Shown: positions 1 through 64,000 of the stretch, piece by piece
How positions within the stretch are numbered: position 1 is the first letter of the stretch
Layout: each line of letters opens with the position of its first letter
Assembly (NCBI GenBank): GCA_036963965.1
Contig: JBALTE010000011.1
Span: 9,150-73,149, forward strand
DNA from: Oceanicoccus sp.
Lineage (GTDB): Bacteria > Pseudomonadota > Gammaproteobacteria > Pseudomonadales > Dasaniaceae
DNA length: 64,000 nt
Direction: 5' to 3'
Position numbers and translations under genes: made by a program
The notes under the pieces: model-generated
Databases searched by the model: none
What the model saw: the letters and a program-made list of their open reading frames with translations, nothing else
Told to the model about the DNA's origin: nothing

Positions 1-204
1 TTGCTCTCGAGTTCAGAGGGGGGCTGAGGGTATATTTCCTAATCGATCGGGGTGCATCAAAGCATTATTCAAATGACAGGGGTTTCATTTGTTGGGAGAG
101 GCCTTATAGGTTATCTTGTATTGCTACTTGGGAAATTGGGATAATGCCAAAGATGTACTTCTACAAAAATTTTCATAGTAAATGGACCACGGTTTTCTGG
201 CAAT

Positions 205-280
205 GTATAACAAGGCAATGAACTTCCGGCGCTGCGGTACTGGGCGTTTGTACCTCGCGTCGGTTATTGCGGCGTTAATA
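205..280 (+). repeat. attC-like site 1
   Basis: GTATAAC (205-211) and GTTAATA (274-280) frame the site. The arms TATAACAAGGCAATGAAC and GGTTATTGCGGCGTTAATA pair imperfectly (TAAC/GTTA, GCAAT/ATTGC, AAC/GTT). An inner GCGGTAC / GTACC..GC stem is present. The next ORF's ATG is at 283. Confidence 0.45.
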
Positions 281-282
281 CT

Positions 283-720
283 ATGAGTGCCGAGCAAAAT
301 AACAAGTACATGCGCATTGCTCTAGAGCAGTCTAAAAAAGCGCTGCCCGATTGTTTGCCTAATCCACCAGTTGGGTGTGTTCTGGTAAAGGAAGGTAAAA
401 TTATTTCTTATGGTTATACAAAAGCGCCAGGAGAAAATCACGCCGAAGCCGAAGCGCTAAATAATTATTCCGGGTCACTTGAGGGTGTAAGTGCTTATGT
501 AACATTAGAGCCATGTTCATTTCATGGGCGTACTCCATCCTGCGCTACGTCGTTTATTGAGCGTCAAATTTCAGAGGTCTATATTGGTATCAAAGATATT
601 GATCCACGAAATAACGGTAAAGGTGTAACCAGACTTAAAGCAGCAGGCATTAAGGTCACTGAAAATGTGTTGTCGGAGTCAGTTATACAGTTTCTGAATC
701 CGTACTTAAATAAGAGTTAA
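283..720 (+). CDS. CMP/dCMP-type zinc deaminase domain protein (RibD deaminase-domain-like)
   Basis: The H-A-E zinc and catalytic motif (NHAEAEAL) and the P-C-x-n-C motif (LEPCSFHGRTPSCA) are present. At 145 aa it has no reductase domain. Confidence 0.8.
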   Translation: MSAEQNNKYMRIALEQSKKALPDCLPNPPVGCVLVKEGKIISYGYTKAPGENHAEAEALNNYSGSLEGVSAYVTLEPCSFHGRTPSCATSFIERQISEVYIGIKDIDPRNNGKGVTRLKAAGIKVTENVLSESVIQFLNPYLNKS

Positions 721-770
721 CAAAGCTAGGCGGTCGGACGCTTTTTCGCTCGCTGCTTTTGGCATTATTC
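715..770 (+). repeat. attC-like site 2 (degenerate 3' core)
   Basis: AGTTAAC overlaps the deaminase stop codon (718-720). AAAGC/GCTTT and GCG/CGC pairings occur across the spacer. The 3' end reads GCATTATTC rather than a clean GTTRRRY, so this is the weakest of the four. Confidence 0.3.
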
Positions 771-785
771 ATTTTGGAGAGTTCA

Positions 786-1190
786 GTGAAATTGACGGGC
801 GAATGTTTCTGCGGTGAAATAAAATACGAAATTGATGGCGGTTTGTTTGACGCAAGGTCATGCCATTGTTCACGCTGCAGAAAGGCGTTTAGTTCTCAGG
901 CTTCGGCTTATGCACTGGTAAATCCATCCAAATTTCACTGGCTTTGTGGCATAGACTATTTAGTCACGTATGGGAGCCAACAGGGTTTTGGCTTGCAGTT
1001 TTGCAAGCAGTGCGGATCTACTCTATGCGGCACTTATCAGAATAAAGTGCACGGTGTAACGCTCGGTTGTCTAAATGAAGATCCACAAATTGAAATTGGT
1101 CGGCACATATTTGTAGGATCTAAAGCAAGCTGGGAAATAATTCCAGAAAGCGTTCATCAGTATCAACAACATGCGCCAGAAAATGTGTAA
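786..1190 (+). CDS. GFA (glutathione-dependent formaldehyde-activating / CENP-V) family protein
   Basis: Cys-rich GFA pattern: CFCGEIKY, CHCSRCRK, CKQCGS. I prefer the GTG at 786, which has GGAGA 5 nt upstream. The track start TTG 759 is an alternative. Confidence 0.7.
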   Translation: MKLTGECFCGEIKYEIDGGLFDARSCHCSRCRKAFSSQASAYALVNPSKFHWLCGIDYLVTYGSQQGFGLQFCKQCGSTLCGTYQNKVHGVTLGCLNEDPQIEIGRHIFVGSKASWEIIPESVHQYQQHAPENV

Positions 1191-1196
1191 TAGAAA

Positions 1197-1283
1197 ACAT
1201 TACAAGCGCACAATTCAAAAGCACGCTGTGCTGGGCTCGCCACACCACGCTGCGTTCCGCTCGCCTATGTCTCAGCGTTATGA
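1197..1283 (+). repeat. attC-like site 3
   Basis: ACATTAC-AAGCGC follows the GFA stop, and the site ends in CAGCGTTATGA. There is an internal AGCAC-GCT-GTGCT hairpin. The arms CATTAC.. and ..GTTATG are imperfectly complementary. Confidence 0.4.
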
Positions 1284-1293
1284 GTAAATTGCA

Positions 1294-1785
1294 ATGATCG
1301 GCCTCCGAAAATTTTCTCCTGAAGATTCGACAGCGCTCGTCGCGTTGTTGAATAACTACAAAGTTACACGATACTTATCGACACGGTTACCTTTTCCGTA
1401 TTCACCGCAAGACGCGGATTGGTGGATTTCTACTGGCTGCAAAAATGGCATCGTTCGAGCAATAACCGTTGACGGAGAATTGGCTGGTTGCGTAGGTGCG
1501 GAAGTAGGCGCATTCGAGGAGTCCAGGGCAGCTGAGATAGGGTATTGGCTCGGAGAACCATTTTGGGGTGCTGGTCATGCAACACATGCACTTGACGCAC
1601 TAACGAGGATGGTTTTTTCTGAAACCGATATAGTTCGTATCTACGCACCGGTGTTTAGCCCGAATTTGGCCTCGATGCGAGTGCTCGAGAAGTGCGGTTA
1701 TCAACTTGAAGGGATATTTCGAAAAGGGTGTTATAAAGATGGAACGTTCTATGACAGACATATTTTTGCCAAGATTCAATCATAA
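1294..1785 (+). CDS. GNAT family N-acetyltransferase (RimJ/RimL-like)
   Basis: The 163-aa length and the motif EIGYWLGEPFWGAGHAT....RIYAPVFSPNLASMRVLEKCGYQLEG are typical of the acetyl-CoA-binding core. Confidence 0.8.
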   Translation: MIGLRKFSPEDSTALVALLNNYKVTRYLSTRLPFPYSPQDADWWISTGCKNGIVRAITVDGELAGCVGAEVGAFEESRAAEIGYWLGEPFWGAGHATHALDALTRMVFSETDIVRIYAPVFSPNLASMRVLEKCGYQLEGIFRKGCYKDGTFYDRHIFAKIQS

Positions 1786-1831
1786 CAGTTAGTAGTATGG
1801 ACCTACGGCTCCATACTACTAACTGTTCGTC
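1780..1831 (+). repeat. attC-like site 4, or alternatively a stem-loop terminator
   Basis: A perfect 18-bp stem pairs AACAGTTAGTAGTATGGA (1784-1801) with TCCATACTACTAACTGTT (1810-1827) around an 8-nt loop. AAC and GTT lie at the outer ends. No T-run follows. A perfect stem without extrahelical bases is atypical for attC, so a terminator remains possible. Confidence 0.4.
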
Positions 1832-2143
1832 TCGGCTTTCCCTTTGGTCCATACCCGCGACAGCGACCCATCCGGTTAATCCCGCTTGACCCTCAGCGGC
1901 CACTATCTTGGTCATCTATTATCCCGCCAGCCGCGAGGCTGTACCTTGCGGTGTGTAAATTAGCCATCAAAAAAGGGTGTCGATTCCTATTTTTAGTTGT
2001 ACTTAATTATACTTAGTTATATATAATTTCTTGTAGAGTGATATTATCTTCCAGAATAGGTCGAATTTCTGTTAATTAAGTATAACTATGTTATATTCCT
2101 TATAATTCGAGCTATTTCTAACCAATAACAGAAGCTGTACGAC

Positions 2144-2959
2144 ATGGATTCCCTGATAACAGATAGTGCCCCGTTGCTCACAATTACTGAAGCAGCAACA
2201 TTTTTGAACGTAAGCAAAGCTACCATTCGGCGTTGGACTGACGATGGCCGATTGGCCTGTTTGCGGATAGGTGTGCGCAATGAACGCAGATTCCTGCAGG
2301 CCGACCTGAACGCCTTAATAGTAACATCGGAGACAAAACACGCTACGCCAAAAGAGAGATTGGTTGAAAGCCAGGAGGCCGTGCCCAGATCAGTGCACGG
2401 GTCGAACTTCGGCCATCGATGTATTGTCAGTAATACCATCGAAGAAGAGTGGGCGAGTCTGGGCCCAGCCATCCTGACAGCCCTGGAAGACGGCGCACAG
2501 GTAATTGTAGTGGAAGTCTCGGACCGCAGAAAGCGGTTGGAAGATTTACTGAAGGCGAAAGGGCTAAACATACGCAAACTATTGGCCAGTCACGTGCTGC
2601 ACTGTGTATCAATCGATGACTCCTATTTTTTGAGCGGCGAATTTCGCTGGGACAGGGCGGTGGCTTTTGTTGAGTCGGCAATCCTGGCTGCAAAAGCCCG
2701 TGGGTTTGATAAAGTGTTGATTATCGGTGCAGACAGTAGGGATGCAGATTCGAACGGGCAGAGCTACGCTGATGAGATGAAAAAATACGAGCTAGGTTTG
2801 GGTGAGATGTTGTCCAGACACCCCTCCGCATCAGTTTTGTGTCCTTATACAGCCAGTGAGATTAGCGCGCAACTTATGGTTCAGGGGTTTCTAACGCACC
2901 CTCAAATGTGTATTCACACCACAAATGTACCGGGGCTTCTTGGGCGTGTAGCCATATAA
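2144..2959 (+). CDS. transcriptional regulator: N-terminal excisionase/MerR-type HTH plus a C-terminal MEDS-like sensory domain (DcmR-like architecture)
   Basis: The HTH is LTITEAATFLNVSKATIRRWTDDGRLACLRIG. The C-terminal part begins GHRCIVSNTIEEEW, resembling the MEDS domain start (H-x-C-x-F-Y..EE). The MEDS call is from memory. Confidence 0.55.
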   Translation: MDSLITDSAPLLTITEAATFLNVSKATIRRWTDDGRLACLRIGVRNERRFLQADLNALIVTSETKHATPKERLVESQEAVPRSVHGSNFGHRCIVSNTIEEEWASLGPAILTALEDGAQVIVVEVSDRRKRLEDLLKAKGLNIRKLLASHVLHCVSIDDSYFLSGEFRWDRAVAFVESAILAAKARGFDKVLIIGADSRDADSNGQSYADEMKKYELGLGEMLSRHPSASVLCPYTASEISAQLMVQGFLTHPQMCIHTTNVPGLLGRVAI

Positions 2960-3003
2960 GATGAAGTTTTTAGCACCTAACAGCAAAAATAAGGGAGTCA
3001 GCT

Positions 3004-3894
3004 ATGACGCAAGCCAATTTTGAATATCAAGCTAAGGATGTCGATGAACTGGTAGTACGGGATTTTACCTTCAATTTTCCGGAAGATATTGATCCGGTGT
3101 GGGCTCCCGGTAATCCGGTACGCTCGCACTTATTTAATGGTTTTTCCCTGACCATGCCTTACCTTGAACCCTTTCTGATACGTTCGGTGCTGCGCGCTCG
3201 GGAGCATATTACTGACCCCGAGTTACTTGAAGACCTGGCCGGTTTTAATCGGCAGGAGGCAAATCATTTCAAGTGTCATCGCAAATACAACACGTTGCTA
3301 AAAGCGAATGGCTATCCCGAACTGGAGCGAGTTGAGAAGCATATGGTCGAGGCTTATGCCCGCCTTGAGAAAAAAAGTTTACGCACGCAGTTGGCCTATG
3401 CTGCGGGTTTTGAGTCTATGACAAACGGGTTTACTCACTGGTTTGTCAACAAGCGTGTTTCAATTTTTGGTGGGGCAGATCGCCATGTCAGTTCTTTTTG
3501 GATCATGCATATGATTGAAGAAGCTGAACACAAAACCGTTGCACACGATGCCTTTATGGCTTGTTCAGGTAATTACCTCGCTCGTTTTGTGGGTGTTTTT
3601 CATGGCAGTTGGCACGTGTTGGGGTTAGGGTTTTGGGCTATGTTTATTGCGCTCAAAAAAGACCAAATATTGTATCGTCCACAAACCCTGATTCAGATAG
3701 CCAAAGAAGTGCTCAGTATATGTCTGCAGGTTGGTCCTTTTATGTTCAGGGCTTTGATGCCCGGCTTTAATCCTAGAAACGAGCCGGATCCGCAGTGGAT
3801 GAAAGATTGGATCAAAGGCCATGCTACATTACCTAAAGGTGCGCTTATTCCACTGGTTGATACCAATAACCCAGAGATGCCCGTGCCTTTCTAG
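3004..3894 (+). CDS. COG3687 / PF10118-like predicted metal-dependent hydrolase with two E-x-x-H motifs
   Basis: Two spaced E-x-x-H motifs are present (NRQEANHFKCH and MIEEAEHKTVAHDAF). AGGGAG lies upstream of the ATG at 3004. Confidence 0.6.
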   Translation: MTQANFEYQAKDVDELVVRDFTFNFPEDIDPVWAPGNPVRSHLFNGFSLTMPYLEPFLIRSVLRAREHITDPELLEDLAGFNRQEANHFKCHRKYNTLLKANGYPELERVEKHMVEAYARLEKKSLRTQLAYAAGFESMTNGFTHWFVNKRVSIFGGADRHVSSFWIMHMIEEAEHKTVAHDAFMACSGNYLARFVGVFHGSWHVLGLGFWAMFIALKKDQILYRPQTLIQIAKEVLSICLQVGPFMFRALMPGFNPRNEPDPQWMKDWIKGHATLPKGALIPLVDTNNPEMPVPF

Positions 3895-3915
3895 AGATTT
3901 CACGCAACACGCTAA

Positions 3916-4407
3916 ATGAGTGAGAACGTTATGGACGAAATTCGAAAGAGCCAGCGTTTACTGGTTGGGCATGGCGCCCTTGTTTTATTGTTGGCCTTTA
4001 TCATAGGTTTCGCCTTCTTGTTCTTTTTGACGGGTGAGATTTCTCTCTGGCCGATCCCTGGATCAATTGATTATCAGTTGCCCGGCACCTACGATGCCTG
4101 GCGAATGGCGCACATGGAAGGTATCACTAACGGTTTTGGTCTGTGGTTACTGGCCGCGGTGTTGCCGTTGCTGGACTTATCGGCCAAGACTTCTCGGCGT
4201 ATTGCCTTGGGGATGATTATTACAGCGTGGACGATAGTTATTGCTTCTTGCTTCGACCCGTTATTTCCCAGCGCTCGCGGGCTGGAATTGACAAGTGATT
4301 CTAGCTTGACCAATGATATTGCGTTCCTGCTATTTCTCATAGGCCTTGCGATTGTCATCGCAATTATGTTTAAAGTTGCGTATCAGTGTTTGTTTGCGCG
4401 CTCTTAA
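3916..4407 (+). CDS. 4-TM membrane protein, divergent styrene-oxide-isomerase (StyC)-like paralogue
   Basis: Four hydrophobic spans in 163 aa. It shares W-x-x-A-H-x5-N-G (AWRMAHMEGITNG) and overall layout with the next ORF. Confidence 0.6.
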   Translation: MSENVMDEIRKSQRLLVGHGALVLLLAFIIGFAFLFFLTGEISLWPIPGSIDYQLPGTYDAWRMAHMEGITNGFGLWLLAAVLPLLDLSAKTSRRIALGMIITAWTIVIASCFDPLFPSARGLELTSDSSLTNDIAFLLFLIGLAIVIAIMFKVAYQCLFARS

Positions 4408-4466
4408 TTATAAAAGCTTGTTTTCAGGATTAAACAGCGTATCTAAAATAAACAGGAGAATAGTAC

Positions 4467-4937
4467 GTGGAAAGATATCAGAAATTGATGGTCGGCAATG
4501 CGTTATTGATCATTATGATAAGTATGCTTGCGGGGTTTATGCTCGGCTTTGGCCTTATTGGAGGCTTCGAGCTCTATCCGGGGATGATCATCGAGATGCC
4601 TTATTACGGGAGTGCAGACGGATGGGCCCGGGCGCATGCCGGCGGATTGAGTAACGGATTGCTGATTATCGGGATCGCGTTGGCATTGCCACTGATTCCC
4701 TTAAGTGAAAGAATGCGCAAATTTAATGTGTATGGGTTTATCTTTATCGGTTGGGCTAATACGGTATTTTATTGGTTTGGCAATGCCTCAGCTAGCCGCG
4801 CCTTGAGCTTTGGTGATAACCCTTTGGGGGCCACTAACATTCTGGGAGCGATTGGCTTCGGCCTGGCATTTGCTGGCGCACTCCTCATCGTCTGGTTATT
4901 GTCTTATTCTGCTCTGGTGCTGCTAAAACAAAAGTAG
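4467..4937 (+). CDS. 4-TM membrane protein, styrene-oxide-isomerase (StyC)-like
   Basis: GTG start with CAGGAG 9 nt upstream. GGFELYPGMIIE...GWARAHAGGLSNG...GWANTVFYWFGN matches my recollection of StyC. Length is 156 aa. Confidence 0.6.
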   Translation: MERYQKLMVGNALLIIMISMLAGFMLGFGLIGGFELYPGMIIEMPYYGSADGWARAHAGGLSNGLLIIGIALALPLIPLSERMRKFNVYGFIFIGWANTVFYWFGNASASRALSFGDNPLGATNILGAIGFGLAFAGALLIVWLLSYSALVLLKQK

Positions 4938-5253
4938 CTCAGTGTGAAAAGGGGCGCTTAACATACAATTAAAATGCTCATTTTTTTCAGGCGTATGTGG
5001 CTAGCTATCGTGCCGACACAATAATCGCCGCGCGCTAATGCCGTAGAGACCATCTCAGGCGATATATCTAACGCCGGGTTATCGTGGCCAGAAGTCGTTA
5101 CCTTTTTATTGGTTAGAACTTTGCCGGGGTTTGGGCTGTCACAATCGTCTTCGTCGTCTGACAACGGAGTCGAAAAAATGAGACATAAACTGCCATTGAG
5201 CCGAAGATATTTCTCGAGAAATCGAGTGAAATACAATGTCTTTAGCGGCCCTA

Positions 5254-6705
5254 TTAATAGATAAACCATAGTAAATCTGCAGCTCTTACCAGCGAGCGAG
5301 TGAACGATGTGTTGCTTGCTGCTTGTTTCAACGCGTCAATATCATCCGATTCCAACCATTCGCCATGCAACATAATTCCCGAAATGGACTTTAACGCCTC
5401 CATATTTTCAAGTGGATTTTCCGGTACCAATATTAAATTCGCAGTATGCCCAGATAGAATTTTACCTGTTTTTTCGAAACCCAGCACATCAGCACTGATA
5501 CTTGTAGCCGCCCTTAACGTGTCATAAGGAGAGATCCCACTGTCTACGAGTAACTGAAGCTCTTCCAGCATTGACTTGCCCGGGACTAGTCCAAAACCGC
5601 CCGCATCAGTACCTACAATCATTTTGACTCCATTGCTGTGCAGTATTTCTGTTGCCTCAGCAAAAAAATCTGTGTGCGGCCTTTCGTAACTAGAAACATC
5701 CTTGTGGCTCCAATAATCCATGGAGCCTTTTTCTATTAACTTAACTAACGGATTAATTGTTTTTGACCCTGTCTGGTTTAAGTACTTTCCTTTTGATTCA
5801 GCTATATTTACTAAGCGTTTATGTGCGACTAACGTTGGTACAATAACATCACCACTCTCGACTAAGAGCTTTGAAATTTTTACCATCTCGCTTATGCTCA
5901 ATTTGTCACTAAGCGCATGCCAAACTAAGGTTTCCGTGTGCTCAAGTGTTTCAAACCCTTTCCCAATAGATGCCTCCCAAGGGATTGTAAAAGGTTTATC
6001 GTGTGGCATTCCCTTTTCACGTGTGCCCTCAGGTGAGTGACCGGTAATTTTCATATTTAGGTTGCGTGCTTCTTTAACTATTGCGCTAAAAGCTGGCTTA
6101 GTTAGGTTTGAGTAAAGCTTTACGGTATTAAAGCCTGCTTCATGTTGACGTCTTACAGCGCGAATCGCGTCTTCCTTATTGTGAACGAGTTGCTGAATAA
6201 TATTAGCATTCGGACCAGGGCTATTGAGAATAGGTCCCGTAGTTATAAAGTCAGGTGCCAATAGCTCTCGTCTCTCGATACGAGTTTGTAAACCCACATG
6301 AAACGGGTAGCCGGACATATTTCTAATAGCTGTTACGCCGTAAGATAGGTAGCCTGCTAATTCAGATTCGTCACTTAGATGTACATGAGCGTCTATTAAT
6401 CCTGGCAATAGATATTGACCTTTACCATCTATTACCAATGTATCGAGACTAATATCAGCGCCATATTCCTGCTCATCTGCTTTTCCTATTGACGTTATTT
6501 TCCCATTTTCTATGGTAATAGTTTGATGCTTAAGTACCTCTGGAGTACTTGATGACATGGGAATGAGATGAACATTGGTAATGACTATTTTGGGAGAAGG
6601 AGTGATCCCGCGTTCAATGAAGGCTGGGAGAAACGTAAGTTGAAACAGTACCCATAAAAATAGTAATGCGGAGATTGTGCAAAGTGATAATGCGATTTTT
6701 TTCAT
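5254..6705 (-). CDS. secreted metal-dependent amidohydrolase family protein
   Basis: GLIDAHVHL metal-binding motif and a late GTDAGG motif. I trimmed the track ORF (to 6873) to the ATG at 6705, which gives an MKKIALSLCTISALLF signal-like N-terminus. Confidence 0.8.
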   Translation of the reverse strand: MKKIALSLCTISALLFLWVLFQLTFLPAFIERGITPSPKIVITNVHLIPMSSSTPEVLKHQTITIENGKITSIGKADEQEYGADISLDTLVIDGKGQYLLPGLIDAHVHLSDESELAGYLSYGVTAIRNMSGYPFHVGLQTRIERRELLAPDFITTGPILNSPGPNANIIQQLVHNKEDAIRAVRRQHEAGFNTVKLYSNLTKPAFSAIVKEARNLNMKITGHSPEGTREKGMPHDKPFTIPWEASIGKGFETLEHTETLVWHALSDKLSISEMVKISKLLVESGDVIVPTLVAHKRLVNIAESKGKYLNQTGSKTINPLVKLIEKGSMDYWSHKDVSSYERPHTDFFAEATEILHSNGVKMIVGTDAGGFGLVPGKSMLEELQLLVDSGISPYDTLRAATSISADVLGFEKTGKILSGHTANLILVPENPLENMEALKSISGIMLHGEWLESDDIDALKQAASNTSFTRSLVRAADLLWFIY

Positions 6706-7132
6706 TTTTCTCGCGAGACTCATTAGTATAGTTAAGTTATATGTTACAGAAATTGCGTTGCAATTGTAGAACATGAGCCACTTAAACATTATAAGTTTCC
6801 TAAGGATGCAGATAACCCGGCTCATCAACTTTGTTATCACGAGACTGATCACTGTCAGAGTAAGTATGCCCAATGCTGTATATAACTCCGCTTTGCCAAC
6901 CCCATACCGTCCGTTTTTGGCACTAAGCCGACTCCAAAATTCGCTTAAGTTAGACCCCTTAACGACTGCTTTCTAATCCACAGCGGACATTAATCGACAC
7001 ATCGGTATTCCTTCAGCTTCTGAGCCGCAACAGACCTCGGGAAATTGAAACTCACCGTGACAAATTAATTTTTGTATAAGTTGCCGCCCACCTTAGCCAA
7101 GGGAGAGGTTGCGGTACCGCAAATGTTTAAGC

Positions 7133-7171
7133 TAGAGTGGCCGGGGAAAGGGCACTTGTTCCATTTATATG
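7133..7171 (+). repeat. conserved intergenic motif, copy A
   Basis: TAGAGTGGCCGGGGAAAGGGCACTTGTTCCATTTATATG. It is 31/39 identical, ungapped, to copy B, and lies 209 nt upstream of the SDR start. Confidence 0.6.
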
Positions 7172-7379
7172 TCACACACCAATGGTTTTTTGTGGGGCAA
7201 CAACGAGGTCGCGGTCGGCTGTTATACCGTTGAACAACAGACTCAATACATTCCGGGTACGCACCAGTAATTTGAACTGGATGCGCGATTGGCGGTACAG
7301 CATCCAACCCCGAACAATCCTTACCGCAGTAATACCAAATATTCAAAAATTACAATTCACTAACAGGAGCAAAAAAGAT

Positions 7380-8156
7380 ATGTTGAAAGAACTTTTCTCT
7401 CTACAGGACAAAACCTGTGTGGTTACCGGTGGCTCGCGCGGCCTCGGCTTCGCTATCGCCCGGATATTCCTTGACGCGGGAGCCCGCCGGGTATACATCA
7501 CCGCGCGCAAAGAAGCCGCCTGTCAGCAAGCAGCTGAAGAGTTGTCACAGTTTGGCGAGTGCATTGCCATTCCTAGCGACTTGGCTCAAATGGAAGAAGT
7601 GGAACGCTTCTCCAACCTACTCAAGGAGCAGGAAAGCTCAATCGACGTACTGGTCAACAACGCGGGTGTAGGCTGGCTGGCACCACTGGAAGAATTTCCG
7701 GAAAAGGGCTGGGATAAGGTCATGGATCTCAACGTCAAATCACCATTTTTCCTGACCCAAAAATTGCTACCTTTACTGCGAGAGGGAGGCAGTCAGAAGA
7801 ACACCGCCAGCGTAATCAATATCGGTTCCATTGCAGGTATTTTGGGAAAAACGGATACCTTTAGTTACGCCCCCAGTAAGTCAGCCATTCACCAAGTAAC
7901 CCGCAATCTCGCCTATACATTGGCGGATCAGCATATACGGGTCAACGCCATCGCCCCAGGGCGTTTTCATACGTCTATGACTGATTATGCCAAGGCTGAC
8001 GAAGCTGCCTACCAAAACGAACTGCGCTCAATTCCCCTTCACCGTTGGGGCGAAGACACTGACATCATGGGCGTAGCGTTAATGTTAGCCAGTGCAGCAG
8101 GCGCCTTTATCACCGGCCAAATTATTCCAGTTGATGGCGGTACTACAGTGGCCTAG
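7380..8156 (+). CDS. SDR family oxidoreductase
   Basis: TGGSRGLG cofactor motif, NNAG, and a Y-x3-K (YAPSKSA) catalytic motif. The ATG at 7380 has AGGAG 10 nt upstream. The track's 81-aa N-terminal extension has no SDR features. Confidence 0.85.
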   Translation: MLKELFSLQDKTCVVTGGSRGLGFAIARIFLDAGARRVYITARKEAACQQAAEELSQFGECIAIPSDLAQMEEVERFSNLLKEQESSIDVLVNNAGVGWLAPLEEFPEKGWDKVMDLNVKSPFFLTQKLLPLLREGGSQKNTASVINIGSIAGILGKTDTFSYAPSKSAIHQVTRNLAYTLADQHIRVNAIAPGRFHTSMTDYAKADEAAYQNELRSIPLHRWGEDTDIMGVALMLASAAGAFITGQIIPVDGGTTVA

Positions 8157-8548
8157 AAATTAGTGCTGGAGTACCGCCAGACAAGCCCGTGCCGCTCATT
8201 AAGCATTCGCTCTTGGCACTTAGCGGACTTTCAGCGCTGACCAAATCCAGGGCATTTAAGGTCTACTTACAGGAGTGGAACGGGCATGAACTTTATTCAT
8301 GCCGTAGGGAAAACGCTATAATGGCCGGCGCACCAATGATTGATGCGTTATAACTATAAAGTTGAGTATTGATAATAGCTGTCGATTGGCAGTAGCCGCG
8401 GCGGTGTAGTAGATTGAGCGAAATCAGAAGGTGTTAATCCTTCCTATACTCCAGCGTGCCGGGTGATTGATGGTATCCATAGGGCAGCGATTATTTAAAG
8501 ATTATATGCCCAATAAAGCAGACCGATTAAAGCAAGAGAGGAAACATT

Positions 8549-9193
8549 ATGTCGAAATTAATACTGGGAGCAATATTGTACGAGGGGTTTGAGCTTTTAG
8601 ATATGTTTGGGCCGCTGGAAATGTTCACCGCGCTTCCTGCTGAAATGTTGGAAGTGGTGATGATTGCTGAGGAAAAAGGCAAGGTAAATGCGGGGTCCAT
8701 GTCGGGTGCTCCTATGCCGTCGGTGCTAGCTGATTACAGTTTTGACACAGCCCCGGCACTCGATCTGATATTAGTGCCAGGAGGCATGGGAACTATCCCT
8801 GAACTCGACAATGTTGCGATGCTTGATTTTCTTGCTGAGCGGGCTAAAACGGCGACTATCACAAGTTCGGTTTGCACTGGTTCAGCGCTGTTGGCGAAGG
8901 CCGGCATTTTGGATGGCAAGAAGGCGACTTCAAATAAGCAGGTTTTTAATCTCGCAGTGGGCAGCTCTGACAAGGTCGATTGGATTGAATCAGCGCGATG
9001 GGTTGATGACGGTAATGTCGTCACCAGTTCAGGTGTATCAGCCGGTATAGATATGTCGCTAGCGATCATTGCGAGACTATTTGATGTCGCTACAGCCGAA
9101 GCCATTGCCAACGCGGCGGAATATACGTGGCATAAAGATGCCAGTGTGGACCCATTTGTGCAATACCTTAATCAGGTAGATTTGCCTGGCTAG
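8549..9193 (+). CDS. DJ-1/PfpI family protein (isonitrile-hydratase/ThiJ-like)
   Basis: Nucleophile-elbow Cys in SVCTGSALLAKAGILDGKKAT. Typical length of about 210 aa. Confidence 0.8.
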   Translation: MSKLILGAILYEGFELLDMFGPLEMFTALPAEMLEVVMIAEEKGKVNAGSMSGAPMPSVLADYSFDTAPALDLILVPGGMGTIPELDNVAMLDFLAERAKTATITSSVCTGSALLAKAGILDGKKATSNKQVFNLAVGSSDKVDWIESARWVDDGNVVTSSGVSAGIDMSLAIIARLFDVATAEAIANAAEYTWHKDASVDPFVQYLNQVDLPG

Positions 9194-9264
9194 CTATCCA
9201 TCAATGGCTGCCGGCATTTGGGATTGGTTTGACAGTGATATTTTTGCATTGCTCTCACTAATCC

Positions 9265-10395
9265 TTAATCAGGCACAACCCTTAGCACTTTGCCGCTATC
9301 ACTATCGGTTAAAATATACAGAAAACCATCGGGGCCGACACGTATGTCGCGTATGCGTGCGGCAATCTCGGGAAAAACGGGTGTCTCGCCTATAACTTTG
9401 CCGGACTCAATTTTTAAGTGTCGCACTTCCTGGTCGACCAGTGCACCGACAAAAAGGTCTCCTTGCCATTGAGGAAATGCAGTACCGTCATAAATGGCCA
9501 ATCCTGATGGTGCAATACTTGGTACCCAATAAGTTAAGGGCTCTTCAACGCCTGGGGCTGTTTTCAGAGGCGAGACATAAGCCCCTGAATAATTAATACC
9601 TTTGGTGACCGCGGGCCAGCCATAATTGAGAGCGGGCAAGACTGCATTCAGCTCATCCCCACCTTGCGGGCCATGCTCGTGCATATAAACGATGCCTGTG
9701 GTGTCATCCAACACCAATCCTTGCGGACTTCGATGACCATAAGACCAAACCCTGGGGTCGCCCTGTTTGCCATCTGCATAGGGGTTGTCGTTGGGCACGC
9801 TACCATCTTTGTTTATGCGAATGATCTTTCCCAGTAGGCTAAACTTGTCCTGTGCCGCCTCGCGGTACTCGAAGCCATCGCCAGTCGTCATCATTATGGT
9901 GCCGTCATGCAAGAAAATCATCTTGCCACCATAGTGAACCGGGGTGTCTTTTAGTGGAGAGACGGTAAATAGGGTCTGGACATTTTCAACTGCTATGTCG
10001 TTTAACGTACCCTTAACTATTCGGGTGCCATTTTCAGAGGCAGTGCCATGGGCAAAGGAGAGGTAGATGGTTTGATTCGTGGTGAAATCCGGATCTAGCA
10101 TAATGTCGAAGTAACCGCCCTGGCTGGCTACATACGTATCGGGTAAGCCAATCAATGGTTCCCCGACGTCGCCCTGTGCGCTGATGCGACGAACTTCACC
10201 AACCCTTAAGGCTACGAGGTAGTCCCCATTAGGTAGGAAGGCGATGGACCATGGATAGTCTAGCCCTTCGGCAATGGTTTCAATTTTGTAACCGGCATCG
10301 AGTTGATTACTTGACTCCGCAGCCGCATCTACTGCGCTGACGGCTACGCTGAATATCGTTAAGATGAACATCGTGGCCAGTAGTTTATTGCGCAT
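9265..10395 (-). CDS. PQQ-dependent sugar dehydrogenase (soluble aldose dehydrogenase / YliI-like), secreted
   Basis: Signal peptide, then GLDYPWSIAFLPNGDYLV, HRSPQGL and HGPQGGDELN beta-propeller motifs. Confidence 0.8.
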   Translation of the reverse strand: MRNKLLATMFILTIFSVAVSAVDAAAESSNQLDAGYKIETIAEGLDYPWSIAFLPNGDYLVALRVGEVRRISAQGDVGEPLIGLPDTYVASQGGYFDIMLDPDFTTNQTIYLSFAHGTASENGTRIVKGTLNDIAVENVQTLFTVSPLKDTPVHYGGKMIFLHDGTIMMTTGDGFEYREAAQDKFSLLGKIIRINKDGSVPNDNPYADGKQGDPRVWSYGHRSPQGLVLDDTTGIVYMHEHGPQGGDELNAVLPALNYGWPAVTKGINYSGAYVSPLKTAPGVEEPLTYWVPSIAPSGLAIYDGTAFPQWQGDLFVGALVDQEVRHLKIESGKVIGETPVFPEIAARIRDIRVGPDGFLYILTDSDSGKVLRVVPD

Positions 10396-10460
10396 AACCC
10401 TTTCACTCCCATCAATTTCCAGTCATCATAACAAACACACCGGAATATGTAGGTTTTTAA

Positions 10461-10907
10461 ATGCAACATTCAATAGTTAGAAGCGTGGGTGGTTTTTTCG
10501 CCGCAGTTATCGCGGCGTATGTCCTTGGCGCTATATTTATCAGTCAAGGCAACATTGCCAGTATTGTTGCAATGGACTTCGACGTTTCTGTAGCACAGCG
10601 ATTCGAAGCCGCGGTGCATGATGTGATGCATATGACAAATATCTATCTCCCGGTGATCGCCGTGAGTTATTTTATTTCTATGCCGGTTGCCACACTTATC
10701 ATTAAGTATTTTCCTCAGCAGCGCATGACCTTGTATGTATTGGCGGGTGCCGTTGGTTTGGTTGCCATTCATGTCATAATGAAACTGGTTCTCGGTTTTT
10801 CTGGTATTGCAGCCACTCGCACCTTTGCCGGGTTGATTGCGCAGGCAATTGCCGGTGGGTTTGGTGGCTATTTATTTCATCGGGTCTCTATGAAACACAG
10901 AACATAG
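10461..10907 (+). CDS. hypothetical membrane protein (4 predicted TM spans)
   Basis: Hydrophobic throughout. No recognisable motif. Confidence 0.55.
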   Translation: MQHSIVRSVGGFFAAVIAAYVLGAIFISQGNIASIVAMDFDVSVAQRFEAAVHDVMHMTNIYLPVIAVSYFISMPVATLIIKYFPQQRMTLYVLAGAVGLVAIHVIMKLVLGFSGIAATRTFAGLIAQAIAGGFGGYLFHRVSMKHRT

Positions 10908-11129
10908 CAACACTATTTGGACGGCATAGTATTTCACTTTAGAATTTTTAAACGGGGTTGCTCAGAGCTCGAATGGGTTGATAATTGGGGTGAAGCAAAC
11001 TTAGCCAGAGTTTTATGGTTATAGTGAATAATTGGCCCATCTGAGATACCTGATCTATGAGTCAGTACTTACATGTCTCTGGAATGATACAATTACCACA
11101 ATATATACCTGCTTCTCCAAGAGATTTTT

Positions 11130-11477
11130 ATGACCCTAAACACGCTACTAGAACAGTTGGTACAACAGCCCGGAAATGTTGAGTTTGATCAGGTGATACA
11201 CGTTATTACTGAATATTATGAATACACACCAACTCGCTTTTGCAATGGTCCTGAGCTGGTCAACGAAGCGGGAACTAATGAAGGCTCTTGTAAAATATTT
11301 GCATTCGCTCAGCAGCAGCAGTTGAATAAAGATGAAACTTTGGCCTGTTTTGGAAAATATTACCGAAAGGATGTCTTAGAGAATCTGACCGGGGACGACC
11401 ATGGTAATATCCGGTCGTTTATAGCGCATGGCTGGGACGGCATTAAATTTGACCAAATAGCCCTCACCAGACGATAA
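11130..11477 (+). CDS. HopJ type III effector-like family protein
   Basis: YEYTPTRFCNG...NEGSCKIFAFAQ...GDDHGNIR matches my recollection of the HopJ (PF08888) family. Confidence 0.65.
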   Translation: MTLNTLLEQLVQQPGNVEFDQVIHVITEYYEYTPTRFCNGPELVNEAGTNEGSCKIFAFAQQQQLNKDETLACFGKYYRKDVLENLTGDDHGNIRSFIAHGWDGIKFDQIALTRR

Positions 11478-11511
11478 GTTATCTCGTTTCCCAATTGTTG
11501 ATCTTACCTCT

Positions 11512-11638
11512 TTTAATGGCCAGCCAAGCTGGCTAGCAATTTCTGTGTTTTATCAATTTTGATAGGCTTGGCTAGATACCCATCTATCGCTGCGTCTAAA
11601 CATTGGTCTATATGTTCAGGCCGGCCATCAAAATGAGA
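11512..11638 (-). pseudogene. remnant of a response-regulator receiver domain (C-terminal ~40 codons only)
   Basis: The minus-strand translation SHFDGRPEHIDQCLDAAIDGYLAKPIKIDKTQKLLASLAGH* is the alpha4-beta5-alpha5 end of a REC domain (..AG.DGYL.KPI..). An in-frame TGA lies immediately upstream at 11639-11641, and no N-terminal part is present. Confidence 0.5.
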
Positions 11639-11753
11639 TCACAGAGGGTCTCCCGAGTATAAAGTCACTCACGACAAGTTTCATTTTTTAGGGATTATAA
11701 ACTGGCGCGCGCCTTCGGCGAGAGAGCGGTTGCTGTACTGTGAATGACTAGGT

Positions 11754-11792
11754 TAGAGTAGCCTGGAGAAGGGCGTTTGTTCCACTTATAGG
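11754..11792 (+). repeat. conserved intergenic motif, copy B
   Basis: TAGAGTAGCCTGGAGAAGGGCGTTTGTTCCACTTATAGG, 86 nt upstream of the SDR start at 11878. Confidence 0.6.
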
Positions 11793-11877
11793 CTCTAGAA
11801 ACACTTTCAGGAACGAGATTGATTGGAACGCGAAAACAGGGTTTTACAAACTAAGAATCATCACAAGGAGTTGGTCC

Positions 11878-12720
11878 ATGGGTAGATTAGACGGTAAAGT
11901 TGCCATTATTACTGGCGGTGCGAGTGGCATCGGTGAAGGTACAGTTAAGTTGTTTGTTGGCCATGGCGCGAAAGTTGTGATTGCCGATGTTCAGGATGAG
12001 GCGGGTGAACGCTTAGCCCTAGCGTTAGGTGAAAATGCAGTCTATCAGCACACGGATGTTTCTAAGGAAGCTGACATAGAAGCAATGATCAATGTTGCTA
12101 TGTCCAGATTTGGCAGACTTGATTGTCTGTTTAATAATGCAGGGTTCGGCGGTGTCAGCGGTGAGATCGATCAAATTGAACTTGGCGAGGATTATGACGC
12201 CACCATAGGGGTTATGTTTACCGGCGTCATGTTGGGTATGAAACATGCTGCGAAAATAATGAAAGAGCAAAAATCGGGCTCCATCATCAGTACAGCAAGT
12301 GTTGCAGCAATACAGGGTGGACTGGGTCCACACGTATATTCAGGTATTAAGGCCGGGGTGATTGGTTTGACCCAGTCGGTTGCGCTTGAACTGGCCGTCT
12401 TCGGTGTCAGAGTCAACGCTATTTGTCCGGGGGGCATCGCGACACCGATCTTTGCTCCTATGTTGGAAGATCAGCCATTAGGCGACAATGAAGATACTGC
12501 AACAAGAATGCGGCCAGTTCTGGCGGCAAGCACACCGATAGGCCGCTCCGGTGAACCTGATGATATTGGTCATATGGCAGTATTTCTCGCCAGCGATGAT
12601 TCGACCTTTGTGACAGGTCAGCATCTTTTAGTTGATGGTGGTTTATGTAGCATGCACTATCAGTCAGAGGGTGGTGGTATAGCTGACTTGGACATGAATA
12701 GCAGTGCTGATACCAAATAG
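11878..12720 (+). CDS. SDR family oxidoreductase
   Basis: TGGASGIG, NNAG and YSGIKAG (Y-x3-K) motifs. AAGGAG lies upstream. Confidence 0.85.
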   Translation: MGRLDGKVAIITGGASGIGEGTVKLFVGHGAKVVIADVQDEAGERLALALGENAVYQHTDVSKEADIEAMINVAMSRFGRLDCLFNNAGFGGVSGEIDQIELGEDYDATIGVMFTGVMLGMKHAAKIMKEQKSGSIISTASVAAIQGGLGPHVYSGIKAGVIGLTQSVALELAVFGVRVNAICPGGIATPIFAPMLEDQPLGDNEDTATRMRPVLAASTPIGRSGEPDDIGHMAVFLASDDSTFVTGQHLLVDGGLCSMHYQSEGGGIADLDMNSSADTK

Positions 12721-12751
12721 GGGATCTTGTTATTGGATGCAGGCTCGAAGA

Positions 12752-13681
12752 TCAATCTAGCCTGCATTGATTTTCTTTTGCTTCGAGGGCTAGATTTTCC
12801 GGGCTACAAAAAAAGCGATTTTTCTGTGACACCGGGTCAATAAAACGTAACTGCTTAGCGAGTAATTGTAAGGGTTGGTTAAAGTTGTCGGGGGATTTTT
12901 CTTCTAACACCGGATAGTACTTGTCGTTCAATATTGGCCAGCCAATGGATTGCATATGGACACGTAGTTGGTGTGTTTTACCCGTAATCGGTTTGAGCTC
13001 GAATAACGCTTTGTCTCCGTATTGTCGGAGGCCACGAATCATAGAGTGACTATTGGCTTCACCTGCTACAACATGCATACGAAAGCGCGGATCAGCTTGG
13101 ACCAAGCGGTTTTTCACCTGCCATTCCTTCGCAATTATTTCTTGGTCGCAATCTACGTTTGCTATGGCATGGTAGGTTTTTTCGATTTGACGTTGGCTAA
13201 AAAGCTGATGGTAGAGGTGGCGTGTTGCGGGATTGGTGGAAAATAGCACCAGGCCTGCGGTGACTCGGTCTAACCGGTGTAGTGCTTGTAATGATTTGAT
13301 TCCCGTTGTGAGTCGTAGGCGGTTTTGCAGACATTCATTTACGAAGACTCCGCCCGGGGTTAACGCAAGAAAGTGCGGCTTATGCACGACTAAAAGGTGC
13401 TCATTCTGAAACAGGATCGTTTCTGTAAAGGGAATGGCAGGCTCGTGCTCAACTTCGCGATAATAATAAACACGCTGCTGTGCCCGGAAGGGGGTCTCCG
13501 GTGTAATGAAGCTGCCGTCATGCCAGTGAACTTTGCCATCGATCATGCGCTGCTGCCAAACCAGGGCATCAACGCCTGGAAATTTTTCTGCGAGATAGTC
13601 GAGTACCGTCGTGACACCTGGATTCTGTTGAGGAAGGCTAAGTTTTGACGGCTGGCTGGCAATGCCCATATGGCTTTCCAA
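12752..13681 (-). CDS. RluA-family pseudouridine synthase
   Basis: Catalytic HRLDRVTAGLVLF motif and the downstream GKTHQLRVH motif. Confidence 0.8.
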   Translation of the reverse strand: MESHMGIASQPSKLSLPQQNPGVTTVLDYLAEKFPGVDALVWQQRMIDGKVHWHDGSFITPETPFRAQQRVYYYREVEHEPAIPFTETILFQNEHLLVVHKPHFLALTPGGVFVNECLQNRLRLTTGIKSLQALHRLDRVTAGLVLFSTNPATRHLYHQLFSQRQIEKTYHAIANVDCDQEIIAKEWQVKNRLVQADPRFRMHVVAGEANSHSMIRGLRQYGDKALFELKPITGKTHQLRVHMQSIGWPILNDKYYPVLEEKSPDNFNQPLQLLAKQLRFIDPVSQKNRFFCSPENLALEAKENQCRLD

Positions 13682-13765
13682 ATAAGAAATTGTAACAGGC
13701 GGAAGTGAAGGCGCAGTTATTTTTCAGGCGCCTTGGCTAGTCGTTGTTAACAGCACGGCGCGATA

Positions 13766-14248
13766 TTAAGAAAAGCTTAACGTGCGCTCAATAAGCTGTA
13801 ACGCGCGCGCCGAAAACTCGAACATATTCTTCTCTCGATCACCATGCCCGGTGACGATTATTTCACTATTATCAGTTGGTCCGGCCAGCGCAATCACGCT
13901 GATTCCGACTTCTTCGCTGTAGGGTGTTCTTCCTGGGCCTGCAACGCCAAGCTCTGCGAGCCCCCAGTCAGACCCCATAGAGTTGCGTATTGAATGTGCA
14001 AATACCATTGCCATTTCTGGTGTTAACGGCTTCAATCCCCTTAACTCGTCCATTGGCAAGTCGAGAAATACCTTTCTTGAGGCTTTCGTGTAGATCACCG
14101 TGCCGCCGGCATAATAAGCAGAAGCGCCAGGCACAGACAATAATCCTGCGCTAATAATTCCGCCAGCGGACGACTCCGCAACAGCTATCGTCTCTTTTCT
14201 TTCCTTCAGCAGAGCTGCTGCTCCCTGCGCCATCGATTGTAAGTTCAT
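13766..14248 (-). CDS. CinA-family (PncC-type nicotinamide-nucleotide amidase domain) protein
   Basis: IAVAESSAGGIISAGLLSVPGASAYYAGGTVIY is the CinA C-terminal domain signature. Confidence 0.8.
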   Translation of the reverse strand: MNLQSMAQGAAALLKERKETIAVAESSAGGIISAGLLSVPGASAYYAGGTVIYTKASRKVFLDLPMDELRGLKPLTPEMAMVFAHSIRNSMGSDWGLAELGVAGPGRTPYSEEVGISVIALAGPTDNSEIIVTGHGDREKNMFEFSARALQLIERTLSFS

Positions 14249-14398
14249 TTTTCTAGCTCCGGTTCACTAATTAAGCCCTGCGCGACTGGTGTCAGAACCA
14301 TTTAGTCCTGTTATCCTTCGAGCTGATATTCTGTTTGTTGTTACGTTTTATCTATTCCACAAATTACGAGCTGCTGTTTATGTCAGATCAATCATCTC

Positions 14399-15628
14399 AT
14401 GGCTGAATCCGCTAGTGTAAAGAAATCCATCTGGCAGAACTCCAAATTTCTCGCCTATATGGGATCAACCACGTTCTATTCTGCTGGTTTTTCGATGCAG
14501 CAGCTCATTGTCAGCTGGCTATTGGTTGGTGTACTTGTATTGCCGGGTGATGAAGTTGGGCTGATACAAGCTGTTATCGGTATACCCGGTTTGTTTTTAA
14601 TGCTCTGGGGTGGAGCAAGTGCTGACAACAAAGACCCCCGGTCTATTCTTGTCAGTGTGTATTCAATCACCTGGCTGTTTCCGCTGATGCTAGTGGTTTG
14701 TATTTATTATGACCTGCTGAATATCTGGACGATTCTGCTGTTTGGACTTGCTGTCAGTACTGCGACTTCTTTTTCCAGTCCTGCCCAGCAGGCGATACTG
14801 AATCATGTTGCTGGTGGTGACATCCAAAAAGCGGTGACGGCTTCTACAGCTCTAGTGTTTCTGGTTCAAATGTTTTCACTTGGTTTTGCTGGCCAAATGG
14901 ACAAAATCGGCTTGAGCACCGTACTGGTTGTTCAGGCCGTGTGTATTTTACTCGGTGCTCTGATGATCATGCGGCTTAAAAAAACAGCGCCTTCACCTCA
15001 ACCACCGGGCGAGACGTCGTGGCACAGATTAATAAAGGGTTTCAGAGCAACCTACAATAACAAAAAAGTTTTTCACCTACTCGTCATCAACTTTATTTCC
15101 AGCGTTTTTAATGCCGGTGCATTTATGACCGTTGTACCGTTTGTGGTTAAGAGAGCGTACCAAGGGGATGCGCTTCAGCTCGCAACTATAATGATAATTT
15201 TCTATTTTGGCGCCACGTTAACTAATCTGGTTATGTTTAAAATTATGCCCATTGCTCGTCCAGGTCGTTGGTTTCTTGCGATGCAACTAAGTCGTGTCAT
15301 TATCTTGGTCTTGTTGTGGATAAAACCAGATTGGTGGTTATTGATCATCGCAATGTTTGCCTGGGGCTTAAATATGGGGGTAACAACCACACTATCCCGG
15401 ACGATTGTACAAGAGTCAGCAGAGCCCGAGTTCAGGGCAAGAATTCTGTCTGTTTATAGTTTGGGGCTTATTGGTAGCGCTCCAATTGGAGCAATTGTTC
15501 TCGGTAATATTATCGAGATATTTGGCACGCTTGAAGCACTGATTCCGGCCATGTTCGTTTCAGTTATTCTGTTTGTTTACGGTGTATTTTTCTCTCCCGT
15601 TTGGTCATATGCTTCACCGCGACATTGA
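14399..15628 (+). CDS. MFS transporter
   Basis: About 12 hydrophobic spans in 409 aa, with an EntS/MFS_3-like layout. Confidence 0.75.
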   Translation: MAESASVKKSIWQNSKFLAYMGSTTFYSAGFSMQQLIVSWLLVGVLVLPGDEVGLIQAVIGIPGLFLMLWGGASADNKDPRSILVSVYSITWLFPLMLVVCIYYDLLNIWTILLFGLAVSTATSFSSPAQQAILNHVAGGDIQKAVTASTALVFLVQMFSLGFAGQMDKIGLSTVLVVQAVCILLGALMIMRLKKTAPSPQPPGETSWHRLIKGFRATYNNKKVFHLLVINFISSVFNAGAFMTVVPFVVKRAYQGDALQLATIMIIFYFGATLTNLVMFKIMPIARPGRWFLAMQLSRVIILVLLWIKPDWWLLIIAMFAWGLNMGVTTTLSRTIVQESAEPEFRARILSVYSLGLIGSAPIGAIVLGNIIEIFGTLEALIPAMFVSVILFVYGVFFSPVWSYASPRH

Positions 15629-15806
15629 TAACGCTTCAGTGAACCAGCGAGATGTTATAAGCGGAAAGTTGCGGGAATATTGGCTAGTACATCGATGACT
15701 TGACACGGAGCTGATTTATGGCACTTTCGAACGCTTCGATTCTATTGTTACAATTCGATTATCACTATTCATACGTCCACCAGGCTTTATTGTACGTGAC
15801 CATAGA

Positions 15807-16040
15807 ATGAATATTTTTGTGCTCGACCAAACTATAAAAACCTGTGCCCAGTTTCATTGCGACCAGCATGTCAGCAAGATGATAGGCGCGCGTTTTGAGT
15901 CTATTGGCTTGACGCCCTTTGCCCAGGCAATGCCGGAGTCTTATAAAATTGCAGATGATCCGGTGGCGGCCGATCGAGACTTTTATTGCGGTGAAAAAGC
16001 AGACTTTGCAACATGGAAAAAACGCAAATCTCCAGACTGA
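15807..16040 (+). CDS. hypothetical protein, possibly an internally deleted remnant
   Basis: The N-terminus MNIFVLDQTIKTCAQFHCDQHVSKM and the C-terminus YCGEKADFATWKKR resemble the two ends of a longer conserved family I cannot name with certainty. The middle appears missing. Confidence 0.3.
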   Translation: MNIFVLDQTIKTCAQFHCDQHVSKMIGARFESIGLTPFAQAMPESYKIADDPVAADRDFYCGEKADFATWKKRKSPD

Positions 16041-16290
16041 TGGTTGCCGCCCACTACTGCGTAATGGCTGCACCGAGATTCGATCTTTGCTTTCCCTTGT
16101 TTAAAGTAGTGTATTAGGTTGAATATTTCGGCTACAGTGGACAAAAAAAGAGCAACAATTTTTCTATACCCTCAATCCAGATCAATGCAACAAATCCGTG
16201 ATATATGATCCGAAAGCGGTGATCGACAGGAGATGAGGTGAATATTTGGCAATACAATCACAGTTATTCTGCGAGAGGGGCGAACAAACA

Positions 16291-16764
16291 ATGGCAACAC
16301 TAAAAGTAAACGGTAAAGTAATCGAGGTGGACGTCGAAGGTGATACGCCCTTGTTATGGGTGATTCGCGAACAAATTGGACTCACTGGTACTAAATATGC
16401 CTGCGGCATTGCTCAGTGCGGTTCGTGTACCGTGCACATAGATGGCCGTCCAGTACGGTCCTGTGTTTATCCTGTCGCGGGTGTTACCGCGGACCAAGAA
16501 ATCACTACTATCGAAGGCCTTTCAGAAGAAGGTGATCATCCGGTTCAGCAAGCGTGGGCAGAACTTGATACGCCACAATGCGGTTACTGCCAGTCCGGTA
16601 TGATTATGGCGGCGGCAGCACTGCTTGATAAAACACCGAACCCGAGTGATGAGAATATCAATAGTGAAATTACCAATATTTGTCGTTGCGGCACGTTTCA
16701 GCGAGTACGAGAAGGTATTCACCTCGCAGTAGAAATCAAACATAAGTCTGCAGCGAAGGTTTAA
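16291..16764 (+). CDS. (2Fe-2S)-binding small subunit of a xanthine-oxidase-family molybdenum hydroxylase (IorA-like)
   Basis: Two cluster motifs are present: C-G-x-x-x-C-G-x-C (CGIAQCGSC) and CGYCQSG...CRCG. The ATG at 16291 gives the typical MATLKVNGK start. Confidence 0.85.
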
Positions 16765-16770
16765 GGGGAG

Positions 16771-18963
16771 ATGACTATGGCACAGGAAAAAATGCGTATA
16801 AATCGGCGTCAGTTTGTTATTGGAGCAGCCTCAACGGGTGCTGGACTATCGATTGGATTGGCTCTGCCTATGGGTGCTCAGAAGGCTTTTGCAGACGACC
16901 ACAGTGAATCGTCGACACAGGAAGTTAACGCCTGGGTTGTTATCGATCCTGATGACACGGTAACCATTAGAATTGCAAGATCTGAAATGGGGCAGGGTAC
17001 GCTAACAGGTCTTGCGCAATTGGTGGCGGAAGAGTTGGAATGTGATTGGGATAAAGTGCAGTGGGAATACCCAACCCCGGGAGAAAATTTAAAGCGCGGG
17101 CGTGTTTGGCAAAGTTTTGCCACTGGGGGCAGTCGCGGTATCCGCGGCAGCCATCAGTACGTGCGCGAAGGTGGTGCCATGGCCCGAGAAATGTTGATTG
17201 AGGCGGCTGCCAAAAAATGGGGTGTGGTCGCTGCGGACTGTACCGCAGCTGATAGCAGAATAACCCATTCACCGTCGGGAAAAACGACCACATTCGGTAA
17301 AGTAGCAAACGCTGCTGCTGGTTTAACCCCACCCAGTGAAGTAACGCTAAAAGATCCCAAGACGTGGAAAGTTATTGGCAAACCCAAGAAGCGTCTCGAC
17401 ACGTTAGAGAAATTAACGGGTAAACAAATCTACGGCGCGGATATTACGATGCCAGGTATGCTTAATGCTTCTATAAAGGCCTGCCCCGTTCACGGCGGTA
17501 AACTTGAGTCGTTTGACGCTGAAAAAGTGAGCTCAATGCCGGGGGTGAAATCTGTTATTGCCGTGGGTGATGACGCCGTTGCTGTAGTAGCTACAACATG
17601 GTGGCAGGCCAATAAAGCGTTAAATGCGCTGCCGATCACATGGGACAAAGGTGAGAATACCAAGGTGTCGAGCGCGTCAATCGACAAGTTTTTGCAAGAG
17701 GGACTTTCTGCCGATAATGCTTTTGTGGGAAATAAAGTCGGTGATGTGAAAGCAGGGCTGAAAAAGGCGTCACGTACTTACACTGCTGATTACAGTTACC
17801 CCTACCAAAATCACGCAACTATGGAACCGATGAATGCAACAGCGGTTTGGAGCAAAGAGCGTTGTGAAGTTTGGTGTCCCACGCAAAATGGTGAGGCAGC
17901 TTTGGCTGCGACCATTAGTGCCTCGGAATTGTCCTCCGAAAAATGTGATGTACACAAAGTGAGTCTCGGTGGTGGTTTTGGGCGGCGCGGCGCAACTGAC
18001 TTTGTCACACAGGCCGTGTTAATTGCTAAAACCATGCCCGGTATCCCTGTAAAGCTGCTGTGGACCCGTGAAGAGGATATGCTTCAAGGTATGTTTCATC
18101 CCGTGACCAAGGCCAGAATGACTGCTGGCTTTGATGACGACGGAAATTTGGATGCTTTACATGTGCGTATTTCCGGTCAGTCGATTCTGGCGACGCTAAT
18201 GCCTCAGGCAATAGAGAGCAACGACGGTATGGACCCCGTTGTTTTTCAGGCGATGGCCCCGGAAGGAGATCATGCTATTTCTTATACTGTGCCAAATTTG
18301 TTGGTAGACCATGCCATGCGTAATACACATATTACGCCTGGCTTCTGGCGTGGTGTAAATGTCAATCAAAATGCGATTTATATGGAGTGTTTTTTGGATG
18401 AAGTGGCGCATGAGTCCGGTCAGGATGCGCTGGCTTTCAGGCAGAAGGCAATGAAAAACCATCCTCTCGCCCTGGCGGTATTAAATAAGGCAGCATCGAT
18501 GGCTGGGTGGGGGAAACCTGCGCCGGAAGGTAGACACCTTGGCTTGGCTGTTTGTAAAGCCTTTGGCAGTTATGTGGCTGCTTGTGCCGAAATATCTGTG
18601 GATCAGGGCGAATTGACTATCCACCGTATTTTTGCGGCCACCGACCCCGGGTATGCGGTAAATCCTCAACAGATTGAGGCTCAGGTATCCGGTTCTTTTG
18701 TCTATGGTTTGTCAGCGCTGCTTTACGGGGAGTGCACTGTAAAAGACGGCCAGATCGAACAGCAAAATTTTCATGAATACCCCTCGCTAAAAATGGCGAA
18801 AATGCCGCATGTTGAGACATCAGTTATGCCATCCGGTGGATTCTGGGGTGGTGTTGGTGAGCCAACGATTGCTGTTGCTGCTCCTGCGGTGCTGAATGCT
18901 ATATTTGCAGCAACTGGGAAGCGTATTCGTCATTTGCCGATAAAGAATCAAATCCTTGGGTAG
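16771..18963 (+). CDS. molybdopterin-binding large subunit (IorB / aldehyde-oxidase-like) with a Tat signal
   Basis: Twin-arginine signal INRRQFVIGAAS. The 730-aa length and GGGFGRRG motif are typical of the aldehyde oxidase/xanthine dehydrogenase Mo-binding domain. Confidence 0.85.
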   Translation: MTMAQEKMRINRRQFVIGAASTGAGLSIGLALPMGAQKAFADDHSESSTQEVNAWVVIDPDDTVTIRIARSEMGQGTLTGLAQLVAEELECDWDKVQWEYPTPGENLKRGRVWQSFATGGSRGIRGSHQYVREGGAMAREMLIEAAAKKWGVVAADCTAADSRITHSPSGKTTTFGKVANAAAGLTPPSEVTLKDPKTWKVIGKPKKRLDTLEKLTGKQIYGADITMPGMLNASIKACPVHGGKLESFDAEKVSSMPGVKSVIAVGDDAVAVVATTWWQANKALNALPITWDKGENTKVSSASIDKFLQEGLSADNAFVGNKVGDVKAGLKKASRTYTADYSYPYQNHATMEPMNATAVWSKERCEVWCPTQNGEAALAATISASELSSEKCDVHKVSLGGGFGRRGATDFVTQAVLIAKTMPGIPVKLLWTREEDMLQGMFHPVTKARMTAGFDDDGNLDALHVRISGQSILATLMPQAIESNDGMDPVVFQAMAPEGDHAISYTVPNLLVDHAMRNTHITPGFWRGVNVNQNAIYMECFLDEVAHESGQDALAFRQKAMKNHPLALAVLNKAASMAGWGKPAPEGRHLGLAVCKAFGSYVAACAEISVDQGELTIHRIFAATDPGYAVNPQQIEAQVSGSFVYGLSALLYGECTVKDGQIEQQNFHEYPSLKMAKMPHVETSVMPSGGFWGGVGEPTIAVAAPAVLNAIFAATGKRIRHLPIKNQILG

Positions 18964-18994
18964 GGTGATATCGGCATTAGATAGCGATTATCTT

Positions 18995-19321
18995 ATGCGT
19001 TTACTCCGACAGTGTTTGGTTATTGGTTTTTTTGCCAGCGTGTTGTTTCCGCCTGTTTATGCCAGCGATCTACTAACGCAGGCCAGCGCCAATGTAAGTG
19101 CCTGTAGTAGTTGCCATCGTGGCGGTATGGGGAGCGGCGGTATGGCAGGCAGTGGAACCCAGGTAATGGGTGCGCTTAATACATTGTCGGCGGCAAGCAT
19201 CGAGGAAGCGCTGTTGCAATTTCGTTCTGGTGAGCGTGAAGGGACAGTGATGAATCGTTTGGCCCGCGGCTATTCGGACTCGGAAATCGCTGGGATGGCG
19301 AAAGTATTGGCAAGCCAGTGA
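18995..19321 (+). CDS. monohaem c-type cytochrome (FccA/SoxE-like small cytochrome)
   Basis: A signal peptide is followed by a single CSSCH haem motif and the C-terminal MNRLARGYSDSEIAGMAKVL. The start could instead be TTG 18956, which overlaps the previous gene. Confidence 0.7.
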   Translation: MRLLRQCLVIGFFASVLFPPVYASDLLTQASANVSACSSCHRGGMGSGGMAGSGTQVMGALNTLSAASIEEALLQFRSGEREGTVMNRLARGYSDSEIAGMAKVLASQ

Positions 19322-20592
19322 CCCATTTGAATCGTCGCGACATTGTTAAGGGGCTGCTGCTGGCGATGACAGCGGGGGTGGGCGCTAGTTGTGCATCCAC
19401 AAAGGGTTCATCAGCTCGAGTCGTTGTTGTTGGTGGTGGGTTTGCCGGTATGAGCTGTGCTCGTACTTTAAAAAAGTTGTCGCCAACACTGGCGGTGACA
19501 TTAGTTGAACCCAAACAAAGTTATATTGCCTGTCCGTTTAGTAATCTGGTTATTGGTAATCAGCGCAATATTGCTTCCCAGACATTTAGTTACATCGCTG
19601 CAGTTGCCGATGGTGTGACCCATATTAGACGGACGGCTGTTGCTGTTGATCCCGATGCTCATAACGTCACGCTGGATGATGGCCAAGTTCTTGGTTACGA
19701 CAGATTGGTTCTGGCCCCTGGCATTAGCCTTGATTTCGAAGTTTTACCCGGCTATGACGAGGCCGCAGCGAATGACATGCCTCACGCGTGGCTGGCGGGA
19801 ACACAAACGACACTGCTCGCACGGCAACTCGCGGCTATGGATGATGGCGGTACTGTTGTTATATCGGTGCCTGAAAACCCGTATCGCTGTCCACCCGGTC
19901 CATACGAACGTGCTAGCCTCATTGCAAATTATCTTCAAGTGTACAAACCCAAAAGCAAATTGTTGATACTCGACAGTAAAGATCGCTTTTCAAAACAAGC
20001 GCTTTTTATGGCTGCGTGGAAATCGGAATTTGGAGACCTGATTGAGTGGCAGGGACTCAAAGACGGCGCCAGAGTTGTTTCAGTTGATTCAGCGGCGATG
20101 ACGTTAACAACGGATTTTGACGTAATCAAAGCGGATGTAGCGAATGTGATTCCTCCCCAGCGGGCGGGAAAAATTGCCAGAATTAGTGACGTCGCCAATG
20201 CAAGCGGTTGGTGTCCAATAAGTGCATCGACTTTCGAGTCGAGTCTACATGCTGATATTCATGTTATTGGTGATGCCGCCATAGCCAATGCCATGCCAAA
20301 GTCGGCTTTTGCCGCCAATAGCCAGGCCAAGCTCTGTGCCTTACAAATTGCCAGATTGCTGAGCGGTCAAACCCCCGTTGATAGTAAATTAATTAATACG
20401 TGTTACAGCTTAGTAACCCCGGATTACGGAATTTCTGTAGCGGGAGTCTACAAACCAGAAGCAGAGCGCTGGCTTGAAGTTGAAGGCGCAGGAGGCGTTA
20501 GTGGCGCATCTGCACCAAGAGATGTTAGACGGGTAGAGGCTCATTATGCGCGCCAATGGTATAAGTCAATTACACAAGAGGTGTTTGGTTGA
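19318..20592 (+). CDS. fccB: flavocytochrome c sulfide dehydrogenase flavoprotein subunit-like (FccB/SoxF-like), Tat-exported
   Basis: Tat-like NRRDIVKG, an FAD fold (VVVVGGGFAG) and the redox CPFSN...YRCPPGPYERAS motifs. The GTG start overlaps the upstream stop (GTGA). Confidence 0.8.
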   Translation: MTHLNRRDIVKGLLLAMTAGVGASCASTKGSSARVVVVGGGFAGMSCARTLKKLSPTLAVTLVEPKQSYIACPFSNLVIGNQRNIASQTFSYIAAVADGVTHIRRTAVAVDPDAHNVTLDDGQVLGYDRLVLAPGISLDFEVLPGYDEAAANDMPHAWLAGTQTTLLARQLAAMDDGGTVVISVPENPYRCPPGPYERASLIANYLQVYKPKSKLLILDSKDRFSKQALFMAAWKSEFGDLIEWQGLKDGARVVSVDSAAMTLTTDFDVIKADVANVIPPQRAGKIARISDVANASGWCPISASTFESSLHADIHVIGDAAIANAMPKSAFAANSQAKLCALQIARLLSGQTPVDSKLINTCYSLVTPDYGISVAGVYKPEAERWLEVEGAGGVSGASAPRDVRRVEAHYARQWYKSITQEVFG

Positions 20593-21011
20593 TTCGCGTT
20601 TGTGCTTTTTTTTTGGTGCTCCTTCAGAATTCTATTAGTATAGCCTTTGCAGAAGATCGGGAAGATGCACTTACGTCGGAGCCGGGCCGATATGCTGTTG
20701 GTCAGAAGGTTTTTAACGATCGTGACAGAGGACATTGTTTGTTATGCCATCGGTTCAGCCGCAGCGACGAATCCTTTCAGGGTACTATCGGACCTTCGCT
20801 CGATGGTATTGCAACCAGATTGACCGCGCAGCAAATAAGGTATCGGATAGTTGATAATAGTCGGATGAATTCTCAAACGCTGATGCCCGCGTACTTTCGA
20901 ACGGACGGGCTTGTGCAGGTTGCAGCTGAATTTGTCGGGAAGACGATCTTATCGGCCCAAGATATTGAAGACCTCGTCGTTTATCTTGTTTTCGATCCGC
21001 AAGAACAGTAG
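20589..21011 (+). CDS. soxX: SoxX-like monohaem cytochrome c
   Basis: A signal peptide, a single CLLCH motif, then GPSLDG and a distal MPAY Met ligand region. The TTG start overlaps the fccB stop. Confidence 0.7.
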   Translation: MIRVCAFFLVLLQNSISIAFAEDREDALTSEPGRYAVGQKVFNDRDRGHCLLCHRFSRSDESFQGTIGPSLDGIATRLTAQQIRYRIVDNSRMNSQTLMPAYFRTDGLVQVAAEFVGKTILSAQDIEDLVVYLVFDPQEQ

Positions 21012-21032
21012 TACGTTGATGATGGAGCCACG

Positions 21033-21473
21033 ATGAAAAGGCGAACAGTAATAGTGGGTGCGGCCGTCGGTCTCGCTGTCCAGTTAGCGCCAACAGTCTT
21101 TGCCGGTAAGCTCAAAAAAACGGTGTCTGAATTTTATCGTCAAGAGACTATAACTGTCGGCAAAGTCCGTCTCAAAATACCGCCTCTAGCAGAAAATGGG
21201 AATTCTGTTTCTTTGGCGGTTGAAGTTGATAGTCCAATGACCGACGAAAACTATGTGCAAGAGATTCGAATTTTTGCCGATAAAAACCCGGTGCCAAACC
21301 TCGCTAGTTATCGGCTTTCCCCGGGCTCAGGCAAAGCTAAAGTGGCAACCAGAATTCGATTGTCAAATTCTCAGGTTATAACTGCTGTGGCGCGTATGAA
21401 TGATGGCACGCTGTGGTCGGGCTCTGCTAAAACAATAGTTACGCTGGCGGCTTGTGTCGAGCCACTACTTTAG
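21033..21473 (+). CDS. SoxY-related sulfur-carrier protein with a non-canonical C-terminal arm (..TLAACVEPLL)
   Basis: Tat-like signal (MKRRTVIVGAAVG) and the SoxY core (LKIPPLAENGNSVSLAVEV). The single C-terminal Cys codon is at 21453-21455, in AACVE rather than GGCGG. Confidence 0.75.
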   Translation: MKRRTVIVGAAVGLAVQLAPTVFAGKLKKTVSEFYRQETITVGKVRLKIPPLAENGNSVSLAVEVDSPMTDENYVQEIRIFADKNPVPNLASYRLSPGSGKAKVATRIRLSNSQVITAVARMNDGTLWSGSAKTIVTLAACVEPLL

Positions 21474-21481
21474 GCAATGTG

Positions 21482-21808
21482 ATGAAAGTAAGAATTTCTA
21501 TTCCCCCGCAGGCTGATAGAGGAGAGTTCCTCGAAATTAAGACGCTTGCTTCACATCCGATGCATAGTGGTTTCAGGCGCGATGCGATTGGCGCATTAGT
21601 CCCTCGAGATATTATTGAAATCTTTCGTTGTGAATACAATGAGAAAATTATTTTTGAAGCCGAGTTTGGACCGGGCACTGCTGCAAACCCCTTTCTATCA
21701 TTTTACATTCGCGCTGAAAAAACGGGTGAGGTAAAATTCACCTGGATTGATCAGCACGGAAAAAAGACCGAAGAAATTAAATTTCTCGACGTTGTGGATA
21801 AACATTGA
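21482..21808 (+). CDS. soxZ: SoxZ-like protein
   Basis: MKVRISIPPQADRGEFLEIKTLASHPMHSGFR is the typical SoxZ N-terminus. The protein is about 108 aa and immediately follows the SoxY-like gene. Confidence 0.8.
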   Translation: MKVRISIPPQADRGEFLEIKTLASHPMHSGFRRDAIGALVPRDIIEIFRCEYNEKIIFEAEFGPGTAANPFLSFYIRAEKTGEVKFTWIDQHGKKTEEIKFLDVVDKH

Positions 21809-22584
21809 TGAAAGTGGGGCGTTTGCTGTTTTCGCTGCTCATCATTGTCGAGATGACGGTGGCAATAGCATCCGACATTAAATTGTCACCGCGATCGGGC
21901 TATGAATTTCAATCTATTGATACACAGTCCATGCAAGAGGATGATTTTGAAAACCCTGGTATGTTGTGGGTTGATATGGGTGAGCTTTACTATAACGAGC
22001 CAGCGGGAAAAATGGATCAATCTTGCGCTGATTGTCATGGAGAATTCCCCAAGTCGCTGGCGACGTCGTTTCCGAAAAACAACCACCATCTCGAAGCTGT
22101 TGTGAATCTGACCTCGCAGATCCAGCATTGCAGAACAGTGCACCAGAAGGCAGAACCTATTGATTATGAAAGTGAAACATCGCTAGCGTTGACTGTATAC
22201 CTTGCTAGTCGGGCGCGTGGGGAAATGGTTAATCAGATCGATAGTTCTCCGGTCGATCAGCTAAAGGCGTCAATCGAAAACGGTCGCGTTTACTTTCATC
22301 AGCGTAAGGGGCAGCTCAATCTTAGCTGCAGAAATTGTCATGATAGCAGTGTGGGGAAGATGTTACGGGGGGACTTGATTAGCCAGGGGCAGAGTAACGG
22401 TTACCCAATCTATCGATTAGAGTGGCAATCTCTCGGTTCTCTCCATCGTCGATTTCGCTCCTGTGATATCGGTGTGAAAGCACAAGCACAAGCACTTGGT
22501 AGTAGTATTTATATTAACCTGGAAGCGTATCTAAAAGAGAGGGGTGGTGATTTGCTTATTGAAACACCGGCGGTTCGGCGTTAG
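21808..22584 (+). CDS. soxA: SoxA-like dihaem cytochrome c
   Basis: Signal peptide, two CxxCH motifs (CADCH, CRNCH) and the conserved distal Cys region LHRRFRSCD. The start ATG shares one nucleotide with the soxZ stop. Confidence 0.8.
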   Translation: MKVGRLLFSLLIIVEMTVAIASDIKLSPRSGYEFQSIDTQSMQEDDFENPGMLWVDMGELYYNEPAGKMDQSCADCHGEFPKSLATSFPKNNHHLEAVVNLTSQIQHCRTVHQKAEPIDYESETSLALTVYLASRARGEMVNQIDSSPVDQLKASIENGRVYFHQRKGQLNLSCRNCHDSSVGKMLRGDLISQGQSNGYPIYRLEWQSLGSLHRRFRSCDIGVKAQAQALGSSIYINLEAYLKERGGDLLIETPAVRR

Positions 22585-22624
22585 CTGATATGGCCTAAGG
22601 TATTAACTTGGGTTTGTAGGTTAA

Positions 22625-22650
22625 GGTAGCAAACCATAGGGCTTGCTACC
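22625..22650. terminator. stem-loop between convergent genes
   Basis: GGTAGCAA (22625-22632) pairs with TTGCTACC (22643-22650) around a 10-nt loop. It lies between the soxA stop and the convergent 22737 stop. Confidence 0.45.
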
Positions 22651-22736
22651 TCACTGACCATACGCACTACCAATCGGATAAATCGGTAGCGCGCTAGCCT
22701 TCTATTGACTAAAAGACTTTCGGTTTTGGTAGCAGA

Positions 22737-23897
22737 CTACTCTTCTATTGAAAAAGTAAGGCCTGCATTTTCTTCAAGTCGTTTGATCAATTCAGGTCCC
22801 ATGGACGAGGCTGTTGTCCAGCACCCACCGCTGGTGCGATCTTTGGATATGTCGAGAGCTAAACAAACAGCACTTTCGGCCAGCATTTTACTAGTCGATC
22901 CATAGCCAGGGTCCATATCACCTTTGACGCAAGCTTGTAATTTTTCACCATCATCATTCGAGCCAACAAAGATAATGTCATAATACCCGGCTTTGCGTTC
23001 TTCCCGGGATGGGCCATCACCGGGTTTTAGATTTGCATCCATTGCAAATGGGTCAGCCGCAGCTTTATCTGCTTGTGCTGGGTCGCCGGGCAACATCATC
23101 ATTTCATCATATTGTAAATCTTCACCCCATTGATGCTGCATGAGATAATTTGAGCGATGCACAGCTTTAGTATTGATCATAGCCATCATAAAAGGTCCAA
23201 CCCAGCTTTCCACCGCTTCATCATAATAAGGCTGATTGCCATCTGGTTGTGCTGGACCTTCAAAACCTGGAGTTTGTGCGAAAGGTGACACTAAAAGACC
23301 CATGATGGATGGGTCTTTCTGGACCGCTGCGGTAGTTGCATTTCCAGAAGCAACAGTACCACCAGAGGCACTCCCCTTCATGTCACGCACGCGTCCACGA
23401 ATACGAGGCAAAACATGTCCCAGACGTGTTTTGGCTTGTTCTTGTAAATAGAAAACACCTAAGTCAGTTGGAATTGAGTCAAATCCGCAAGAGAATACAA
23501 TGCGCGCACCTGATTTTGCGGCACTGTCATTAAGACCAGTGACCTGCTGAGCGATCCAGTTGGGTTCGCCACACAAATCGACATAATCTGTACCAGCATT
23601 TGCGCAGGCTGCAATAACTTTATCGCCATAAAGTTGGTAAGGACCAACTGTCGTGATCAAAACTTTGGTCTTCTCTACCATCGCTCTCACTTCATCGTCA
23701 TTGTTGGAATCACATACGACAAGCGGTGTATCCGCCGGGGCGCCGATGGCATCACGGACTTCTTCCAGTTTGCTTTTAGATCGACCAGCCATGCCCCATT
23801 TAATGTTCGTGCCGTATTGTTCCGTCATATATTCTGCAACAAGTTTGCCTGTAAAACCCGTTGCGCCATAAATCAATATATCAAATTCTCTGACCAT
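22737..23897 (-). CDS. saccharopine dehydrogenase-like NAD(P)-binding family protein
   Basis: N-terminal Rossmann motif ILIYGATGFTGKLVAEY. The 386-aa length matches this family. Confidence 0.75.
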   Translation of the reverse strand: MVREFDILIYGATGFTGKLVAEYMTEQYGTNIKWGMAGRSKSKLEEVRDAIGAPADTPLVVCDSNNDDEVRAMVEKTKVLITTVGPYQLYGDKVIAACANAGTDYVDLCGEPNWIAQQVTGLNDSAAKSGARIVFSCGFDSIPTDLGVFYLQEQAKTRLGHVLPRIRGRVRDMKGSASGGTVASGNATTAAVQKDPSIMGLLVSPFAQTPGFEGPAQPDGNQPYYDEAVESWVGPFMMAMINTKAVHRSNYLMQHQWGEDLQYDEMMMLPGDPAQADKAAADPFAMDANLKPGDGPSREERKAGYYDIIFVGSNDDGEKLQACVKGDMDPGYGSTSKMLAESAVCLALDISKDRTSGGCWTTASSMGPELIKRLEENAGLTFSIEE

Positions 23898-24003
23898 TTC
23901 TGTTCCTTAATATTGTCTGTCTTTATAAAAGGGCATTATGCCGATTAACACTGCGGTGGTCTAAATTTTTATACATATTAGGTAGCTTGCGCCTCGGCAG
24001 CGC

Positions 24004-25404
24004 TCACTTATTTGATCCGGAGAAAGAACGAAAGAATCTAACCACCGGGTGATTCAGTAAATTATCCAGAAAAACTTGTTGAGCTATTTGCCTCAATGCA
24101 TCGGAATAAGTGGGGTAGGGATGAATCACTCCTTGCAGTTTGGCGAAGTTCAACCCTAGCGTTTTCATTACCTGTACCTCGGCAATAAGTTCACCGGCGC
24201 GTTCGCCAATAATATGGGCCCCCAATACTTTGCCTTTGCGATTGGTAATGAGTTTGATGTGGCCCATGTCGTTCGGTTTAGTTTTGGCTCGGTCCAGCTT
24301 GTCAAAGTCGTAATTGTAAACGCGAATAGAGTCGCCGTGTTGTTCTCTTGCTTCAGCTTCGGTCAGTCCGGCTCGGGCAAATTCCGGGTCGGTAAAAGTG
24401 GCCCAGGCAACATGTTCGTAGTTTGCTTTGCGGCGAAGAGGGAACAGGGCGTTCATGGTGGCAATTTTACCCTGGAAATTGGCCATATGACTTAATAGAT
24501 AGGGGCCGGCAACATCACCACAGGCATATACGCCCTTGGCAGTTGTCTGTAAACGGTCATCGACTTTAATGCCCTTGTTGGTCTCAATGCCTGCAGCGGC
24601 TAGATTCAGGCCATCGATATTGGGCGATCGCCCCAAGGCAACCAGTAGAGATTGAGCCTCAAGTACCACGTTTTCGTTATCTTTTTCGGCATGTACCCGT
24701 ATACCAGCTTCACAATTTTCAAACAGCGTAGCCTTGGCTCCCAGTAAAAACTTTACGCCCTCTACCGCCAGCTTTTCTCGCACAATGGCTGAAAATTTTG
24801 GCTCCTCGCGAAACATCACCTCGGGCATCATTTCCACCACCGTAACATCGACGCCTAAGCGGTTCATTGACTGCGACAGCTCCATGCCAATGGCGCCACC
24901 GCCCAGCACCACAATGGAAGTGGGCAGGTCTTGTTGTTCGAAAAAGTTGTCGTTGGTTAGGTACGGCACGGTTTCCAGCCCCGGGATAGGGGGTAGCAGC
25001 GGGGACGAGCCGGTGGCAATAATGACTTTTTTACCCTGAAAGCGTTGATCGTTAACGGTGATGACCTTAGCCGACTCAAATACAGCTGGGCCGTGCACGA
25101 AGACTGCCCCCGCCTGCTCTAGTACTTCTGGTGTTTCGTGTTGGTAAATTCCTTCACTAATGGCGCGAACTCGGGCTAGCATCGCTGCCGTGTCGACCTC
25201 AAACTCGGCAAACTTGCGGGCTGTGTGCACTGCTTTAGCTTCGTTGATAAGACCTTTGCTAGGTATACAGCCGGACCATGTGCATTCACCACCACTCTTG
25301 TGTTTTTCAACAATGAGCACTTTTTTGCCAAATCCCAGAGCGGTAAATGCCGAAGTTAAGCCGGCGGCCCCTGAGCCAATCACTATTAGGTCGAACTTTT
25401 GCAT
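24004..25404 (-). CDS. pyridine nucleotide-disulfide oxidoreductase (dihydrolipoyl dehydrogenase / mercuric-reductase-like class I)
   Basis: VIGSGAAG FAD motif, redox-active GGECTWSGCIPSK (C-x4-C) and a C-terminal HPYPTYSD dimer-interface motif. Trimmed to the ATG at 25404 (MQKFDLIVIGSG). Confidence 0.85.
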   Translation of the reverse strand: MQKFDLIVIGSGAAGLTSAFTALGFGKKVLIVEKHKSGGECTWSGCIPSKGLINEAKAVHTARKFAEFEVDTAAMLARVRAISEGIYQHETPEVLEQAGAVFVHGPAVFESAKVITVNDQRFQGKKVIIATGSSPLLPPIPGLETVPYLTNDNFFEQQDLPTSIVVLGGGAIGMELSQSMNRLGVDVTVVEMMPEVMFREEPKFSAIVREKLAVEGVKFLLGAKATLFENCEAGIRVHAEKDNENVVLEAQSLLVALGRSPNIDGLNLAAAGIETNKGIKVDDRLQTTAKGVYACGDVAGPYLLSHMANFQGKIATMNALFPLRRKANYEHVAWATFTDPEFARAGLTEAEAREQHGDSIRVYNYDFDKLDRAKTKPNDMGHIKLITNRKGKVLGAHIIGERAGELIAEVQVMKTLGLNFAKLQGVIHPYPTYSDALRQIAQQVFLDNLLNHPVVRFFRSFSGSNK

Positions 25405-25558
25405 AATATTCTCATTGTGAGTCAGTGTTTGATAGCTAAACACAATTGTAGATGGTTTTAAAGCGATCGACAGCAGCTAGAGTTTTTGTCGTGACAGACG
25501 CGATTTGAACTCATATTGAAATCTCCCGCGGGGCTTGCTAAGGGACCTTTTCTCGTTG

Positions 25559-25595
25559 TAGATTAGACGAAAAAGGGCGTTTGTTCTGCCTATAC
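25559..25595 (+). repeat. conserved intergenic motif, copy C
   Basis: TAGATTAGACGAAAAAGGGCGTTTGTTCTGCCTATAC. The 14-nt core AAGGGCGTTTGTTC is identical to copy B, with TATA at the same offset. It lies 160 nt upstream of the arsR-like start. Confidence 0.55.
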
Positions 25596-25754
25596 TTCAT
25601 TTCCTTCCTTCTCTGCTTGAATTGATTTTATTTCCGTGATCTAATTCATTGCTTCATAATTGCATGTCTTTGCAGATATGATAGGATACAGCTTAAGTAT
25701 GATAATAAACAGCGTCGTGCCACAGGCTGGGATGACAAATCTGGAGTAATTCCA

Positions 25755-26123
25755 ATGCCTGACAGAAAAGTCGTCGCAAAAGAGTTAGCTGAAATTTTCA
25801 AAATTGTTGCAAACCCGGACCGAATTCGAATTATCGAAGAGCTACGAGCTGGTGAAAAAGATGTCAAAACACTTGTTGAAGTACTCGAACTACCCGGTCC
25901 TCGTGTCTCGCAACATTTGAGTTTGATGCGTGCTCATCGCATCGTCGAAGAACGCAGAGATGGTAGGCACCACCACTACAGTTTAACCCAACCCGACATG
26001 GCGAACTGGATCATTGAGGGTCTGGATTTTGTTGAGGGTAGGCTCAATGGTGTGAGCAAAGTTAGCATCACCAAAGCACGAGAACTTTGGTCGGCACAGA
26101 AAAGTAACCAAACGATTAAATAA
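25755..26123 (+). CDS. ArsR/SmtB family transcriptional regulator
   Basis: Winged-HTH signature FKIVANPDRIRIIEELRAGEKDVKTLVEVLELPGPRVSQHLSLMR. Confidence 0.85.
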   Translation: MPDRKVVAKELAEIFKIVANPDRIRIIEELRAGEKDVKTLVEVLELPGPRVSQHLSLMRAHRIVEERRDGRHHHYSLTQPDMANWIIEGLDFVEGRLNGVSKVSITKARELWSAQKSNQTIK

Positions 26124-26151
26124 CCGCTAATTAAACCAAGAGGTCAGTAAA

Positions 26152-26829
26152 ATGCCAAAATTTGCAACAGGTGTGATTCGCTTTCAAAACGAAGTCTATC
26201 CACAGAAGAAAGAACTGTTTGAGAAACTGAGTAAAGGTCAGGCACCAGAAGCGCTTTTTATCACCTGTTCTGATTCCAGAATAGAAACCGCGATGATCAC
26301 ACAAACAGATCCTGGCGAACTTTTTATCTGTCGTAACGCCGGAAATATTGTCCCTCCCCACATGACTCAAGCGGGCGGCATGACAGCCTCGATTGAATTC
26401 GCAGTGGCAGCACTCGAGGTGCCACACATTGTGATTTGCGGTCATACAGAATGTGGCGCAATGAAAGGCGCAATGGACCTTGATAGCCTGGCATCCTTGC
26501 CTCACGTAAAGGAATGGTTAAGTTACACCAAAGCCGCCGTTGATGTTGTCGACGCAATCGCACCAGAAGGCGCTAGTGATGAAACTCGTATGCAATTATT
26601 ACTTGAACAGAACGTCATATTGCAACTCCAGCACCTGAAAACTCATCCAAGTGTTGCCGCCAGATTGGCGAAGGGAAACCTGAGGCTTCACGGCTGGGTC
26701 TATGATATCAAGACCGGTGACGTAAAAGCATTTGATGAAGTCGAAAATAAATTCGTTCCGGTTGACGCTCGTTATGCAAAAGAGGTTGCCGCAATGGCTG
26801 CTGCGTCAGCGTCAGGCTGTTCTGACTGA
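26152..26829 (+). CDS. beta-class carbonic anhydrase
   Basis: CSDSR and HTECGA zinc-ligand motifs with typical spacing. Confidence 0.9.
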   Translation: MPKFATGVIRFQNEVYPQKKELFEKLSKGQAPEALFITCSDSRIETAMITQTDPGELFICRNAGNIVPPHMTQAGGMTASIEFAVAALEVPHIVICGHTECGAMKGAMDLDSLASLPHVKEWLSYTKAAVDVVDAIAPEGASDETRMQLLLEQNVILQLQHLKTHPSVAARLAKGNLRLHGWVYDIKTGDVKAFDEVENKFVPVDARYAKEVAAMAAASASGCSD

Positions 26830-26865
26830 TCCACACCAATCAACACAACAAGTCCTTAAGGAGTA

Positions 26866-28533
26866 ATGTTCGTGAAATTTTTTGACTTTTCCAATATTCG
26901 TGGTGATATTTTTGGCGGGCTTACGGCGGGTATTATTGCTTTGCCACTCGCTTTGGCGTTTGGTGAGGCGTCTGGAGCCGGACCAATCGCTGGCATCTGG
27001 GGAGCGATTTTTGTTGGATTTTTTGCGTCTCTTTTTGGGGGTACCGGTTCTAACGTATCTGGTCCTACGGGGCCAATGGTTGTCGTTTTTGCCGGTATCT
27101 TTGCAACCCTGACCGGGAATCCGGCGCTTGTTTTTGCTGCGGTTGTATTGGCTGGTGTGTTGCAGATTTTGTTGGGTGTTTTCAAAATGGGCCAGTATAT
27201 CCGGCTGGTTCCATACCCGGTTGTATCAGGTTTTATGAGCGGTATTGGTTGCATCATTATTGCACTGCAACTGTCTCGCATATTCGGTCATGAACCGGAC
27301 GGTGGTGGCACGATACCTGCGCTGACAGCCATCCCTGGCGCGGTGATGGACCCGAATATGGCCGCATTGGTCATCGGCATTCTTACTCTGACAGTTATAT
27401 TCTCGTGGCCAAAGAGCCTTGGGAAAATGATTCCAGCACCACTGGCGGCACTGGTGATTGGTACCGTAACCAGTTTGTTCATCAGCGGCGCGCCAATTCT
27501 AGGCGCTATTCCTACCGGCTTTCCATCGCTGGTAATACCTGAATTCACGTCGGCTACCTTTGCCATCGTACTTGAGGCTGCAATCCTGCTCGCAGTTCTG
27601 GGGGCGATAGATAGCCTTCTGACCTCACTGGTTGCAGATAACATGACCCGAACACGGCATGATTCAGACAAAGAGCTGATTGGACAAGGTATCGGTAATA
27701 CATTTGCAGGGCTTTTCGGTGCAATTCCAGGTGCCGGCGCGACCATGAGGACCGTTGTAAACATTCGAACAGGAGGACAAACAAAGATATCCGGGATGAT
27801 CCACGCAGGCTTACTACTGTTAATCGTTGTCAGCCTATCGCCCCTTGCCTCACAAATTCCCCACGCAGTATTAGCGGGCATTCTGATCAAAGTTGGATAC
27901 GATATTATTGATATCGGTTATCTCAAGCGGGCCCACAAAGGCCCACGATTAGACCTCGTATTGATGGCGATGGTGCTGTTGCTGACTGTATTTGTTGACC
28001 TGATCACGGCGGTAGCAGCAGGTGTAGTGCTTGCCGCGCTTGCTTTCGTTAAGCAACTTGCAGACGAGCAGCTGAGACAATTTGGGGATCCGAGTGATGC
28101 GGCCTCAGAGTCTACCCCTGAAGAGCTTGAACTCCTTGCTAAAGCAAAGGGACAGGTAACAATCTTTGAGTTTGGTGGGCCATTAAGTTTTGGTGCAGCA
28201 GCTGATATGGGTCACACTGTACGAGAACGAACCAAGAAAAAATCTGCAGCAATCATTCTGGATTTTTCCAAGGTGCCCTTTATCGATGTGTCAGCAAGTC
28301 GCGCAGTGGAAACGATAATAACCGACGCTACGGCTGCGGGAAAAACAGTCTACGAAACAGGCATGAGTGATTCAGTAAGAAGCATCCTTATTGGCTTGAA
28401 TGAAGAAGATAATTTCCATGTTATCACCAGCCACAACAATCGTCTGGAAGCATTGCGCGCTGCGGTTGAGGATACGCTTGGACGGGTAAAAGACGGCGGT
28501 CCAGATAAACCAGAAACCGATTCTACGGGCTAA
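26866..28533 (+). CDS. SulP family anion transporter with a C-terminal STAS domain (BicA-like)
   Basis: N-terminal DIFGGLTAGIIALPLALAF, multiple TM spans and a C-terminal STAS-like region (VTIFEFGGPLSFGAA). Confidence 0.85.
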   Translation: MFVKFFDFSNIRGDIFGGLTAGIIALPLALAFGEASGAGPIAGIWGAIFVGFFASLFGGTGSNVSGPTGPMVVVFAGIFATLTGNPALVFAAVVLAGVLQILLGVFKMGQYIRLVPYPVVSGFMSGIGCIIIALQLSRIFGHEPDGGGTIPALTAIPGAVMDPNMAALVIGILTLTVIFSWPKSLGKMIPAPLAALVIGTVTSLFISGAPILGAIPTGFPSLVIPEFTSATFAIVLEAAILLAVLGAIDSLLTSLVADNMTRTRHDSDKELIGQGIGNTFAGLFGAIPGAGATMRTVVNIRTGGQTKISGMIHAGLLLLIVVSLSPLASQIPHAVLAGILIKVGYDIIDIGYLKRAHKGPRLDLVLMAMVLLLTVFVDLITAVAAGVVLAALAFVKQLADEQLRQFGDPSDAASESTPEELELLAKAKGQVTIFEFGGPLSFGAAADMGHTVRERTKKKSAAIILDFSKVPFIDVSASRAVETIITDATAAGKTVYETGMSDSVRSILIGLNEEDNFHVITSHNNRLEALRAAVEDTLGRVKDGGPDKPETDSTG

Positions 28534-28559
28534 TCTGGACATAGAATACCGCTACACCT

Positions 28560-28577
28560 GCGCCTCAAATGAGGCGC
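28560..28577 (+). terminator. short GC stem-loop after the SulP gene
   Basis: GCGCCTC AAAT GAGGCGC, 27 nt after the stop. There is no clear T-run. Confidence 0.4.
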
Positions 28578-28823
28578 TAAACCATTATCGATCCGAGCCT
28601 GAATCACTGCCCATTATTAGTTTTATGTTTGGTTCGCTTATGAACTGGCTTTCCACTTAGCACCACTCTTCTTGCTGCACACACACATTTACCTACTGTG
28701 AGCGGGTTTATTTGCTGTGGGTTACACTCAATAATTGACGATTTTCGGGGTTGTTGAAAGTAGTTTTTCTCGCTGGGGGGGTGAATACTATCTAAGACTT
28801 TGGAGGGGTTTCTATTACAGCCT

Positions 28824-28858
28824 CCGATAAGAGTATGAGTTTTTCATACTCTTATCGG
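28824..28858. terminator. perfect 15-bp stem-loop between convergent genes
   Basis: CCGATAAGAGTATGA (28824-28838) pairs with TCATACTCTTATCGG (28844-28858) around a 5-nt loop. It lies 25 nt beyond the porin stop. Confidence 0.5.
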
Positions 28859-28882
28859 ATTTATCAAGCGTCTAAGACGTCA

Positions 28883-30274
28883 TTAGAAAAACCACTGAGT
28901 TGTGACGCGAAGTGTATCAACATCCCTGTTACCTGTATTAACACCAAATTCGTCCTGTTGGTAAACCAGACCTACTTTCGTGGTGTTGCCCCGTAAGTAC
29001 CAGTTAACTCCGACTAATGAAGACTCGACATCATAGCCAGACTCGTCATCAAAACGGTCCCACTTTTCATACCTGACAAAGGGGGCCAAGTAGTAGAAGT
29101 CTTTGAACACGTATTCAGAAGTCACATACCAACCCGATGAAGAGCCCGTATCAACCGTGCCCGATACACCCGTATCCCACTGTTTTACCGCATCTTTAAA
29201 CTCGAAATATTCGCCTTGCACAAAAAAACCGTTGTAATGGGCGGATACCTCATAATTAATTAATTTGCGATTTAGATCAAATGTCGAAGTGTAAGTGCCG
29301 AAGTCGACGTCACCTTTCAATGTAGGCACATCCCAATACGCGACACCAACACTAAAGTGTTTACCTTCGCCAAAGTAGGTTTCGGTCCGTTGCGTCTCCT
29401 CCCAGCCGTCAAACGGTGAGAAAATAACTTTACCGCCATAAAAGAGACTTTGATCAGAGGTATCTATATCGACAGAAGAACCTTTCACACCTAAGGCATC
29501 CAATGTCTTGTCCGGGCTTGAGGCAGAACCAGCGGCAATCTGGTAGTGAATCTTTTTCTTCCAGTCACCGTACATTTGCGCATTAGCGCCCCGGCGGTTT
29601 AAAGAGATGTACTGGGCAGCTGCATCAGCAATAAATGGACGATCATAGGTAATCAGGCGAGCCGATTTCACCGTTTCTGTCCTGGAAACATCGATTTTTG
29701 CTCGCAAGAGCTTAAAATTCACCAATGAAGTGTCAAACGGGTTCTTGATTTTGATATAAGCATCACCCAGTTTGAAATTACCTTCGTTATTTTCTATACC
29801 AAAGTTGGATTTATCATTACGGATATCCATAGTGAAGGAGGTATGCTCACCAAAACCTGCAGCAATCTCAAGGCGTGCACGTCGCAAATAAACATCACTA
29901 ATACTCTCACTTGATGCCAATGACCCGCCTGTATTGTATTTATCGGTTTCTTGCGTCTCAAACGTTCCCTGTACTCTAACACCGGCCTTAAACCACATAT
30001 CAGAGGTGTCATCCGCCTGAAATTTCATGTTGATATGGGTCTGTTTGCCCATCATGAATTCAGGGGATTTTTCATCGATGATGGTAATACTCTGTTTAGT
30101 ACTGCTTGCTTTCGCGGCACTTCCATCGTCAACCACCTCGATTTTCGTGCGTCCTTCGCCCGGCTGGTAATAAATCTGCCCTGTTTCAGGATCACCATAA
30201 AGTGTTAGGGCATGACTATTTACGGAAAGAACCAGTGATGCAATCGCAGCACAGAAATTCAGTTTCTTCTTCAT
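28883..30274 (-). CDS. outer-membrane porin, possibly the phosphate-selective O/P family
   Basis: Signal peptide MKKKLNFCAAIASLVLSVNSHA, alternating beta-strand pattern and a C-terminal ..TTQWFF. The family guess rests mainly on the upstream Pho-box-like repeats. Confidence 0.7.
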   Translation of the reverse strand: MKKKLNFCAAIASLVLSVNSHALTLYGDPETGQIYYQPGEGRTKIEVVDDGSAAKASSTKQSITIIDEKSPEFMMGKQTHINMKFQADDTSDMWFKAGVRVQGTFETQETDKYNTGGSLASSESISDVYLRRARLEIAAGFGEHTSFTMDIRNDKSNFGIENNEGNFKLGDAYIKIKNPFDTSLVNFKLLRAKIDVSRTETVKSARLITYDRPFIADAAAQYISLNRRGANAQMYGDWKKKIHYQIAAGSASSPDKTLDALGVKGSSVDIDTSDQSLFYGGKVIFSPFDGWEETQRTETYFGEGKHFSVGVAYWDVPTLKGDVDFGTYTSTFDLNRKLINYEVSAHYNGFFVQGEYFEFKDAVKQWDTGVSGTVDTGSSSGWYVTSEYVFKDFYYLAPFVRYEKWDRFDDESGYDVESSLVGVNWYLRGNTTKVGLVYQQDEFGVNTGNRDVDTLRVTTQWFF

Positions 30275-30368
30275 AGAATCAATTCTCAATGTCTAGTTAT
30301 ATGAAATCGTTAACAAAAAATTAATACAATCCGCTGATTATGATTGATCAGGTTAATCTCGAGTGTAT

Positions 30369-30410
30369 TGTTACTGTTGATTGTTACAGTAATGTTACAG
30401 CAGTGTTATG
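30369..30410 (-). promoter_or_regulatory. Pho-box-like direct repeats upstream of the porin gene
   Basis: On the porin strand the sequence reads CTGTAAC-ATTA-CTGTAAC-AATC, flanked by CATAACA and CAGTAACA. The heptamers have an 11-bp period (30382, 30393, 30404 on +) with one extra at 30369. This resembles the PhoB consensus CTGTCAT-A(A/T)A(A/T)-CTGTCA(C/T). The repeats lie about 95-135 nt upstream of the start codon. Confidence 0.5.
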
Positions 30411-30721
30411 TGCCAACATAAAGTCGTCCGTCATATCGGCGAGAACGAGGGACAGAAACTCCCTTCGTGACTTTCGTCATTAATTTTCCTCATAATCGGG
30501 ATAGGAAGACCCCTATAGCGCTTTCCCCCCAGACCATCGAACAGACGAATCACGTACCAGGCCGGATCGGTTTGCGGCCAATCATGGGTGGCTACAGATT
30601 CATCACAGATTCAATATATGTGTCATAGATCCGATTGCTGATAACAGCTGGATCATCAACAGCATAGTGACAAGTTTGTAAACCAGACTACTAGAGCCCC
30701 ATTACAGTCCCGCCGCCAAAT

Positions 30722-31726
30722 TCAATCTTCAAAGGCAAAACGTTCGGTTGTCACAGTTGCCTGTGCAGCGGTTGAATAACGGGCCCCTGATATTGCTTCT
30801 GCTGCAAACTCAGTGTTTAACAGCTCCAGCAGATCGGTTGGAATATTGATAGCCGCCGCATTGAAGTTGTCTTCCAGATGCTGATCGTTTGTTGTACCAG
30901 GGATTGGTACGGCGTTTTTATCCTGCGCGAGTGTCCATGCCAACGCGAGCTGGGCGACGGTGCAGTTTAGGTCTTTTGCGTGCTGTCTCGCTTTCTCTAA
31001 CAACGGTAGATTGGCTGAAAAATGTGGGTCTGTGAAACGCGGAAAAGTGAGGCGGAGATCCCCTTTGTGGTAGCCATTTGGATCAAGTGGCTTGTCGGCC
31101 AGATAACCCCGCCCAACAGGAGAGAAAGGAACAAAAGTCACTCCCAGTTCCCGACAGGTTTCAATAACGGCAATTTCCGGATTGCGGGTCATCAGTGAAT
31201 ACTCCGATTGCATAGCAGCAATCGGATGGACGGCGTGGGCTCTGCGCAGCGTATCAGCAGACATTTCAGACAAGCCAATCATGCGAATTTTACCCTGCCC
31301 AACTAAGTCAGCGAGCGCACCCACTGAATCCTCAATAGGTATATTTGGGTCAGGCCTGTGCATGTAATACACGTCGATAACATCAGTTTGTAGTCGTTTG
31401 AGGCTGGCTTCACAGGCACTTTTAATAGCATCCGGATGAGCGTCAATTCTGCGCTTGCCGTCTTTAAAATCTAATACACACTTACTGGCAAGAACAAACT
31501 CATGACGACGATCCTTCAGGGCTTCACCAATAAGTTTTTCGTTATTACCCATTCCGTAGATCGTCGCCGTATCAAGAAAATTGTAACCAATATCAACCGC
31601 TCGACGCAGAAAGGCGACCGCATCCGCATGATCTTGTGCGGGACCATAGGCATGGCTCAGACTCATGCAGCCAAGACCTACCGGGTGCACTTTAAGAGCG
31701 CCTATTGTTCTTTTTTGGACAGTCAT
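30722..31726 (-). CDS. aldo/keto reductase family oxidoreductase
   Basis: LGCMSLSHAYG, DTATIYG and ...SKC motifs. Length is 334 aa. Confidence 0.85.
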   Translation of the reverse strand: MTVQKRTIGALKVHPVGLGCMSLSHAYGPAQDHADAVAFLRRAVDIGYNFLDTATIYGMGNNEKLIGEALKDRRHEFVLASKCVLDFKDGKRRIDAHPDAIKSACEASLKRLQTDVIDVYYMHRPDPNIPIEDSVGALADLVGQGKIRMIGLSEMSADTLRRAHAVHPIAAMQSEYSLMTRNPEIAVIETCRELGVTFVPFSPVGRGYLADKPLDPNGYHKGDLRLTFPRFTDPHFSANLPLLEKARQHAKDLNCTVAQLALAWTLAQDKNAVPIPGTTNDQHLEDNFNAAAINIPTDLLELLNTEFAAEAISGARYSTAAQATVTTERFAFED

Positions 31727-32466
31727 ACAACTTCCTTATATTGAGTTAGCTATCTTGCTTTTTATGTTTATCCAGTACTAAAACGCTACTAGAGCTCGAC
31801 AGTTATTAGGAATACCGGAAAAGCTTTCTCAAACATCTAATTATTTCAGATTCTGGATTAGAATTTCTACCGGGTTCATTAACGCTAACGATAATAGATG
31901 CCGATGCTTTCAGTATAAACAATCGATAAGAATCGGTCTATTAGCCCATAGAAACTGAAAATTTGGAGGATAACCTGATCACCACGGGAACGCTCAATGG
32001 GTGTAGGTAATCTTAGCAATGGATACAGGTTAAAAAATAATCATTTTTCCTTGCTCAATTATCGTTAACATGATGAAATCCGGACAAAGGTGGCATATAA
32101 CTCGGCACCGAAAATTTCAGTGAAAAAAACTGGCGCAGCGATGAATACGCAGACACGCTCACCTCCCGCGAGCTCTTTTAGAACAGATAATTATGACTCA
32201 AGCTGGCCCAATATCTGCCGATATTATATTCTCAGCAACACGGCCCCTATGAAATGCGTGCCCGGATGGGAATTTTGCTAACACCCTGATCTTAAATGGC
32301 GGTGCCCTGAGAAGGCTGTTATTGAACTGTGAAAGAGTATCATTGTGATATAGTGGATGAATATTCTGAATGGGCTGTAGTGTGTTCTGTCCAAAACTAT
32401 CGTTATATTCGAACCGGTGAATTCGGATATAGTTTATAACTTTCACCAACACTAAGAGTAAAGACA

Positions 32467-32673
32467 ATGAGCAAAGGTACAGTAAAGTGGTTTAATCCAG
32501 ACAAAGGTTTTGGTTTTATTGCTCCGGAAGACGGCGGTAAAGATCTTTTTGTTCACCATTCAGAAATTCAAAGTGGCGGCGGTTTTGCAACGCTAAACGA
32601 TGGGCAGTCGGTAGAGTTTGAAGTTGGCGAGGGTCAAAAAGGTCCTTGTGCAAATAAAGTTGTGCCACTGTAG
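32467..32673 (+). CDS. cold-shock protein (CspA family)
   Basis: [15 protein letters not shown] (RNP1) and LFVHHSEI (RNP2). Length is 68 aa. Confidence 0.95.
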
Positions 32674-32710
32674 CAATAGCGGTCAGAACATCACAGATAT
32701 ATCCACAAAC

Positions 32711-32749
32711 GCCACTTTTTGGCTGGATGGCCTAAAAGGTGGCTTTTTT
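32711..32749 (+). terminator. Rho-independent terminator of the csp gene
   Basis: GCCACTTTTTGG pairs with CCTAAAAGGTGGC (including wobbles) and is followed by TTTTTT. Confidence 0.7.
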
Positions 32750-32863
32750 ACCAAGCTGACTATTATAAAGGTTGAATGAATCTTGAGTTTCAACCTTTAA
32801 ACTTGGGGAGCAGATACGCGGTTGTGCCCCAATTTTGTATTATACCGTAATTAGAAATATCTA

Positions 32864-33598
32864 ATGAAGTCTAAGACCAGCCGGCTCGATCGTTTTGTTA
32901 GTCAGAATAGCATTTTTTCGCTTTCTGATATCCGTCTTCTAGTCGCCCAAAAAAGGATTCTTTTGGATGGGCATGCGGCGCACTCCATTCAACAAAAAGT
33001 GACAGAATTTACGCATGTTGTATTAGATGGTAACTGCTTAAGAGATAACAACCCCGTTTATATTATGTTGAATAAACCCCGGGGGGTTGTTAGTGCGACT
33101 AAAGATCTCAAGCACGCTACCGTGTTAGACTTTATTCAGCATCCTCAGAAGAGCGAGCTGCACATTGTTGGTCGCCTCGACTTTAATACTACAGGGCTGG
33201 TTTTATTGACCAACGATGGAGCTTGGTCGCGCAAGATAAGCCTGCCCGAGACTAAACTTGAAAAAACCTATGAAGTTACCCTGTCTAAACCGATAAGCGA
33301 TGAGTGTGTTACTGTTTTTCGAGAGGGCATTCATTTTGACTATGAAAATATGACAACGCGCCCCGCATTTTTAGAAGTTCTTTCCAACTACACCGCCAGG
33401 CTTTCACTGACAGAAGGCAAGTATCATCAAATTAAACGAATGTTTGGTTTTTTCCAAAACGAAGTGCTGGAGCTCCATCGTGTTTCTGTAGGGAATTTTT
33501 CCCTAGAGGGATTAGAGGAGGGGTGCAGTAGGCTGCTGACAATAAAGGAAGTAGAGGAGTCATTTGCAACTGAGGTTATTGCGCTTTGTGAATTATGA
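32864..33598 (+). CDS. RsuA/RluB-family rRNA pseudouridine synthase
   Basis: S4-like N-terminus (RLDRFVS), catalytic GRLDFNTTGLVLLTNDG and the late KYHQIKRM motif. Confidence 0.85.
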   Translation: MKSKTSRLDRFVSQNSIFSLSDIRLLVAQKRILLDGHAAHSIQQKVTEFTHVVLDGNCLRDNNPVYIMLNKPRGVVSATKDLKHATVLDFIQHPQKSELHIVGRLDFNTTGLVLLTNDGAWSRKISLPETKLEKTYEVTLSKPISDECVTVFREGIHFDYENMTTRPAFLEVLSNYTARLSLTEGKYHQIKRMFGFFQNEVLELHRVSVGNFSLEGLEEGCSRLLTIKEVEESFATEVIALCEL

Positions 33599-33804
33599 AA
33601 TATGGCCCGTGGTAGCAATTGATACGATGAATTAGACAATATAATTCTTTAGATCCTGAGTTGGGAAGTACTTTCTCCTGTAGTTACGCTTTCAATAACA
33701 ATCCATTCCAACAAATATCCACAAAAGAGAACAGGTATATCATCTCCCATGTAAAAATTTGCCAGAATGGGTTACAAACGCTGAAATTCCAGCGTTTAAC
33801 TTAT

Positions 33805-34050
33805 CTATAGACCAGCAAAAAGACCATCAAAATCTTTGGCAGCAGCGTCGGTAAATTCAAAATTTTTCCGAATATAAGCAAGCGTATTTTTCTCAGTATC
33901 GGTTACTCCCTGCCCATCGCTAGCGGATTTAAATAGGTCCGCAACTTCATCTTTAGACAGTTTACCTTCACCGGCGCCAGTCGTATGATGCTTGGCAAGA
34001 TCCAGTAGTTCTTTCTCGTATTTTTCCCCATCGATGCTTACATAAGCCAT
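33805..34050 (-). CDS. hypothetical small acidic protein
   Basis: An 81-aa ORF downstream of and co-directional with the DUF937-like gene. No motif recognised. Confidence 0.45.
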   Translation of the reverse strand: MAYVSIDGEKYEKELLDLAKHHTTGAGEGKLSKDEVADLFKSASDGQGVTDTEKNTLAYIRKNFEFTDAAAKDFDGLFAGL

Positions 34051-34194
34051 AATCTATCACCTATCATTTATTGAGTGTATTCATGCAGTAAATACTGCGT
34101 TTATTAACATCAGAATCTTTACAAATAACCAACACATTTGCAAGGTATCCAAATATTTATCCAAGCGAGCCAGATCTTAGAGGAAGCAGTAATA

Positions 34195-34608
34195 TCAAAA
34201 AAACTTTTTCGCCATATTCAGGGCGCCGCCCAATCCTCCGACGCTTTCGAGCAAATCACCGCCGGAGCTGGATTTATCGATTAAGCTGGGTAGGACTTCG
34301 CTCAAGCCATTGGTTGCAGTCTCTTGATTGAGGCCGAGGCTGCCAGCAAAAGCCGATAGCTTATCTCCACCAAACATTTCTAACAGTTGTGATGGGTCTA
34401 TGCTTTTATTACCACCATCGCCTAACCATGATCCAACAATATTGCCCAGCGCGCCACTGCTGGCAAACTTGCCAACAAGCCCTGCGATGTCTAAACCACC
34501 ACTGCCATCGCCGAGTAAACCTGATAAAGCACTACCTGCTTTTTCCTCAGATACATCGCCGCCAAGTTGTTTGGCGAGAAGTTGGGATCCAATTTGCAAT
34601 AAATCCAT
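34195..34608 (-). CDS. YidB/DUF937-like Gly-rich protein
   Basis: Gly-rich repeats with GLLGDGSGG and ...GLSEVLPSLIDKSSSGG, as I recall for DUF937. Confidence 0.6.
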   Translation of the reverse strand: MDLLQIGSQLLAKQLGGDVSEEKAGSALSGLLGDGSGGLDIAGLVGKFASSGALGNIVGSWLGDGGNKSIDPSQLLEMFGGDKLSAFAGSLGLNQETATNGLSEVLPSLIDKSSSGGDLLESVGGLGGALNMAKKFF

Positions 34609-34632
34609 GACGTTTATCTCCGTTATATTAAG

Positions 34633-36117
34633 TTATCGCCCTTTAAAGAAAGAGCCTAGAATACCGCGAACTAGTTTTCCGGTCATTTGCCGACCTAGAC
34701 TTCTCGCGATGCTTTTTACAAATGCTTCGCCAACACTTTGTCGCTTGCGGCCAACCGATTTAGCTTTGGGCGCCTTTTGTATTCGTGATGTTTTTGTTGT
34801 TGCCTCTTCCGCCTCTTTTGCCGCTTCTTCTGAGCGTTGCATCAGGATTTCGTAAGCGGATTCACGATCGACCGACTTATCATACTTATCTTTAACGGGG
34901 CTGCTAAGTTTGACCTCTTCTCGTTCGGCCTTTTTGGCGGGTCCGATTCGTGAGTACGGGGGTTTAATCATAACCCGTTGCACCACGCTGGGTGCACCAT
35001 TTTTTAGTAGTGTTGATACCAGTGCTTCACCAACCGACATTTCGGTAATAACGTCGCGTGTTGAAAAATTGGCATTAGCGCGGAACGTGTCCGCCGCAGC
35101 TCTAACCGCTTTTTGCTCTTTAGGAGTAAACGCGCGCAAAGCGTGCTGGACACGATTGCCAAGCTGGCCAAGCACCGAATCAGGGATGTCGCTTGGACTT
35201 TGCGACACAAAGTAGACGCCAACCCCTTTTGATCGGATTAATCGAACCACTTGTTCTATTTTTGAAATGAGGGCTTTCGGAGCGTCTTTAAACAACAAGT
35301 GAGCTTCATCGAAAAAGAACACCAATACAGGTTTGTCTGGGTCGCCAATCTCGGGTAGGTTTTCAAATAATTCAGACAGCAGCCAAAGCAACAATGTCGA
35401 ATATAGCTTGTTGTTTTGTATGAGTTTATTGGCGGCAAGTACGTTAACGTAACCACGACCATCGGGGGTAGTGCGCATTAAGTCATTTAGTTCTAACATT
35501 GGCTCGCCGAAAAATTGTTTGGCGCCGGCTCGCTCAAGAACCAATAGTCGCCGCTGGATCGCGCCTACAGAAGAAGTAGAAACGTTGCCGTATAGTATGC
35601 GCAAATCCGCCGCGTTTTCGGCAACATGCTGTAACATGGCTTTTAGATCTTTCAAATCGAGTAATAAGATGCCTTGATCGTCAGCCACAGCAAAAGCAAT
35701 GGTTAAAATACCTTCCTGAGTTTCATTAAGCCCCATTAATTGAGCAAGTAACAATGGCCCCATATCAGAAACAGTAGCGCGAATCGGGTGGCCTTGTTTT
35801 CCATACACATCCCAAAAAATAGTTGGCACGCCAGCCCATGCATCCTCTGGTAAGCCCAGAATAGAGAGGCGTTCGTTAACTTTTGGATGAGGTTTCCCTG
35901 CTTGACTGATGCCTGATATATCGCCTTTCACATCGGCTAAAAAGACGGGAACACCTTGCCGAGAGAAATTTTCAGCTAAGGCCTGTAAGGTCACAGTTTT
36001 CCCTGTGCCTGTTGCTCCCGCAATTAGGCCGTGGCGGTTAGCGCGCTTCAATTCAAGAGAAATGTGTTGGTCATGCGCATTTGCCGAGTAACCCAGCAAG
36101 ATAGAATCAGTGCTCAT
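34633..36117 (-). CDS. HerA-like P-loop ATPase, DUF853 (YjgR-like)
   Basis: Walker A GATGTGKT, Walker B-like VLVFFFDEAH and a basic Lys/Arg-rich C-terminal tail. Confidence 0.75.
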   Translation of the reverse strand: MSTDSILLGYSANAHDQHISLELKRANRHGLIAGATGTGKTVTLQALAENFSRQGVPVFLADVKGDISGISQAGKPHPKVNERLSILGLPEDAWAGVPTIFWDVYGKQGHPIRATVSDMGPLLLAQLMGLNETQEGILTIAFAVADDQGILLLDLKDLKAMLQHVAENAADLRILYGNVSTSSVGAIQRRLLVLERAGAKQFFGEPMLELNDLMRTTPDGRGYVNVLAANKLIQNNKLYSTLLLWLLSELFENLPEIGDPDKPVLVFFFDEAHLLFKDAPKALISKIEQVVRLIRSKGVGVYFVSQSPSDIPDSVLGQLGNRVQHALRAFTPKEQKAVRAAADTFRANANFSTRDVITEMSVGEALVSTLLKNGAPSVVQRVMIKPPYSRIGPAKKAEREEVKLSSPVKDKYDKSVDRESAYEILMQRSEEAAKEAEEATTKTSRIQKAPKAKSVGRKRQSVGEAFVKSIARSLGRQMTGKLVRGILGSFFKGR

Positions 36118-36340
36118 AAAAATCCATTAATTTGCGGTGAAAGTTATTGTAGCCACTTTGCAAACACACATCAAAGAATAGAGGTGGGTGAGGGGCTCAT
36201 TTTTGTTCAGCTTCAACTAAGTCGTGATTCGATACTAACGCTTACAAACCACTGCTGTCGACCACCGTTCGGCGATCCCCCAAAACTATGTCAGTCCAGG
36301 ATAATTCGGGTACGAAGTAAGAAGCGTGTAGTATAGATAT

Positions 36341-37327
36341 ATGTCTTTTATAATTAACGATTACATATTGGAACAAACAGGGGCCAGTTCAGCGCGGTGT
36401 GTAGAAGTGATCCAATCACTTTGGAGCGGTTATGGAGAAATTGCCCGTTATGACCTTGAAGGGACGTGTCGCTCCTCCGTAGTGGTAAAACGTATTGCCC
36501 CACCTGACCGCAGGAATCATCCTCGTGGATGGAATAGTGACTTTTCCCATGCCAGAAAAATCGAATCTTATCTTGTTGAATCAAACTGGTATCAGTATTG
36601 GTCTTGTCGGTGTGATGACCTGTGTCGTGTGCCCGATTGTTTGGGCATAAAAAAATTCGACACCGAATTGATCATTATACTTGAGGATCTGGATGAATCT
36701 GGTTTCGGCAGACGGCCGGATGATTTAGATGACAATGATATCCGTGCATGTTTAAGCTGGCTGGCTAACTTTCATGCTCGTTTTATGAATGATAGCGCTG
36801 AAAAATTGTGGGAAGTAGGGACCTACTGGCATTTATCAACCCGGCCTGATGAATGGAGTGCTATGGAAGATGGTTTGCTCAAACAATCCGCGTCGCTGCT
36901 TGATGATAGGCTCAATAATGCGTGTTTCACTACGATAGTGCATGGGGACGCCAAAAGCGCTAATTTCTGTTTTTCCGAACCGGGAGGCGCGGTAGCTGCT
37001 GTTGATTTCCAGTATGTTGGTGGTGGCTGCGGTATGAAAGATGTTGCGTATTTTATGGGTAGCTGCATGGATGAAAATGTTTGTGAACGCGATGAGCAGC
37101 GTTATCTGAACCATTATTTCAAGGAGTTGAAACAGGCTCTGGAGCGATATGATAAACAACTCATTTTTGTAGATCTTGAGCAGGAATGGCGTGAGCTCTT
37201 CCCGATAGCGTGGACGGACTTTTATCGGTTTTTACAGGGGTGGATGCCCGCGCACGGAAAAATTAACGGTTATACAAAACGTTTAGCAGAGCAAGTTCTG
37301 AGTCAGAATTGGAAGCACATCGTTTAG
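36341..37327 (+). CDS. protein-kinase-fold phosphotransferase (APH/choline-kinase/ecdysteroid-kinase-like)
   Basis: Catalytic-loop IVHGDAKSANF and the downstream VDFQYVGGG (DFG-equivalent). Confidence 0.7.
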   Translation: MSFIINDYILEQTGASSARCVEVIQSLWSGYGEIARYDLEGTCRSSVVVKRIAPPDRRNHPRGWNSDFSHARKIESYLVESNWYQYWSCRCDDLCRVPDCLGIKKFDTELIIILEDLDESGFGRRPDDLDDNDIRACLSWLANFHARFMNDSAEKLWEVGTYWHLSTRPDEWSAMEDGLLKQSASLLDDRLNNACFTTIVHGDAKSANFCFSEPGGAVAAVDFQYVGGGCGMKDVAYFMGSCMDENVCERDEQRYLNHYFKELKQALERYDKQLIFVDLEQEWRELFPIAWTDFYRFLQGWMPAHGKINGYTKRLAEQVLSQNWKHIV

Positions 37328-37548
37328 CTTCGTTTTGTAGCTCTGCGTTGGTTTCTGTCACTAAGGTTATTAAGGAAGGATTTCAGCTCAGTTTCGCCCC
37401 AGGTCTGAGCTTCTTTCTCAGTTGCAAAACCTTCCTGGGATTTAGACACGGCGAATTGTGTTTTAGACACTTTTCGGACAATTTCACTAGTCCAGCTAGT
37501 GCCATCTTGTTTAATCTGGACATGATATTTTGGGTTTTTCATGCTCAA
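37324..37548 (-). CDS. hypothetical small basic protein
   Basis: A 74-aa ORF whose start overlaps the stop of the upstream lipoprotein gene by 4 nt. No confident family. Confidence 0.45.
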   Translation of the reverse strand: MSMKNPKYHVQIKQDGTSWTSEIVRKVSKTQFAVSKSQEGFATEKEAQTWGETELKSFLNNLSDRNQRRATKRS

Positions 37549-38177
37549 CGTTCCAACATTTTCTGTTCATCCATTTGTTTAACAAATGAAGTAATAAATG
37601 CATCGCGTAGCTTGTCCATGTTTTCAGGGTTGAGAGAACTGGACGACGCTTGCCATAAGTGATCCTCGGTAGCTACCTCGTAGAGGTCTGAAACCAGTGT
37701 CACATATTTATTATTCATCCATACATCGGGTTGGGAATATACTTTGGTGATCTGCGTATAATAGCCCCCAAAACGGCCATGGTAACCGCCGCCATAAGCC
37801 GGTGTACGTGCATAATAGGATCTGCCTTGATAAAATACCGGTTGTTCAAAAGTACCGGCATAACGGGTCACCAAAATAGTATCTAGTTGGGCGGCATTTG
37901 CAGCTGCAATCACGTCTTCTTTTTTGGTGGCACCAGCAGCCAGTGTATAACTGGATACTGCATTGATCCCTTGCTCTTGCAAGGCTTTGGTATATGCCTG
38001 TTCAAATTCAGTACGCATGGTTTCATCGTGAGATACAGCTACCACCAAAACACCGTTTAAGTCTTTGTCTTTGAAGTCAGGTTTCACCCAGCTATCGCCA
38101 ATTGTTGCAGTCGTTCCGCAAGCAGCCAAACAGAGGATCAAAGCAATGCTGAAGAGCAATTTTATCGGTATTGGCAT
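37545..38177 (-). CDS. lipoprotein (DUF4136-like)
   Basis: Lipobox LCLAAC after a signal peptide. Confidence 0.65.
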   Translation of the reverse strand: MPIPIKLLFSIALILCLAACGTTATIGDSWVKPDFKDKDLNGVLVVAVSHDETMRTEFEQAYTKALQEQGINAVSSYTLAAGATKKEDVIAAANAAQLDTILVTRYAGTFEQPVFYQGRSYYARTPAYGGGYHGRFGGYYTQITKVYSQPDVWMNNKYVTLVSDLYEVATEDHLWQASSSSLNPENMDKLRDAFITSFVKQMDEQKMLER

Positions 38178-38619
38178 GACACATTATTACCCGTTGATTT
38201 AAAAGCGCTATTATAGCCGGTGTGAGCTAGAAAGGCCCTTTTATCTTGTCGCCCAGTTTTAACAGGGTCATGGGTCGTCAATGCAATTGCCTATAGAGGC
38301 AATATAACTTATGCCTCATACCCCGATCTATATCAATAACCTTTTGCACATAGCTCGGCTGACATGTTTTCTATATATTCGTCGGAATAGTAAATTCAAG
38401 TTTGTTTAATAGTCGCTTGCAGACGATGTTTCTGGCGATGAGAATTGCACCGAAAGGGATTGTATCTGTTTCGAGAGCATCTCTGTCATGACTTTAGCAA
38501 AGATCAATGGTCACATTTGCTATACGAAAATATCTGGAGAAATTCGATGGTGAAATTGAGCCAAAGCGGGTAATTTATCGTAAACACTGTTATCAACAAA
38601 TAAACTTGGGAGAGTAACT

Positions 38620-39333
38620 ATGTTATACCAGTTAGCGTCATATTTTTCGCCAGTCGGGAAATCGCTTATTATTGCAAGCTCGGTCTTAATGGTAGCTTGT
38701 GCTCAACAGCCGAGCATACAGTCAGGTAGTGACGCCGAAAAGTTAGGTGATAACCTTTATAAAATTGATAACGCCAATGTTAAAAAAGCCTATGTTGATC
38801 CGAATGCAGATTTTTCGGCATACACCAAAATATTATTGGCACCTCTGGACCTGGAGAATGTGGCAATAACTCAGCCATCAAAAGGTAGCTTTAATAACAA
38901 AGAATGGACGTTGGATGAGCGGGATAAAGATACGCTTCGTGAGCGCTATCAGGCGGTAATGGTGAAGTATCTACAAGAGGACAAACCGGATAACCCCGGG
39001 TACCAAATAGTTACCGAAGCGGGAGAGGGTGTATTGTTGGTTTCCGCTTCTATAATCGCACTGGCTCCTAGCGCGCCCAAGGATGATGGTCGCAGCAGAT
39101 CCATCGGAAGATCTCACGTGTTTACCCAAAGCGCCGGCACTATGACCATTGGTTTACTGGTTAGCGACGCGCAAACAGGTAAAAGCTTGATAACAGCAGC
39201 AGATCAGCGCAGTGGCTGGGGTGCTTATAGCCGCAACAATAGAGCTACCAATCTTGCTGATGTGAATCTGGTATTCGGTAACTGGGCGAATAAGCTGCGC
39301 CATAGCCTGGATCATATTAGCGATATTATGTAA
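38620..39333 (+). CDS. lipoprotein (DUF3313-like)
   Basis: Lipobox LMVAC after a signal peptide. The family name is from memory only. Confidence 0.6.
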   Translation: MLYQLASYFSPVGKSLIIASSVLMVACAQQPSIQSGSDAEKLGDNLYKIDNANVKKAYVDPNADFSAYTKILLAPLDLENVAITQPSKGSFNNKEWTLDERDKDTLRERYQAVMVKYLQEDKPDNPGYQIVTEAGEGVLLVSASIIALAPSAPKDDGRSRSIGRSHVFTQSAGTMTIGLLVSDAQTGKSLITAADQRSGWGAYSRNNRATNLADVNLVFGNWANKLRHSLDHISDIM

Positions 39334-39498
39334 GTTTTAGTAAACCACTTTACACGGTTCGGTTTGGCTGCGCAGACTCTTAAAGTCCGAACCGCGCTCT
39401 AGAAAATTCGTTAGCCTCATTTCATCACTGTTTAGGTTGTGGAGTATATGGGGTAAAGTCACTCTAAAACTGCGTTTATGGGCGTTAGAGAGCTTCGA

Positions 39499-40830
39499 AT
39501 GAATAAGAAAAAAATCTGCGTTGTTGGAGGCGGCCCGGCAGGGCTCACAACAACAAAAACCCTGGTTGCTGCAGGACATGAGGTCGACTGTATCGAGATG
39601 TCGCCTTATATTGGTGGCCACTGGGTACTGGAAAACCCCAATGGACGTTCTGCTGCATATCGGTCACTGACGACCAATACCACCAAAAATATGAGTCGCT
39701 TTAGTGACTATGAGCTGCCTGAAGATTGGCCGACCTATCCCGGTCATGAGCAGCTGCGACAGTGGCTGGAAAGTTATGTTGATTATTTTTCCTTCCGCAA
39801 ACGCATTCAAACCAGCACAGAAGTCGTGGCCACCCAGCAGCGTGATGACGGTGGTTGGACGGTAACATTGCGACGAGGCGACAGTCAGCTGACAGAAGAT
39901 GTCGAATATGATGCACTGGTAGCCGCAAGTGGCAGTTATTGGGATTACCAAATACCGCAGTGGCAGGGCACTTTTGATGGCACTATTATTCATGCCCAAG
40001 ACTATATCGATACCGACAAACCTTTTGCCACAGAGGGTGCTAATGTGGTGGTGGTGGGTATTGGTAACACCGGTTGTGAGCTTTCATGTGAAATTTCACG
40101 AGCGGGAGCTGCCTCGGTACACCTTTCGGCTCGGGGTGGGGCTTGGATTCTACCGCGGTTAATCGATGGTAAACCGGCTTCAGACAGCAGCCCTATGGTT
40201 CATCCCTGTGACCCGGTTCCAGCCTTATTTCGCTGGACACCGGCCGCCTATCGCGAGCGTCTATTTGAATGGGTTGCCGGCAAAAAAATCCGTCAGATGC
40301 ATGCCGCGCGTATGGCACGTTTTCATGAATTGGGTTTGCCACCAGCGCCGGAGAACCCGATATTCAATCGGCCGACGATTTCTGACGATATCCTGGGGTA
40401 TCTGGAGCGCGGTGCAATTACAGCGCAGCCTGAGATTGAGCGTCTCAGTGGCCAAAATGTCATTTTTGCCAATGGCGAATCGGTTAGGGCAGATTTTGTG
40501 CTGTGTGCCACGGGTTATCGGCTGAGTTTCCCTTACATAGACAAAACGGTTGTTGATACTAGCGATAACGACCTTAACTTGTTTTGTGGAATAGTGCCGC
40601 CGCAGTGTGACAATTTGTTTTTTATTGGCGTGAGCCGTCCCCTTGGGTCGTTCTGGCCGCTGGCCGAGGCGCAGGCGCAATTTGTCGGTGAACTACTTGC
40701 CGGTCGTTATCGATTGCCCCCGGCAGAACAACTGCTGCAGCGATCCGCTCCGGCGCTCAATCGTGTCTCCACGAGCCCGGGTTTGTATGGTCTGTCGCTA
40801 CGCGAAGAGCTAGCTCGAGGAGCTTGCTAA
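39499..40830 (+). CDS. class B flavin-containing monooxygenase (FMO-like)
   Basis: GGGPAGL FAD motif, FMO-identifying F-x-G-x3-H-x3-Y (FDGTIIHAQDY) and the second dinucleotide motif GIGNTGCE. Confidence 0.85.
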   Translation: MNKKKICVVGGGPAGLTTTKTLVAAGHEVDCIEMSPYIGGHWVLENPNGRSAAYRSLTTNTTKNMSRFSDYELPEDWPTYPGHEQLRQWLESYVDYFSFRKRIQTSTEVVATQQRDDGGWTVTLRRGDSQLTEDVEYDALVAASGSYWDYQIPQWQGTFDGTIIHAQDYIDTDKPFATEGANVVVVGIGNTGCELSCEISRAGAASVHLSARGGAWILPRLIDGKPASDSSPMVHPCDPVPALFRWTPAAYRERLFEWVAGKKIRQMHAARMARFHELGLPPAPENPIFNRPTISDDILGYLERGAITAQPEIERLSGQNVIFANGESVRADFVLCATGYRLSFPYIDKTVVDTSDNDLNLFCGIVPPQCDNLFFIGVSRPLGSFWPLAEAQAQFVGELLAGRYRLPPAEQLLQRSAPALNRVSTSPGLYGLSLREELARGAC

Positions 40831-41001
40831 AAACACTGGTTCAATATGGCGGATGCGTGGAGAGGGAATACCATAATAAGTCCACCATGGATTGTCTGTG
40901 CGCAAAAGAGTATTGTGATATTCGCGATACAGGCTGACAGGGAGTAATGAACTCTGTAGGCAAAAAATTGTAAGAACTAGAATTGAGTTGGAGGTGCATC
41001 T

Positions 41002-42114
41002 ATGGCAGCGACAGATATCTTGAATCAACAGGAAGAATATAACTCAGTTGCCAGGAAATATGCACAGCGCTTGGTCGAATTTAGAGCCGCTGAAAAACAA
41101 GCAACAAGCGCGCGAGAAAAACCGGCAGAGGAAGTGTTCCCCGCTTTCGACAGAACCGGACTGGGGGTAAGCCTTGAGTTTGAACGCATGGGAAATCAAT
41201 CTGTTTCTGACCAATTACAGTCACAGGCGGATGCTTTTGGAATAAGGTTTGAACATATCGGGTTAACCCTTGGAACAATATTGCATGGCATCGATATAAA
41301 ACAGACGCTGTCGGAAGAACTCACTAAGTTTGTTCGAGATACGTTATTAGAACGCAAGGTGATTTTTTTTCGGGATCAAAATTTGTCCGAAGATGAGCAG
41401 GTGTCATTTAGTCGACAGTTCGGTGAACTTGATGCATTTCCTTTTGGTAAACCGGGGGATAATCCCTATATTTTGGAGATAGTTCATGGTCCACAAAGTC
41501 CCGGGATAGAGAATAGTTGGCATACTGACGTTACGTGGATGGAAAAACCTTCCCTTGGGTCAATTGCTCAGTGTGTCAGAGTGCCACCTTATGGGGGTGA
41601 TACACTTTTTGCTGACAGTTACGCGTGTTATCGCGGCTTGCCCGACGGTATTGCAGAACGACTTCAGCACCTCCATGCGATTAATGATTATCAGATTTTT
41701 CTGATGGGGAGGGGCGCTGGACAGCTACCCGATGACCTTGTTGATGGACTCAAAAAAGAGATACCTTTTGGGGTGAGTCATCCACTGCTACGCACGCACC
41801 CGGAAACAGGAATAACAGCTCTGTATATTCATGGTGGTTTTTTAAGGCATGATTCACTGTTTGATGTACGTACCGGAGAAAGTTTGCCCGCCGCAGAGTC
41901 GAGGCAATTGGTCGCGCTACTTCTAAAACAACACGGACGACCTGAATACGGCTGTCGTTTTAAGTGGGAGCCAGGGTCAATAGCTTTTTGGGATAACCGC
42001 GCGGTGCAGCATTATGCCGCAAGCGATTACTTCCCCCACGACAGATTGTTGCGCAGAGTTACGGTCAGTGGTGATAAGCCATTTTATGATGCAGCGTTTA
42101 AAACTGAGAGCTAG
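41002..42114 (+). CDS. TauD/TfdA-family Fe(II)/2-oxoglutarate dioxygenase with an ~80-aa N-terminal extension
   Basis: WHTDVTW (H-x-D facial triad) and the C-terminal WDNRAVQH motif. Confidence 0.85.
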   Translation: MAATDILNQQEEYNSVARKYAQRLVEFRAAEKQATSAREKPAEEVFPAFDRTGLGVSLEFERMGNQSVSDQLQSQADAFGIRFEHIGLTLGTILHGIDIKQTLSEELTKFVRDTLLERKVIFFRDQNLSEDEQVSFSRQFGELDAFPFGKPGDNPYILEIVHGPQSPGIENSWHTDVTWMEKPSLGSIAQCVRVPPYGGDTLFADSYACYRGLPDGIAERLQHLHAINDYQIFLMGRGAGQLPDDLVDGLKKEIPFGVSHPLLRTHPETGITALYIHGGFLRHDSLFDVRTGESLPAAESRQLVALLLKQHGRPEYGCRFKWEPGSIAFWDNRAVQHYAASDYFPHDRLLRRVTVSGDKPFYDAAFKTES

Positions 42115-42179
42115 TTTGGATACGAGTAATAAAAACTGGCAAGCTATCGTCGTAGTTCAATAAAAGGAGTAAGCATAAT

Positions 42180-42668
42180 ATGTCTAAATTTCTAAACTCT
42201 GGAGACGTTTTTCCCTCCATCACCTTGAATTTGGCGGGTGGGGGTACCTTCTCACTGCCGGACGATATTGAAACGCCAATGACGATCGCCTTGTTCTATC
42301 GAGGTCACTGGTGACCTTTTTGTCGGCGGTTATTAGCCGGTTATAATGAGCGCCGTGCTGCGTTCTTAGAAGAAGGTGTAAGTATCATTGCCGGTACGGT
42401 CGATACTGAAGAGCAAACCCTCGAAATATCTCAAGACTGGGACTTTCCAGTCGCGTATGGCATGACTCGCGCTGACGGTGATGCAATGGGGGCATGGTGG
42501 GAGCAACGACGTGATCATATTCAGCCGAGCGAGTTCTTACTGACTAAAAGCGGCAAGGTGATGATGTCAACCTACAGTAATTCGCCGATTGGCCGGATGG
42601 ATCCTGCGGAGGCACTGGTGTTAATTAAATTTTTGAACGCACAGCGGGCCAAGGCTAAGCAGGGCTAA
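42180..42668 (+). CDS. peroxiredoxin-like (AhpC/TSA, PRX_like2-type) thioredoxin-fold protein with an in-frame TGA at codon 45: candidate selenoprotein, or a recent pseudogene
   Basis: The ATG at 42180 has AGGAG at 42165-42169. The frame is open except for the TGA at 42312-42314 and ends at TAA 42666-42668. Context is ALFYRGHW-TGA-PFCRR. The paralogue at 45439..46116 reads VVFYRGGWCPYCNV. The track lists only the last 68 aa (42462..42668). Confidence 0.6.
42322..42341 (+). promoter_or_regulatory. candidate SECIS-like hairpin downstream of the in-frame TGA
   Basis: GUCGGC (42322-42327) pairs with GCCGGU (42336-42341): four G-C pairs plus two G-U wobbles. The 8-nt apical loop GGUUAUUA starts 13 nt after the UGA. 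Flanking U-rich and A/U stretches could extend the stem with bulges. Confidence 0.35.
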
Positions 42669-42675
42669 TGTACCT

Positions 42676-42715
42676 ATAGGACTCTGCTTCCCGCTGAGGT
42701 GAAGCAGAGTCCTAT
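42676..42715 (+). terminator. perfect 15-bp stem-loop after the peroxiredoxin-like ORF
   Basis: ATAGGACTCTGCTTC (42676-42690) pairs with GAAGCAGAGTCCTAT (42701-42715) around a 10-nt loop. There is no strong T-run. Confidence 0.5.
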
Positions 42716-42831
42716 CCTTGAAATTGTTCTATGTTGTATCAGTACATCATACCTTTAACACCACAACCATTATTTGTGTTTCCCGCCTCTATATACGCGT
42801 CCGTATTTTTAATGAAAATGGCACGTCAAAA

Positions 42832-43176
42832 ATGCGATATGATCTAAAACAAAAGTTGCTATTGGCAGAATATATGACAACGCAATCAATTGACTTATCG
42901 GCCCGCCAGCAAGTGATGGTGCTCTATACGGCAAACTCGGCATTGGATACCGCTGTTATTGCCTGGTCTTTTTATGATGGCACCGGCAAAACGACCCATA
43001 TGGCAGGTGATCAAAATGAACCTCCTTACCAGACGGGGCTCGATGCACTTCTTGATGGCTGGCGCCTTATTCAAGCTAGTCCACTTGTTAGCCATGTTTC
43101 GGGCGACGAGTTTAAGACCGGTTATCTGAAGTACGAGTTCTTTTTTGAAAAGATGGTTGCAATGGAGGAGGTGTAA
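42832..43176 (+). CDS. hypothetical protein (114 aa)
   Basis: An ORF whose stop (43174-43176) lies 1 nt before the next gene's ATG, with GGAGGAGG for that gene embedded in its 3' end (translational coupling). No motif recognised. The start at 42832 is my choice over the track's 42718. Confidence 0.5.
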   Translation: MRYDLKQKLLLAEYMTTQSIDLSARQQVMVLYTANSALDTAVIAWSFYDGTGKTTHMAGDQNEPPYQTGLDALLDGWRLIQASPLVSHVSGDEFKTGYLKYEFFFEKMVAMEEV

Positions 43177-43177
43177 T

Positions 43178-44110
43178 ATGAGCAAGCCGATATTACTCAG
43201 CTCAGAAAAAATGGCGCAGTTTGCTTCCCGCGGTTTCCTGATGATGGAGGGGGTGGTGCCCAAACGTATCAACGACCAGTTTCTGAAAGATATCGGCAAG
43301 GTGCCTGAGTCAGAAATCAGCGATCCAATGAGTTATTACGGCAAGGTCATGGGTAGCAGTGCCATTCCAGTCGTGAGTGCGGGAGTTCCTCTTTCTGATG
43401 GCTACCCGGCTGACAATGCCTTGGCAAAAATGTTGGCGCTTCCTAAAGTCATGGGAGCGGTGCAAAGTTTAGTGGGTGATGCGCCGAGTTTTGATCATCA
43501 TTTTTTACATATGACTTTTCCGCCTAACTTTTACCAAGACAGCAGCCGACCTCAGGCTTCGCAACACTGGCATCAGGATTCTACCATCGACCCCAGACAG
43601 GCTTTCGACGTGCAGATAATGTATTTTCCTCACGCTGTCACCGCCAAAATGGGCGGGACTCGTTATCTGCCGGGTAGCCATTTACGCATTGTCAGTGAAG
43701 CTGCCATTGGTCGTTATCAAAATATTAGAGGTCAGGAGTTCGTGACCTGTAAAGCGGGAACGTTATTGTTTATGCATATGGGTATTTGGCATGGGGGCGG
43801 CTTAAACCTATCCAACAAGGTGCGATATATGTTTAAAATTCGCATGTGCCCAACACAGCGACAAGAACGACTCTGGGATACTTCAGACCTGGGCAGCGAT
43901 CATTTTGAACAAAGGCCAATTTTCTGGACCGGGCTTAAGGGTATTACAAATCCGATTCACGAAACACTGACCACCTCCGAGCCTTGGTTCGAACATGACA
44001 CCGGGCGGCTAGAATATATTAATCGAGTGTTATTCTGGCGTTACCTGCTCGGTGATAACAGCTTTGATGCAGACTATTGGTTGACCCGAATTGAGAATGA
44101 ATTTCCTTAA
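43178..44110 (+). CDS. phytanoyl-CoA dioxygenase (PhyH) family Fe(II)/2-oxoglutarate oxygenase
   Basis: HWHQDS (H-x-D) and a distal GIWHGGG His. About 310 aa from the ATG at 43178. Confidence 0.8.
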   Translation: MSKPILLSSEKMAQFASRGFLMMEGVVPKRINDQFLKDIGKVPESEISDPMSYYGKVMGSSAIPVVSAGVPLSDGYPADNALAKMLALPKVMGAVQSLVGDAPSFDHHFLHMTFPPNFYQDSSRPQASQHWHQDSTIDPRQAFDVQIMYFPHAVTAKMGGTRYLPGSHLRIVSEAAIGRYQNIRGQEFVTCKAGTLLFMHMGIWHGGGLNLSNKVRYMFKIRMCPTQRQERLWDTSDLGSDHFEQRPIFWTGLKGITNPIHETLTTSEPWFEHDTGRLEYINRVLFWRYLLGDNSFDADYWLTRIENEFP

Positions 44111-44136
44111 CTCACTTGATCTATGATCGAGTAAAC

Positions 44137-45384
44137 ATGCCGGAGAAAAATATGAAAATGCCAGAGAAAGGCACTAGCTGGGAGCAGCTGGCACCTGAGA
44201 TGATTAACCGTGGTCGCGGTGACGCAAAGTGGCGTGAGGGCAAAACTGCAGTCTACGTTTTTAATGCAGGAGAAGATGTTGCTCGCGTACAAAAAGAAGC
44301 CTATACCATGTACATGTCGGAAAACGGTCTTGGTCCGGCAGCCTTTCCTTCTCTGAGGCAAATGGAAGAAGAAGTTATTCAAATGGGGCTAGGATTACTA
44401 CATGGACCCGAGTCGTCAGAGGGTTCGATAACTTCTGGCGGAACTGACTCAATCACAATGGCGGTAAAAGCAGCAAGAGACTATGCCAGAAATGAACTGG
44501 GTAAGACCGGGAAATTGAATATTGTGGCACCTTATTCAGCACATCCCGCTTTTGACAAAGCTTCAATTATGATGGATGTGGAATTACGCCGTATTCCTGT
44601 CGACAGCAATCTATTGGCCGACTGTGACGCGATGGCGGCTGCTATTGACGATAGCACAATGATGTTAGTGGGTTCTGCCCCCAACTTTCCTTATGGGCTG
44701 ATTGATCCGATTACTGAACTTGGCCAAATAGCTGAGCGAAAAAATGTCTGGCTCCATGTGGATGCCTGTGTCGGTGGCTACATTGCACCGTTTGTGCGGA
44801 TGAATGGTGTTGATATACCCGATTTTGATTTTTCTGTACCAGGTGTTTTATCAATGTCAGCTGATCTACACAAATACGGGTTTTGCGCTAAAGGAGCGTC
44901 AACTGTTTTGTTTAGAAATGCTGAACTCAAAAAGCATATGATTTTTGACTGCAAAGATTGGCCGGGTGGCAGAATGATTACACCGACACTAGCCGGCACA
45001 AGACCCGGCGGTGCAATTTCTGCCGCATGGGCTGTTATGAATTATCTTGGCGTTGAAGGATACAAAGACAAACATCTACAGGTAACCGACGCGCGTGCAG
45101 CGATCGAAACAGGGGTAAAGAAACTGGGATTTAAGATTCTTGGGACACCTTTGTTAGGTATTATTGCATTTGAGCATCCAGACATGGATGTGTTTGCAAT
45201 CTATAAACAAATGTATGATCGAGGTTGGTTTACGTCGTTAACAACGCAGCCCAAGGCACTACACTTGATGCTTTCTCCATTTCACAAAACCGTGACGGAT
45301 GTCTATTTGCGTGATCTTGCAGAATCAATCGAACAAGTGAAGGCTGGCGACAAAAGTGCGGTGAAAGAATCCAGATACAGTTAG
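44137..45384 (+). CDS. PLP-dependent group II decarboxylase-fold enzyme, sphingosine-1-phosphate-lyase-like
   Basis: PLP-lysine region SMSADLHKYGFCAKGASTVLFRN, followed by WPGGRMITPTLAGTRPGGAISAAWA. This closely parallels my recollection of the SGPL1 sequence ISADTHKYGFAPKGSS...GGIYASPTIAGSRPGG. No N-terminal TM segment is present. Confidence 0.75.
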   Translation: MPEKNMKMPEKGTSWEQLAPEMINRGRGDAKWREGKTAVYVFNAGEDVARVQKEAYTMYMSENGLGPAAFPSLRQMEEEVIQMGLGLLHGPESSEGSITSGGTDSITMAVKAARDYARNELGKTGKLNIVAPYSAHPAFDKASIMMDVELRRIPVDSNLLADCDAMAAAIDDSTMMLVGSAPNFPYGLIDPITELGQIAERKNVWLHVDACVGGYIAPFVRMNGVDIPDFDFSVPGVLSMSADLHKYGFCAKGASTVLFRNAELKKHMIFDCKDWPGGRMITPTLAGTRPGGAISAAWAVMNYLGVEGYKDKHLQVTDARAAIETGVKKLGFKILGTPLLGIIAFEHPDMDVFAIYKQMYDRGWFTSLTTQPKALHLMLSPFHKTVTDVYLRDLAESIEQVKAGDKSAVKESRYS

Positions 45385-45438
45385 TCATTCTAATTCAATA
45401 TCAAAAATGACAGCTGCGTGAGGTGTTGTTGATGACGT

Positions 45439-46116
45439 TTAACGCGTCATAGTGTCAATGACACCCAGCAGTTGTTCGACACTGGGTCGAGTTTTGTAAT
45501 CTAAAGAAGTGTGCGCCCATTTCACCACTGAATCTTTATCGACAATGTAGGCAGCAGTGACAGCAATTTTGTGATGATTTCCCCCCGACCATGCTTCCAG
45601 GTCTATACCATATTGTTTATATTTTTCGAAGGTTGCATCATCTACATCTCGAACCACCTCGAAGGCATTGTGCGCGACTAGTTTCGGGTCTGATAACACT
45701 GGAAAGGGAATTTCGTAAGTTCGTTGTGCCAGAGCAGCGCCGTCTGTTTTATCCACGCTGATTAGAACCGGTGTGATATTGCGCTTTTCAAATTCTGGCC
45801 ATGCCTCTGTCAATTGGTGTATCTGAACATTGCAGTAAGGGCACCAGCCGCCGCGATAAAACACAACTAACGTGTCACCCATTGATTGAATATCGTTAAG
45901 TGTCACTGGCTTGTTGTCGTGAGTGTTAATGGAAAAATCCGCTACGGTTGTGCCTACGGCCAGACCGATGTTGTTTTCTCGTGTGCCAAGTTGTTGTTGA
46001 GCGGTAACTGTAAGATTCGGATTCGCCGATGGAATCTTCAGCTCTGCTGTTGCCGTTAGGCTAAACAGTATGAGTTGTAACGCGATGAGTAACGTTCTGG
46101 CTGGGTGATTTAACAT
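45439..46116 (-). CDS. secreted peroxiredoxin-like / redoxin family protein (Cys form)
   Basis: Signal peptide, then VVFYRGGWCPYCNVQIHQL (WCPxC). Confidence 0.8.
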   Translation of the reverse strand: MLNHPARTLLIALQLILFSLTATAELKIPSANPNLTVTAQQQLGTRENNIGLAVGTTVADFSINTHDNKPVTLNDIQSMGDTLVVFYRGGWCPYCNVQIHQLTEAWPEFEKRNITPVLISVDKTDGAALAQRTYEIPFPVLSDPKLVAHNAFEVVRDVDDATFEKYKQYGIDLEAWSGGNHHKIAVTAAYIVDKDSVVKWAHTSLDYKTRPSVEQLLGVIDTMTR

Positions 46117-46297
46117 AATAACCTTCTTAAACGAGTGGGTTTTGACGCTGAGCTAAAAATTGCTGATGACAGAGAGTATTTCGGTCGCCGGAAGTTCTGC
46201 AAATTAACCGTCATTAGGCCTGCTATTCGAGTTCCCCTCGATCTTTCAGTGAGAACGTGTGTTAAAAGTCATCACTGCTGCGGGCGACATCTGAATT

Positions 46298-46329
46298 GAC
46301 CCGCGTCTGCGCTGCTGCAAGCGCGGGTC
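46298..46329 (-). terminator. GC-rich stem-loop downstream of the quinone oxidoreductase gene
   Basis: GACCCGCG (46298-46305) pairs with CGCGGGTC (46322-46329). It lies 16 nt beyond the stop at 46345. Confidence 0.4.
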
Positions 46330-46344
46330 GATAGTGTTTAACGA

Positions 46345-47307
46345 TTAAGGGATCAGAGTTACTCGTCCAACAGCCTTGCGGCTTTCGATAAACTCATGCG
46401 CAGCTGCTGCCTCAGATAGTGGAAATTGTTTGTCCAATACAACCTTAAGTTCACCAGCGGCAATATCAACAATCAATTGTTTAATCATTGTTTGAACACG
46501 GTCAGTGCGAATTTCTGCACCCAGGAAAACTCCATTGATACTTTGATTGCCTCCCATCAGACCACCCAAATCGTATTTAATGACTTCGCGACCGGCGCCA
46601 CCAACAGTGGATAAACGACCACGATAGGCCAAACTGTAAATACTTTTTTGCATGGTGGGGCCACCTACGGGATCCACAATCACGTCTGCACCTTTACCGT
46701 GAGTCAGTTCTTTAACCGCCGCGACCAAATCATCTTCCACGTAGTTAATACCATGATCCATGCCCAAAGCTTGCAATTGCGCGAGCTTTTCACGGCTGGA
46801 TGCGGTGGCAATAACCGTAGCGCCGGCGCGCTTGGCAAGTTGAATAGCGGCCAAACCTACAGCGCTTGCACCTGCTTGTACTAATACCGTTTCTCCGGCT
46901 TTCAGGCGACCATGCTCAAACAGACAGTCATGAGCGGTTCCAAAGGGTACCGGTATTGCTGAACCTACCTGGTAAGTCATTTGGTCAGGAATTTTCCAGG
47001 CGCTGGTCATATGGACCGCGCGTAACTCAGCGTGGGAGCCATCGCCCATCACCGTGGTAACGCGGTCGCCAATAGCGTGACCAACAACGTCGGCACCCAT
47101 TTCGATGATTTCACCGGCAGCTTGATATCCCACGATATGTGGTGTGGTGCGCAGTGGTCCGCCCAGTCGATTCAATGTGTCACCACCTTCGATACTGACA
47201 CATTCAACTTTAATTAAAATGTCTTTCGCTTTAATAACGGGGTCCGGCACATCTTCGTATTTCAATACTGCGGGGGCACCGTTTTCATAATAAACTGCTG
47301 CTTTCAT
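46345..47307 (-). CDS. MDR-family NADPH:quinone oxidoreductase / zinc-type alcohol dehydrogenase-like
   Basis: GETVLVQAGASAVGLAAIQLAK cofactor motif. Length is 320 aa. Confidence 0.85.
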   Translation of the reverse strand: MKAAVYYENGAPAVLKYEDVPDPVIKAKDILIKVECVSIEGGDTLNRLGGPLRTTPHIVGYQAAGEIIEMGADVVGHAIGDRVTTVMGDGSHAELRAVHMTSAWKIPDQMTYQVGSAIPVPFGTAHDCLFEHGRLKAGETVLVQAGASAVGLAAIQLAKRAGATVIATASSREKLAQLQALGMDHGINYVEDDLVAAVKELTHGKGADVIVDPVGGPTMQKSIYSLAYRGRLSTVGGAGREVIKYDLGGLMGGNQSINGVFLGAEIRTDRVQTMIKQLIVDIAAGELKVVLDKQFPLSEAAAAHEFIESRKAVGRVTLIP

Positions 47308-47605
47308 TGTTATGTCCTAGTTACCATATGATAATTTTTAGTGGTTTATATGCAACACAATCTTAACGTTTAGGTTGCGATACTGTACCAGCCCTTATTG
47401 TGATTTGATACGGGTAGGGTGGTCCAAAATTATGCTGAAATAGCTGCGATAACGCACTGTAAAATGCTCCTCAGCGACTTTTCAACAGCGGGGCATGTTA
47501 AAAATACACAGGTTTAGAACGCAGTTAGTAAGGGAATGAATACCCGGGGCAGCACTGTATACTGTCGATGGCGGCCTTAAGAATTAGACTTACAGGACTA
47601 AAATA

Positions 47606-48271
47606 ATGGAAGATATAGATAAGTTTTACAGTGATTCGCAGAAAAAAATTCAAGCGGAGCAAGGTTGTGAAAACCTTGCGAATACAATGGCAACGGCAAT
47701 TGTATTCGAAGACCTTCAGCAAGAGCATAGCCAGTTTATCTCTACCCGGGACTATTTTTTTCTTTCAACGGTAAACGCGAACGGTGAGCCAACGGTGTCA
47801 TATAAAGGCGGTGACCAGGGATTTATTAAGGTCTTGAGCGCTACTAAACTGGTGTTTCCCAGCTACGACGGAAACGGTATGTTCTATTCCATGGGCAACA
47901 TTGCAGAAACGGCAAAAATTGGCATGTTGTTCATCGACATGGAAACCCCCCATAGGGTCCGTTTGCAGGGTACAGCAACAGTAACAAAAGATGCAGGCCT
48001 TATGTCCGAATATCCAGGGGCCAATATGGTCGTAGAAGTGGACGTGACCTCGGTATTCATCAACTGCGCACGATATATTCACAAACATAAACGATTGGAA
48101 ACCTCCAGGTACGTCCCCGACGCCGCTGGAAATCAACCGTTCCCAGCCTGGAAGCGTATTGATTTTCTTCAGGATATTTTACCTGTAGATGATTCCGGCC
48201 GTGCAAATGAGGCCGGTGGAACCATTACTGCAGAGGAGTATCAGGAAAAGCTGGAAAGGGGGGATTCGTAA
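47606..48271 (+). CDS. pyridoxamine 5'-phosphate oxidase-like FMN-binding split-barrel protein
   Basis: FFLSTVNANGEPTVSYKGG...RVRLQGTA pattern. Confidence 0.65.
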   Translation: MEDIDKFYSDSQKKIQAEQGCENLANTMATAIVFEDLQQEHSQFISTRDYFFLSTVNANGEPTVSYKGGDQGFIKVLSATKLVFPSYDGNGMFYSMGNIAETAKIGMLFIDMETPHRVRLQGTATVTKDAGLMSEYPGANMVVEVDVTSVFINCARYIHKHKRLETSRYVPDAAGNQPFPAWKRIDFLQDILPVDDSGRANEAGGTITAEEYQEKLERGDS

Positions 48272-48510
48272 ACCTTAGTCGGCAGTGTTTGGGCATATCA
48301 GGTGTGATCAGACGGCGTGGTTCTGACAGTCTATACTCTGATAGCAAAGCGATGGCCGAATTGTCGATGGGATTGACGTTTTTGCCCAAATTATTGAGTT
48401 ACCACGCACAAGTTGCACCGTGGCGCAGATTGTTGAGGATTTGTGACATGGCCAGCAAATTTTAGGCGTGTTATTCAAGCCATATTGACTAATCCATCTA
48501 TACTCATGAC

Positions 48511-51219
48511 ATGAATCTAATAGCTAATATCGAGGGGAATTTAGTGGCTGGAGCTACATCCAACCAATTACCATACGGCGAAACACTGACCTTGGTGTCT
48601 GTATACGAAATGGAATGTCCGTTGGACATCAACATGGAGGCGAGTGTACAAGCAGAAGCTATTGTTTCTCAGGCGGTATTAACTGATGTGAATGCTGTTA
48701 CTGGTGAAAGAATGGGGTATGAGAACCCGGAACAATTTCACGGTTTCACCATGGAACAGATTGCAGTGCAACTGGATTTTGGCAAAGGCTTACCTGACCC
48801 ACGTAAAAATCTGGTGGAGAGGATGGAACGCTTTGTAATTAACGGCTATTCCCTGGAAAACACTGTCACCAGTTGGCCGTCGCTCGATGAAGAAATGGTA
48901 TTCAAAACAACATACCATGGGTTAGTGAAAAACGGGAAGCTGTGCAAAATTTTGTCCCTACACCGTGACGAAAATGATCGGCGTATTCAAGACCGATTGG
49001 TGTCTGAAATAGCCCAGGATCTCGCCACCAGTACGGAAGATGATTTATTCGTAAACCTCACGAAAAAACTGTCAAAAACACTCAATGCCAGCTATTCAAC
49101 GGTTGCAGAGCTGCGACCTAATGACGATGGTCAAATATACAAATGGACACTCTACGATAACCTTCAAAATGAATGCAGGGTTGGTAGTGAAACATTCTCA
49201 ATTCTTGACTCCGTCCTTCACAAGGTTTCACAAGGCGAGACTGTTGTTATCGGCCGCGGTGCAGCAGACCTTTTTGTCGGAATTGATCTACTTAAACGGT
49301 TAAATGTTCAAAGCCTGATTGCCGTTCCGGTGTTGGGGTTAAAGGGTAAGCTTTTAGGGTTGCTTATGCTCATGGGCGACGAGCAGGTTCTCGGCGTGGA
49401 ACTAGTGCGCTCGGTACTGACTATATTCTCAATCCGTGTAGCTGCTGAAATCGAGCGTACAAGGGCGGAAACGGAACGCCAAGCTAATGCCTTACAGCAG
49501 CAGGCATTTATCGAAAATAGCAATAGTGGGATGTGCGTGATTACATGCGATCCGCCAATGCCGATCAGTTTGTCAGTGCCAAAACAGGTTATGTGGCTGA
49601 GTGAAAATGCTCAATTTTCTGAATGTAACAATGCGCTGGTCGACCAGCTGGGATCCGAGTCGAGAGAGGCGATAATCGGTCACACATTGGTCGGCGATAC
49701 AGTGCAGTTTGATTATGCTACCCACATCAGACAATTTATTGGTGACGCCTATTTCGCCCAAGATTATGAAATACAGTTGGTATCGGTCGAAGGAGAACTG
49801 AAATGGTTGTCGGTAAATCTCTCCAGCGAAATAGTAGATGGGTATTTAGTGAAGGTTTTTGGTGTCCTGTCTGACATAAGCGAGCGCGTGCGTTATTCGC
49901 GGGAAATGGAACATAGAGCCAATCACGATGGATTAACGGGCTTGCCCAATCGCAGCTACTTTGTTGAACAGGTGGAAACGTTATTGGAGCGATCGAATGA
50001 CAGCAGTAAACATGCATTGTTGTTGCTGGATTTAGATGGATTTAAAGAAGTTAACGATACTTTAGGTCACGAAACGGGCGACTTTTTGCTGCAGCAAATT
50101 GGCCCCAGAGCCCATGATGTTTTATCGAAGGCAAAAACGACATTCGCCCGGCTTGGAGGCGATGAATTTGCTGTGTTATTTGAAGATTGTGGCGATGTGA
50201 CGTCGGTTGAGGCAATGGCTGCCGAATTAATGGCCGAGATTCGCTCACCGTTTTCAATCAAAGAACTGGAATTAGTGGTGGGAGGCAGTGTTGGTATCGC
50301 GATTTATCCGCAACATGGCAACACAGTATCATCTCTGATGCGATGTGCCGATATTGCAATGTATCAAGCCAAGCAGTTTTCTGAGGATTACAAAATTTAT
50401 AACAGTGATAGCGATCACTACACGTTGCGTCGCCTTTCACTGATGATGGATATCCGCCAGGCCGTTACAAATGATGAACTGCGACTTTTTTACCAGCCGA
50501 TAGTCAACATTGAAGACCAAAGTGTCATTGGTTTCGAGGCTCTAATTCGGTGGTATCATCCAGAAATGGGCCTGTTATCGCCGGGAGAATTTATCCCGCT
50601 GATAGAGCTCACTGACACTATTATGCCTGTTACCTGGTGGGTGGTGGAAACTGCGGTTAAGCAACTTGCAGAGTGGCAAGCGATGAATTGGGATTATCGT
50701 TTATCCGTGAATGTTTCAACGCGTAATTTGGTCGACAACGGATTTGTTAGTTTTATAGAAAACTGTCTGCAGAGTTATGGTGTAGATGGGCACTTGTTGG
50801 AGATCGAAATTACCGAAAGCACACTGATGTCGGACCCGGAAAAAGCGAGAACGGTGTTGCAATCAATCGCCGAATTAGGCGTGTTGATTTCCATCGACGA
50901 TTACGGCACGGGTTATTCTTCACTGGCTTACTTAAAAAGCTTGCCTATTGACACATTGAAAATTGATCGTACGTTTATTAGTCAAATGCTTGTGGATAGC
51001 CAGGATGAGATTATTGTTAAATCAACAATCCAGTTAGCCCATAACCTGGGCCTAAATGTGACTGCTGAAGGTATAGAGGACGTTACGCTAATCGGGCGGT
51101 TGTCTGAACTGGGTTGTGATAAAGGGCAAGGTTTTTTCTTCTGTAAACCTTTACCACTCGAAGATTTGGTCGAATGGATTCCGCTTCATCAGCAACGTAT
51201 AACCGGGGGTGGCAGTTAG
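48511..51219 (+). CDS. multidomain c-di-GMP signalling protein (unknown N-terminal region, GAF-like, PAS-like, GGDEF, EAL)
   Basis: RLGGDEFAV (GGDEF) and EALIRW...DDYGTGYSSL...KIDR...EGIE (EAL) motifs. Length is 902 aa. Confidence 0.9.
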   Translation: MNLIANIEGNLVAGATSNQLPYGETLTLVSVYEMECPLDINMEASVQAEAIVSQAVLTDVNAVTGERMGYENPEQFHGFTMEQIAVQLDFGKGLPDPRKNLVERMERFVINGYSLENTVTSWPSLDEEMVFKTTYHGLVKNGKLCKILSLHRDENDRRIQDRLVSEIAQDLATSTEDDLFVNLTKKLSKTLNASYSTVAELRPNDDGQIYKWTLYDNLQNECRVGSETFSILDSVLHKVSQGETVVIGRGAADLFVGIDLLKRLNVQSLIAVPVLGLKGKLLGLLMLMGDEQVLGVELVRSVLTIFSIRVAAEIERTRAETERQANALQQQAFIENSNSGMCVITCDPPMPISLSVPKQVMWLSENAQFSECNNALVDQLGSESREAIIGHTLVGDTVQFDYATHIRQFIGDAYFAQDYEIQLVSVEGELKWLSVNLSSEIVDGYLVKVFGVLSDISERVRYSREMEHRANHDGLTGLPNRSYFVEQVETLLERSNDSSKHALLLLDLDGFKEVNDTLGHETGDFLLQQIGPRAHDVLSKAKTTFARLGGDEFAVLFEDCGDVTSVEAMAAELMAEIRSPFSIKELELVVGGSVGIAIYPQHGNTVSSLMRCADIAMYQAKQFSEDYKIYNSDSDHYTLRRLSLMMDIRQAVTNDELRLFYQPIVNIEDQSVIGFEALIRWYHPEMGLLSPGEFIPLIELTDTIMPVTWWVVETAVKQLAEWQAMNWDYRLSVNVSTRNLVDNGFVSFIENCLQSYGVDGHLLEIEITESTLMSDPEKARTVLQSIAELGVLISIDDYGTGYSSLAYLKSLPIDTLKIDRTFISQMLVDSQDEIIVKSTIQLAHNLGLNVTAEGIEDVTLIGRLSELGCDKGQGFFFCKPLPLEDLVEWIPLHQQRITGGGS

Positions 51220-51269
51220 TAACCCCTTTCATAACAGCCATTGACGCAACGAATAGCAGGCATAAAAAA

Positions 51270-51284
51270 GCGCCCTGAGGGCGC
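51270..51284 (-). terminator. short GC hairpin with a flanking A/T run
   Basis: AAAAAA-GCGCCC-TGA-GGGCGC-TAAAAA. Read on the minus strand, the stem is followed by TTTTTT. It lies between convergent genes. Confidence 0.55.
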
Positions 51285-51435
51285 TAAAAAGTGTTTATGT
51301 CTGAGACCGAGGATGGTGCATGTTTCAGTGGTTACGGATTATTTGGCAGGGTAGCGAAAAAACGTGTAACTACCTAGAAACCTCTTGTGATACTTACTCA
51401 GCAAAGTGAGTTTTGGATCAAAAAGAAGGAAAACT

Positions 51436-51915
51436 TTATTTAACAACACCCTGGGATCTTAGTTCAGTAATCAGGTTTTTTAGCCTGCGAGCATTTGCGC
51501 CCAAGTCTGAATAGCCTAAGCGAGATGCAGACCTCATAGCAAGACGATTATTTTCGGTATCCAGGTAAATTTCAAGGTCATCGGTAAAGCGAAACAACCA
51601 GCTGTGTGATTCTGCGCGTAGATGGTAATTGTGTTCATAAGTTAGTGTTGTTCGAGGCAGCGCAACCACAGCGGCGACAACGGCTGGCCATGCTTGTGCC
51701 GGCGTTACCTTTAGTGTCGGAGCATCCATACCGTGAATAGACGACTGTTCCTCGGTACTTACACAGTTAGGTGATGCCGGGCATAATGCCAACTTCGGGC
51801 GCCCCTCTGTATTGCTCTGTGGTTGTTCGGCTTGACCAGAGCACCCAGCCAATAATAAAGATACAAGTATGCTAATTAACGCACCTGCTAAAGCTCTAGA
51901 TCCAGAATATGTCAC
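51436..51915 (-). CDS. DUF1499-like lipoprotein
   Basis: Lipobox LLAGC and the CPASPNCVS motif. Confidence 0.65.
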   Translation of the reverse strand: MTYSGSRALAGALISILVSLLLAGCSGQAEQPQSNTEGRPKLALCPASPNCVSTEEQSSIHGMDAPTLKVTPAQAWPAVVAAVVALPRTTLTYEHNYHLRAESHSWLFRFTDDLEIYLDTENNRLAMRSASRLGYSDLGANARRLKNLITELRSQGVVK

Positions 51916-52033
51916 CGCTAACTCCTTTAAAATTACCTTTCAGCAGCTATTCACAACTTGCCAACTTGGCCTATGATAGCAGTGACGCAATAAAAATGAT
52001 TGGGCGTTAATCCATTAAGCTCAAATTAGGCAA

Positions 52034-52450
52034 ATGCGTATGAATATTGGCAGTTTCACAGGAAAGAACCTGTACAAAAATATAGTCAAAATAGTGTTAC
52101 TGAGCGGTTTCGCATCACTAGTATTAACGGCTTGTGATGCGACAGAAACGTCTGAAGCGCCCGCAAAAACTGAGCTCCCAGTAGTGACAGTCGTTAACGA
52201 AGACAGGGCCGAGGGTGAAGATAAGGAATACAGCCCGCCTTTAGACCTCCGTGTGAAGTCAGATTCAGCATTTACCGCTGATGGCGATGAAGATTTTTCC
52301 AGCAGTGGAAAACATCACAATTTTTTTGATACAACAGCTAAAGAAGAAAGTGTATCCGTTAGCGGAAAACCCTTAATAGATACGACCAACCCGGACTATG
52401 TGGATTCTGTGCAGGGTGCGGAGATCTCGGTCGACGTGAAAATTCAATAG
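52034..52450 (+). CDS. hypothetical acidic lipoprotein
   Basis: Lipobox LVLTAC. Low-complexity acidic mature part. Confidence 0.55.
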   Translation: MRMNIGSFTGKNLYKNIVKIVLLSGFASLVLTACDATETSEAPAKTELPVVTVVNEDRAEGEDKEYSPPLDLRVKSDSAFTADGDEDFSSSGKHHNFFDTTAKEESVSVSGKPLIDTTNPDYVDSVQGAEISVDVKIQ

Positions 52451-52496
52451 CTAAACCTGAGAGCAGACTACAAACACCATCTCGCTAGGATTATTT

Positions 52497-53957
52497 ATGC
52501 CAGCTAATACGCGTACCCATGTTCCATTTCTGGCAAAAATGGAATATGCCTGTGGAAGTTTGGGCGAAGGTTTTGTTAATTATGCCATTTCTGCATTTGT
52601 AGTCGCCTATTATACTCAGGCTTTTGGCTTGTCGGGAACGCTTGCAGGTGCCGCTTTCTTTGTAACTCTTGTGTTTGATGCAATTTCCGACCCGTGGATA
52701 GGGGCATGGTCAGATAGATTCCAGTCAAAATTAGGTAGGCGTCATCCCTTTATATTTATATCTGCGATCCCTGTCGGCGCGACATTCTATTGCATCTACA
52801 TGCCACCTGATTTTGTCAGAGGAGCTAGTCTCGACCCGGGTTTTTTCGGTTATAGTATCCGTGAATGTTTGTTGTTCAGTTGGCTTTTTGTGTTTGCGTC
52901 GCTCTTTAAAATTTTCCTGACTGCGTATCATGTTCCACATCTTGCGCTGGGTTCGGAGCTGTCTGGAGACTATCTCGAGAGAACAAGAGTCTTACGCTGG
53001 AATCAGTTGGCGGTTTTTTGGGGGAGCGCAATGCTCTCTTTTTCGTTCTATGGAATCTATTTCCCGGACAATGCCATTGCCAAAGAGCACGATGCAACGT
53101 TTTTTGCAATCAGTGTGTCTCTCGTAGCGACGTCTCTAATTCTAATAAGTGCCTACCTTACGCGCGATCAGATTCAGTATTTACCTCAGCCGAATGACAA
53201 TTTGCCCAAATTCACATTTCGGCAATTTCTTACCGAGTTCTGGCAAGCACTTAATAATAAAAACTATCTTTTTTTGTTGGGGGGGTATTTTTTTATCGCG
53301 CCTTTAACCGGGGTGCGTGAAGTTATGCACTACCAAATGAATATTCATTATTGGGAGCTGCCAACTTCATTGATTAAGTGGATTTCTTTATCCAATATCC
53401 CCATTTTTTTGGTCGTCGCATTGATGATTCCATTTTTTCATGAGCGTTTTGAAAAAAGCAAAACTATGGTGATTGGGATAAGTCTACTAGCATTTTCATC
53501 GGCGACTCCCGTTTTATTACGATCCTTTTTTATCTTTCCTGAAAATGGTTCATTTTTCTTGTTCCCAACCATATTGCTGTTTAACTGGCTATTTTATGGT
53601 GGCTTTCTGATGGTTTCAATATCAGTTTACTCAGCGCTCGGTGATGTTACCGATGAGCACGAACTAAAAACAGGTCGTCGAATGGAGGGTATTTTTTATT
53701 CAGCGAGAACTTTCTTTGGAAAGGTCACTATAGGAATGGGAGCGTTAATCGGAGGTATTGCTATCGATGTTATCGGGTTTCCCTCCCAGGCAATTGTAGG
53801 GGAGGTCGATGCTGATGTTATCTTTAGCCTTGGTATTGTCGAGGGGCCACTGGCCTCGATCCCTCTAATTGGTGCGATAATTTGTTACGGTTCATACAGT
53901 TTAAGCAGATCTCGGCAAGTTGATATTCAAAAGCAGTTACAAACGAAAAAAAAATAG
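52497..53957 (+). CDS. MFS/GPH-family (MelB-like) cation symporter
   Basis: About 12 TM spans and the GPH-type motif DAISDPWIGAWSDR in loop 2-3. Confidence 0.8.
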   Translation: MPANTRTHVPFLAKMEYACGSLGEGFVNYAISAFVVAYYTQAFGLSGTLAGAAFFVTLVFDAISDPWIGAWSDRFQSKLGRRHPFIFISAIPVGATFYCIYMPPDFVRGASLDPGFFGYSIRECLLFSWLFVFASLFKIFLTAYHVPHLALGSELSGDYLERTRVLRWNQLAVFWGSAMLSFSFYGIYFPDNAIAKEHDATFFAISVSLVATSLILISAYLTRDQIQYLPQPNDNLPKFTFRQFLTEFWQALNNKNYLFLLGGYFFIAPLTGVREVMHYQMNIHYWELPTSLIKWISLSNIPIFLVVALMIPFFHERFEKSKTMVIGISLLAFSSATPVLLRSFFIFPENGSFFLFPTILLFNWLFYGGFLMVSISVYSALGDVTDEHELKTGRRMEGIFYSARTFFGKVTIGMGALIGGIAIDVIGFPSQAIVGEVDADVIFSLGIVEGPLASIPLIGAIICYGSYSLSRSRQVDIQKQLQTKKK

Positions 53958-54086
53958 AGTCAGTGAGTTCGATGTCACTATGATCGGTTTGTTATATGGC
54001 CTGGCATTTTACAAATGTTATGTAAACGGCCACATAATCATATCATTCAAATATACATTTTCGTTGTAGTTTATCTTGCTACCTTT

Positions 54087-55133
54087 TTAGTGCTCGGCTG
54101 CGAGCTGTAGGGTTAGTTCCTTTGCAGAAATTTCTTTACACCCAGATGTGTTTTGCCCGCTCCATAGTGGTGAAAAATCATCAGACCCTAGCTTTTCTGC
54201 ATGGGAACGTAATTGCGTCATTTCAATTGACGCGTAAGGGAAGGTTGGTGCGAGTGGGTTCATATACCCTAATTCTTTCATCGCCCGATTGACAATTCCC
54301 CGTGCTGGCTTGCCGGAAAAAACATTAGTAAGTGCAGTGTGTTGAGACTTGAAATTCTTAAGTGCCAAACGATGTAATTGCGATGTGTTGGCTTCTGTAC
54401 ACAGTAAATAGGCAGTACCAATTTGTACGCCGCCAGCGCCAAGTAGCATGGCTGCGTTCACGCCTTTGCTATCTCCTATACCACCTGCGGCAATAACGGG
54501 TACGCCGACTCGGCTGGCAAGTTGCGGGACTAAAACTGATACTCCCATCTGAGTGGTAATGTCATCCGATAGAAACATGCCTCGATGGCCTCCCGCCTCA
54601 CAACCCTGAGCAATGATTCCATCAACACCTTTCGATTCCAGCCAGAGGGCTTCGTTAATGGTTGTTGCTGACGAAACAACTTTCGTCCCCCATGTTTTTA
54701 TCCGAGCAAGTAATTCTTTATCGGGTAGACCAAAATGAAAGCTAATAAATTCAGGGCAAAATGGTTCGATTGCATCCGCAATATCGTGATTGAATGGTAC
54801 TCGGTTTGCGCTATTACCCAGACTTTCACAGGCAGCACCCAACTCAGTAAAATATGGCCTTAACTGATCTTGCCATTTTGACTGCCGTTTTTCGTCATAA
54901 TCTGGTAAGTCATGACAGAAGAAATTGAGATTGTAGGGTTTGTTTGTTGCTTCTCTAATGATTCTGATTTCACTGACAATTTTGTCAATACTTAACATCC
55001 CGCAAGGTAGAGAGCCGAGGCCGCCAGCCTCACTAACAGCAATCGCCAACGCACTGTCTTGAACGCCTGCCATTGGGGCCTGAATAATGGGGAGCTTCGT
55101 TCCAAGTAAGCTGCGGATGTCTAGGTTGTTCAT
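54087..55133 (-). CDS. nitronate monooxygenase / NAD(P)H-dependent flavin oxidoreductase (NMO family)
   Basis: IIQAPMAGV, GIIAQGCEAGGH and VIAAGGIGD motifs. Confidence 0.85.
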   Translation of the reverse strand: MNNLDIRSLLGTKLPIIQAPMAGVQDSALAIAVSEAGGLGSLPCGMLSIDKIVSEIRIIREATNKPYNLNFFCHDLPDYDEKRQSKWQDQLRPYFTELGAACESLGNSANRVPFNHDIADAIEPFCPEFISFHFGLPDKELLARIKTWGTKVVSSATTINEALWLESKGVDGIIAQGCEAGGHRGMFLSDDITTQMGVSVLVPQLASRVGVPVIAAGGIGDSKGVNAAMLLGAGGVQIGTAYLLCTEANTSQLHRLALKNFKSQHTALTNVFSGKPARGIVNRAMKELGYMNPLAPTFPYASIEMTQLRSHAEKLGSDDFSPLWSGQNTSGCKEISAKELTLQLAAEH

Positions 55134-55145
55134 AATTGATCTCCT

Positions 55146-55553
55146 TTAGAGTGAATATTGAGCCAATAAAACCAGTATCAACATGATGTGAGGAAAAGCC
55201 ACTGTAGGACGAACTGATTGGCGGAGATACTCACCAATCAGAGATACCCCATACAAACGTGTCCTTTGGTATTCACTGTTAAATTGAAATGCACTCGCTT
55301 CGCTTCTTTCCAAAATATATTTTTCGACCTGTAATAGCCGTTGTTCTAATCGTGACTGGAAGGTCTTCCAAATGGCATCCTGGAGCCAGAGTACAACTAA
55401 TACCAGGACGAAAGAAATGTTTATCGTGCCCGTTATCTCGACCACCAACACCGCAATAATACTGAGTAGTTTTATATAGAGGGAGTGTTTCTCATAGCTA
55501 TCAAACTGATTTTGAAGTAAGCGCCATTCGTGTTCAAATTTTTGTGTTTCCAT
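55146..55553 (-). CDS. hypothetical membrane protein
   Basis: Three hydrophobic spans. It sits 12 nt upstream of the NMO gene on the same strand. Confidence 0.5.
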   Translation of the reverse strand: METQKFEHEWRLLQNQFDSYEKHSLYIKLLSIIAVLVVEITGTINISFVLVLVVLWLQDAIWKTFQSRLEQRLLQVEKYILERSEASAFQFNSEYQRTRLYGVSLIGEYLRQSVRPTVAFPHIMLILVLLAQYSL

Positions 55554-56018
55554 CTGTTACTGTTACCCTTGCAATGTTATTTATTCGTTAATCTAGAAGT
55601 CTTCTCGTCATATTGCGATAGCCATTATCATAAGCGCAACAGCAGCAGTTTTTAGGCATTTTTTGTGGCAAGCCCCACTAACAATACGATAGGGGGTTAC
55701 CCGTATCCACTGCAATAACCGATCGTTTTTCTCTCTTGATCATAAGTGTCTTTTCAAATAAATCAATCACTTACGCATTTTTCATCCGTTACCTAACGCC
55801 CAGAGGTACTATTTTCGATAGTTGCAGTGCGAGACTGAAAACTATATCGGGAAACTGCATAGTTATCCCGATACATCTACGGTTAATTGCCTGTGCGCAT
55901 CGGAGCCCGAGGTATAACTTGATTTTTGAAGACGATAAAATGCTCTGACCTGTTTTCCGTTTTTTGATACTATGCCTTCCCGGTCATGATGTGCACAACT
56001 GGTAACATAGAGAATGGT

Positions 56019-57020
56019 ATGAGTACTAATAACAAGAAAGATCAGAATTCACCCAATTATCGTATGTCTTATCGCGATGTTGCGATGCATAAAGTGATGT
56101 TGCAGGACGTGGTTCGTACTGATGCCTACGAAAAATCAATTAGCGAAGTGGTCAACCCCGAACAGTCAGTTTTAGACTTTGGTTGCGGTACCGGTATTTT
56201 AGCCATGTTTGCCGCACGAGCAGGGGCAAAAAAAGTGATCGCTGTCGATCGTTCACCGTTTATCAAGACAGCTAAGGAAATTGCTCAACAAAATGGTTTC
56301 AATGACATCAATTTTTATCACGATGATGATCAGTCGTTGCAGCTAGATGATAAAGTTGATGTGATTGTCTCTGAGTGGATGGGACATTGCCTGTTTTACG
56401 AAGCCATGCTCGAACCGTTGTTGACGATACGGGATCGTTACCTGGCCAAAGACGGTGTTATGATCCCGGCAGAAGTAAGCCTTCACGCTGGACTTGTTGT
56501 TGATGAAGACTTGCTCGACGATTTGTCTTTTTTAAAGAATCGCCCCTATGATATTGATTTTTCTCCGATAGCTGATGCACCGTTTCGGCAAACTGATTTA
56601 GTGACGCTGGACCCTGAAAGTATATTAAAAAACACAGCCCATTTGGGTTCATTAAATATGCACAGTATTACCAAGGCCGACACCCCGAGGGTGTTTTCTG
56701 GCACTATCAAGCCCGATAAAAAAGCAGATATTTGCGCGCTATGTAGTTGGTTCAGCACGGAATTAAGTCGAGGAGTAACATTTGGCACAGGTCCGAATGA
56801 CATGCCTACTCACTGGGATCAAATTTTGTTTCCTTTGCCGTCACCGTTCGCGGTGGATCCCTCCCGTGAACTCACTATCACCATCTCACCGTTGACCGAA
56901 CAAGTGGGGAAAGAGCAGTGCTGGTCCTGGTCAATTACCGACGGTGAACAATCTGTACACGTTAATGAGCAGCAGCAACAGCAGCGCGTCGTTCTCGATG
57001 TGCCGCCGGGAAGGCTGTAA
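56019..57020 (+). CDS. type I protein arginine N-methyltransferase (PRMT)-like SAM-dependent methyltransferase
   Basis: Motif I VLDFGCGTGILAMFAARAGAKKVIAVD, double-E loop VSEWMGHCLFYEAML and a THW-loop PTHWDQ. It is collinear with PRMT1 as I recall it. Confidence 0.75.
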   Translation: MSTNNKKDQNSPNYRMSYRDVAMHKVMLQDVVRTDAYEKSISEVVNPEQSVLDFGCGTGILAMFAARAGAKKVIAVDRSPFIKTAKEIAQQNGFNDINFYHDDDQSLQLDDKVDVIVSEWMGHCLFYEAMLEPLLTIRDRYLAKDGVMIPAEVSLHAGLVVDEDLLDDLSFLKNRPYDIDFSPIADAPFRQTDLVTLDPESILKNTAHLGSLNMHSITKADTPRVFSGTIKPDKKADICALCSWFSTELSRGVTFGTGPNDMPTHWDQILFPLPSPFAVDPSRELTITISPLTEQVGKEQCWSWSITDGEQSVHVNEQQQQQRVVLDVPPGRL

Positions 57021-57048
57021 GCAGTTCTAAGCCTTAGGGCCTAAAGTA

Positions 57049-57375
57049 CTATGCAGTACCATAATCGCGTTCGACTTTCGAAATACGTATTTTAAAGGAC
57101 GAATACCACTGCTCGCGTCCGAGTCTTTGTGCCTCCAGATGCTCCATGTTAGCCTTCCATTGCCGAATTGAGTCGACGTCTGACCAATACGAAACAGTAA
57201 TACCGATATCATCTTTGGCCGATTCCATCCCCAAAAAACCCACTTGCGTGGACGCGAGTTGGGCCATACGCAAAGCCGTTTTACCATAGCCTCCATCACC
57301 CTCGGTGCGGCGAGATGTAAAGATAACTGCGTAATAAGGCGGTTCAGGGGTATCGGCAATGAGAGACATAAGCAT
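57049..57375 (-). CDS. antibiotic-biosynthesis-monooxygenase (ABM) domain protein
   Basis: YYAVIFTS...GFLGMES......SYWSDVDSIRQWK pattern in about 105 aa. Confidence 0.7.
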   Translation of the reverse strand: MLMSLIADTPEPPYYAVIFTSRRTEGDGGYGKTALRMAQLASTQVGFLGMESAKDDIGITVSYWSDVDSIRQWKANMEHLEAQRLGREQWYSSFKIRISKVERDYGTA

Positions 57376-57393
57376 ACCTCTATATAGTGGGCG

Positions 57394-58338
57394 CTATTGT
57401 CTGGCCTTCAGCCACCACTTTAATGTTGTTGTAACAAGTTCTGCTGCATCCTGTTGGACAAAGTGACCGGCGTTGGGTGCAGTCACTATCGTGGTATCGG
57501 CATCTATCCAGTCCCAGGTATTATTTAGACCGTTGGAATGCAAGGCGGTGTCTTTAAGACCATGGAATACCAGTACCGGCATTGTTAGCTGTGGGGGAGG
57601 AGGCGAAGCTGTTGAGCTGTCGTCAGCTCGAGGGTAATTTTGTTTGTAATAGGCCAGCATTCCATCAAAGTAAGATCGACTGAATGCCTCCTCGTATTTT
57701 CCCTTTGCATCGGGATCGCTAACCCATCCGGCCAGCGTTTGTGGATTCATTGGCCCGCCAAACAGTATATTGGAGTCAGTGGACTTCCCGTCAATGAATG
57801 TACGGGCATACCCGCTGTTTTTTTGCTGATCTTTATTGTTGGCGAGTTCGCGCGCGATACCATTTGGATGAGGAAGATTAAGAATCACTAAGTTTTCCAC
57901 CATCTGTGGTAATGCGAAGGCAAATTGCCAGGATACAACACCGCCCCAGTCGTGACCGACAATAGTCGCTTTTTCCTCGCCCAGATGATGAATCACCGAC
58001 GCTATATCGGAAACTAAATAGCGCATATTATAATTTTCTTCTCCTTCTGGCTGGCCGCTCAAGTTATAACCTCGTTGATCAATAGCGACCACTTTAAAGT
58101 CGTTTTTCAGACCCTCCATTTGATGGCGCCAGCTATACCAGAAGTCCGGAAACCCGTGAACCATGATGACAAGAGGACCTTCACCTACGGTGGCATAGTG
58201 GATTTTAACGTCATCGTTGTTGGCATAACCGTGTTCGACCTCATCAAAAAATTCGGCGTGGCTATTTGTGCTGAAGACTGCGATCAGTAACAAAATTACT
58301 GCTATTGCCGCGTGATGAAAGCGTTTAACGGTATACAT
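57394..58338 (-). CDS. secreted alpha/beta hydrolase, epoxide-hydrolase-like
   Basis: Signal peptide, [13 protein letters not shown] (the H-G-x-P oxyanion motif plus the W of epoxide hydrolases) and the nucleophile motif GHDWGG. Confidence 0.8.
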
Positions 58339-58467
58339 TAGAATTCTCCAATTGGATATTGGCGTCGGAATTGAATAGTTTGTGGTTGTAGGCGATTCTT
58401 ATGGTTCGATTAAAGCATGTTTTAACGCAATATTGACAGGTTTTCAGCGCGTCGCACTTTTTGCTAG

Positions 58468-58980
58468 TTAAAGTGTGGCGTCGACAATGACTTCGCCATT
58501 GCTGGAATTATAAAAAATAGATACTCCCGCCTCTTCGACAAACGTATAAGTGCAGGTGTTTGCGCTATAAGTAACCTGAAAGTCTTCGGTGGTATTGGTA
58601 GCAACAGTCGGAGAATTAGCATCCAGGGCTGCTCTCCAAACGGACATACAGTCAGCGGTATTGTTGAGTTGAGGGTTTGCTTCAAAAGGGAACCAGCTTT
58701 GTGCCGGCCAGCCCGCTGTATTCATATCCATTAAATTTGTCCCTGTGCCATACAAGTCGAGGTTATCAACGGGGCCTTCGTGCCCACCTGCTAACCACTT
58801 CACATGCGCAAGTGATATGGCCGCTTTAAAAGCAGCGCCGGTACCGGCCACAACAGACGCGCGCGCGTCGCTTTGAAGGTTTACAAATCTAGGGAGTGCA
58901 ATTACCGCAAGAATACCCAAAAGGACAATAACGGCGATTAGCTCAATCAGTGTGAAACCTTGGTGCCTATTCACGAACAA
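58468..58980 (-). CDS. type IV pilin / pseudopilin with a prepilin N-methylation motif (MSHA-pilin-like)
   Basis: The sequence GFTLIELIAVIVLLGILA follows a short leader. Confidence 0.8.
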   Translation of the reverse strand: MFVNRHQGFTLIELIAVIVLLGILAVIALPRFVNLQSDARASVVAGTGAAFKAAISLAHVKWLAGGHEGPVDNLDLYGTGTNLMDMNTAGWPAQSWFPFEANPQLNNTADCMSVWRAALDANSPTVATNTTEDFQVTYSANTCTYTFVEEAGVSIFYNSSNGEVIVDATL

Positions 58981-59494
58981 ATAACCCCTCTAACTGAATT
59001 GGTATATAAAAACATTAGAAAACGTGTCAGGGCATGATACTGGGTTAGTTAGCACACTGGAAACTACTTTTTTCAAATAATGAAAGTGACGCTGGACGTA
59101 GCTGCAGAGCCGATTGGTGTGTCTTCTGTGCACGCAGGTCATAGTGTTCCATGGATATCTGTGGATGATGCGACACGGTTTCACCGCGCAGTGTCCCATA
59201 GTATTTTCTGGCTTTTCACTACCTTAACTCGAAGGTCGCGTGATTCAGTTCGCTACTTGTAATAAATAAGAAACAAAAACTTCATGAAAATCTAATCTCT
59301 CTGAAATATTCCCCCGCTTTAATAGGCTCCATTAGGCCGTTGGCTGATTTATTTTGTTCTCAACATGTGTCGACCAAAAAAAGAACGGATTCGTCATAGG
59401 CTTAACATTTTTTCGCAATTCGTTAGTGGCCATTCAGGCTGTCGCTGCTAGCGAGGATTACGAATTCGGTGATTCGGTATAAAAAGGTGTGTTA

Positions 59495-62400
59495 ATGAAC
59501 AAGTCAGTGAGTAGTTTAATCGCGGCTATCGCGGTAGTGGTCAATGCAACAGCAGCGCTAGCAGCTGATGAGTTAATTGTCCATGTAAGTGGTAACGATC
59601 AAGGTGAACAGAATCTAGTCGCTGTGCTGGACGGCAATAGTGAGGAACCCGTTGATAGTCATGGTTTTGCGATTCACAACCTTACGTCGGGCCAGCACAG
59701 TATACAGATTAAGGCTGATGACCAAGTAATACACAGCTTTCGTTTTAGCTCAGCATCTGGGCAGTTAGTTGACGTCAGTGTCGACCTGAAAGATCGCGAT
59801 AATCCGAACGTCAATGTTGAGGCCTACTTCTTAGCAGAAACCGTTGGGGACCGAAAGAAAGCGGGCACTGGCGCTATAGTCGGCCAGGTAAAAGCCAATG
59901 GATTCCCTGTAGCCAATGCTCGAGTATCGCTGCTAGGCACTGATATTGCCGTCGACACTGATATTCAGGGTCGCTATCAAGTGTCAGCGCCACGAGGTAT
60001 TTATACCTTAGACATCGAACACCCTGATTATGGCCGTAAGGAAATCGAAGACTTCCGAATTGTGAGTGGTGTCACCAAGGGATCTAACTTTTCGTTGAGC
60101 AGAACTCAGCAGGTTATTGAAGAAGTTACCGTTGTAGCCAAAGTGAATCTTTCCGGATTTCAAGAAAGCGAACGTTATGCTACCAATGTAATCGATACGA
60201 TGGATATTGAGCAGTTGGGGCGATTTGGTGACAGTGATGTTTCATCTGCGGTTATCAGGGTGCCTAGTGTAACAGTGCAGGACAATCAATTTATTTTCAT
60301 CCGGGGTCTGGGTGGACGTTACATCACGACCACTCTTAACGGTGCAACTCTGCCCAGTACTAACCCGTCGAAACGCACGGTTCCCCTGGATTTGTTCCCC
60401 AGTAACATCGTCGAACAATTGGATATCAAGAAAACGTTTATTGCCTCGATGCCGGGTGAGAGCACGGGTGGTAATTTGGTGATCAATACTCGGGCATTCC
60501 CTGAAGAGGCTGTAGGGAAATTATCGGTATCAATGGGTTATGTTGATGGATTAACGGGTGATAAGGCCTTTGTCGATCCTAGTAACGGTGATTTTGACTC
60601 TTTTGGATGGGATGACGGTGAGCGCAAGCGCCCGGTTGATGCATGGAGTATTGCGAAGGCACTTGAGGTCAATGATTACTATTCTGATGATGTCGAGCAA
60701 CAGTTAGGCCGTATCGCGGGTTTGTCAATTAAAGACAACTTTGATGTCGATACGGAGACGGCTAAACCTGATATATCTTTGGGTTTCAATTATGGTGATC
60801 TGTTTTATCCTGAAAACCATGATGTAGAGTTAAGTTACTTTGTCGCCGGAAACTACAAAAATGAATGGAGTAAAAAAGATGAAGGGGTGCGAAGAAGTTA
60901 TGGTGGTGATAACGCCTCCGTTGTAGAAGACGATTTCACCTTTGTCGAACACTCCAATAATATTCAATCGAATGGTTTGCTTTCACTGGGATTAAATGCC
61001 GGTGAAAGTACATACCAATCCAACACCGTCATTTCCCATGTGACCGAAGAACGTGTTCGAAAGACAGAGGGATTTGATGGCGATCAGTTAGAAGAGTCTA
61101 TTCGTTGGGCTATAGAGTGGGTAGAGCGTCGGTTTTACTCTCAACAATTCACTGGTGAACATTATTTCGGCGAGAGCGATGAGTGGACAATTAATTGGCA
61201 AACGACTGCCAGTCGGGCACACCGCTATGCGCCGGATCGCCGCGAAGTAAGATTTAATCTCAGTGGCAATGACGGCATATACAATCTAGAAGTGCCCAAT
61301 CTATCCCGCCGCTATGATGATTTGGTGGATGACAATATTGATGTTTCCTCTGATGCTGAATACATGTTCAGTTCGATGAGTGATATTGAATCAACGTTGG
61401 CTTTTGGCCTGCAATACATTACCCGTGAGAGAGACTCTGAGTCGGATACTTATGGATTTAGGGGAGGGCAGTTTTTAAACGACAACTCTGAAAATGTCAG
61501 TGTTAGTGACGTTATTAACAGTAATTCGATAACCGGCGACACTGATACCGGCTATACCTTCTCCGATAAAACACTTGCTAGCGACAGTTATGACGCTGAA
61601 ATGGATCTGGGTAGTGCTTATGTTTCTTATGATGCGCTATTAAATTCCGAGTATCAGCTGGTTGTTGGGGTTCGCTATGAGGATTATGAACAGACCACGG
61701 AGACGTTCTCTTTGCAGGGCGCTCAAGAGAAAGTTGTTTCGAATATTCAAGACGACGTTTTTTTGCCGTCGATGTCGTTGAATTGGTATTTTTCCGAAGA
61801 TCAACAGTTACGAATTGCCGTTTCAGAAACGGTATCTCGACCAGATTTCAAAGAAACATCTTTTGCAGTTTTCTATGACAATGAATTTGATTTTCGGGTT
61901 AGGGGAAATCCCAACTTGAAAGTATCGACAGTCACTAACTATGATTTGCGTTGGGAGCAGTACTGGAGCGATGTTGAGAATGTCAGTGTCGCTTTGTTCT
62001 ATAAAGAATTTAAAGATCCTATCGAACGAGTGGTGCTTACCGCGTCTGGAACAGCGGGTAACTCCCGAACATTCCGCAATGCCGATTCAGGCGAGATGTG
62101 GGGCATTGAACTGGATGGGCGTAAAGATTTTCCTTTCAATGAGGCGTTCACCAAAAGTCTATTTGTCGCTTTGAATGCCAGCTATATCGATTCCGAAGTA
62201 GAGATCGATAACGAGACCTCAGCATTTCAAGGTGCGCCAGAATATACGTTCAATCTTATTCTTGGGTACGACGATATTAGTAGCGGTCACGAACTCACTT
62301 TGTTGCTCAATCAAAACGGAGAAACTGTTGTTGATAAAGGTGTCTCAGGGCAGCCTGATATTGTCGAAGAGCCTCGCCTCTCAATGAACCTCAATTATAA

Positions 62401-62545
62401 ATACGCAATTTCCGATGCTTTCACATTCAAAGCAAAAGTAGAAAATATTCTGAATCAGGAGGTCGAATTTACTCAGGGTGGAAATGTTTTTCAGAGTTAC
62501 GAGAGGGGAATGAAATTCAAAGCCGGTATCGACTGGATATTCTAA
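59495..62545 (+). CDS. TonB-dependent receptor with an N-terminal carboxypeptidase-regulatory-like domain
   Basis: Signal peptide, a CarbopepD_reg-like region (GQVKANGFPVANARVSLLGTD), a plug (FIFIRGLGGRY) and a C-terminal ..KAGIDWIF. Confidence 0.9.
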   Translation: MNKSVSSLIAAIAVVVNATAALAADELIVHVSGNDQGEQNLVAVLDGNSEEPVDSHGFAIHNLTSGQHSIQIKADDQVIHSFRFSSASGQLVDVSVDLKDRDNPNVNVEAYFLAETVGDRKKAGTGAIVGQVKANGFPVANARVSLLGTDIAVDTDIQGRYQVSAPRGIYTLDIEHPDYGRKEIEDFRIVSGVTKGSNFSLSRTQQVIEEVTVVAKVNLSGFQESERYATNVIDTMDIEQLGRFGDSDVSSAVIRVPSVTVQDNQFIFIRGLGGRYITTTLNGATLPSTNPSKRTVPLDLFPSNIVEQLDIKKTFIASMPGESTGGNLVINTRAFPEEAVGKLSVSMGYVDGLTGDKAFVDPSNGDFDSFGWDDGERKRPVDAWSIAKALEVNDYYSDDVEQQLGRIAGLSIKDNFDVDTETAKPDISLGFNYGDLFYPENHDVELSYFVAGNYKNEWSKKDEGVRRSYGGDNASVVEDDFTFVEHSNNIQSNGLLSLGLNAGESTYQSNTVISHVTEERVRKTEGFDGDQLEESIRWAIEWVERRFYSQQFTGEHYFGESDEWTINWQTTASRAHRYAPDRREVRFNLSGNDGIYNLEVPNLSRRYDDLVDDNIDVSSDAEYMFSSMSDIESTLAFGLQYITRERDSESDTYGFRGGQFLNDNSENVSVSDVINSNSITGDTDTGYTFSDKTLASDSYDAEMDLGSAYVSYDALLNSEYQLVVGVRYEDYEQTTETFSLQGAQEKVVSNIQDDVFLPSMSLNWYFSEDQQLRIAVSETVSRPDFKETSFAVFYDNEFDFRVRGNPNLKVSTVTNYDLRWEQYWSDVENVSVALFYKEFKDPIERVVLTASGTAGNSRTFRNADSGEMWGIELDGRKDFPFNEAFTKSLFVALNASYIDSEVEIDNETSAFQGAPEYTFNLILGYDDISSGHELTLLLNQNGETVVDKGVSGQPDIVEEPRLSMNLNYKYAISDAFTFKAKVENILNQEVEFTQGGNVFQSYERGMKFKAGIDWIF

Positions 62546-62597
62546 ATTCACATAAATTATACGTATGAAAATTATATTAAATCAATCAGGAGTTTGT

Positions 62598-64000
62598 ATG
62601 AAATTTAAAAAGGTAATGCTGGCAACAGCGATCTCATCGGCCTTGGTGGTCATTGTAGGTTGCACGGGAGACGGTGATAAATCGACTATTAATATCGATG
62701 AAACCATCAATAACGAAAGTGGAGGTACGGGTTCGGTAGGTATTGGGGATCCATCATCGTGTCCAGCCTGGGCATCGAGCCGTCCTATCGATAGCGACGG
62801 CAACGATGTATGCCAAGTTCCAGCCAATATCTTGGAAAACCGCACTTTAACCAGCGATATTGTTTGGTATATGGAAGCGACGGTTACGGTAGGGAACGGT
62901 AATGGTGAGATGTCACTGACGGAAGGGACATTGGAAAATGGTGATGACGTTACTCCAGTTCTATTGTCTATCGATGCCGGCACTGAGATTAAAGGCGCTA
63001 CTGGTTCCTTTGCCAATATGATTATTACGCGCGGATCTCAGATACAAGCGGTAGGCACGGCCAGTCTCCCCATCATCTTTAGTTCTGCTGATGATGGCTA
63101 CGATGGATCAGGTGAATGGGGCGGTCTAATTCTTCACGGTTATGGCCTGCATAATGAGTGCCTCACTGCGAATATGGGTGCTGTTGCTTGTAATGTCGAC
63201 GCCGAAGGTGAGTCCGGTTTCGCCGGTGGTTATAGCGCAGACGATAGCAGCGGAAGGCTTGAGTATGTTGTTGTTACTGAAGGTGGCTTTGAATTTTCAA
63301 CCGGTAATGAAATCAATGGAATTTCCTTTGTAGCTGTTGGTTCCGGAACAGAGGTCGATTACATTCAGGTAGATAGCAACGCTGATGATGGTCTTGAGTT
63401 TTACGGTGGTAGTGTCAGTGCCAAGCATTTGGTCATTACAGGGGCCCTTGATGATTCTGTCGATTGGGATGAGGGCTGGCAGGGTAACTTGCAGCATGTT
63501 CTGGTCGTACAGTCAGCAGATTCCGAGGGCAATGCAATAGAAGCTGATACGGAAGGAACATTGGATTTTCTATCGAAGCCAACAATCGCCAATGCTACTT
63601 TTATTGGTGATGGTGAACAAGAGACGCTGGCAGTTTTCAAGAAAACGTCTGGAGGTTTTGTTCATCACTCGGTTTTTACCAGTGCAGCTTCATCGTTGGT
63701 AACGACATGTGTTGATTCATCAGTTGCTGCTATCTCTGGTACTGAACTGGTCTTTACTAATGTCGTTGCAGATTGTACAACATCGGGCGACGTTAACCTC
63801 GTTCCAGCTCCTATAGCCGATGTGGACCTGGATGCGAACTTTGCATCGCAGGCTGTGGAGTCATCATCCGTAGGTGCTCTTGATATAGTCGATATAAATG
63901 CGACATATAGCGAAAGTGTAGCCGATCCAGCGTTCTTTGACGCTAGTGATTATGCAGGTGCTGTTAATCCAGACGGTAGTGATCTCTGGTATCAAGGTTG
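62598..64000 (+). CDS. lipoprotein partnering the TonB-dependent receptor (5' partial; runs off the window end)
   Basis: The ATG at 62598 has CAGGAG 5 nt upstream, followed by the lipobox VIVGC. The frame stays open for 467 codons to the window edge, so it has no stop and is absent from the ORF track. Gly/Asp-rich repeats suggest a beta-helix-type fold. Confidence 0.75.
   Translation, partial: MKFKKVMLATAISSALVVIVGCTGDGDKSTINIDETINNESGGTGSVGIGDPSSCPAWASSRPIDSDGNDVCQVPANILENRTLTSDIVWYMEATVTVGNGNGEMSLTEGTLENGDDVTPVLLSIDAGTEIKGATGSFANMIITRGSQIQAVGTASLPIIFSSADDGYDGSGEWGGLILHGYGLHNECLTANMGAVACNVDAEGESGFAGGYSADDSSGRLEYVVVTEGGFEFSTGNEINGISFVAVGSGTEVDYIQVDSNADDGLEFYGGSVSAKHLVITGALDDSVDWDEGWQGNLQHVLVVQSADSEGNAIEADTEGTLDFLSKPTIANATFIGDGEQETLAVFKKTSGGFVHHSVFTSAASSLVTTCVDSSVAAISGTELVFTNVVADCTTSGDVNLVPAPIADVDLDANFASQAVESSSVGALDIVDINATYSESVADPAFFDASDYAGAVNPDGSDLWYQG

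Follow-up and report, generated by a model that had tools for sequence, protein, structure and literature searches.

We have found that eight tightly packed genes of an Oceanicoccus MAG form a copy of a self-contained periplasmic module that is widespread, occurring in hundreds of bacterial species, and that joins an IorAB-type molybdenum enzyme to a flavocytochrome c (FccAB), to SoxX, SoxZ and SoxA, and to a SoxY-related carrier termed SoxY'. The operon belongs to a cluster type already recorded in Starkeya novella. We tentatively propose that the molybdenum enzyme oxidizes sulfur held on the variant SoxY cysteine, thereby doing the job of SoxCD, a reading to which we give somewhat less than an even chance.

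The analyzed stretch of 64 kb (the window) carries all eight open reading frames of the unit on the plus strand, at positions 16291-22584, where the original prediction of a compact periplasmic operon had placed them (Table 1). Their order is iorA-iorB-[fccA]-fccB-soxX-soxY'-soxZ-soxA. Most of the predicted junctions were read directly from the sequence, namely a GTGA overlap (19318-21), a TTGA overlap (20589-92), gaps of 21 nt and 8 nt, and a one-base TGATG overlap at 21808. Two were revised. The 6-nt gap between iorA and iorB assumes the alternative ATG at 16771 and becomes 12 nt with the NCBI start at 16777, and the overlap suggested at 18956 gives way to a 31-nt gap after iorB, since the most likely start of the cytochrome is ATG 18995, at the head of its signal peptide (MRLLRQ...). 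No promoter- or terminator-like sites above shuffle expectation were found inside the unit, and the 5' intergenic region contained no sigma-70-like site above chance, no Rfam match (Moco riboswitch included) and no motif common to the four closest loci. The predicted stem-loop facing a convergent gene (22737-23897, minus strand) was borne out insofar as the 152-nt tail forms hairpins stabler than those of shuffled sequences (z = -2.9); a scan of this tail found no T-tract terminator, so that it does not qualify as a classical intrinsic terminator. Every part is assigned to the periplasm, as anticipated, through its own signal peptide or that of a partner, the signal-less iorA-like subunit presumably being exported together with IorB.

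Table 1 Features of the operon and its flanking intergenic regions (positions in the window)
Feature	Position	Strand	Length (aa)	Characteristics
iorA-like small subunit, 2x[2Fe-2S]	16291..16764	+	157	Fer2 + Fer2_2
IorB-like molybdopterin large subunit, xanthine-oxidase family	16777..18963	+	728	Twin-arginine signal
Monoheme cytochrome c, FccA-like	18995..19321	+	108	CSSCH; Sec signal
FccB sulfide dehydrogenase flavoprotein	19318..20592	+	424	Tat signal; FCSD domains
SoxX monoheme cytochrome c	20589..21011	+	140	Sec signal; TIGR04485 72 bits (cut-off 61)
SoxY-related carrier (SoxY')	21033..21473	+	146	AAC-V-E arm; Tat signal; PF13501 9.5e-30
SoxZ, SoxY' partner	21482..21808	+	108	No signal; PF08770 1.3e-26
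SoxA diheme cytochrome c	21808..22584	+	258	Sec signal; TIGR04484 184.7 (cut-off 110)
5' intergenic region	16041..16290	+		Presumed promoter/leader, from position only
Structured intergenic region, operon to convergent gene	22585..22736	.		MFE -48.7 kcal/mol

The iorA-like product matches Fer2_2 (3.4e-26) and Fer2 (3e-8), has the length of the NCBI gene call and retains all 8 of its cysteines in 99-100% of 79 orthologs. IorB, identical (100%) to NCBI protein P0001, bears the Tat motif RRQF and has its domains in the permuted order MoCoBD_2-MoCoBD_1-MoCoBD_2. Its best solved relative is the large subunit of a Gluconobacter aldehyde dehydrogenase (8GY3_C; 1.3e-75, full length), and no NCBIfam equivalog model reached its cut-off against IorAB. 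The motifs QNHATMEP, GGGFGRR and GEP are invariant across IorB orthologs, and mean column identity is 78%. A Tat-exported large subunit with permuted MoCoBD domains, a 2x[2Fe-2S] small subunit and the lack of an FAD subunit are shared with the isoquinoline 1-oxidoreductase (JGI's name) and AldFGH (PDB 8GY3) type. Unlike AldFGH-type enzymes, the window unit has no triheme cytochrome subunit, and its subfamily differs from other IorAB-type hydroxylases in being unusually conserved and sox-linked. IorB proteins from linked loci and from loci without sox genes differ at one alignment column only, and the enzyme may therefore have a substrate of its own.

FccB was assigned by FCSD_central (1.8e-47) and FCSD-flav_bind (3e-25) and by its similarity to 5N1T_A (3.5e-129) and 1FCD_A (1e-115). 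The FccA-like cytochrome has no Pfam match; its best PDB match is the monoheme flavocytochrome c subunit of Thioalkalivibrio (5N1T_B, 3.3e-9), and its CSSCH and a Met are conserved. The FAD-linking and redox cysteines of the flavocytochromes c of Thioalkalivibrio paradoxus (5N1T) and Allochromatium vinosum (1FCD) are common to the window FccB, in which C72, C191 and C362 are 100% conserved; the window pair differs from these systems in sitting between a molybdenum enzyme and sox genes. Among the surveyed loci fccA was never detected without fccB, with which it travels in L063 and L080, and an fccA copy was undetectable in many fccB-containing loci. About one in four module variants lacks the pair; thirteen loci, mostly betaproteobacterial, are without fccAB.

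SoxX, SoxA and SoxZ (TIGR04490, 87 against a cut-off of 76) pass NCBI equivalog cut-offs, a point of likeness to the canonical Sox system of Paracoccus pantotrophus, SoxXAYZB(CD). SoxY' falls below both of its own, scoring 168.7 against 172 for TIGR04487 and 94.8 against 125 for the true-SoxY model TIGR04488. Both systems are periplasmic and rely on a carrier whose only reactive cysteine lies close to the C-terminus, whereas the window arm reads LAACVEPLL rather than GGCGG, in agreement with the predicted non-canonical AAC-x-E carrier, and a xanthine-oxidase-family molybdenum enzyme is added. SoxB and SoxCD are absent from the unit, also as predicted: no SoxB- or SoxC-sized candidate occurred among ORFs of at least 400 aa in the window, and neither SoxB nor SoxCD was present within +/-10 kb on the source contig. 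SoxY' C141 and its RR motif are invariant among orthologs, SoxX CLLCH is 100% conserved, and the two CxxCH motifs, Cys108 and Cys219 of SoxA are kept at 98-100%. Overall, cofactor and catalytic residues are kept at 92-100%, and at 98-100% for the iron-sulfur, heme-binding, heme-ligand, carrier and FccB cysteines checked other than FccB C340 (93%). A further non-canonical SoxYZ-type carrier that adjoins a periplasmic non-Sox dehydrogenase is the quinoprotein dehydrogenase-associated TIGR04557 family; its members are SoxY-SoxZ fusions, whereas the window carriers are separate genes that score 65.6 and 42.5 against its cut-off of 140.

Linkage of the ior and sox genes is not due to chance. Among 80 species-representative genomes with this IorB subfamily (62-79% IorB identity), soxY'Z lies directly downstream in 60; in three more the contig breaks off once a single downstream gene of the module (fccA or soxX) has been passed, followed in L023 by a partial fccB. 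Sox genes directly follow in 63 of the 77 informative genomes. With SoxY' as the anchor, iorAB was found upstream in 19 of 21 informative metagenome contigs (at least 4.5 kb of upstream sequence), and nine further contigs end inside iorB. The two halves, whose independent conservation would by the original prediction's own account have told against it, are thus strongly co-conserved. The linked state is found throughout the IorB tree, and the gene order is shared by Alpha-, Beta- and Gammaproteobacteria and Methylomirabilota. A 5.85-Mb genome reproduces the eight-gene order in full between unrelated flanks, and no flanking family recurs beyond a single genus; that flanks are unrelated between genera indicates a self-contained module. 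The smallest variants (L022, L053 and L071) consist of iorAB-soxY'Z only, other copies have the SoxY' arms AACIDLG and AACGIVL, and one lies on a Methylobacterium plasmid. Unlinked IorB orthologs occur mainly in sulfur-oxidizer lineages (Chromatiales, Ectothiorhodospiraceae, Thiogranum, Magnetovibrio and Congregibacter). XdhC/MobA-like maturation genes adjoin both unlinked and linked loci (L069 and L061, the latter sequence ending after fccA).

The original prediction held that no link between a molybdenum hydroxylase and the Sox carrier had been described; one was in fact reported in 2013. Kappler and Nouwens found in S. novella a second sox cluster, soxX2Y2Z2A2F2 (Snov_1982-1977), which is missing SoxB and SoxCD and whose operon also encodes a xanthine-oxidase-family molybdenum enzyme (Snov_1975/1976). 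Expression of the cluster was very low in three growth conditions (thiosulfate, methanol and glucose), and neither SoxAX2 nor SoxYZ2 was detected as protein (PMC3797975). Snov_1975-1982 matches the window in content (a two-gene molybdenum enzyme, a two-gene SoxF-like flavocytochrome c and soxX2Y2Z2A2), and Ancylobacter defluvii (L073), a congener of Starkeya (Ancylobacter) novella, has the identical eight-gene order. From this order and the congener we infer that the clusters are orthologous. The hosts differ, S. novella being a soil alphaproteobacterium and the window host a marine gammaproteobacterium; the window IorB is ~64% identical to the Ancylobacter copy. The pathway is, as predicted, biochemically uncharacterized. 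In Bradyrhizobium, deletion of soxY2 gave no thiosulfate phenotype.

In the proposed scheme, reduced sulfur would be captured on the single SoxY'Z cysteine, in an arm of the form AAC-x-E/D in place of GGCGG. FccAB would convert sulfide to sulfane sulfur and SoxXA would create the S-S bond to the carrier oxidatively, with c-type cytochromes taking up the electrons from both. The Tat-exported IorAB would insert water-derived oxygen into the carrier-bound sulfur, as SoxCD does in the canonical pathway, and its electrons would flow through the two [2Fe-2S] clusters to the cytochromes of the operon; the unit encodes neither an FAD subunit nor a SoxCD-like partner for IorAB. The core partnership would be that of IorAB with SoxY'Z, while SoxXA and FccAB would act as loading modules that are lacking in some lineages. 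The near-constant company of FccAB and SoxXA, together with the unlinked orthologs in sulfur oxidizers, points more towards inorganic sulfane sulfur than towards an organosulfur or thio-aldehyde substrate. The likeness to the SoxCD sulfane dehydrogenase is proposed at the level of function only. Each is a molybdoenzyme of the periplasm encoded next to SoxYZ and, for IorAB putatively, uses water as oxygen source and cytochrome c as acceptor, whereas SoxC is of the sulfite-oxidase family and IorB of the xanthine-oxidase family (MoCoBD domains), and diheme SoxD is replaced by [2Fe-2S] clusters.

Several points weigh against action of IorAB on sulfur. We know of no xanthine-oxidase-family enzyme whose substrate is sulfur or is bound to a protein, and the carrier cysteine, 3-7 residues from the C-terminus, may fit poorly into the deep molybdenum funnel. 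Among solved structures, that of an aldehyde dehydrogenase comes closest, and the unit has no hydrolase for sulfate release. Low expression in S. novella also counts against it, as does the phenotype-free Bradyrhizobium deletion, which makes thiosulfate an improbable physiological substrate.

The aldehyde dehydrogenase relationship would suit an unlikely alternative in which IorAB oxidizes a free aldehyde or N-heterocycle in the periplasm, shares an electron route with the Sox and Fcc cytochromes, and is co-located for co-regulation. IorAB lacks its own cytochrome subunit and so needs an external acceptor, and linked IorB can hardly be told apart from its unlinked counterparts. Such an enzyme would, however, leave the carrier protein without a role; minimal variants retain SoxY'Z beside iorAB and not the cytochromes, and a linkage of 19 of 21 contigs is far tighter than is usual for shared regulation. 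The constancy of IorB would also suit a reversal of roles, also improbable, in which IorAB is the client and SoxY'Z, loaded by FccAB and SoxXA, donates persulfide to install or repair its Mo=S ligand. Desulfo xanthine oxidase can be reactivated by sulfide in vitro, the core of the module is IorAB and SoxY'Z with variable loaders, and SoxB and SoxCD would be unnecessary. Six genes with three cytochromes would nevertheless be a costly outlay to meet a need for traces of sulfur, no comparable system is known for the periplasmic family members PaoABC and AldFGH, and the presence of XdhC/MobA-like genes at linked and unlinked loci alike shows no complementary pattern.

The organosulfur or thio-aldehyde substrate of the original prediction, in which IorAB would oxidize a carbon compound bound to the carrier cysteine as an aldehyde thiohemiacetal or an organic-thiol mixed disulfide, appears distinctly unlikely. 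It draws on the aldehyde dehydrogenases within the IorB lineage, on the TIGR04557 family named for its quinoprotein dehydrogenase association, and on the carbon or organosulfur metabolism proposed for divergent SoxY proteins (PMC11237559). Yet most loci conserve both FccAB, including all three of its catalytic cysteines, and SoxXA, including the cysteine-ligated hemes, which argues for inorganic sulfur input, and the flanks show no recurrent organosulfur genes. Loss of function in a redundant, decaying sox duplicate, a possibility raised for S. novella, would account for the very low expression there, with SoxAX2 and SoxYZ2 undetected, and for the silent Bradyrhizobium mutant. It is highly improbable and already contradicted by the conservation data, since gene order is kept across three proteobacterial classes and Methylomirabilota, the checked cofactor and catalytic cysteines and the IorB columns are conserved to the degree given above, and the carrier arm is distinct and conserved rather than a degraded GGCGG.

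We have shown that the xanthine-oxidase-family molybdenum enzyme (IorAB) and the Sox proteins of this operon belong to a conserved, intact and self-contained periplasmic module, whose minimal core consists of IorAB and SoxY'Z, SoxY' being a variant SoxY carrier. Mapping of ORFs and profile searches confirmed eight consecutive genes where the original prediction had placed them. GTGA, TTGA and TGATG overlaps and the gaps of 21 nt and 8 nt proved exact upon reading the junctions, the 108-aa CSSCH cytochrome gene overlapping the start of fccB. Two junctions had to be redrawn. The 6-nt gap predicted before iorB is instead 12 nt, counted from the NCBI start at 16777, which is most likely the correct one, and the overlap predicted at the cytochrome start (18956/18963) is instead a 31-nt gap, as fccA most likely begins at ATG 18995, where its signal peptide begins. 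The NCBI start of IorB lies two codons downstream of the 730-aa ORF start and yields a 728-aa protein; because of this, the 730-aa form had no exact database match and the 728-aa form was matched.

Features of the window: the operon, its genes in order, and neighboring features
Feature	Position	Strand	Length	Matches and remarks
Operon iorA-iorB-fccA-fccB-soxX-soxY'-soxZ-soxA	16291-22584	+		eight consecutive ORFs
IorA small subunit		+	157 aa	Fer2 and Fer2_2; two [2Fe-2S] domains
IorB molybdopterin subunit		+	728 aa	MoCoBD_2-MoCoBD_1-MoCoBD_2, permuted; twin-arginine leader MRINRRQFVIGAAS
FccA-like cytochrome c		+	108 aa	single CSSCH haem motif; no Pfam match
FccB flavoprotein		+		FCSD_central and FCSD-flav_bind (PF21706, PF09242)
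SoxX		+		TIGR04485, 72 bits (cut-off 61)
SoxY'		+		ends ...TLAACVEPLL; TIGR04487, 168.7 bits (cut-off 172); TIGR04488 (true SoxY), 94.8 bits (cut-off 125)
SoxZ		+		87 bits (cut-off 76)
SoxA, dihaem		+		TIGR04484, 185 bits (cut-off 110)
ORF called by NCBI	15807-16040	+	77 aa	just upstream of iorA; no Pfam match
ArsR-type regulator, beta-carbonic anhydrase, SulP/STAS transporter	25755-28533	+	122 aa (regulator)	adjacent genes, 3 kb past the operon
HerA-like helicase	34633-36117	-		HerA_C, 727 bits
FMO-like flavin monooxygenase, TauD-family dioxygenase, PhyH-family dioxygenase, PLP-dependent decarboxylase	39478-45384	+		run together

A promoter and terminator scan inside the unit gave no site above shuffle expectation. 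Between the operon and the convergent gene lies a 152-nt tail with significant secondary structure (z = -2.9) but no T-run. An Rfam scan of 15000-23500 with E values up to 1 returned no match, including to the Moco riboswitch, and no conserved motif emerged when the 250 nt upstream of the module were aligned for the five closest loci. Judging by eye from the N-termini, IorB, FccB and SoxY' are predicted to carry Tat-type leaders and FccA, SoxX and SoxA Sec-type leaders; IorA and SoxZ appear to have none and would be exported with their partners.

The molybdenum enzyme consists of a Mo-pterin large subunit and a small subunit with two [2Fe-2S] clusters, and no FAD subunit is present among the eight genes. 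It is assigned by sequence to the xanthine-oxidase family, two-subunit IorAB/AldH type. Among solved structures, IorB is closest to 8GY3_C, the large subunit of a membrane aldehyde dehydrogenase from Gluconobacter (1.3e-75, full length), with which the motifs QNHATMEP, GGGFGRR and GVGEPT, invariant in 16 sequences, align; the Glu of the GEP motif is presumably the catalytic residue of the family. None of the NCBIfam equivalogs searched (XdhA, PaoC, CODH, glyceraldehyde DH and others) matched IorB at its cut-off, and the name 'isoquinoline 1-oxidoreductase' is an automatic JGI label only. Mean column identity of IorB is 78%, far above that of the Sox proteins (about 40-55%). One surveyed locus, L025, carries a second, distant iorAB pair (155-2800, + strand; IorB about 25% identical) 9 kb upstream of its sox-linked pair. 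In a single MAG (L164), a molybdate-type ABC transporter (binding protein, permease and TOBE-domain ATPase; 520-3025, - strand) lies divergently beside the module, as would suit a need for Mo.

In the PDB, the FccA-like cytochrome and the flavoprotein best match the two subunits of flavocytochrome c from Thioalkalivibrio, structure 5N1T (FccA to 5N1T_B at 3e-9, FccB to 5N1T_A at 3.5e-129), and they therefore form an FccAB pair, predicted to be a regular member of the flavocytochrome c sulfide dehydrogenase family. FccB residues C72, C191 and C362 are 100% conserved in the orthologue alignment, and we take them to be Cys42, Cys161 and Cys337 of the Allochromatium enzyme (1FCD), i.e. the FAD-linking Cys and the redox pair. 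Both SoxXA proteins score above curated cut-offs with haem motifs and Cys ligands conserved, with C108 and C219, the two extra cysteines of SoxA, matching the family's cysteine haem ligands. In IorA, all eight cluster cysteines are likewise conserved. Overall, the cofactor and catalytic cysteines checked in 11-79 orthologues per family (IorA clusters, haem motifs of FccA, SoxX and SoxA, SoxA C108 and C219, FccB C72, C191 and C362, and the single Cys of SoxY') are 98-100% conserved, FccB C340 being the exception at 93%.

Where true SoxY has GGCGG, SoxY' has an AAC-[IV]-E arm, and soxZ starts 8 nt downstream. SoxY' falls 3 bits short of the cut-off of TIGR04487 (the 'SoxY-related AACIE arm' model), and its homologues at about 50% identity carry the corresponding NCBI name. 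T-x-A-A-C is invariant across 19 diverse SoxY' homologues; in most loci the arm reads (L/I)-A-A-C-[I/V/L/T]-[E/D] followed by 0-4 residues, and in a minority the protein ends with AAC and two or three hydrophobic residues. Library-wide, the SoxY' profile retrieved 349 cluster representatives at E <=1e-30. Five SoxY' family members from the representative library (P0260, P0319, P0340, P0350 and P0379) measure 252-271 aa, roughly what SoxY' and SoxZ add up to, and may be SoxY'-SoxZ fusions.

The predicted lack of SoxB and SoxCD was borne out. SoxB had no candidate in the operon or among any ORF of at least 400 aa in the 64-kb window, was absent from the Pfam list of the source contig within 10 kb on either side, and did not appear as a recurrent flanking family across 82 loci. 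For SoxCD, no Oxidored_molyb-type protein was detected in the scanned window ORFs, and no SoxC candidate among those of at least 400 aa. The unit thus has SoxX, SoxZ and SoxA in common with the canonical Sox system but lacks three of its defining features, GGCGG SoxY, SoxB and SoxCD, and should therefore not be filed as a Sox thiosulfate-oxidizing system.

In order to follow the linkage across genomes, an IorB alignment scan was run with one genome per species, and the best 80 of more than 591 matches (IorB 62-79% identity) were broken down using tblastn and ORF maps; being the most similar to the query, these 80 describe one IorB subfamily, not the far larger IorB family. Their hosts are Alpha-, Beta- and Gammaproteobacteria and Methylomirabilota. 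Among these best 80 of more than 591, soxY'Z lies directly downstream of iorAB on the same strand in 60, three are cut off by the contig end once a single module gene, fccA or soxX, has followed iorAB (in L023 a partial fccB comes next), three are too short for a call, and 14 have iorAB without sox genes. A complete 5.85-Mb genome carries an IorB orthologue (76% identity) in the same eight-gene array with wholly different flanks. Conversely, when an alignment of SoxY' homologues was used to scan metagenome contigs, more than 582 SoxY' contigs were obtained; among the matches listed, iorAB was upstream of soxY' in 19 of the 21 contigs with at least 4.5 kb of upstream sequence, and nine further contigs end within iorB. 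The exceptions (L084 and L124) are stand-alone soxXY'ZA or soxY'ZA. Other SoxY' arm endings (AACIDLG and AACGIVL) occur in the same array.

Cultured strains are represented as well: plasmid pNMS14P1 of Methylobacterium sp. NMS14P carries the full eight-gene module with NCBI annotation, and Neorhizobium galegae replicons H1/H2 have a SoxY' match, the carrier gene alone being examined there. Recurrence of the same order in complete genomes and on a plasmid led us to reject misassembly or chance adjacency. The co-conservation of the ior and sox halves strongly indicates that the linkage is more than chance; within a single IorB subfamily the link is ancestral and found widely, and for the AAC-x-E carrier it is nearly obligatory. 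Clustering of the flanking ORFs of 82 loci gave no accessory or regulatory family beyond one genus, with synteny within genera only; the module is therefore self-contained, and it has evidently moved between lineages.

Variation among the loci shows what the module can lose. Within the same best 80 of more than 591, the full form with fccB (fccA detectable or not) accounts for 43 loci and a form without fccAB, mostly in Betaproteobacteria, for 13; the minimal form, iorAB-soxY'Z alone, was found in one small clade (L022, L053 and L071). In a few loci fccAB is shifted to the end of the module, and fccA travels with fccB. The module thus reduces to a core of IorAB and SoxY'Z. On a rough neighbor-joining tree, the sox-linked state spans the whole IorB subfamily, and unlinked IorB comprises a Chromatiales clade, a Congregibacter pair, Magnetovibrio and two or three singletons, largely from sulfur-oxidizer lineages. 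A search for specificity-determining positions found a single alignment column that differs between linked and unlinked IorB. Seven unlinked Chromatiales-type loci (L006, L007, L010, L011, L013, L015 and L018) have XdhC and MobA-like maturation genes directly after iorAB, in L010 a partial XdhC only before the contig ends. Such genes are not distributed in a manner complementary to the sox genes: a sox-linked Hyphomonas locus (L069) has an XdhC/MobA-like pair upstream of the module, and L061, truncated behind fccA, shows XdhC alone.

The original prediction stood as regards the linkage, its interpretation found support in part, and its statement that no link between a Mo hydroxylase and the Sox carrier had been described was not quite so. 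A second sox cluster, soxX2Y2Z2A2F2 (Snov_1982-1977), was reported in Starkeya novella (since renamed Ancylobacter novellus) without SoxB or SoxCD (Kappler and Nouwens 2013, PMC3797975). According to that description, both it and the window unit join an xanthine-oxidase-family enzyme, a flavocytochrome c and soxXYZA in one operon with no soxB or soxCD. The congener Ancylobacter defluvii (L073) has the same eight-gene order, S. novella itself lying outside the 80 loci. By qRT-PCR and proteomics, the S. novella cluster was very weakly expressed on glucose, methanol and thiosulfate, and it was suggested either to be without functional significance or to be needed under conditions outside those tried (PMC3797975). 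The window cluster is of this type, recorded but never explained, and now comes from a marine gammaproteobacterium. Its existence will be no surprise to a Sox specialist; the breadth and intactness found here contradict the sole published view that we found, with its lean towards 'no functional significance'. In Bradyrhizobium, which has two soxY genes, thiosulfate oxidation needs only soxY1 of the canonical locus, according to earlier work summarized in PMC5748708. A cluster look-up of one Bradyrhizobium SoxY' returned no USDA110 locus tag, and we therefore only infer that soxY2 is the AAC-x-E carrier of the module, which many Bradyrhizobium genomes possess. A paper on SAR324 names both an 'isoquinoline 1-oxidoreductase' and a SoxYZ-flanked flavocytochrome c without connecting them, and a 2024 survey of divergent SoxY proteins names neither molybdenum nor xanthine-oxidase-family enzymes. 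Our literature search found no paper joining ior and sox gene names, naming the AACIE arm or assigning a function.

As for that function, the SoxY'Z cysteine would hold the substrate. The carrier would be loaded by FccAB, which would oxidize sulfide to sulfane sulfur, and by SoxXA, which would couple sulfur to it through an oxidative S-S link; both would pass electrons to the cytochromes. IorAB, which has neither an FAD subunit nor a cytochrome of its own, would use water to oxygenate the sulfur bound to the carrier, a step that falls to SoxCD in the canonical pathway, its electrons going to the operon cytochromes. We put forward the whole of this proposal, with loaded SoxY'Z as the IorAB substrate, tentatively and at somewhat less than even chances. 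That iorAB keeps the carrier as its partner rather than the cytochromes, that both sulfur-handling enzymes are conserved, and that unlinked orthologues occur mainly in sulfur oxidizers all speak for it, and they have to be set against several difficulties: xanthine-oxidase-family enzymes are not known to take sulfur or a protein arm as substrate, the nearest structure is that of an aldehyde dehydrogenase, IorB looks the same whether linked or unlinked, the unit offers no means of releasing sulfate, and in both organisms studied thiosulfate is evidently not the key substrate. It is possible, if rather doubtful, that sox-linked IorB is a carrier-dependent, sulfur-oxygenating Mo hydroxylase, the first of its family to act on protein-bound sulfane sulfur, and provides a third oxidation route beside SoxCD and cytoplasmic Dsr/sHdr that is widespread in soil rhizobia and marine heterotrophs.

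Four rival readings are less likely. IorAB could be a dehydrogenase of free aldehydes or heterocycles that merely shares the cytochromes, which we consider improbable; this leaves the carrier unexplained. Periplasmic persulfide delivery by the SoxY'Z system, maintaining the Mo=S ligand of IorAB, would account for both the core and the lack of SoxB, but it seems over-engineered and gains no support from the distribution of XdhC genes; we rate its chances as low. That the carrier holds a carbon or organosulfur adduct, as originally proposed, is quite unlikely, and a functionless duplicate of the sox genes, being contradicted by the conservation, is very improbable indeed.

Action of the Mo enzyme on carrier-bound sulfur would extend xanthine-oxidase-family chemistry and supply a missing oxidation step for the many 'SoxCD-less' heterotrophs; should the carrier service the sulfido ligand instead, this would be a periplasmic Moco repair system, and the first one. 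The numbers of IorB matches and SoxY' contigs place the module in at least several hundred genomes at the species level, and its conservation marks the partnership between IorAB and the AAC-x-E carrier as what should be tested. Either outcome is testable in cultured, tractable hosts, which include Bradyrhizobium, Mesorhizobium, Methylobacterium and Ancylobacter/Starkeya, as well as Neorhizobium with at least the carrier gene.

Neighboring genes within 10 kb of the operon include those for an MFS transporter, a saccharopine-dehydrogenase-like protein, a pyridine-nucleotide disulfide oxidoreductase and the ArsR/carbonic-anhydrase/SulP trio. The upstream MFS transporter and the 77-aa ORF were considered as parts of the module and rejected, as neither is conserved with it. 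Across the loci compared, the 77-aa ORF had no homologue beyond L001, the window's own source contig, and it may not be a real gene. The ArsR/carbonic-anhydrase/SulP row is set off from the operon by two convergent genes and has no evident link to it. Farther downstream are the very strong HerA-like helicase match and the monooxygenase-to-decarboxylase run, which may be an amine or organosulfur catabolic island.

What the first reader, a model, noticed from the sequence alone, without database searches (positions are those of the whole stretch)
21033..21473. SoxY-like carrier with an AACVE swinging arm instead of GGCGG
The protein has the SoxY fold signature and a Tat-type signal. It ends ..AKTIVTLAACVEPLL, with the Cys codon at 21453-21455, rather than the invariant ..GGCGG-COOH. 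From memory, NCBIfam/TIGRFAM has a family named SoxY-related AACIE arm protein whose function is not established. The bulkier, charged arm and the three extra residues after it (PLL) would change how SoxXA, SoxB or other partners access the carrier Cys. This argues for a different substrate or partner set.
Basis: partly seen in the sequence, partly recalled or inferred. Interest (0 to 1): 0.6.

Follow-up and report, generated by a model that had tools for sequence, protein, structure and literature searches.

The report
Variant SoxY carrier tied to molybdoenzyme
This gene encodes a real, conserved variant of the bacterial sulfur-carrier protein SoxY whose cysteine arm reads AACVE instead of GGCGG. 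It belongs to a catalogued but never-tested family that always sits next to a periplasmic molybdenum enzyme, and here it is the only SoxY in a genome that lacks the usual thiosulfate-oxidation enzyme SoxB.

Summary
ORF 21033-21473 encodes a 146-aa, twin-arginine-led SoxY-fold protein ending VTLAACVEPLL, with Cys141 at 21453-21455.

- **Family.** Its best family is NCBIfam TIGR04487, "SoxY-related AACIE arm protein". It scores 168.7 bits, 3 bits under the curated cut-off of 172. True SoxY scores only 94.8 against a cut-off of 125.
- **Arm.** The arm is conserved in all 120 closest homologues.
- **Operon.** The gene is sixth in a tight eight-gene operon: IorA-like 2Fe-2S, Tat-exported xanthine-oxidase-family Mo subunit, cytochrome c, FccB, SoxX, SoxY', SoxZ, SoxA. 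This order recurs in 80 loci, most of them Pseudomonadota.
- **Independence from canonical Sox.** No SoxB or GGCGG SoxY was found in this genome. The same holds for 28 of 50 other module-bearing genomes.
- **Linkage.** In an unselected sample of 401 genomes, all 14 AAC-arm genes lie within 2.2 kb of the Mo-enzyme orthologue. All 17 other SoxY hits have GGCGG-type arms.
- **Partners.** SoxA, FccB and the Mo subunit keep their catalytic residues.
- **Function.** It is untested. A 2013 paper on Starkeya novella noted a similar second sox cluster and found it barely expressed.
- **Most likely role.** A dedicated carrier that presents sulfur cargo, loaded by SoxXA, to the Mo enzyme in place of SoxB/SoxCD.

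This scan has reported the same family before on other DNA (37 earlier notes).

The parts
16246..16764 (+). IorA-like [2Fe-2S] small subunit of a xanthine-oxidase-family enzyme. The probable true start is the ATG at 16291 (MATLKVNGK). It has no signal peptide, so it is presumably exported bound to the Tat-led large subunit.
   Evidence: Pfam Fer2_2 and Fer2. NCBIfam gives only sub-threshold matches to the small subunits of various Mo hydroxylases. 58-78% identical and in the same position in 68 of 80 loci.
16771..18963 (+). IorB-like molybdopterin-binding large subunit with a twin-arginine leader (MRINRRQFVIGAAS).
   Evidence: Pfam MoCoBD_1 and MoCoBD_2. The best solved relative is 8gy3_C, large subunit of an aldehyde dehydrogenase (E 1.1e-75); the GVGEP glutamate motif aligns with GLGEP of that chain. 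No NCBIfam equivalog is reached. Module orthologues in other classes are 52-79% identical, against 30-40% for four paralogues in the same genome. It forms a clade of its own (branch 0.94, support 99).
18956..19321 (+). Small mono-haem c-type cytochrome (CSSCH), the FccA-like partner of FccB. An alternative start is the ATG at 18995.
   Evidence: A CxxCH motif is in the translation. There is no Pfam or NCBIfam hit. A homologue lies between IorB and FccB in many loci. tblastn found neither it nor FccB in the six-gene forms L092, L093 or in L035.
19318..20592 (+). FccB/SoxF-type flavoprotein of flavocytochrome c sulfide dehydrogenase, with a twin-arginine leader.
   Evidence: Pfam FCSD_central (160.7 bits) and FCSD-flav_bind (88.8 bits). 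Cys72 is kept in 69/78, Cys191 in 78/78 and Cys362 in 77/78 module sequences. Assigning these to the FAD-linking Cys and the redox-active pair is from memory of the Allochromatium enzyme.
20589..21011 (+). SoxX, a mono-haem cytochrome c.
   Evidence: NCBIfam TIGR04485 72.1 bits, over the cut-off of 61. CxxCH is conserved in about 79 of 82 sequences. It lies directly upstream of SoxY' in 79 of 80 loci.
21033..21473 (+). SoxY' carrier protein, the finding itself. It has an RR leader, a SoxY beta-sandwich and the C-terminal arm VTLAACVEPLL.
21453..21455 (+). TGT codon of Cys141, the presumed cargo-carrying cysteine.
   Evidence: Read. It aligns with the carrier Cys of solved SoxY chains and is invariant in the 28-sequence alignment.
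21482..21808 (+). SoxZ partner subunit (108 aa, start MKVRIS).
   Evidence: NCBIfam TIGR04490 87.3 bits, over the cut-off of 76. Pfam SoxZ. Matches 2ox5_Z at E 7.6e-22; its single Cys aligns with the Cys of Paracoccus SoxZ.
21805..22584 (+). SoxA, a di-haem cytochrome c with a cysteine-ligated catalytic haem.
   Evidence: NCBIfam TIGR04484 184.7 bits, over the cut-off of 110. Matches 1h31_A at E 2.1e-41. Both CxxCH motifs, Cys220, Arg204 and Arg216 are invariant in 74 module SoxA sequences; Arg218 is kept in 71/74.

Best explanation
The gene encodes SoxY', the cysteine-arm carrier subunit of a self-contained periplasmic module. It is not part of the classical thiosulfate-to-sulfate Sox pathway.

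Shown here:
- SoxY' has the SoxY fold and the homologous carrier cysteine.
- It is co-transcribed in tight or overlapping register with SoxZ, SoxX, SoxA, FccAB and a Tat-exported xanthine-oxidase-family Mo/2Fe-2S enzyme.
- The AAC-arm gene was never found away from that enzyme's orthologue.
- The module occurs with or without SoxB and canonical SoxYZ.
- Each partner keeps its catalytic residues.

Inferred:
- SoxY'Z forms a heterodimer like SoxYZ.
- SoxXA oxidatively joins a sulfur anion to Cys141. The anion would be thiosulfate-like, or sulfide-derived sulfane supplied by FccAB.
- The arm then delivers this cargo into the Mo enzyme, which takes the place of SoxB/SoxCD as the processing enzyme. 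Electrons leave through the 2Fe-2S clusters and the c-type haems.
- The change from GGCGG to AAC(V/I/L)(E/D) reflects release from the need to fit SoxB and adaptation to the new partner.

The chemical identity of the cargo and of the Mo-catalysed step is unknown.
For: - **Fold and carrier Cys:**
- **Family:** TIGR04487 is the best match, and the arm is conserved in 121 of 121 sequences.
- **Operon:** eight ORFs with 4- or 8-base overlaps or gaps of 6, 8 and 21 bases.
- **Synteny:** the same gene order recurs in 80 loci from Alpha-, Beta- and Gammaproteobacteria, a Methylomirabilis MAG and an Acidobacteria MAG. No other flanking gene is conserved.
- **Own genome:** one SoxY-like gene and no SoxB at 99.2% completeness.
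- **Other module genomes:** 28 of 50 have neither true SoxB nor GGCGG SoxY, and the two always co-occur.
- **Unselected sample of 401 Pseudomonadota genomes:** 14 of 14 AAC-arm genes lie 0.45-2.15 kb from the Mo-subunit orthologue on the same strand. All 17 other hits end in GGCGG-type arms.
- **Mo subunit:** a separate orthogroup with 58-65% identity across classes, against 41% or less for the next-best hits and 30-40% for own paralogues. It is supported by a long, well-supported branch.
- **Catalytic residues:** SoxA keeps its Cys ligand and two arginines in 74 of 74 sequences, FccB keeps its cysteines, and the Mo subunit keeps the GEP glutamate.
- **Selection:** a six-gene form is retained in 1.7-1.9 Mb genomes, which argues for selection.
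Against: - No experiment links SoxY' to the Mo enzyme.
- Xanthine-oxidase-family enzymes are known (from my own knowledge of the family) for hydroxylating sp2 carbon and oxidising CO, not for acting on protein-bound sulfur. The proposed step has no precedent.
- Three of 16 Mo-subunit orthologues in the unselected sample lack SoxY'Z nearby: two stand alone and one keeps only SoxXA. The enzyme can therefore persist without the carrier, although these rows are nested in the module clade and the two stand-alone ones have long end branches.
- In Starkeya novella the comparable cluster was barely expressed on thiosulfate, methanol or glucose (PMC3797975). I did not check its SoxY2 arm.
- SoxA's thiosulfate-binding arginines are intact, so the loaded anion may simply be thiosulfate, which gives no obvious role to a hydroxylase.
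- No release step is identified in the absence of SoxB.
Confidence: 0.55

Rival explanations
1. The Sox part is a sulfur-acceptor or detoxification accessory. The Mo enzyme oxidises a free sulfur-bearing carbon compound, such as a thiocarbonyl or thiocyanate-type substrate. The sulfur atom released is caught as a persulfide on SoxY' Cys141 and then handled by SoxXA and FccAB.
For: The dependence is one-sided. AAC-arm SoxY was never found without the Mo enzyme (14 of 14), whereas the enzyme's orthologue occurs without SoxY'Z in 3 of 16 genomes. FccAB, a sulfide-handling enzyme, accompanies most loci. Carbon hydroxylation is the chemistry this enzyme family is known for.
Against: No substrate is indicated by any conserved neighbouring gene, transporter or regulator. 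The stand-alone enzymes are derived losses with long branches. SoxA keeps a site built for an oxyanion such as thiosulfate.
Confidence: 0.15
2. SoxXA serves mainly as the three-haem electron outlet of the Mo enzyme, like the cytochrome subunit of membrane aldehyde dehydrogenases. SoxY'Z has a regulatory or protective role rather than carrying a pathway intermediate.
For: The closest solved relative is the large subunit of an aldehyde dehydrogenase complex (8gy3). From memory, not checked here, that complex includes a multi-haem cytochrome c subunit. SoxA plus SoxX supply three haems. One genome keeps IorAB-SoxX-SoxA without SoxYZ. In the six-gene form no other cytochrome gene lies between or beside the six genes.
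Against: The catalytic Cys ligand and the substrate-binding arginines of SoxA are invariant in 74 sequences, which a pure electron carrier would not need. SoxY' Cys141 and its arm are invariant.
Confidence: 0.1
3. It is a spare or alternative SoxYZ/SoxXA isoform of ordinary thiosulfate oxidation, or a relic without function, as was suggested for the second sox cluster of Starkeya novella.
For: SoxZ, SoxX and SoxA pass NCBIfam's equivalog cut-offs for the true proteins. Expression of the S. novella cluster was very low. B. diazoefficiens soxY2 is dispensable for thiosulfate oxidation; whether that gene has an AAC arm was not checked.
Against: 28 of 50 module genomes, and this one, have no SoxB and no canonical SoxY, so there is no pathway to be spare for. 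The arm, the gene order and the catalytic residues are conserved across classes and in streamlined genomes. The link to the Mo enzyme is strict.
Confidence: 0.07
4. It is a periplasmic maintenance system. SoxY' carries a persulfide, made with FccAB or SoxXA, that restores the labile terminal sulfido ligand on the Mo centre of the exported enzyme.
For: The same one-sided dependence applies. Xanthine-oxidase-family enzymes need a Mo=S ligand that is easily lost, which is general knowledge of the family. A peptide arm carrying sulfane sulfur is a plausible donor.
Against: Five genes is a large investment for repair. Most periplasmic enzymes of this family have no such partners; the four paralogues in this genome were found with an IorB query only and their neighbourhoods were not examined. 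There is no precedent.
Confidence: 0.06

Closest known systems
NCBIfam/TIGRFAMs TIGR04487 (SoxY_para_1), 'SoxY-related AACIE arm protein'
   Same: It is the best-scoring family (168.7 bits, aligned over model positions 2-146). The arm logic is the same (AAC, then an aliphatic residue, then an acidic one), as are the length and the RR leader.
   Different: The protein scores 3.3 bits under the curated cut-off of 172, so NCBI's rule would not give it the name. Its tail is CVEPLL, a form shared by its closest homologues and by gammaproteobacterial MAG loci. In the unselected sample only 8 of 14 AAC-arm genes pass the cut-off. The family has no established function.
Canonical SoxYZ of Paracoccus pantotrophus and Thermus thermophilus (PDB 2ox5, 2oxg, 4uwq)
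   Same: The fold is the same (TM 0.82) and the carrier cysteine is homologous. It has a SoxZ partner with E 7.6e-22 to 2ox5_Z, and it is encoded with SoxXA.
   Different: The arm is AACVEPLL, not GGCGG. It scores below the cut-off of the true-SoxY model (94.8 against 125). There is no SoxB in the genome and no SoxCD in the operon. It is linked to a xanthine-oxidase-family enzyme instead.
Second sox cluster of Starkeya novella (soxX2Y2Z2A2F2, Snov_1982-1977, plus xanthine-oxidase-family Mo enzyme Snov_1975/1976; Kappler et al. 2013, PMC3797975)
   Same: The gene content as described is the same: SoxXA, SoxYZ, a SoxF-like flavocytochrome and a xanthine-oxidase-family Mo enzyme in one operon, without SoxB or SoxCD.
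   Different: S. novella also has a complete canonical sox cluster, which this genome lacks. I did not fetch the S. novella sequence, so its SoxY2 arm is unverified here. That paper found almost no expression and proposed no role.
Large subunit of an aldehyde dehydrogenase complex, PDB 8gy3 chain C (from memory: the membrane-bound enzyme of an acetic acid bacterium)
   Same: It is the closest solved relative of the module's Mo subunit (E 1.1e-75, aligned over residues 6-725). It has a Tat leader and the GEP glutamate motif, and it pairs with a small 2Fe-2S subunit without an FAD subunit.
   Different: The score is only 258.6 bits over about 720 aligned residues, a distant match. Here the neighbours are Sox proteins and FccAB, and the substrate is unknown.
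NCBIfam TIGR04557, quinoprotein dehydrogenase-associated SoxYZ-like carrier
   Same: It is another SoxYZ-type carrier recruited to a non-Sox periplasmic dehydrogenase. SoxY' gives a weak hit (65.6 bits) and SoxZ a weaker one (41.4 bits).
   Different: That family is a fused SoxY-SoxZ protein tied to PQQ enzymes. Both scores are far below its cut-off of 140.

Membership tests
NCBIfam TIGR04487 (SoxY-related AACIE arm protein) | Whole-protein HMM score at or above the curated cut-off (172 bits) | tested here: not met
   168.7 bits, E 6.8e-50; 167.9 bits in the six-frame genome search. This is a near miss. In an unselected sample, 6 of 14 proteins with the arm and the same gene context also fall below the cut-off. 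I therefore treat it as the same orthologous group by motif and synteny, not by NCBI's naming rule.
NCBIfam TIGR04487 (SoxY-related AACIE arm protein) | C-terminal arm of the AACIE type in place of GGCGG | tested here: met
   The protein ends ...VTLAACVEPLL. All 121 sequences have [APG]AC followed by L/V/I/T (118/121) and E/D (106/121).
NCBIfam TIGR04487 (SoxY-related AACIE arm protein) | Best match among the SoxY-type models | tested here: met
   TIGR04487 168.7 bits, TIGR04488 94.8 bits, TIGR04557 65.6 bits.
Canonical SoxY (NCBIfam TIGR04488, SoxY_true_GGCGG) | HMM score at or above 125 bits | tested here: not met
   94.8 bits; 93.7 bits in the genome search.
Canonical SoxY (NCBIfam TIGR04488, SoxY_true_GGCGG) | GGCGG C-terminus | tested here: not met
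   The C-terminus is AACVEPLL, and no alternative frame gives GGCGG.
Canonical SoxY (NCBIfam TIGR04488, SoxY_true_GGCGG) | Works with SoxB (SoxB present in the genome) | tested here: not met
   No TIGR04486 match in a genome 99.2% complete. In 50 other module genomes, true SoxB and GGCGG SoxY co-occur in 22 (one SoxB cut by a contig end) and are both missing in 28.
SoxY superfamily (Pfam PF13501) | SoxY domain and fold with the conserved carrier cysteine | tested here: met
   PF13501 103.5 bits. Cys141 aligns with the carrier Cys of 4uwq_B and 2ox5_Y. Foldseek best hits are Paracoccus SoxY.
Mo-enzyme-linked Sox module (IorAB-[FccAB]-SoxX-SoxY'-SoxZ-SoxA), not a curated family | AAC-arm SoxY encoded within a few kb of the orthologous xanthine-oxidase-family Mo subunit, with SoxX, SoxZ and SoxA | tested here: met
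   Window genes span 16246-22584. The same order recurs in 80 loci. The link holds in 14 of 14 cases in an unselected 401-genome sample.
Mo-enzyme-linked Sox module (IorAB-[FccAB]-SoxX-SoxY'-SoxZ-SoxA), not a curated family | Covalent cargo on Cys141 and its processing by the Mo enzyme | not testable with these tools
   This needs protein biochemistry and mass spectrometry.

The most novel reading that the evidence does not exclude
A xanthine-oxidase-family molybdenum enzyme works on a substrate tethered to the cysteine arm of a carrier protein. This would be a SoxB- and SoxCD-independent branch of periplasmic sulfur (or organosulfur) oxidation, carried as a mobile six-to-eight-gene cassette by hundreds of aerobic heterotrophs. 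It would be the first protein-tethered substrate for this enzyme family, and it would mean that many 'partial sox' annotations in soil and sea bacteria stand for a different pathway.
Probability: 0.35. Interest if true: 0.8.

Novelty: new member of a known kind. Interest (0 to 1): 0.45.

Why it matters
- **Annotation.** SoxX, SoxZ and SoxA of this module pass NCBI's cut-offs for the true thiosulfate-oxidation proteins, and JGI names SoxY' simply 'SoxY'. Genomes like this one would be read as partial thiosulfate oxidisers although no SoxB was found. More than half of the module-bearing genomes examined are in that position, so surveys that count sox genes as markers of thiosulfate oxidation are likely inflated.
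- **Biology.** The strict pairing of a carrier-protein arm with a xanthine-oxidase-family enzyme points to chemistry not described for either system. The module occurs in several classes of bacteria, sits on a plasmid in one case, and is kept in genomes as small as 1.7 Mb.
- **Test system.** This genome is a clean background for a test because the module is its only SoxY system.

Tried and rejected
- **Sequencing error or frameshift at the 3' end:** rejected from the three reading frames and from identical arms in independent assemblies.
- **Independent read support:** Logan contigs of three DNA runs were laid on 20589-22584, but none covers 21433-21473 usefully, so they add nothing. No RNA holder was listed.
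- **Promoter and terminator scan of 15600-22800:** counts were at the level of shuffled sequence, so it was uninformative.
- **GC profile:** the operon (0.46-0.51) resembles its flanks, giving no sign of recent transfer.
- **Conserved regulator, transporter or maturation gene beside the module:** none was found. Outside the eight genes, clusters reach at most 21 of 80 loci and are lineage-specific synteny or antisense shadow ORFs. The MFS gene at 14399-15628 is not conserved.
- **Neighbours of the two stand-alone Mo-enzyme orthologues:** an ABC transporter, a formamidase-family gene, XdhC, HdeA and a histidine kinase gave no clue to the substrate.
- **Literature:** 'AACIE' occurs in no paper of the library. 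The 2024 SoxY-expansion paper discarded sequences without 'GGC'. A 2026 Sox-evolution paper counts about 1,300 soxY paralogues outside its clusters without assigning a function. 'Isoquinoline 1-oxidoreductase' occurred in none of the 20 best-ranked papers of the search that combined it with sox gene names.
- **Conserved Cys of SoxZ as a module-specific feature:** rejected, because Paracoccus SoxZ has it too.
- **SoxC-type gene on contig C9 as part of the system:** it lies elsewhere, preceded by its own cytochrome and close to a TauE gene. It is more simply a separate sulfite dehydrogenase.
Full report
**1. The observation**

The ORF at 21033-21473 on the + strand translates to 146 residues, MKRRTVIVG...AKTIVTLAACVEPLL, followed by TAG. 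The two other frames across the 3' end read RWRLVSSHYF and AGGLCRATTLG, so no single frameshift yields GGCGG.

Pfam assigns the SoxY domain at 103.5 bits. phmmer against solved structures finds SoxY of Thermus (4uwq_B, E 4.9e-13) and Paracoccus (2ox5_Y), and Cys141 aligns with their carrier cysteine. An AlphaFold2 model built on 28 homologues has pLDDT 83 and forms a beta sandwich whose residues 141-146 average pLDDT 61. Foldseek returns Paracoccus SoxY as the best match, with TM 0.82 on the target. The RR pair at positions 3-4 is invariant among homologues. This fits a Tat leader, but I ran no signal predictor.

**2. Family**

The protein scores 168.7 bits against it, just under the curated cut-off of 172. 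It scores 94.8 bits against the true-SoxY model TIGR04488, whose cut-off is 125. By NCBI's rule it would therefore not receive the name. By best match, motif and gene context it belongs to the same group.

The 120 closest homologues in a 5.8-billion-protein collection all carry the arm. The pattern is [VI]T[LIM][APG]AC, then L/V/I/T (118 of 121), then E/D (106 of 121), with a tail of 3-6 residues after the cysteine. Proteins from other assemblies at 95% and 88% identity end in the identical LAACVEPLL. This disposes of a sequencing error.

**3. The operon**

Eight ORFs on the + strand run from 16246 to 22584. Four junctions overlap by 4 or 8 bases and the other three have gaps of 6, 8 and 21 bases:

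| Gene | Coordinates | Key evidence |
|---|---|---|
| IorA-like 2Fe-2S subunit | 16246-16764 | Pfam Fer2_2, Fer2 |
| Mo subunit of the xanthine-oxidase family, classic RRQFV Tat leader | 16771-18963 | Pfam MoCoBD_1, MoCoBD_2 |
| Small CSSCH cytochrome | 18956-19321 | CxxCH in translation |
| FccB-type flavoprotein | 19318-20592 | FCSD_central 160.7 bits |
| SoxX | 20589-21011 | 72.1 bits, cut-off 61 |
| SoxY' | 21033-21473 | see sections 1-2 |
| SoxZ | 21482-21808 | 87.3 bits, cut-off 76 |
| SoxA | 21805-22584 | 184.7 bits, cut-off 110 |

The Mo subunit reaches no NCBIfam equivalog. Its closest solved relative is the large subunit of an aldehyde dehydrogenase (8gy3_C, E 1.1e-75), and its GVGEP motif aligns with GLGEP of that chain. 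That this glutamate is the catalytic base of the family is from my own knowledge.

**4. The module is conserved**

A scan of one genome per species returned at least 578 relatives. The best 80 loci were fetched with 10-kb flanks, and tblastn with the eight window proteins shows the same order in essentially all of them. The hosts include Bradyrhizobium, Methylobacterium, Microvirga (on a plasmid), Hyphomonas, Henriciella, Pseudolabrys, Rhodoplanes and gammaproteobacterial MAGs, plus one betaproteobacterial, one Methylomirabilis and one Acidobacteria MAG. Shortfalls occur mainly where contigs end.

All-against-all clustering of every ORF in these loci finds only the eight genes conserved: SoxY' in 80, SoxX 79, FccB 78, SoxZ 78, SoxA 74, Mo subunit 73, cytochrome 71 and 2Fe-2S 68 loci. 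The remaining large clusters are antisense shadow ORFs. Nothing else exceeds 21 loci, and there is no shared regulator or transporter.

The two Mo-enzyme subunits are the best-conserved parts, at 52-79% identity. SoxY' is 45-62% identical and SoxA 37-58%.

**5. Independence from the classical pathway**

The window's genome (3.86 Mb, 99.2% complete) has a single SoxY-like gene, this one, and no SoxB. A SoxC-type sulfite dehydrogenase lies on another contig, preceded by a cytochrome c gene and about 3.9 kb from a TauE-family gene. I read it as a separate sulfite dehydrogenase.

In 50 other genomes that carry the module, true SoxB is present in 21, plus one copy cut by a contig end. GGCGG SoxY is present in exactly those 22. 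The other 28 have neither.

**6. An unselected test of the link**

I searched 401 evenly drawn Pseudomonadota genomes with the Mo subunit and with TIGR04487. The Mo subunit gives a clearly bimodal result. Sixteen genomes have hits at 58-65% identity and 914-1062 bits. The next-best hits are at or below 41% identity and 547 bits. The window's own genome holds four paralogues at 30-40%.

Fourteen TIGR04487 hits (the window's own and 13 others) reach the end of the model. Each lies 0.45-2.15 kb from the Mo-subunit orthologue on the same strand. Apart from the window's own eight-gene operon, seven have the eight-gene spacing and six a six-gene spacing without FccAB. I fetched the 17 remaining hits, and all end in GGCGG-type arms: 15 VTIGGCGG, one SGCGG and one GGCSG. 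The AAC arm and the Mo enzyme therefore go together in 14 of 14 cases, and GGCGG SoxY never does.

The reverse is not strict. One genome has IorAB-SoxX-SoxA without SoxYZ, and two have IorAB alone. In a maximum-likelihood tree the module's Mo subunits are split from the own-genome paralogues by a branch of 0.94 (support 99). The three exceptions are nested inside that clade, and the two stand-alone rows have long end branches, as expected for secondary loss. The SoxXA-only case is sister to a full-module locus with support 100. The window's gammaproteobacterial group sits among alphaproteobacterial rows, which points to transfer between classes.

tblastn found the small cytochrome in neither the six-gene loci L092 and L093 nor L035, all of which also lack FccB. 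It is therefore FccA-like.

**7. Are the partners catalytically competent?**

Grabarczyk et al. 2015 (PMC4423706) report that the cysteine haem ligand, one arginine shared with TsdA, and a further arginine are invariant in SoxA and positioned to bind thiosulfate. In the alignment to Rhodovulum and Paracoccus SoxA, the window protein keeps the YRL arginine, the RF..C arginine and the cysteine. Across 74 module SoxA sequences, both CxxCH motifs, Cys220, Arg204 and Arg216 are invariant, and Arg218 is kept in 71. Mapping these positions to the paper's residue names is my inference.

FccB keeps Cys72 (69/78), Cys191 (78/78) and Cys362 (77/78). The single Cys of SoxZ is shared with Paracoccus SoxZ and is not a special feature.

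**8. Literature**

The string 'AACIE' occurs in no paper of the library. Kappler et al. 2013 describe a second sox cluster in Starkeya novella, soxX2Y2Z2A2F2 plus a xanthine-oxidase-family Mo enzyme. Its SoxAX and SoxYZ were not detected by proteomics, its transcripts were very low on glucose, methanol and thiosulfate, and the authors suggested it might lack a role under those conditions. I did not verify the arm of that SoxY2.

In Bradyrhizobium diazoefficiens only soxY1, not soxY2, is needed for thiosulfate oxidation. Again the arm of soxY2 was not checked here. A 2024 study of SoxY diversification removed sequences lacking 'GGC'. A 2026 study counts about 1,300 soxY paralogues outside sox clusters without assigning a function.

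Earlier notes of this scan describe the same family and its Mo-enzyme link in at least 35 other genomes, and gave me the lead to the 2013 paper. I re-derived the link independently here.

**9. How it most likely works**

Shown:
- the carrier fold and the homologous cysteine;
- the operon;
- the strict AAC-arm/Mo-enzyme link;
- independence from SoxB;
- conserved catalytic residues in every partner.

Inferred:
- SoxY'Z is loaded at Cys141 by SoxXA with a sulfur anion. This would be thiosulfate-like, given SoxA's intact arginines, or sulfide-derived sulfane via FccAB.
- The cargo is then processed by the Mo enzyme in place of SoxB/SoxCD.
- The Gly-to-Ala change and the added acidic residue reflect release from the SoxB channel and fit to the new partner.

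The weak point is chemistry. This enzyme family is known for carbon hydroxylation, no release step is evident, and three enzyme orthologues survive without the carrier.

Rivals are that the Sox part catches sulfur released by the enzyme from a free sulfur-bearing carbon compound, that SoxXA is chiefly the enzyme's haem outlet, that the system restores the enzyme's Mo=S ligand, or that it is a redundant isoform. The last is disfavoured by sections 5 and 6.

**10. Verdict**

This is a genuine, conserved member, by motif and context, of a catalogued but untested family. It is not a new kind of element. Its value lies in the open function, in the annotation trap it sets for sox-based inference, and in this genome being a clean background with no canonical Sox carrier or SoxB.

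Noticed in passing
G000 contig C9:142802-143992 (-), locus L088 6776-8011 (-), outside the window: A SoxC-type molybdenum sulfite dehydrogenase (485 bits, over the TIGR04555 cut-off of 420). It is preceded by a 194-aa cytochrome c gene and lies about 3.9 kb from a TauE/SafE sulfite-exporter-family gene. The genome has no SoxB and no GGCGG SoxY. It is probably a stand-alone periplasmic sulfite dehydrogenase and could be a sink for sulfite.
   Followed up: partly
G000 C10:60208-62382, C1:178072-180255, C14:77859-79925, C9:163745-165916: Four further IorB-like Mo-subunit paralogues in the same genome, 30-40% identical to the module's subunit. The C9 copy is matched in three pieces within one 766-codon open frame. 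Their contexts were not examined.
   Followed up: no
L090 (G274:C1:2347000-2366000), genes at 7783-11916: A variant locus with IorA-IorB-SoxX-SoxA and no SoxY or SoxZ detected by tblastn. Its Mo subunit is sister to that of a full-module locus (L078). It suggests a direct functional tie between the Mo enzyme and SoxXA.
   Followed up: partly
L092 (G288, 1.7 Mb genome) 7189-11924, and G348 (1.9 Mb): A six-gene form of the module (IorA-IorB-SoxX-SoxY'-SoxZ-SoxA, no FccAB) is kept in very small, closed genomes of the same GTDB class as the window's organism.
   Followed up: partly
L043 (Microvirga sp. M2 plasmid unnamed1, NZ_CP134064.1) 5249-11549; tree: The whole module sits on a 1.9-Mb plasmid in one Microvirga strain. 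The gammaproteobacterial Mo subunits, including the window's, nest among alphaproteobacterial ones. Both points indicate that the cassette moves between lineages.
   Followed up: partly
window 26152-28533 (+): A beta-class carbonic anhydrase gene (26152-26829) is followed at 26866 by a SulP-family permease with a STAS domain. This is a common pairing, and no link to the sox module was shown.
   Followed up: no
window 21805-22584 (SoxA), residues 203-208: Module SoxA proteins carry a near-invariant YRLEWQ next to the active-site arginine (E in 71/74, W in 74/74, Q in 73/74). The two solved canonical SoxA sequences read YRLKNA and YRLKDS. This charge reversal beside the catalytic pocket might relate to the altered arm.
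   Followed up: partly
window 21452-21481: The longest ORF for SoxZ starts at a TTG at 21452, inside the end of soxY'. The start that matches homologues is the ATG at 21482 (MKVRIS), 8 bases after the soxY' stop.
   Followed up: yes

Follow-up and report, generated by a model that had tools for sequence, protein, structure and literature searches.

Does the in-frame TGA at 42312-42314 end a short gene, or is it read as selenocysteine (Sec) within a longer one? In the window, that is, the whole stretch of 64,000 nucleotides analysed here, the frame in question runs from an ATG at 42180 through 44 sense codons to this TGA, and then through 117 further sense codons to a TAA at 42666-42668. Its translation across the TGA reads ..FYRGHW*PFCRRLLAGYNERR.. 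(FYRGHW*PFCRRLLAGY). An earlier note on this DNA, made from its letters alone, had described the arrangement, including an AGGAG sequence upstream of the ATG, and all its coordinates proved correct on re-reading. As that note also stated and our re-check found, the mechanical list of open reading frames (ORFs) has a sole entry for this frame, a 68-aa tail at 42462..42668. In GenBank record GCA_036960145.1 (contig JBALVW010000005.1), the gene is split into two ORFs of 44 and 68 aa. Both of these ORFs are labelled 'hypothetical'.

We conclude that 42180..42668 is very probably one gene, whose 162-residue product is a selenoprotein of the 'Prx-like 1' family (Table 1). The interpretation put forward in the earlier note, a peroxiredoxin-like selenoprotein with a UxxC motif, is strongly supported by the conservation of the TGA, the coding signal on both sides of it, the existence of Cys-containing counterparts and the hairpin that follows it.

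Table 1. Features of the predicted selenoprotein locus and of the related protein in the window
Feature	Positions	Strand	Description
Shine-Dalgarno-like AGGAG	42165..42169	+	10 nt 5' of the ATG; direct sequence reading
Predicted selenoprotein CDS	42180..42668	+	single frame with one internal TGA, ending in TAA; 162 residues including Sec45; AhpC/TSA (PF00578)
In-frame TGA, predicted Sec codon	42312..42314	+	residue 45; homologous codon is TGA in 80/80 genome and 61/61 metagenome loci, Cys in distant orthologues
Redox motif U45-P-F-C48 (UxxC)	42312..42323	+	from the translation; predicted N-terminus of helix alpha-1
Hairpin in the window-specific register	42322..42341	+	GUCGGC-GGUUAUUA-GCCGGU; stem of 6 bp, reduced to 5 bp in the minimum-energy local fold; loop GGUUAUUA
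Window-specific extended hairpin	42324..42355	+	CGGCG/CGCCG plus UUAUUA/UAAUGA, loop GCCGGUUA
Predicted SECIS core, family-conserved register	42325..42341	+	stem 42325-42331 / 42335-42341, loop 42332-42334 (AUU); stem starts 10 nt past the UGA
Perfect 15-bp inverted repeat	42676..42715	+	arms 42676-42690 / 42701-42715, 10-nt loop; -29.3 kcal/mol; 8 nt past the stop codon
Cys-containing AhpC/TSA protein with WCPYC	45439..46116	-	in the window

Conservation of the TGA codon and of the reading frame

With U read as C, the product matches the Pfam AhpC-TSA domain (7e-13, 49 bits for a cut-off of 26), and Redoxin is matched as well. A six-frame scan of the window for stops that join two open segments yielded 42180..42668 as the sole convincing TGA-bridged ORF. 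In 1.8 Mb of related sequence scanned for such ORFs, the sole robust and conserved case was the same family; no further selenoprotein genes were found in these related flanks, only the Prx-like family emerging. The TGA at 42312 is far beyond chance.

Relatives were collected through a protein search, which gave 255 homologues, through a scan of genomes limited to one per species, and through a metagenome scan, which added 61 motif-containing loci. The genome scan found 221 genomes with relatives, and the best 80 of these 221, at 60-86% identity, were taken further. TGA occupies the exact homologous codon in 80/80 of these species genomes (best 80 of 221) and in 61/61 metagenome contigs, hence in 141/141 loci, whose protein identity to the window protein ranges from 54 to 86%. 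Orthologues with TGA at this site, one of the checks set by the earlier note, are therefore plentiful. In the best 80 of the 221 genome loci, at least 44 open codons precede the TGA and 112-124 follow it, and an ATG lies 44 codons before it in most related loci. The 80 genomes are almost all marine metagenome-assembled genomes (MAGs) labelled OM182, Azotimanducaceae, Pseudohongiella or Pseudomonadales. The gene also lies on the complete chromosomes OZ245781.1, OZ242251.1, CP170489.1 and OZ220680.1. Across at least 80 species of marine Gammaproteobacteria, an abundant group, the Sec form of the family is fixed.

Nucleotide diversity at codon positions 1, 2 and 3 amounts to 0.33, 0.21 and 0.63 over 33 codons upstream of the TGA, and to 0.23, 0.19 and 0.58 over 55 codons downstream of it. 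No extra stops occur in 128 distinct sequences of the family. Given this period-3 diversity on both sides and the lack of extra stops, both halves must be translated in one frame and be under purifying selection. An intact downstream frame, which the earlier note had also proposed to look for, is thus present, with a diversity of 0.58 at position 3 vs 0.19 at position 2. The copy in the window retains 52/52 of the family columns that are conserved at 95% or more, so it is not decaying. The residues W44, P46 and C48, which surround the TGA codon, are invariant across the family.

Cys-containing orthologues

In distant orthologues, the Sec column is occupied by Cys: P0025 reads HWCPFC, and P0072, P0076, P0078 and P0080 read HWCPLC. 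P0025, which is 56% identical and lies on a 3.84-Mb contig, is the closer of these, the other four being about 46% identical. The Cys codons were confirmed in the DNA of the Cys orthologues L081 and L082, as TGC and TGT. Cys/Sec pairs at the TGA site, which the earlier note had suggested seeking among homologues, do exist in this family. That note had also aligned the motif with that of a Cys-containing paralogue in the window. The protein in question, on the opposite strand with a WCPYC motif, exists and the motif alignment is valid; it shares only 22% identity over 86 residues with the predicted selenoprotein, however, which makes it a distant superfamily relative rather than a close paralogue.

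The protein databases give a distorted view of the closest relatives. Close homologue entries in the protein search are mostly C-terminal fragments of 93-114 aa that start after the TGA site, and the close entries that are 'full-length', P0001-P0011, have W at the site (HWWPFC). These HWWPFC entries are the signature of gene callers that applied a TGA=Trp code to short contigs.

A conserved hairpin after the TGA

Covariation was tested on an ungapped alignment of 81 sequences, with partners slid by 1-3 columns and 500 shuffles as controls. The conserved hairpin is 17 nt long, with a 7-bp stem and a 3-nt loop, and lies inside the codons for R-R-L-L-A-G. In this register, 91% of the cells are paired, compared with 7-51% in the slid controls. 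Three of the seven pairs are altered on both sides, and 15 cells are changed on both sides vs 2.3 expected; none of the 500 shuffles matched the observed pairing or covariation of the stem. For example, GC gives way to UA at sites where Asp or Asn replaces Ala, with a synonymous shift in the Arg or Leu codon that provides the partner base. One pair of the stem never varies.

As the stem is coding sequence, two further controls were added, namely a Cys orthologue and synonymous third positions. The Cys orthologue L081 has nearly the same peptide (CRRVLAG), yet only three of the seven positions can pair in this single sequence and it has no hairpin. As for the third positions, the Arg(+5) codon of the stem, CGG, is pairing-competent in 71% of cases, vs 14% for the same amino acid elsewhere in the same genes. 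The corresponding values are 92% vs 48% for Ala(+8), GCY, and 99% vs 73% for Arg(+4), CGY. The binomial p-values of this test are inflated by the relatedness of the sequences, and the effect sizes are large. Conservation of structure after the TGA was another check that the earlier note had named; the pairing, its absence from all shuffles, the synonymous bias and the lack of a hairpin in L081 all speak for it.

According to published criteria, a bacterial SECIS element (bSECIS) has a loop of 3-9 nt, a stem of at least 4 bp and a G in the first two loop positions, lies 16-37 nt from the UGA and has a free energy of -7.5 kcal/mol or lower (PMC13188914). The loop pattern is given as N1-G-[G/U]-N-N2 (PMC13188914). 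The commonest loop of the family, U-GUU-A, found in 39 of 103 distinct sequences, fits this pattern, and the spacing fits also. Of the 103 distinct sequences, 82 have a local minimum-energy fold of no more than -7.5 kcal/mol. The first loop position is a G in 62/103 of them and lacks it in the window, and two loop uridines are nearly invariant in the family. Compared with the bSECIS consensus, of the type found in Escherichia coli fdhF, the family element shares the location within the ORF directly past the UGA, the small apical loop and a spacing within 16-37 nt, whereas it is very compact at 17 nt and its loop opens with a G in only part of the sequences. Rfam returned no SECIS family, whether the whole window was searched at gathering thresholds or 42150-42750 with permissive settings.

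The hairpin of the window itself

In the conserved register, the window forms 6/7 pairs with one G.G mismatch and an AUU loop, for -4.4 kcal/mol. The element is weaker than that of its relatives and has no G in the loop. The earlier note had placed a hairpin at 42322-42341, with a loop that begins 16 nt from the U of the UGA. A hairpin can indeed be drawn there, at -6.1 kcal/mol or, as the local minimum-energy fold, at -7.5, but this register is specific to the window, the conserved one being 42325-42341. As a conserved structure, 42322..42341 was rejected: in that register the family is 79% paired and lacks covariation, and 71/76 sequences break the central pair. The extended hairpin at 42324..42355 has a minimum-energy fold of -14.9 kcal/mol (z = -1.7), and 16/200 shuffles fold as well. 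It was likewise discarded as a conserved structure, since the family is 67% paired in it, which is the level of the shuffles. The three candidate folds of the window occupy the same 34 nt. On its own, the window is borderline with respect to the bSECIS criteria, with -4.4 kcal/mol and no loop G in the conserved register, and -7.5 kcal/mol with the loop GGUUAUUA in the alternative one.

The loop G is missing in about 40% of the distinct sequences, that of the window included. It is tempting to speculate that the Sec-only clade of the OM182/Pseudohongiella type uses a minimal 17-nt SECIS in which the apical-loop G is dispensable, with a perhaps shifted register in the window, although we regard this as rather unlikely. 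If the loop G were dispensable, a SelB with altered loop recognition would be implied, and hence a distinct class of bacterial SECIS.

Predicted fold and active site

A structural model was made with AlphaFold on the natural Cys orthologue P0025 (mean pLDDT 90.3, pTM 0.86). Compared with the PDB by Foldseek, this model matches a series of BCP/PrxQ, AhpC and Prx6 structures, with TM scores of 0.78-0.86 and a probability of 1.0; the top match is 3hjp, Bcp4, with a TM score of 0.86 at 16% identity. The (U/C)xxC motif directly precedes helix 48-59 in the model. In a profile alignment, U45 falls on the Thr of the peroxiredoxin (Prx) TxxC motif and C48 on the peroxidatic Cys; in ResA (profile match 5e-7), the counterparts of U45 and C48 are the two Cys of its CxxC. 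R41, invariant in the family, takes the place of the Prx Pro, and the position of the catalytic Arg of Prx maps, in one profile alignment only, to the likewise invariant QPSEF motif. The canonical features of a peroxiredoxin are thus found in part: the fold is there, and the PxxxTxxC motif with its catalytic Arg is not, as R41 stands for Pro and U45 for Thr. As modelled, the protein carries a thioredoxin-like UxxC centre on a peroxiredoxin fold of the BCP/PrxQ type and is no canonical peroxiredoxin. The description of 'Prx-like' selenoproteins by Zhang and colleagues is worded in just this way (PMC1088965).

The established bacterial mechanism would have SelB-GTP, with Sec-tRNA(Sec), bind the bSECIS hairpin as the ribosome reaches the UGA, and Sec inserted there in place of termination. 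No signal or anchor sequence was discerned by eye in the window protein. From the fold and the motif, the product is predicted to be a cytoplasmic protein whose active centre, U45-P-F-C48, opens helix alpha-1. The U45 selenolate might attack either a disulfide or a hydroperoxide; C48 could then resolve the Se-S or Se-OH intermediate to a selenenylsulfide, and a thioredoxin- or glutathione-type system would presumably re-reduce the latter.

The genetic context gives no operon-based clue to function, since even the most frequent neighbour is shared by at most 20 of the roughly 140 loci. No conserved neighbours were found, and the TauD-like, FMO, PhyH and decarboxylase genes of the window are not kept beside the gene.

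The Sec machinery and the genetic code

No tRNA-Sec was detected by ARAGORN in the 64-kb window, the related loci or the contig extensions, and a Pfam search of the concatenated ORFs revealed no SelA, SelB or SelD in the window. Likewise, selA, selB, selD and tRNA-Sec are absent from the approximately 82 kb of the 170-kb contig JBALVW010000005.1 that comprise the window and roughly 10 kb beyond each of its edges. In a tblastn search of 1.82 Mb of related loci with the E. coli SelA, SelB and SelD proteins, the only match was a weak, SelD-like one at 25% in L063, which probably represents a different member of that broad superfamily. Genes for the Sec machinery are usually located elsewhere in the genome, and their absence from the stretches searched is therefore uninformative rather than negative. 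TGA ends 9/47 Pfam-supported genes in the window. As it serves as a normal stop elsewhere in the window, the genome is not recoded.

Alternative explanations

A recent TGY-to-TGA nonsense mutation, making the gene a pseudogene in the window's genome, would look alike in that it leaves an isolated in-frame stop, and the record with its 44-aa and 68-aa fragments is annotated as such a mutation would have it. This possibility, raised in the earlier note, is excluded for all practical purposes by the identical TGA in every relative down to 54% identity (141/141 loci, with 128 distinct sequences), together with purifying selection on either side of the TGA and the retention of every highly conserved residue in the window copy. 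It is hardly more credible that termination at the UGA is normal and gives a 44-residue peptide and a separate, re-initiated C-terminal protein. The public gene calls for relatives, mostly C-terminal fragments of 93-114 aa, are in line with this idea, but the starts of these fragments differ and are not conserved (MAGYEE.., MLTGYE.., LAEGVS.., MSIIAG..), and the first start past the TGA in the window leaves just 68 residues. Furthermore, the 44 N-terminal codons belong to the AhpC-TSA domain and are conserved with it, and the predicted fold requires strands from both sides of the TGA, with the active-site CxxC straddling the break. The UGA might also be read as something other than Sec, either through a code in which TGA stands for Trp or Gly, or through near-cognate read-through (Trp or Cys) after loss of the Sec machinery. 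The W of entries P0001-P0011 and the failure to find that machinery in the sequence searched (the window, the ~82-kb contig and the 1.8 Mb of flanks) would agree with it. Nevertheless, TGA ends nine of the 47 domain-supported genes of the window, and the homologues carry Cys, never Trp, in the Sec column. The W entries lie mostly on contigs of a few kilobases at most, as expected of callers trying alternative codes, and a reassigned codon needs no selected structured element directly 3' of the UGA. We therefore consider a non-Sec reading very unlikely.

The hairpin, for its part, might be a by-product of the peptide RRLLAG and of a preference for GC-rich codons, the true recoding signal being located elsewhere. 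The stem is indeed entirely coding, one of its pairs is invariant, and the repetitive GCC/GGC sequence permits several registers. Against this, the Cys orthologue with CRRVLAG forms no hairpin, the exchange of Ala for Asp or Asn goes with a synonymous, matching change in the Arg or Leu codon opposite, and codon usage at the third positions of the stem is shifted strongly toward pairing relative to that of the genes themselves, even though the p-values are overstated for related sequences. There is little chance, in our view, that the hairpin is such a by-product, and we retain the reading of the locus as a single selenoprotein gene with a hairpin selected downstream of its UGA.

Relationship to known families

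Selenoproteins of this kind were described early on. In the Sargasso Sea study of Zhang, Fomenko & Gladyshev (2005), 'Prx-like protein' selenoproteins with UXXC were distinguished from Sec-containing Prx with TXXU (PMC1088965). Table 2 of the GOS study by Zhang & Gladyshev (2008) lists 'Prx-like 1' as pfam00578 with UxxC, comprising 225 selenoproteins from 37 samples (PMC2398784), and a 2026 review names a 'Prx-like thiol:disulfide oxidoreductase', 'predicted with high confidence' and not experimentally verified (PMC13188914). The window protein is 80%, 80% and 72% identical to three '#Prx-like 1' entries of Dataset S1 (PMC2398784), in which the string RGHWUP occurs 30 times. One of these orthologues, JCVI_READ_1093012136010, reads MPNFLNSGDSFPSITL...FYRGHWUPFCRRLLAGYEERRAAF... 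and is 80% identical to the window protein. Both it and JCVI_READ_1161201, at the same level of identity, have U at the same position, and PF00578, UxxC and a marine origin are further shared features of Prx-like 1. Nothing substantive sets the window protein apart from that family, its hairpin being slightly degenerate (6/7 pairs, AUU loop without G). The statement in the earlier note that peroxiredoxin-like families had been reported from marine metagenomes was accurate, and that report covers the same orthologous group (PMC2398784). The group is thus already published as a predicted selenoprotein (2008), and the locus bears out that prediction and represents no new kind of system. Our searches found nothing relevant in the literature that links OM182, Pseudohongiella or Azotimanducaceae to selenocysteine.

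Other families are more distant. PrxU (NF040737, TxxU) resembles the window protein in its peroxiredoxin fold, in the single Sec of its active-site segment and in a bacterial SECIS located within the CDS, but its Sec takes the place of the peroxidatic Cys, whereas in the window protein Sec stands where Prx has Thr and the peroxidatic position still holds its Cys (UxxC). BCP/PrxQ proteins such as Sulfolobus Bcp4 (3hjp) are similar in overall fold, with a TM score of 0.86 for the whole modelled chain; they differ in that identity is 16-23%, PxxxTxxC is replaced by RxxxUxxC in the window family and the catalytic Arg position falls in QPSEF. ResA/TlpA proteins (WCxxC) likewise have a thioredoxin-type core in which a W-C/U-x-x-C centre opens helix alpha-1; unlike the window protein, which by eye lacks a signal or anchor and has a longer Prx-type architecture, they are membrane-anchored and extracytoplasmic.

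The window protein does not match NF040737 (PrxU), and it scores 18.4 bits for a cut-off of 120 with NF040769 (SelL-related redox protein). No NCBIfam model reaches its cut-off on it, and the lack of a covering model may explain the missing annotation. The value of the locus is in annotation, as what is very probably a genuine selenoprotein gene was missed by ORF finders and gene callers alike. With the closest public entries mostly C-terminal fragments or carrying a spurious Trp at the Sec site, a curated model would suit this family. The protein would also be well suited to a first biochemical study of a Prx-like selenoprotein with UxxC.

The 3' inverted repeat

The perfect 15-bp hairpin that the earlier note had seen after the stop codon is real, and this repeat is unique within the window. 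It is followed by no T-run, and the terminator scan made no call there. The only Rfam matches were spurious miRNA ones, on this palindrome. Relatives also have strong hairpins 3' of the stop codon, that of L001 being homologous to 42676..42715. With a strong hairpin past the stop both here and in relatives, 42676..42715 is probably a transcript-end hairpin and the transcript probably ends just 3' of the gene.

Genomic context of the selenoprotein gene

The selenoprotein gene (window 42180-42668), a member of the Prx-like 1 family with a UxxC motif, lies inside a run of genes, all on one strand, that encode oxygenases and decarboxylases (Table). The arrangement of this run is not kept among relatives; at L002, one of the loci from relatives, the TauD orthologue is 5.7 kb distant. 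At L081, which carries a Cys-containing orthologue, two glutathione S-transferase genes and a MAPEG gene directly precede the orthologue and a YHS-domain gene follows it (L081 7886-10969). Approximately 8-9 kb upstream lie a gene for cysteine dioxygenase and a third one for glutathione S-transferase. This gene context may hint that the protein has a glutathione-linked role.

A perfect 15-bp palindrome with a 10-nt loop (window 42676-42715; -29 kcal/mol) begins 8 nt past the stop codon and is the only one of its kind in the window. It has no T-run, and a terminator scan gave no call. A homologous hairpin is present 3' of the gene at L001, the locus of another relative, and some strong hairpin is found at the same place in most relatives. 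Rfam miRNA matches on the palindrome were discarded as spurious. Within the coding sequence, a sigma-70-like match (TTGTCG-16 nt-TATAAT, 10/12; window 42320-42347) overlaps the SECIS region, the hairpin that follows the UGA. It is probably a chance match, as promoter-like matches are less frequent in this region than in shuffled sequence (2 versus 3.6).

Public records of the gene

Several MAG contigs carrying this gammaproteobacterial-type gene (L018, L055, L065, L069 and L077) have incongruent labels, namely Candidatus Fonsibacter ubiquis, Myxococcota, Synoicihabitans and Klebsiella pneumoniae, which suggests mis-binned contigs or horizontal transfer. As for the homologous proteins from public collections, the gene calls of P0001-P0011, P0037 and P0041 have Trp at the Sec site (HWWPFC), which is codon 45 of the window gene. 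Most likely, these result from gene callers using a TGA=Trp code on contigs no longer than a few kilobases. Systematic mining of entries with Trp where distant homologues show Cys could yield selenoprotein candidates.

Other features of the window

The YidB-like ORF and the HerA-like helicase gene share a reading frame, with TAA plus 8 codons between them. As the stop is TAA, their junction was ruled out as a Sec candidate. The top NCBIfam match of the other AhpC/TSA protein is 'SelL-related redox protein', with 51 bits against a cut-off of 120; with a score so far below the cut-off, the protein is assigned to no curated family. Elsewhere in the window, a series of sulfur-oxidation genes, from the flavocytochrome-c sulfide dehydrogenase flavoprotein to the SoxA-like cytochrome (Table), directly follows a molybdenum-hydroxylase pair.

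Table. Positions of genes and ORFs in the window
Feature	Position	Strand	Remarks
Molybdenum hydroxylase 2Fe-2S subunit	16246-16764
Molybdenum hydroxylase MoCo-binding subunit	16771-18963
Flavocytochrome-c sulfide dehydrogenase flavoprotein	19318-20592
Small ORF	20589-21011		Haem-binding CxxCH motif, spotted by eye; no Pfam match
SoxY	21033-21473
SoxZ	21452-21808
SoxA-like cytochrome	21805-22584
YidB-like ORF	34195-34608	minus
HerA-like helicase gene	34633-36117	minus
Oxygenase and decarboxylase gene run	39478-45384	plus	Flavin monooxygenase, TauD-like dioxygenase, PhyH-like dioxygenase, MfnA-like PLP decarboxylase
AhpC/TSA protein	45439-46116	minus	Hydrophobic N-terminus, WCPYC motif
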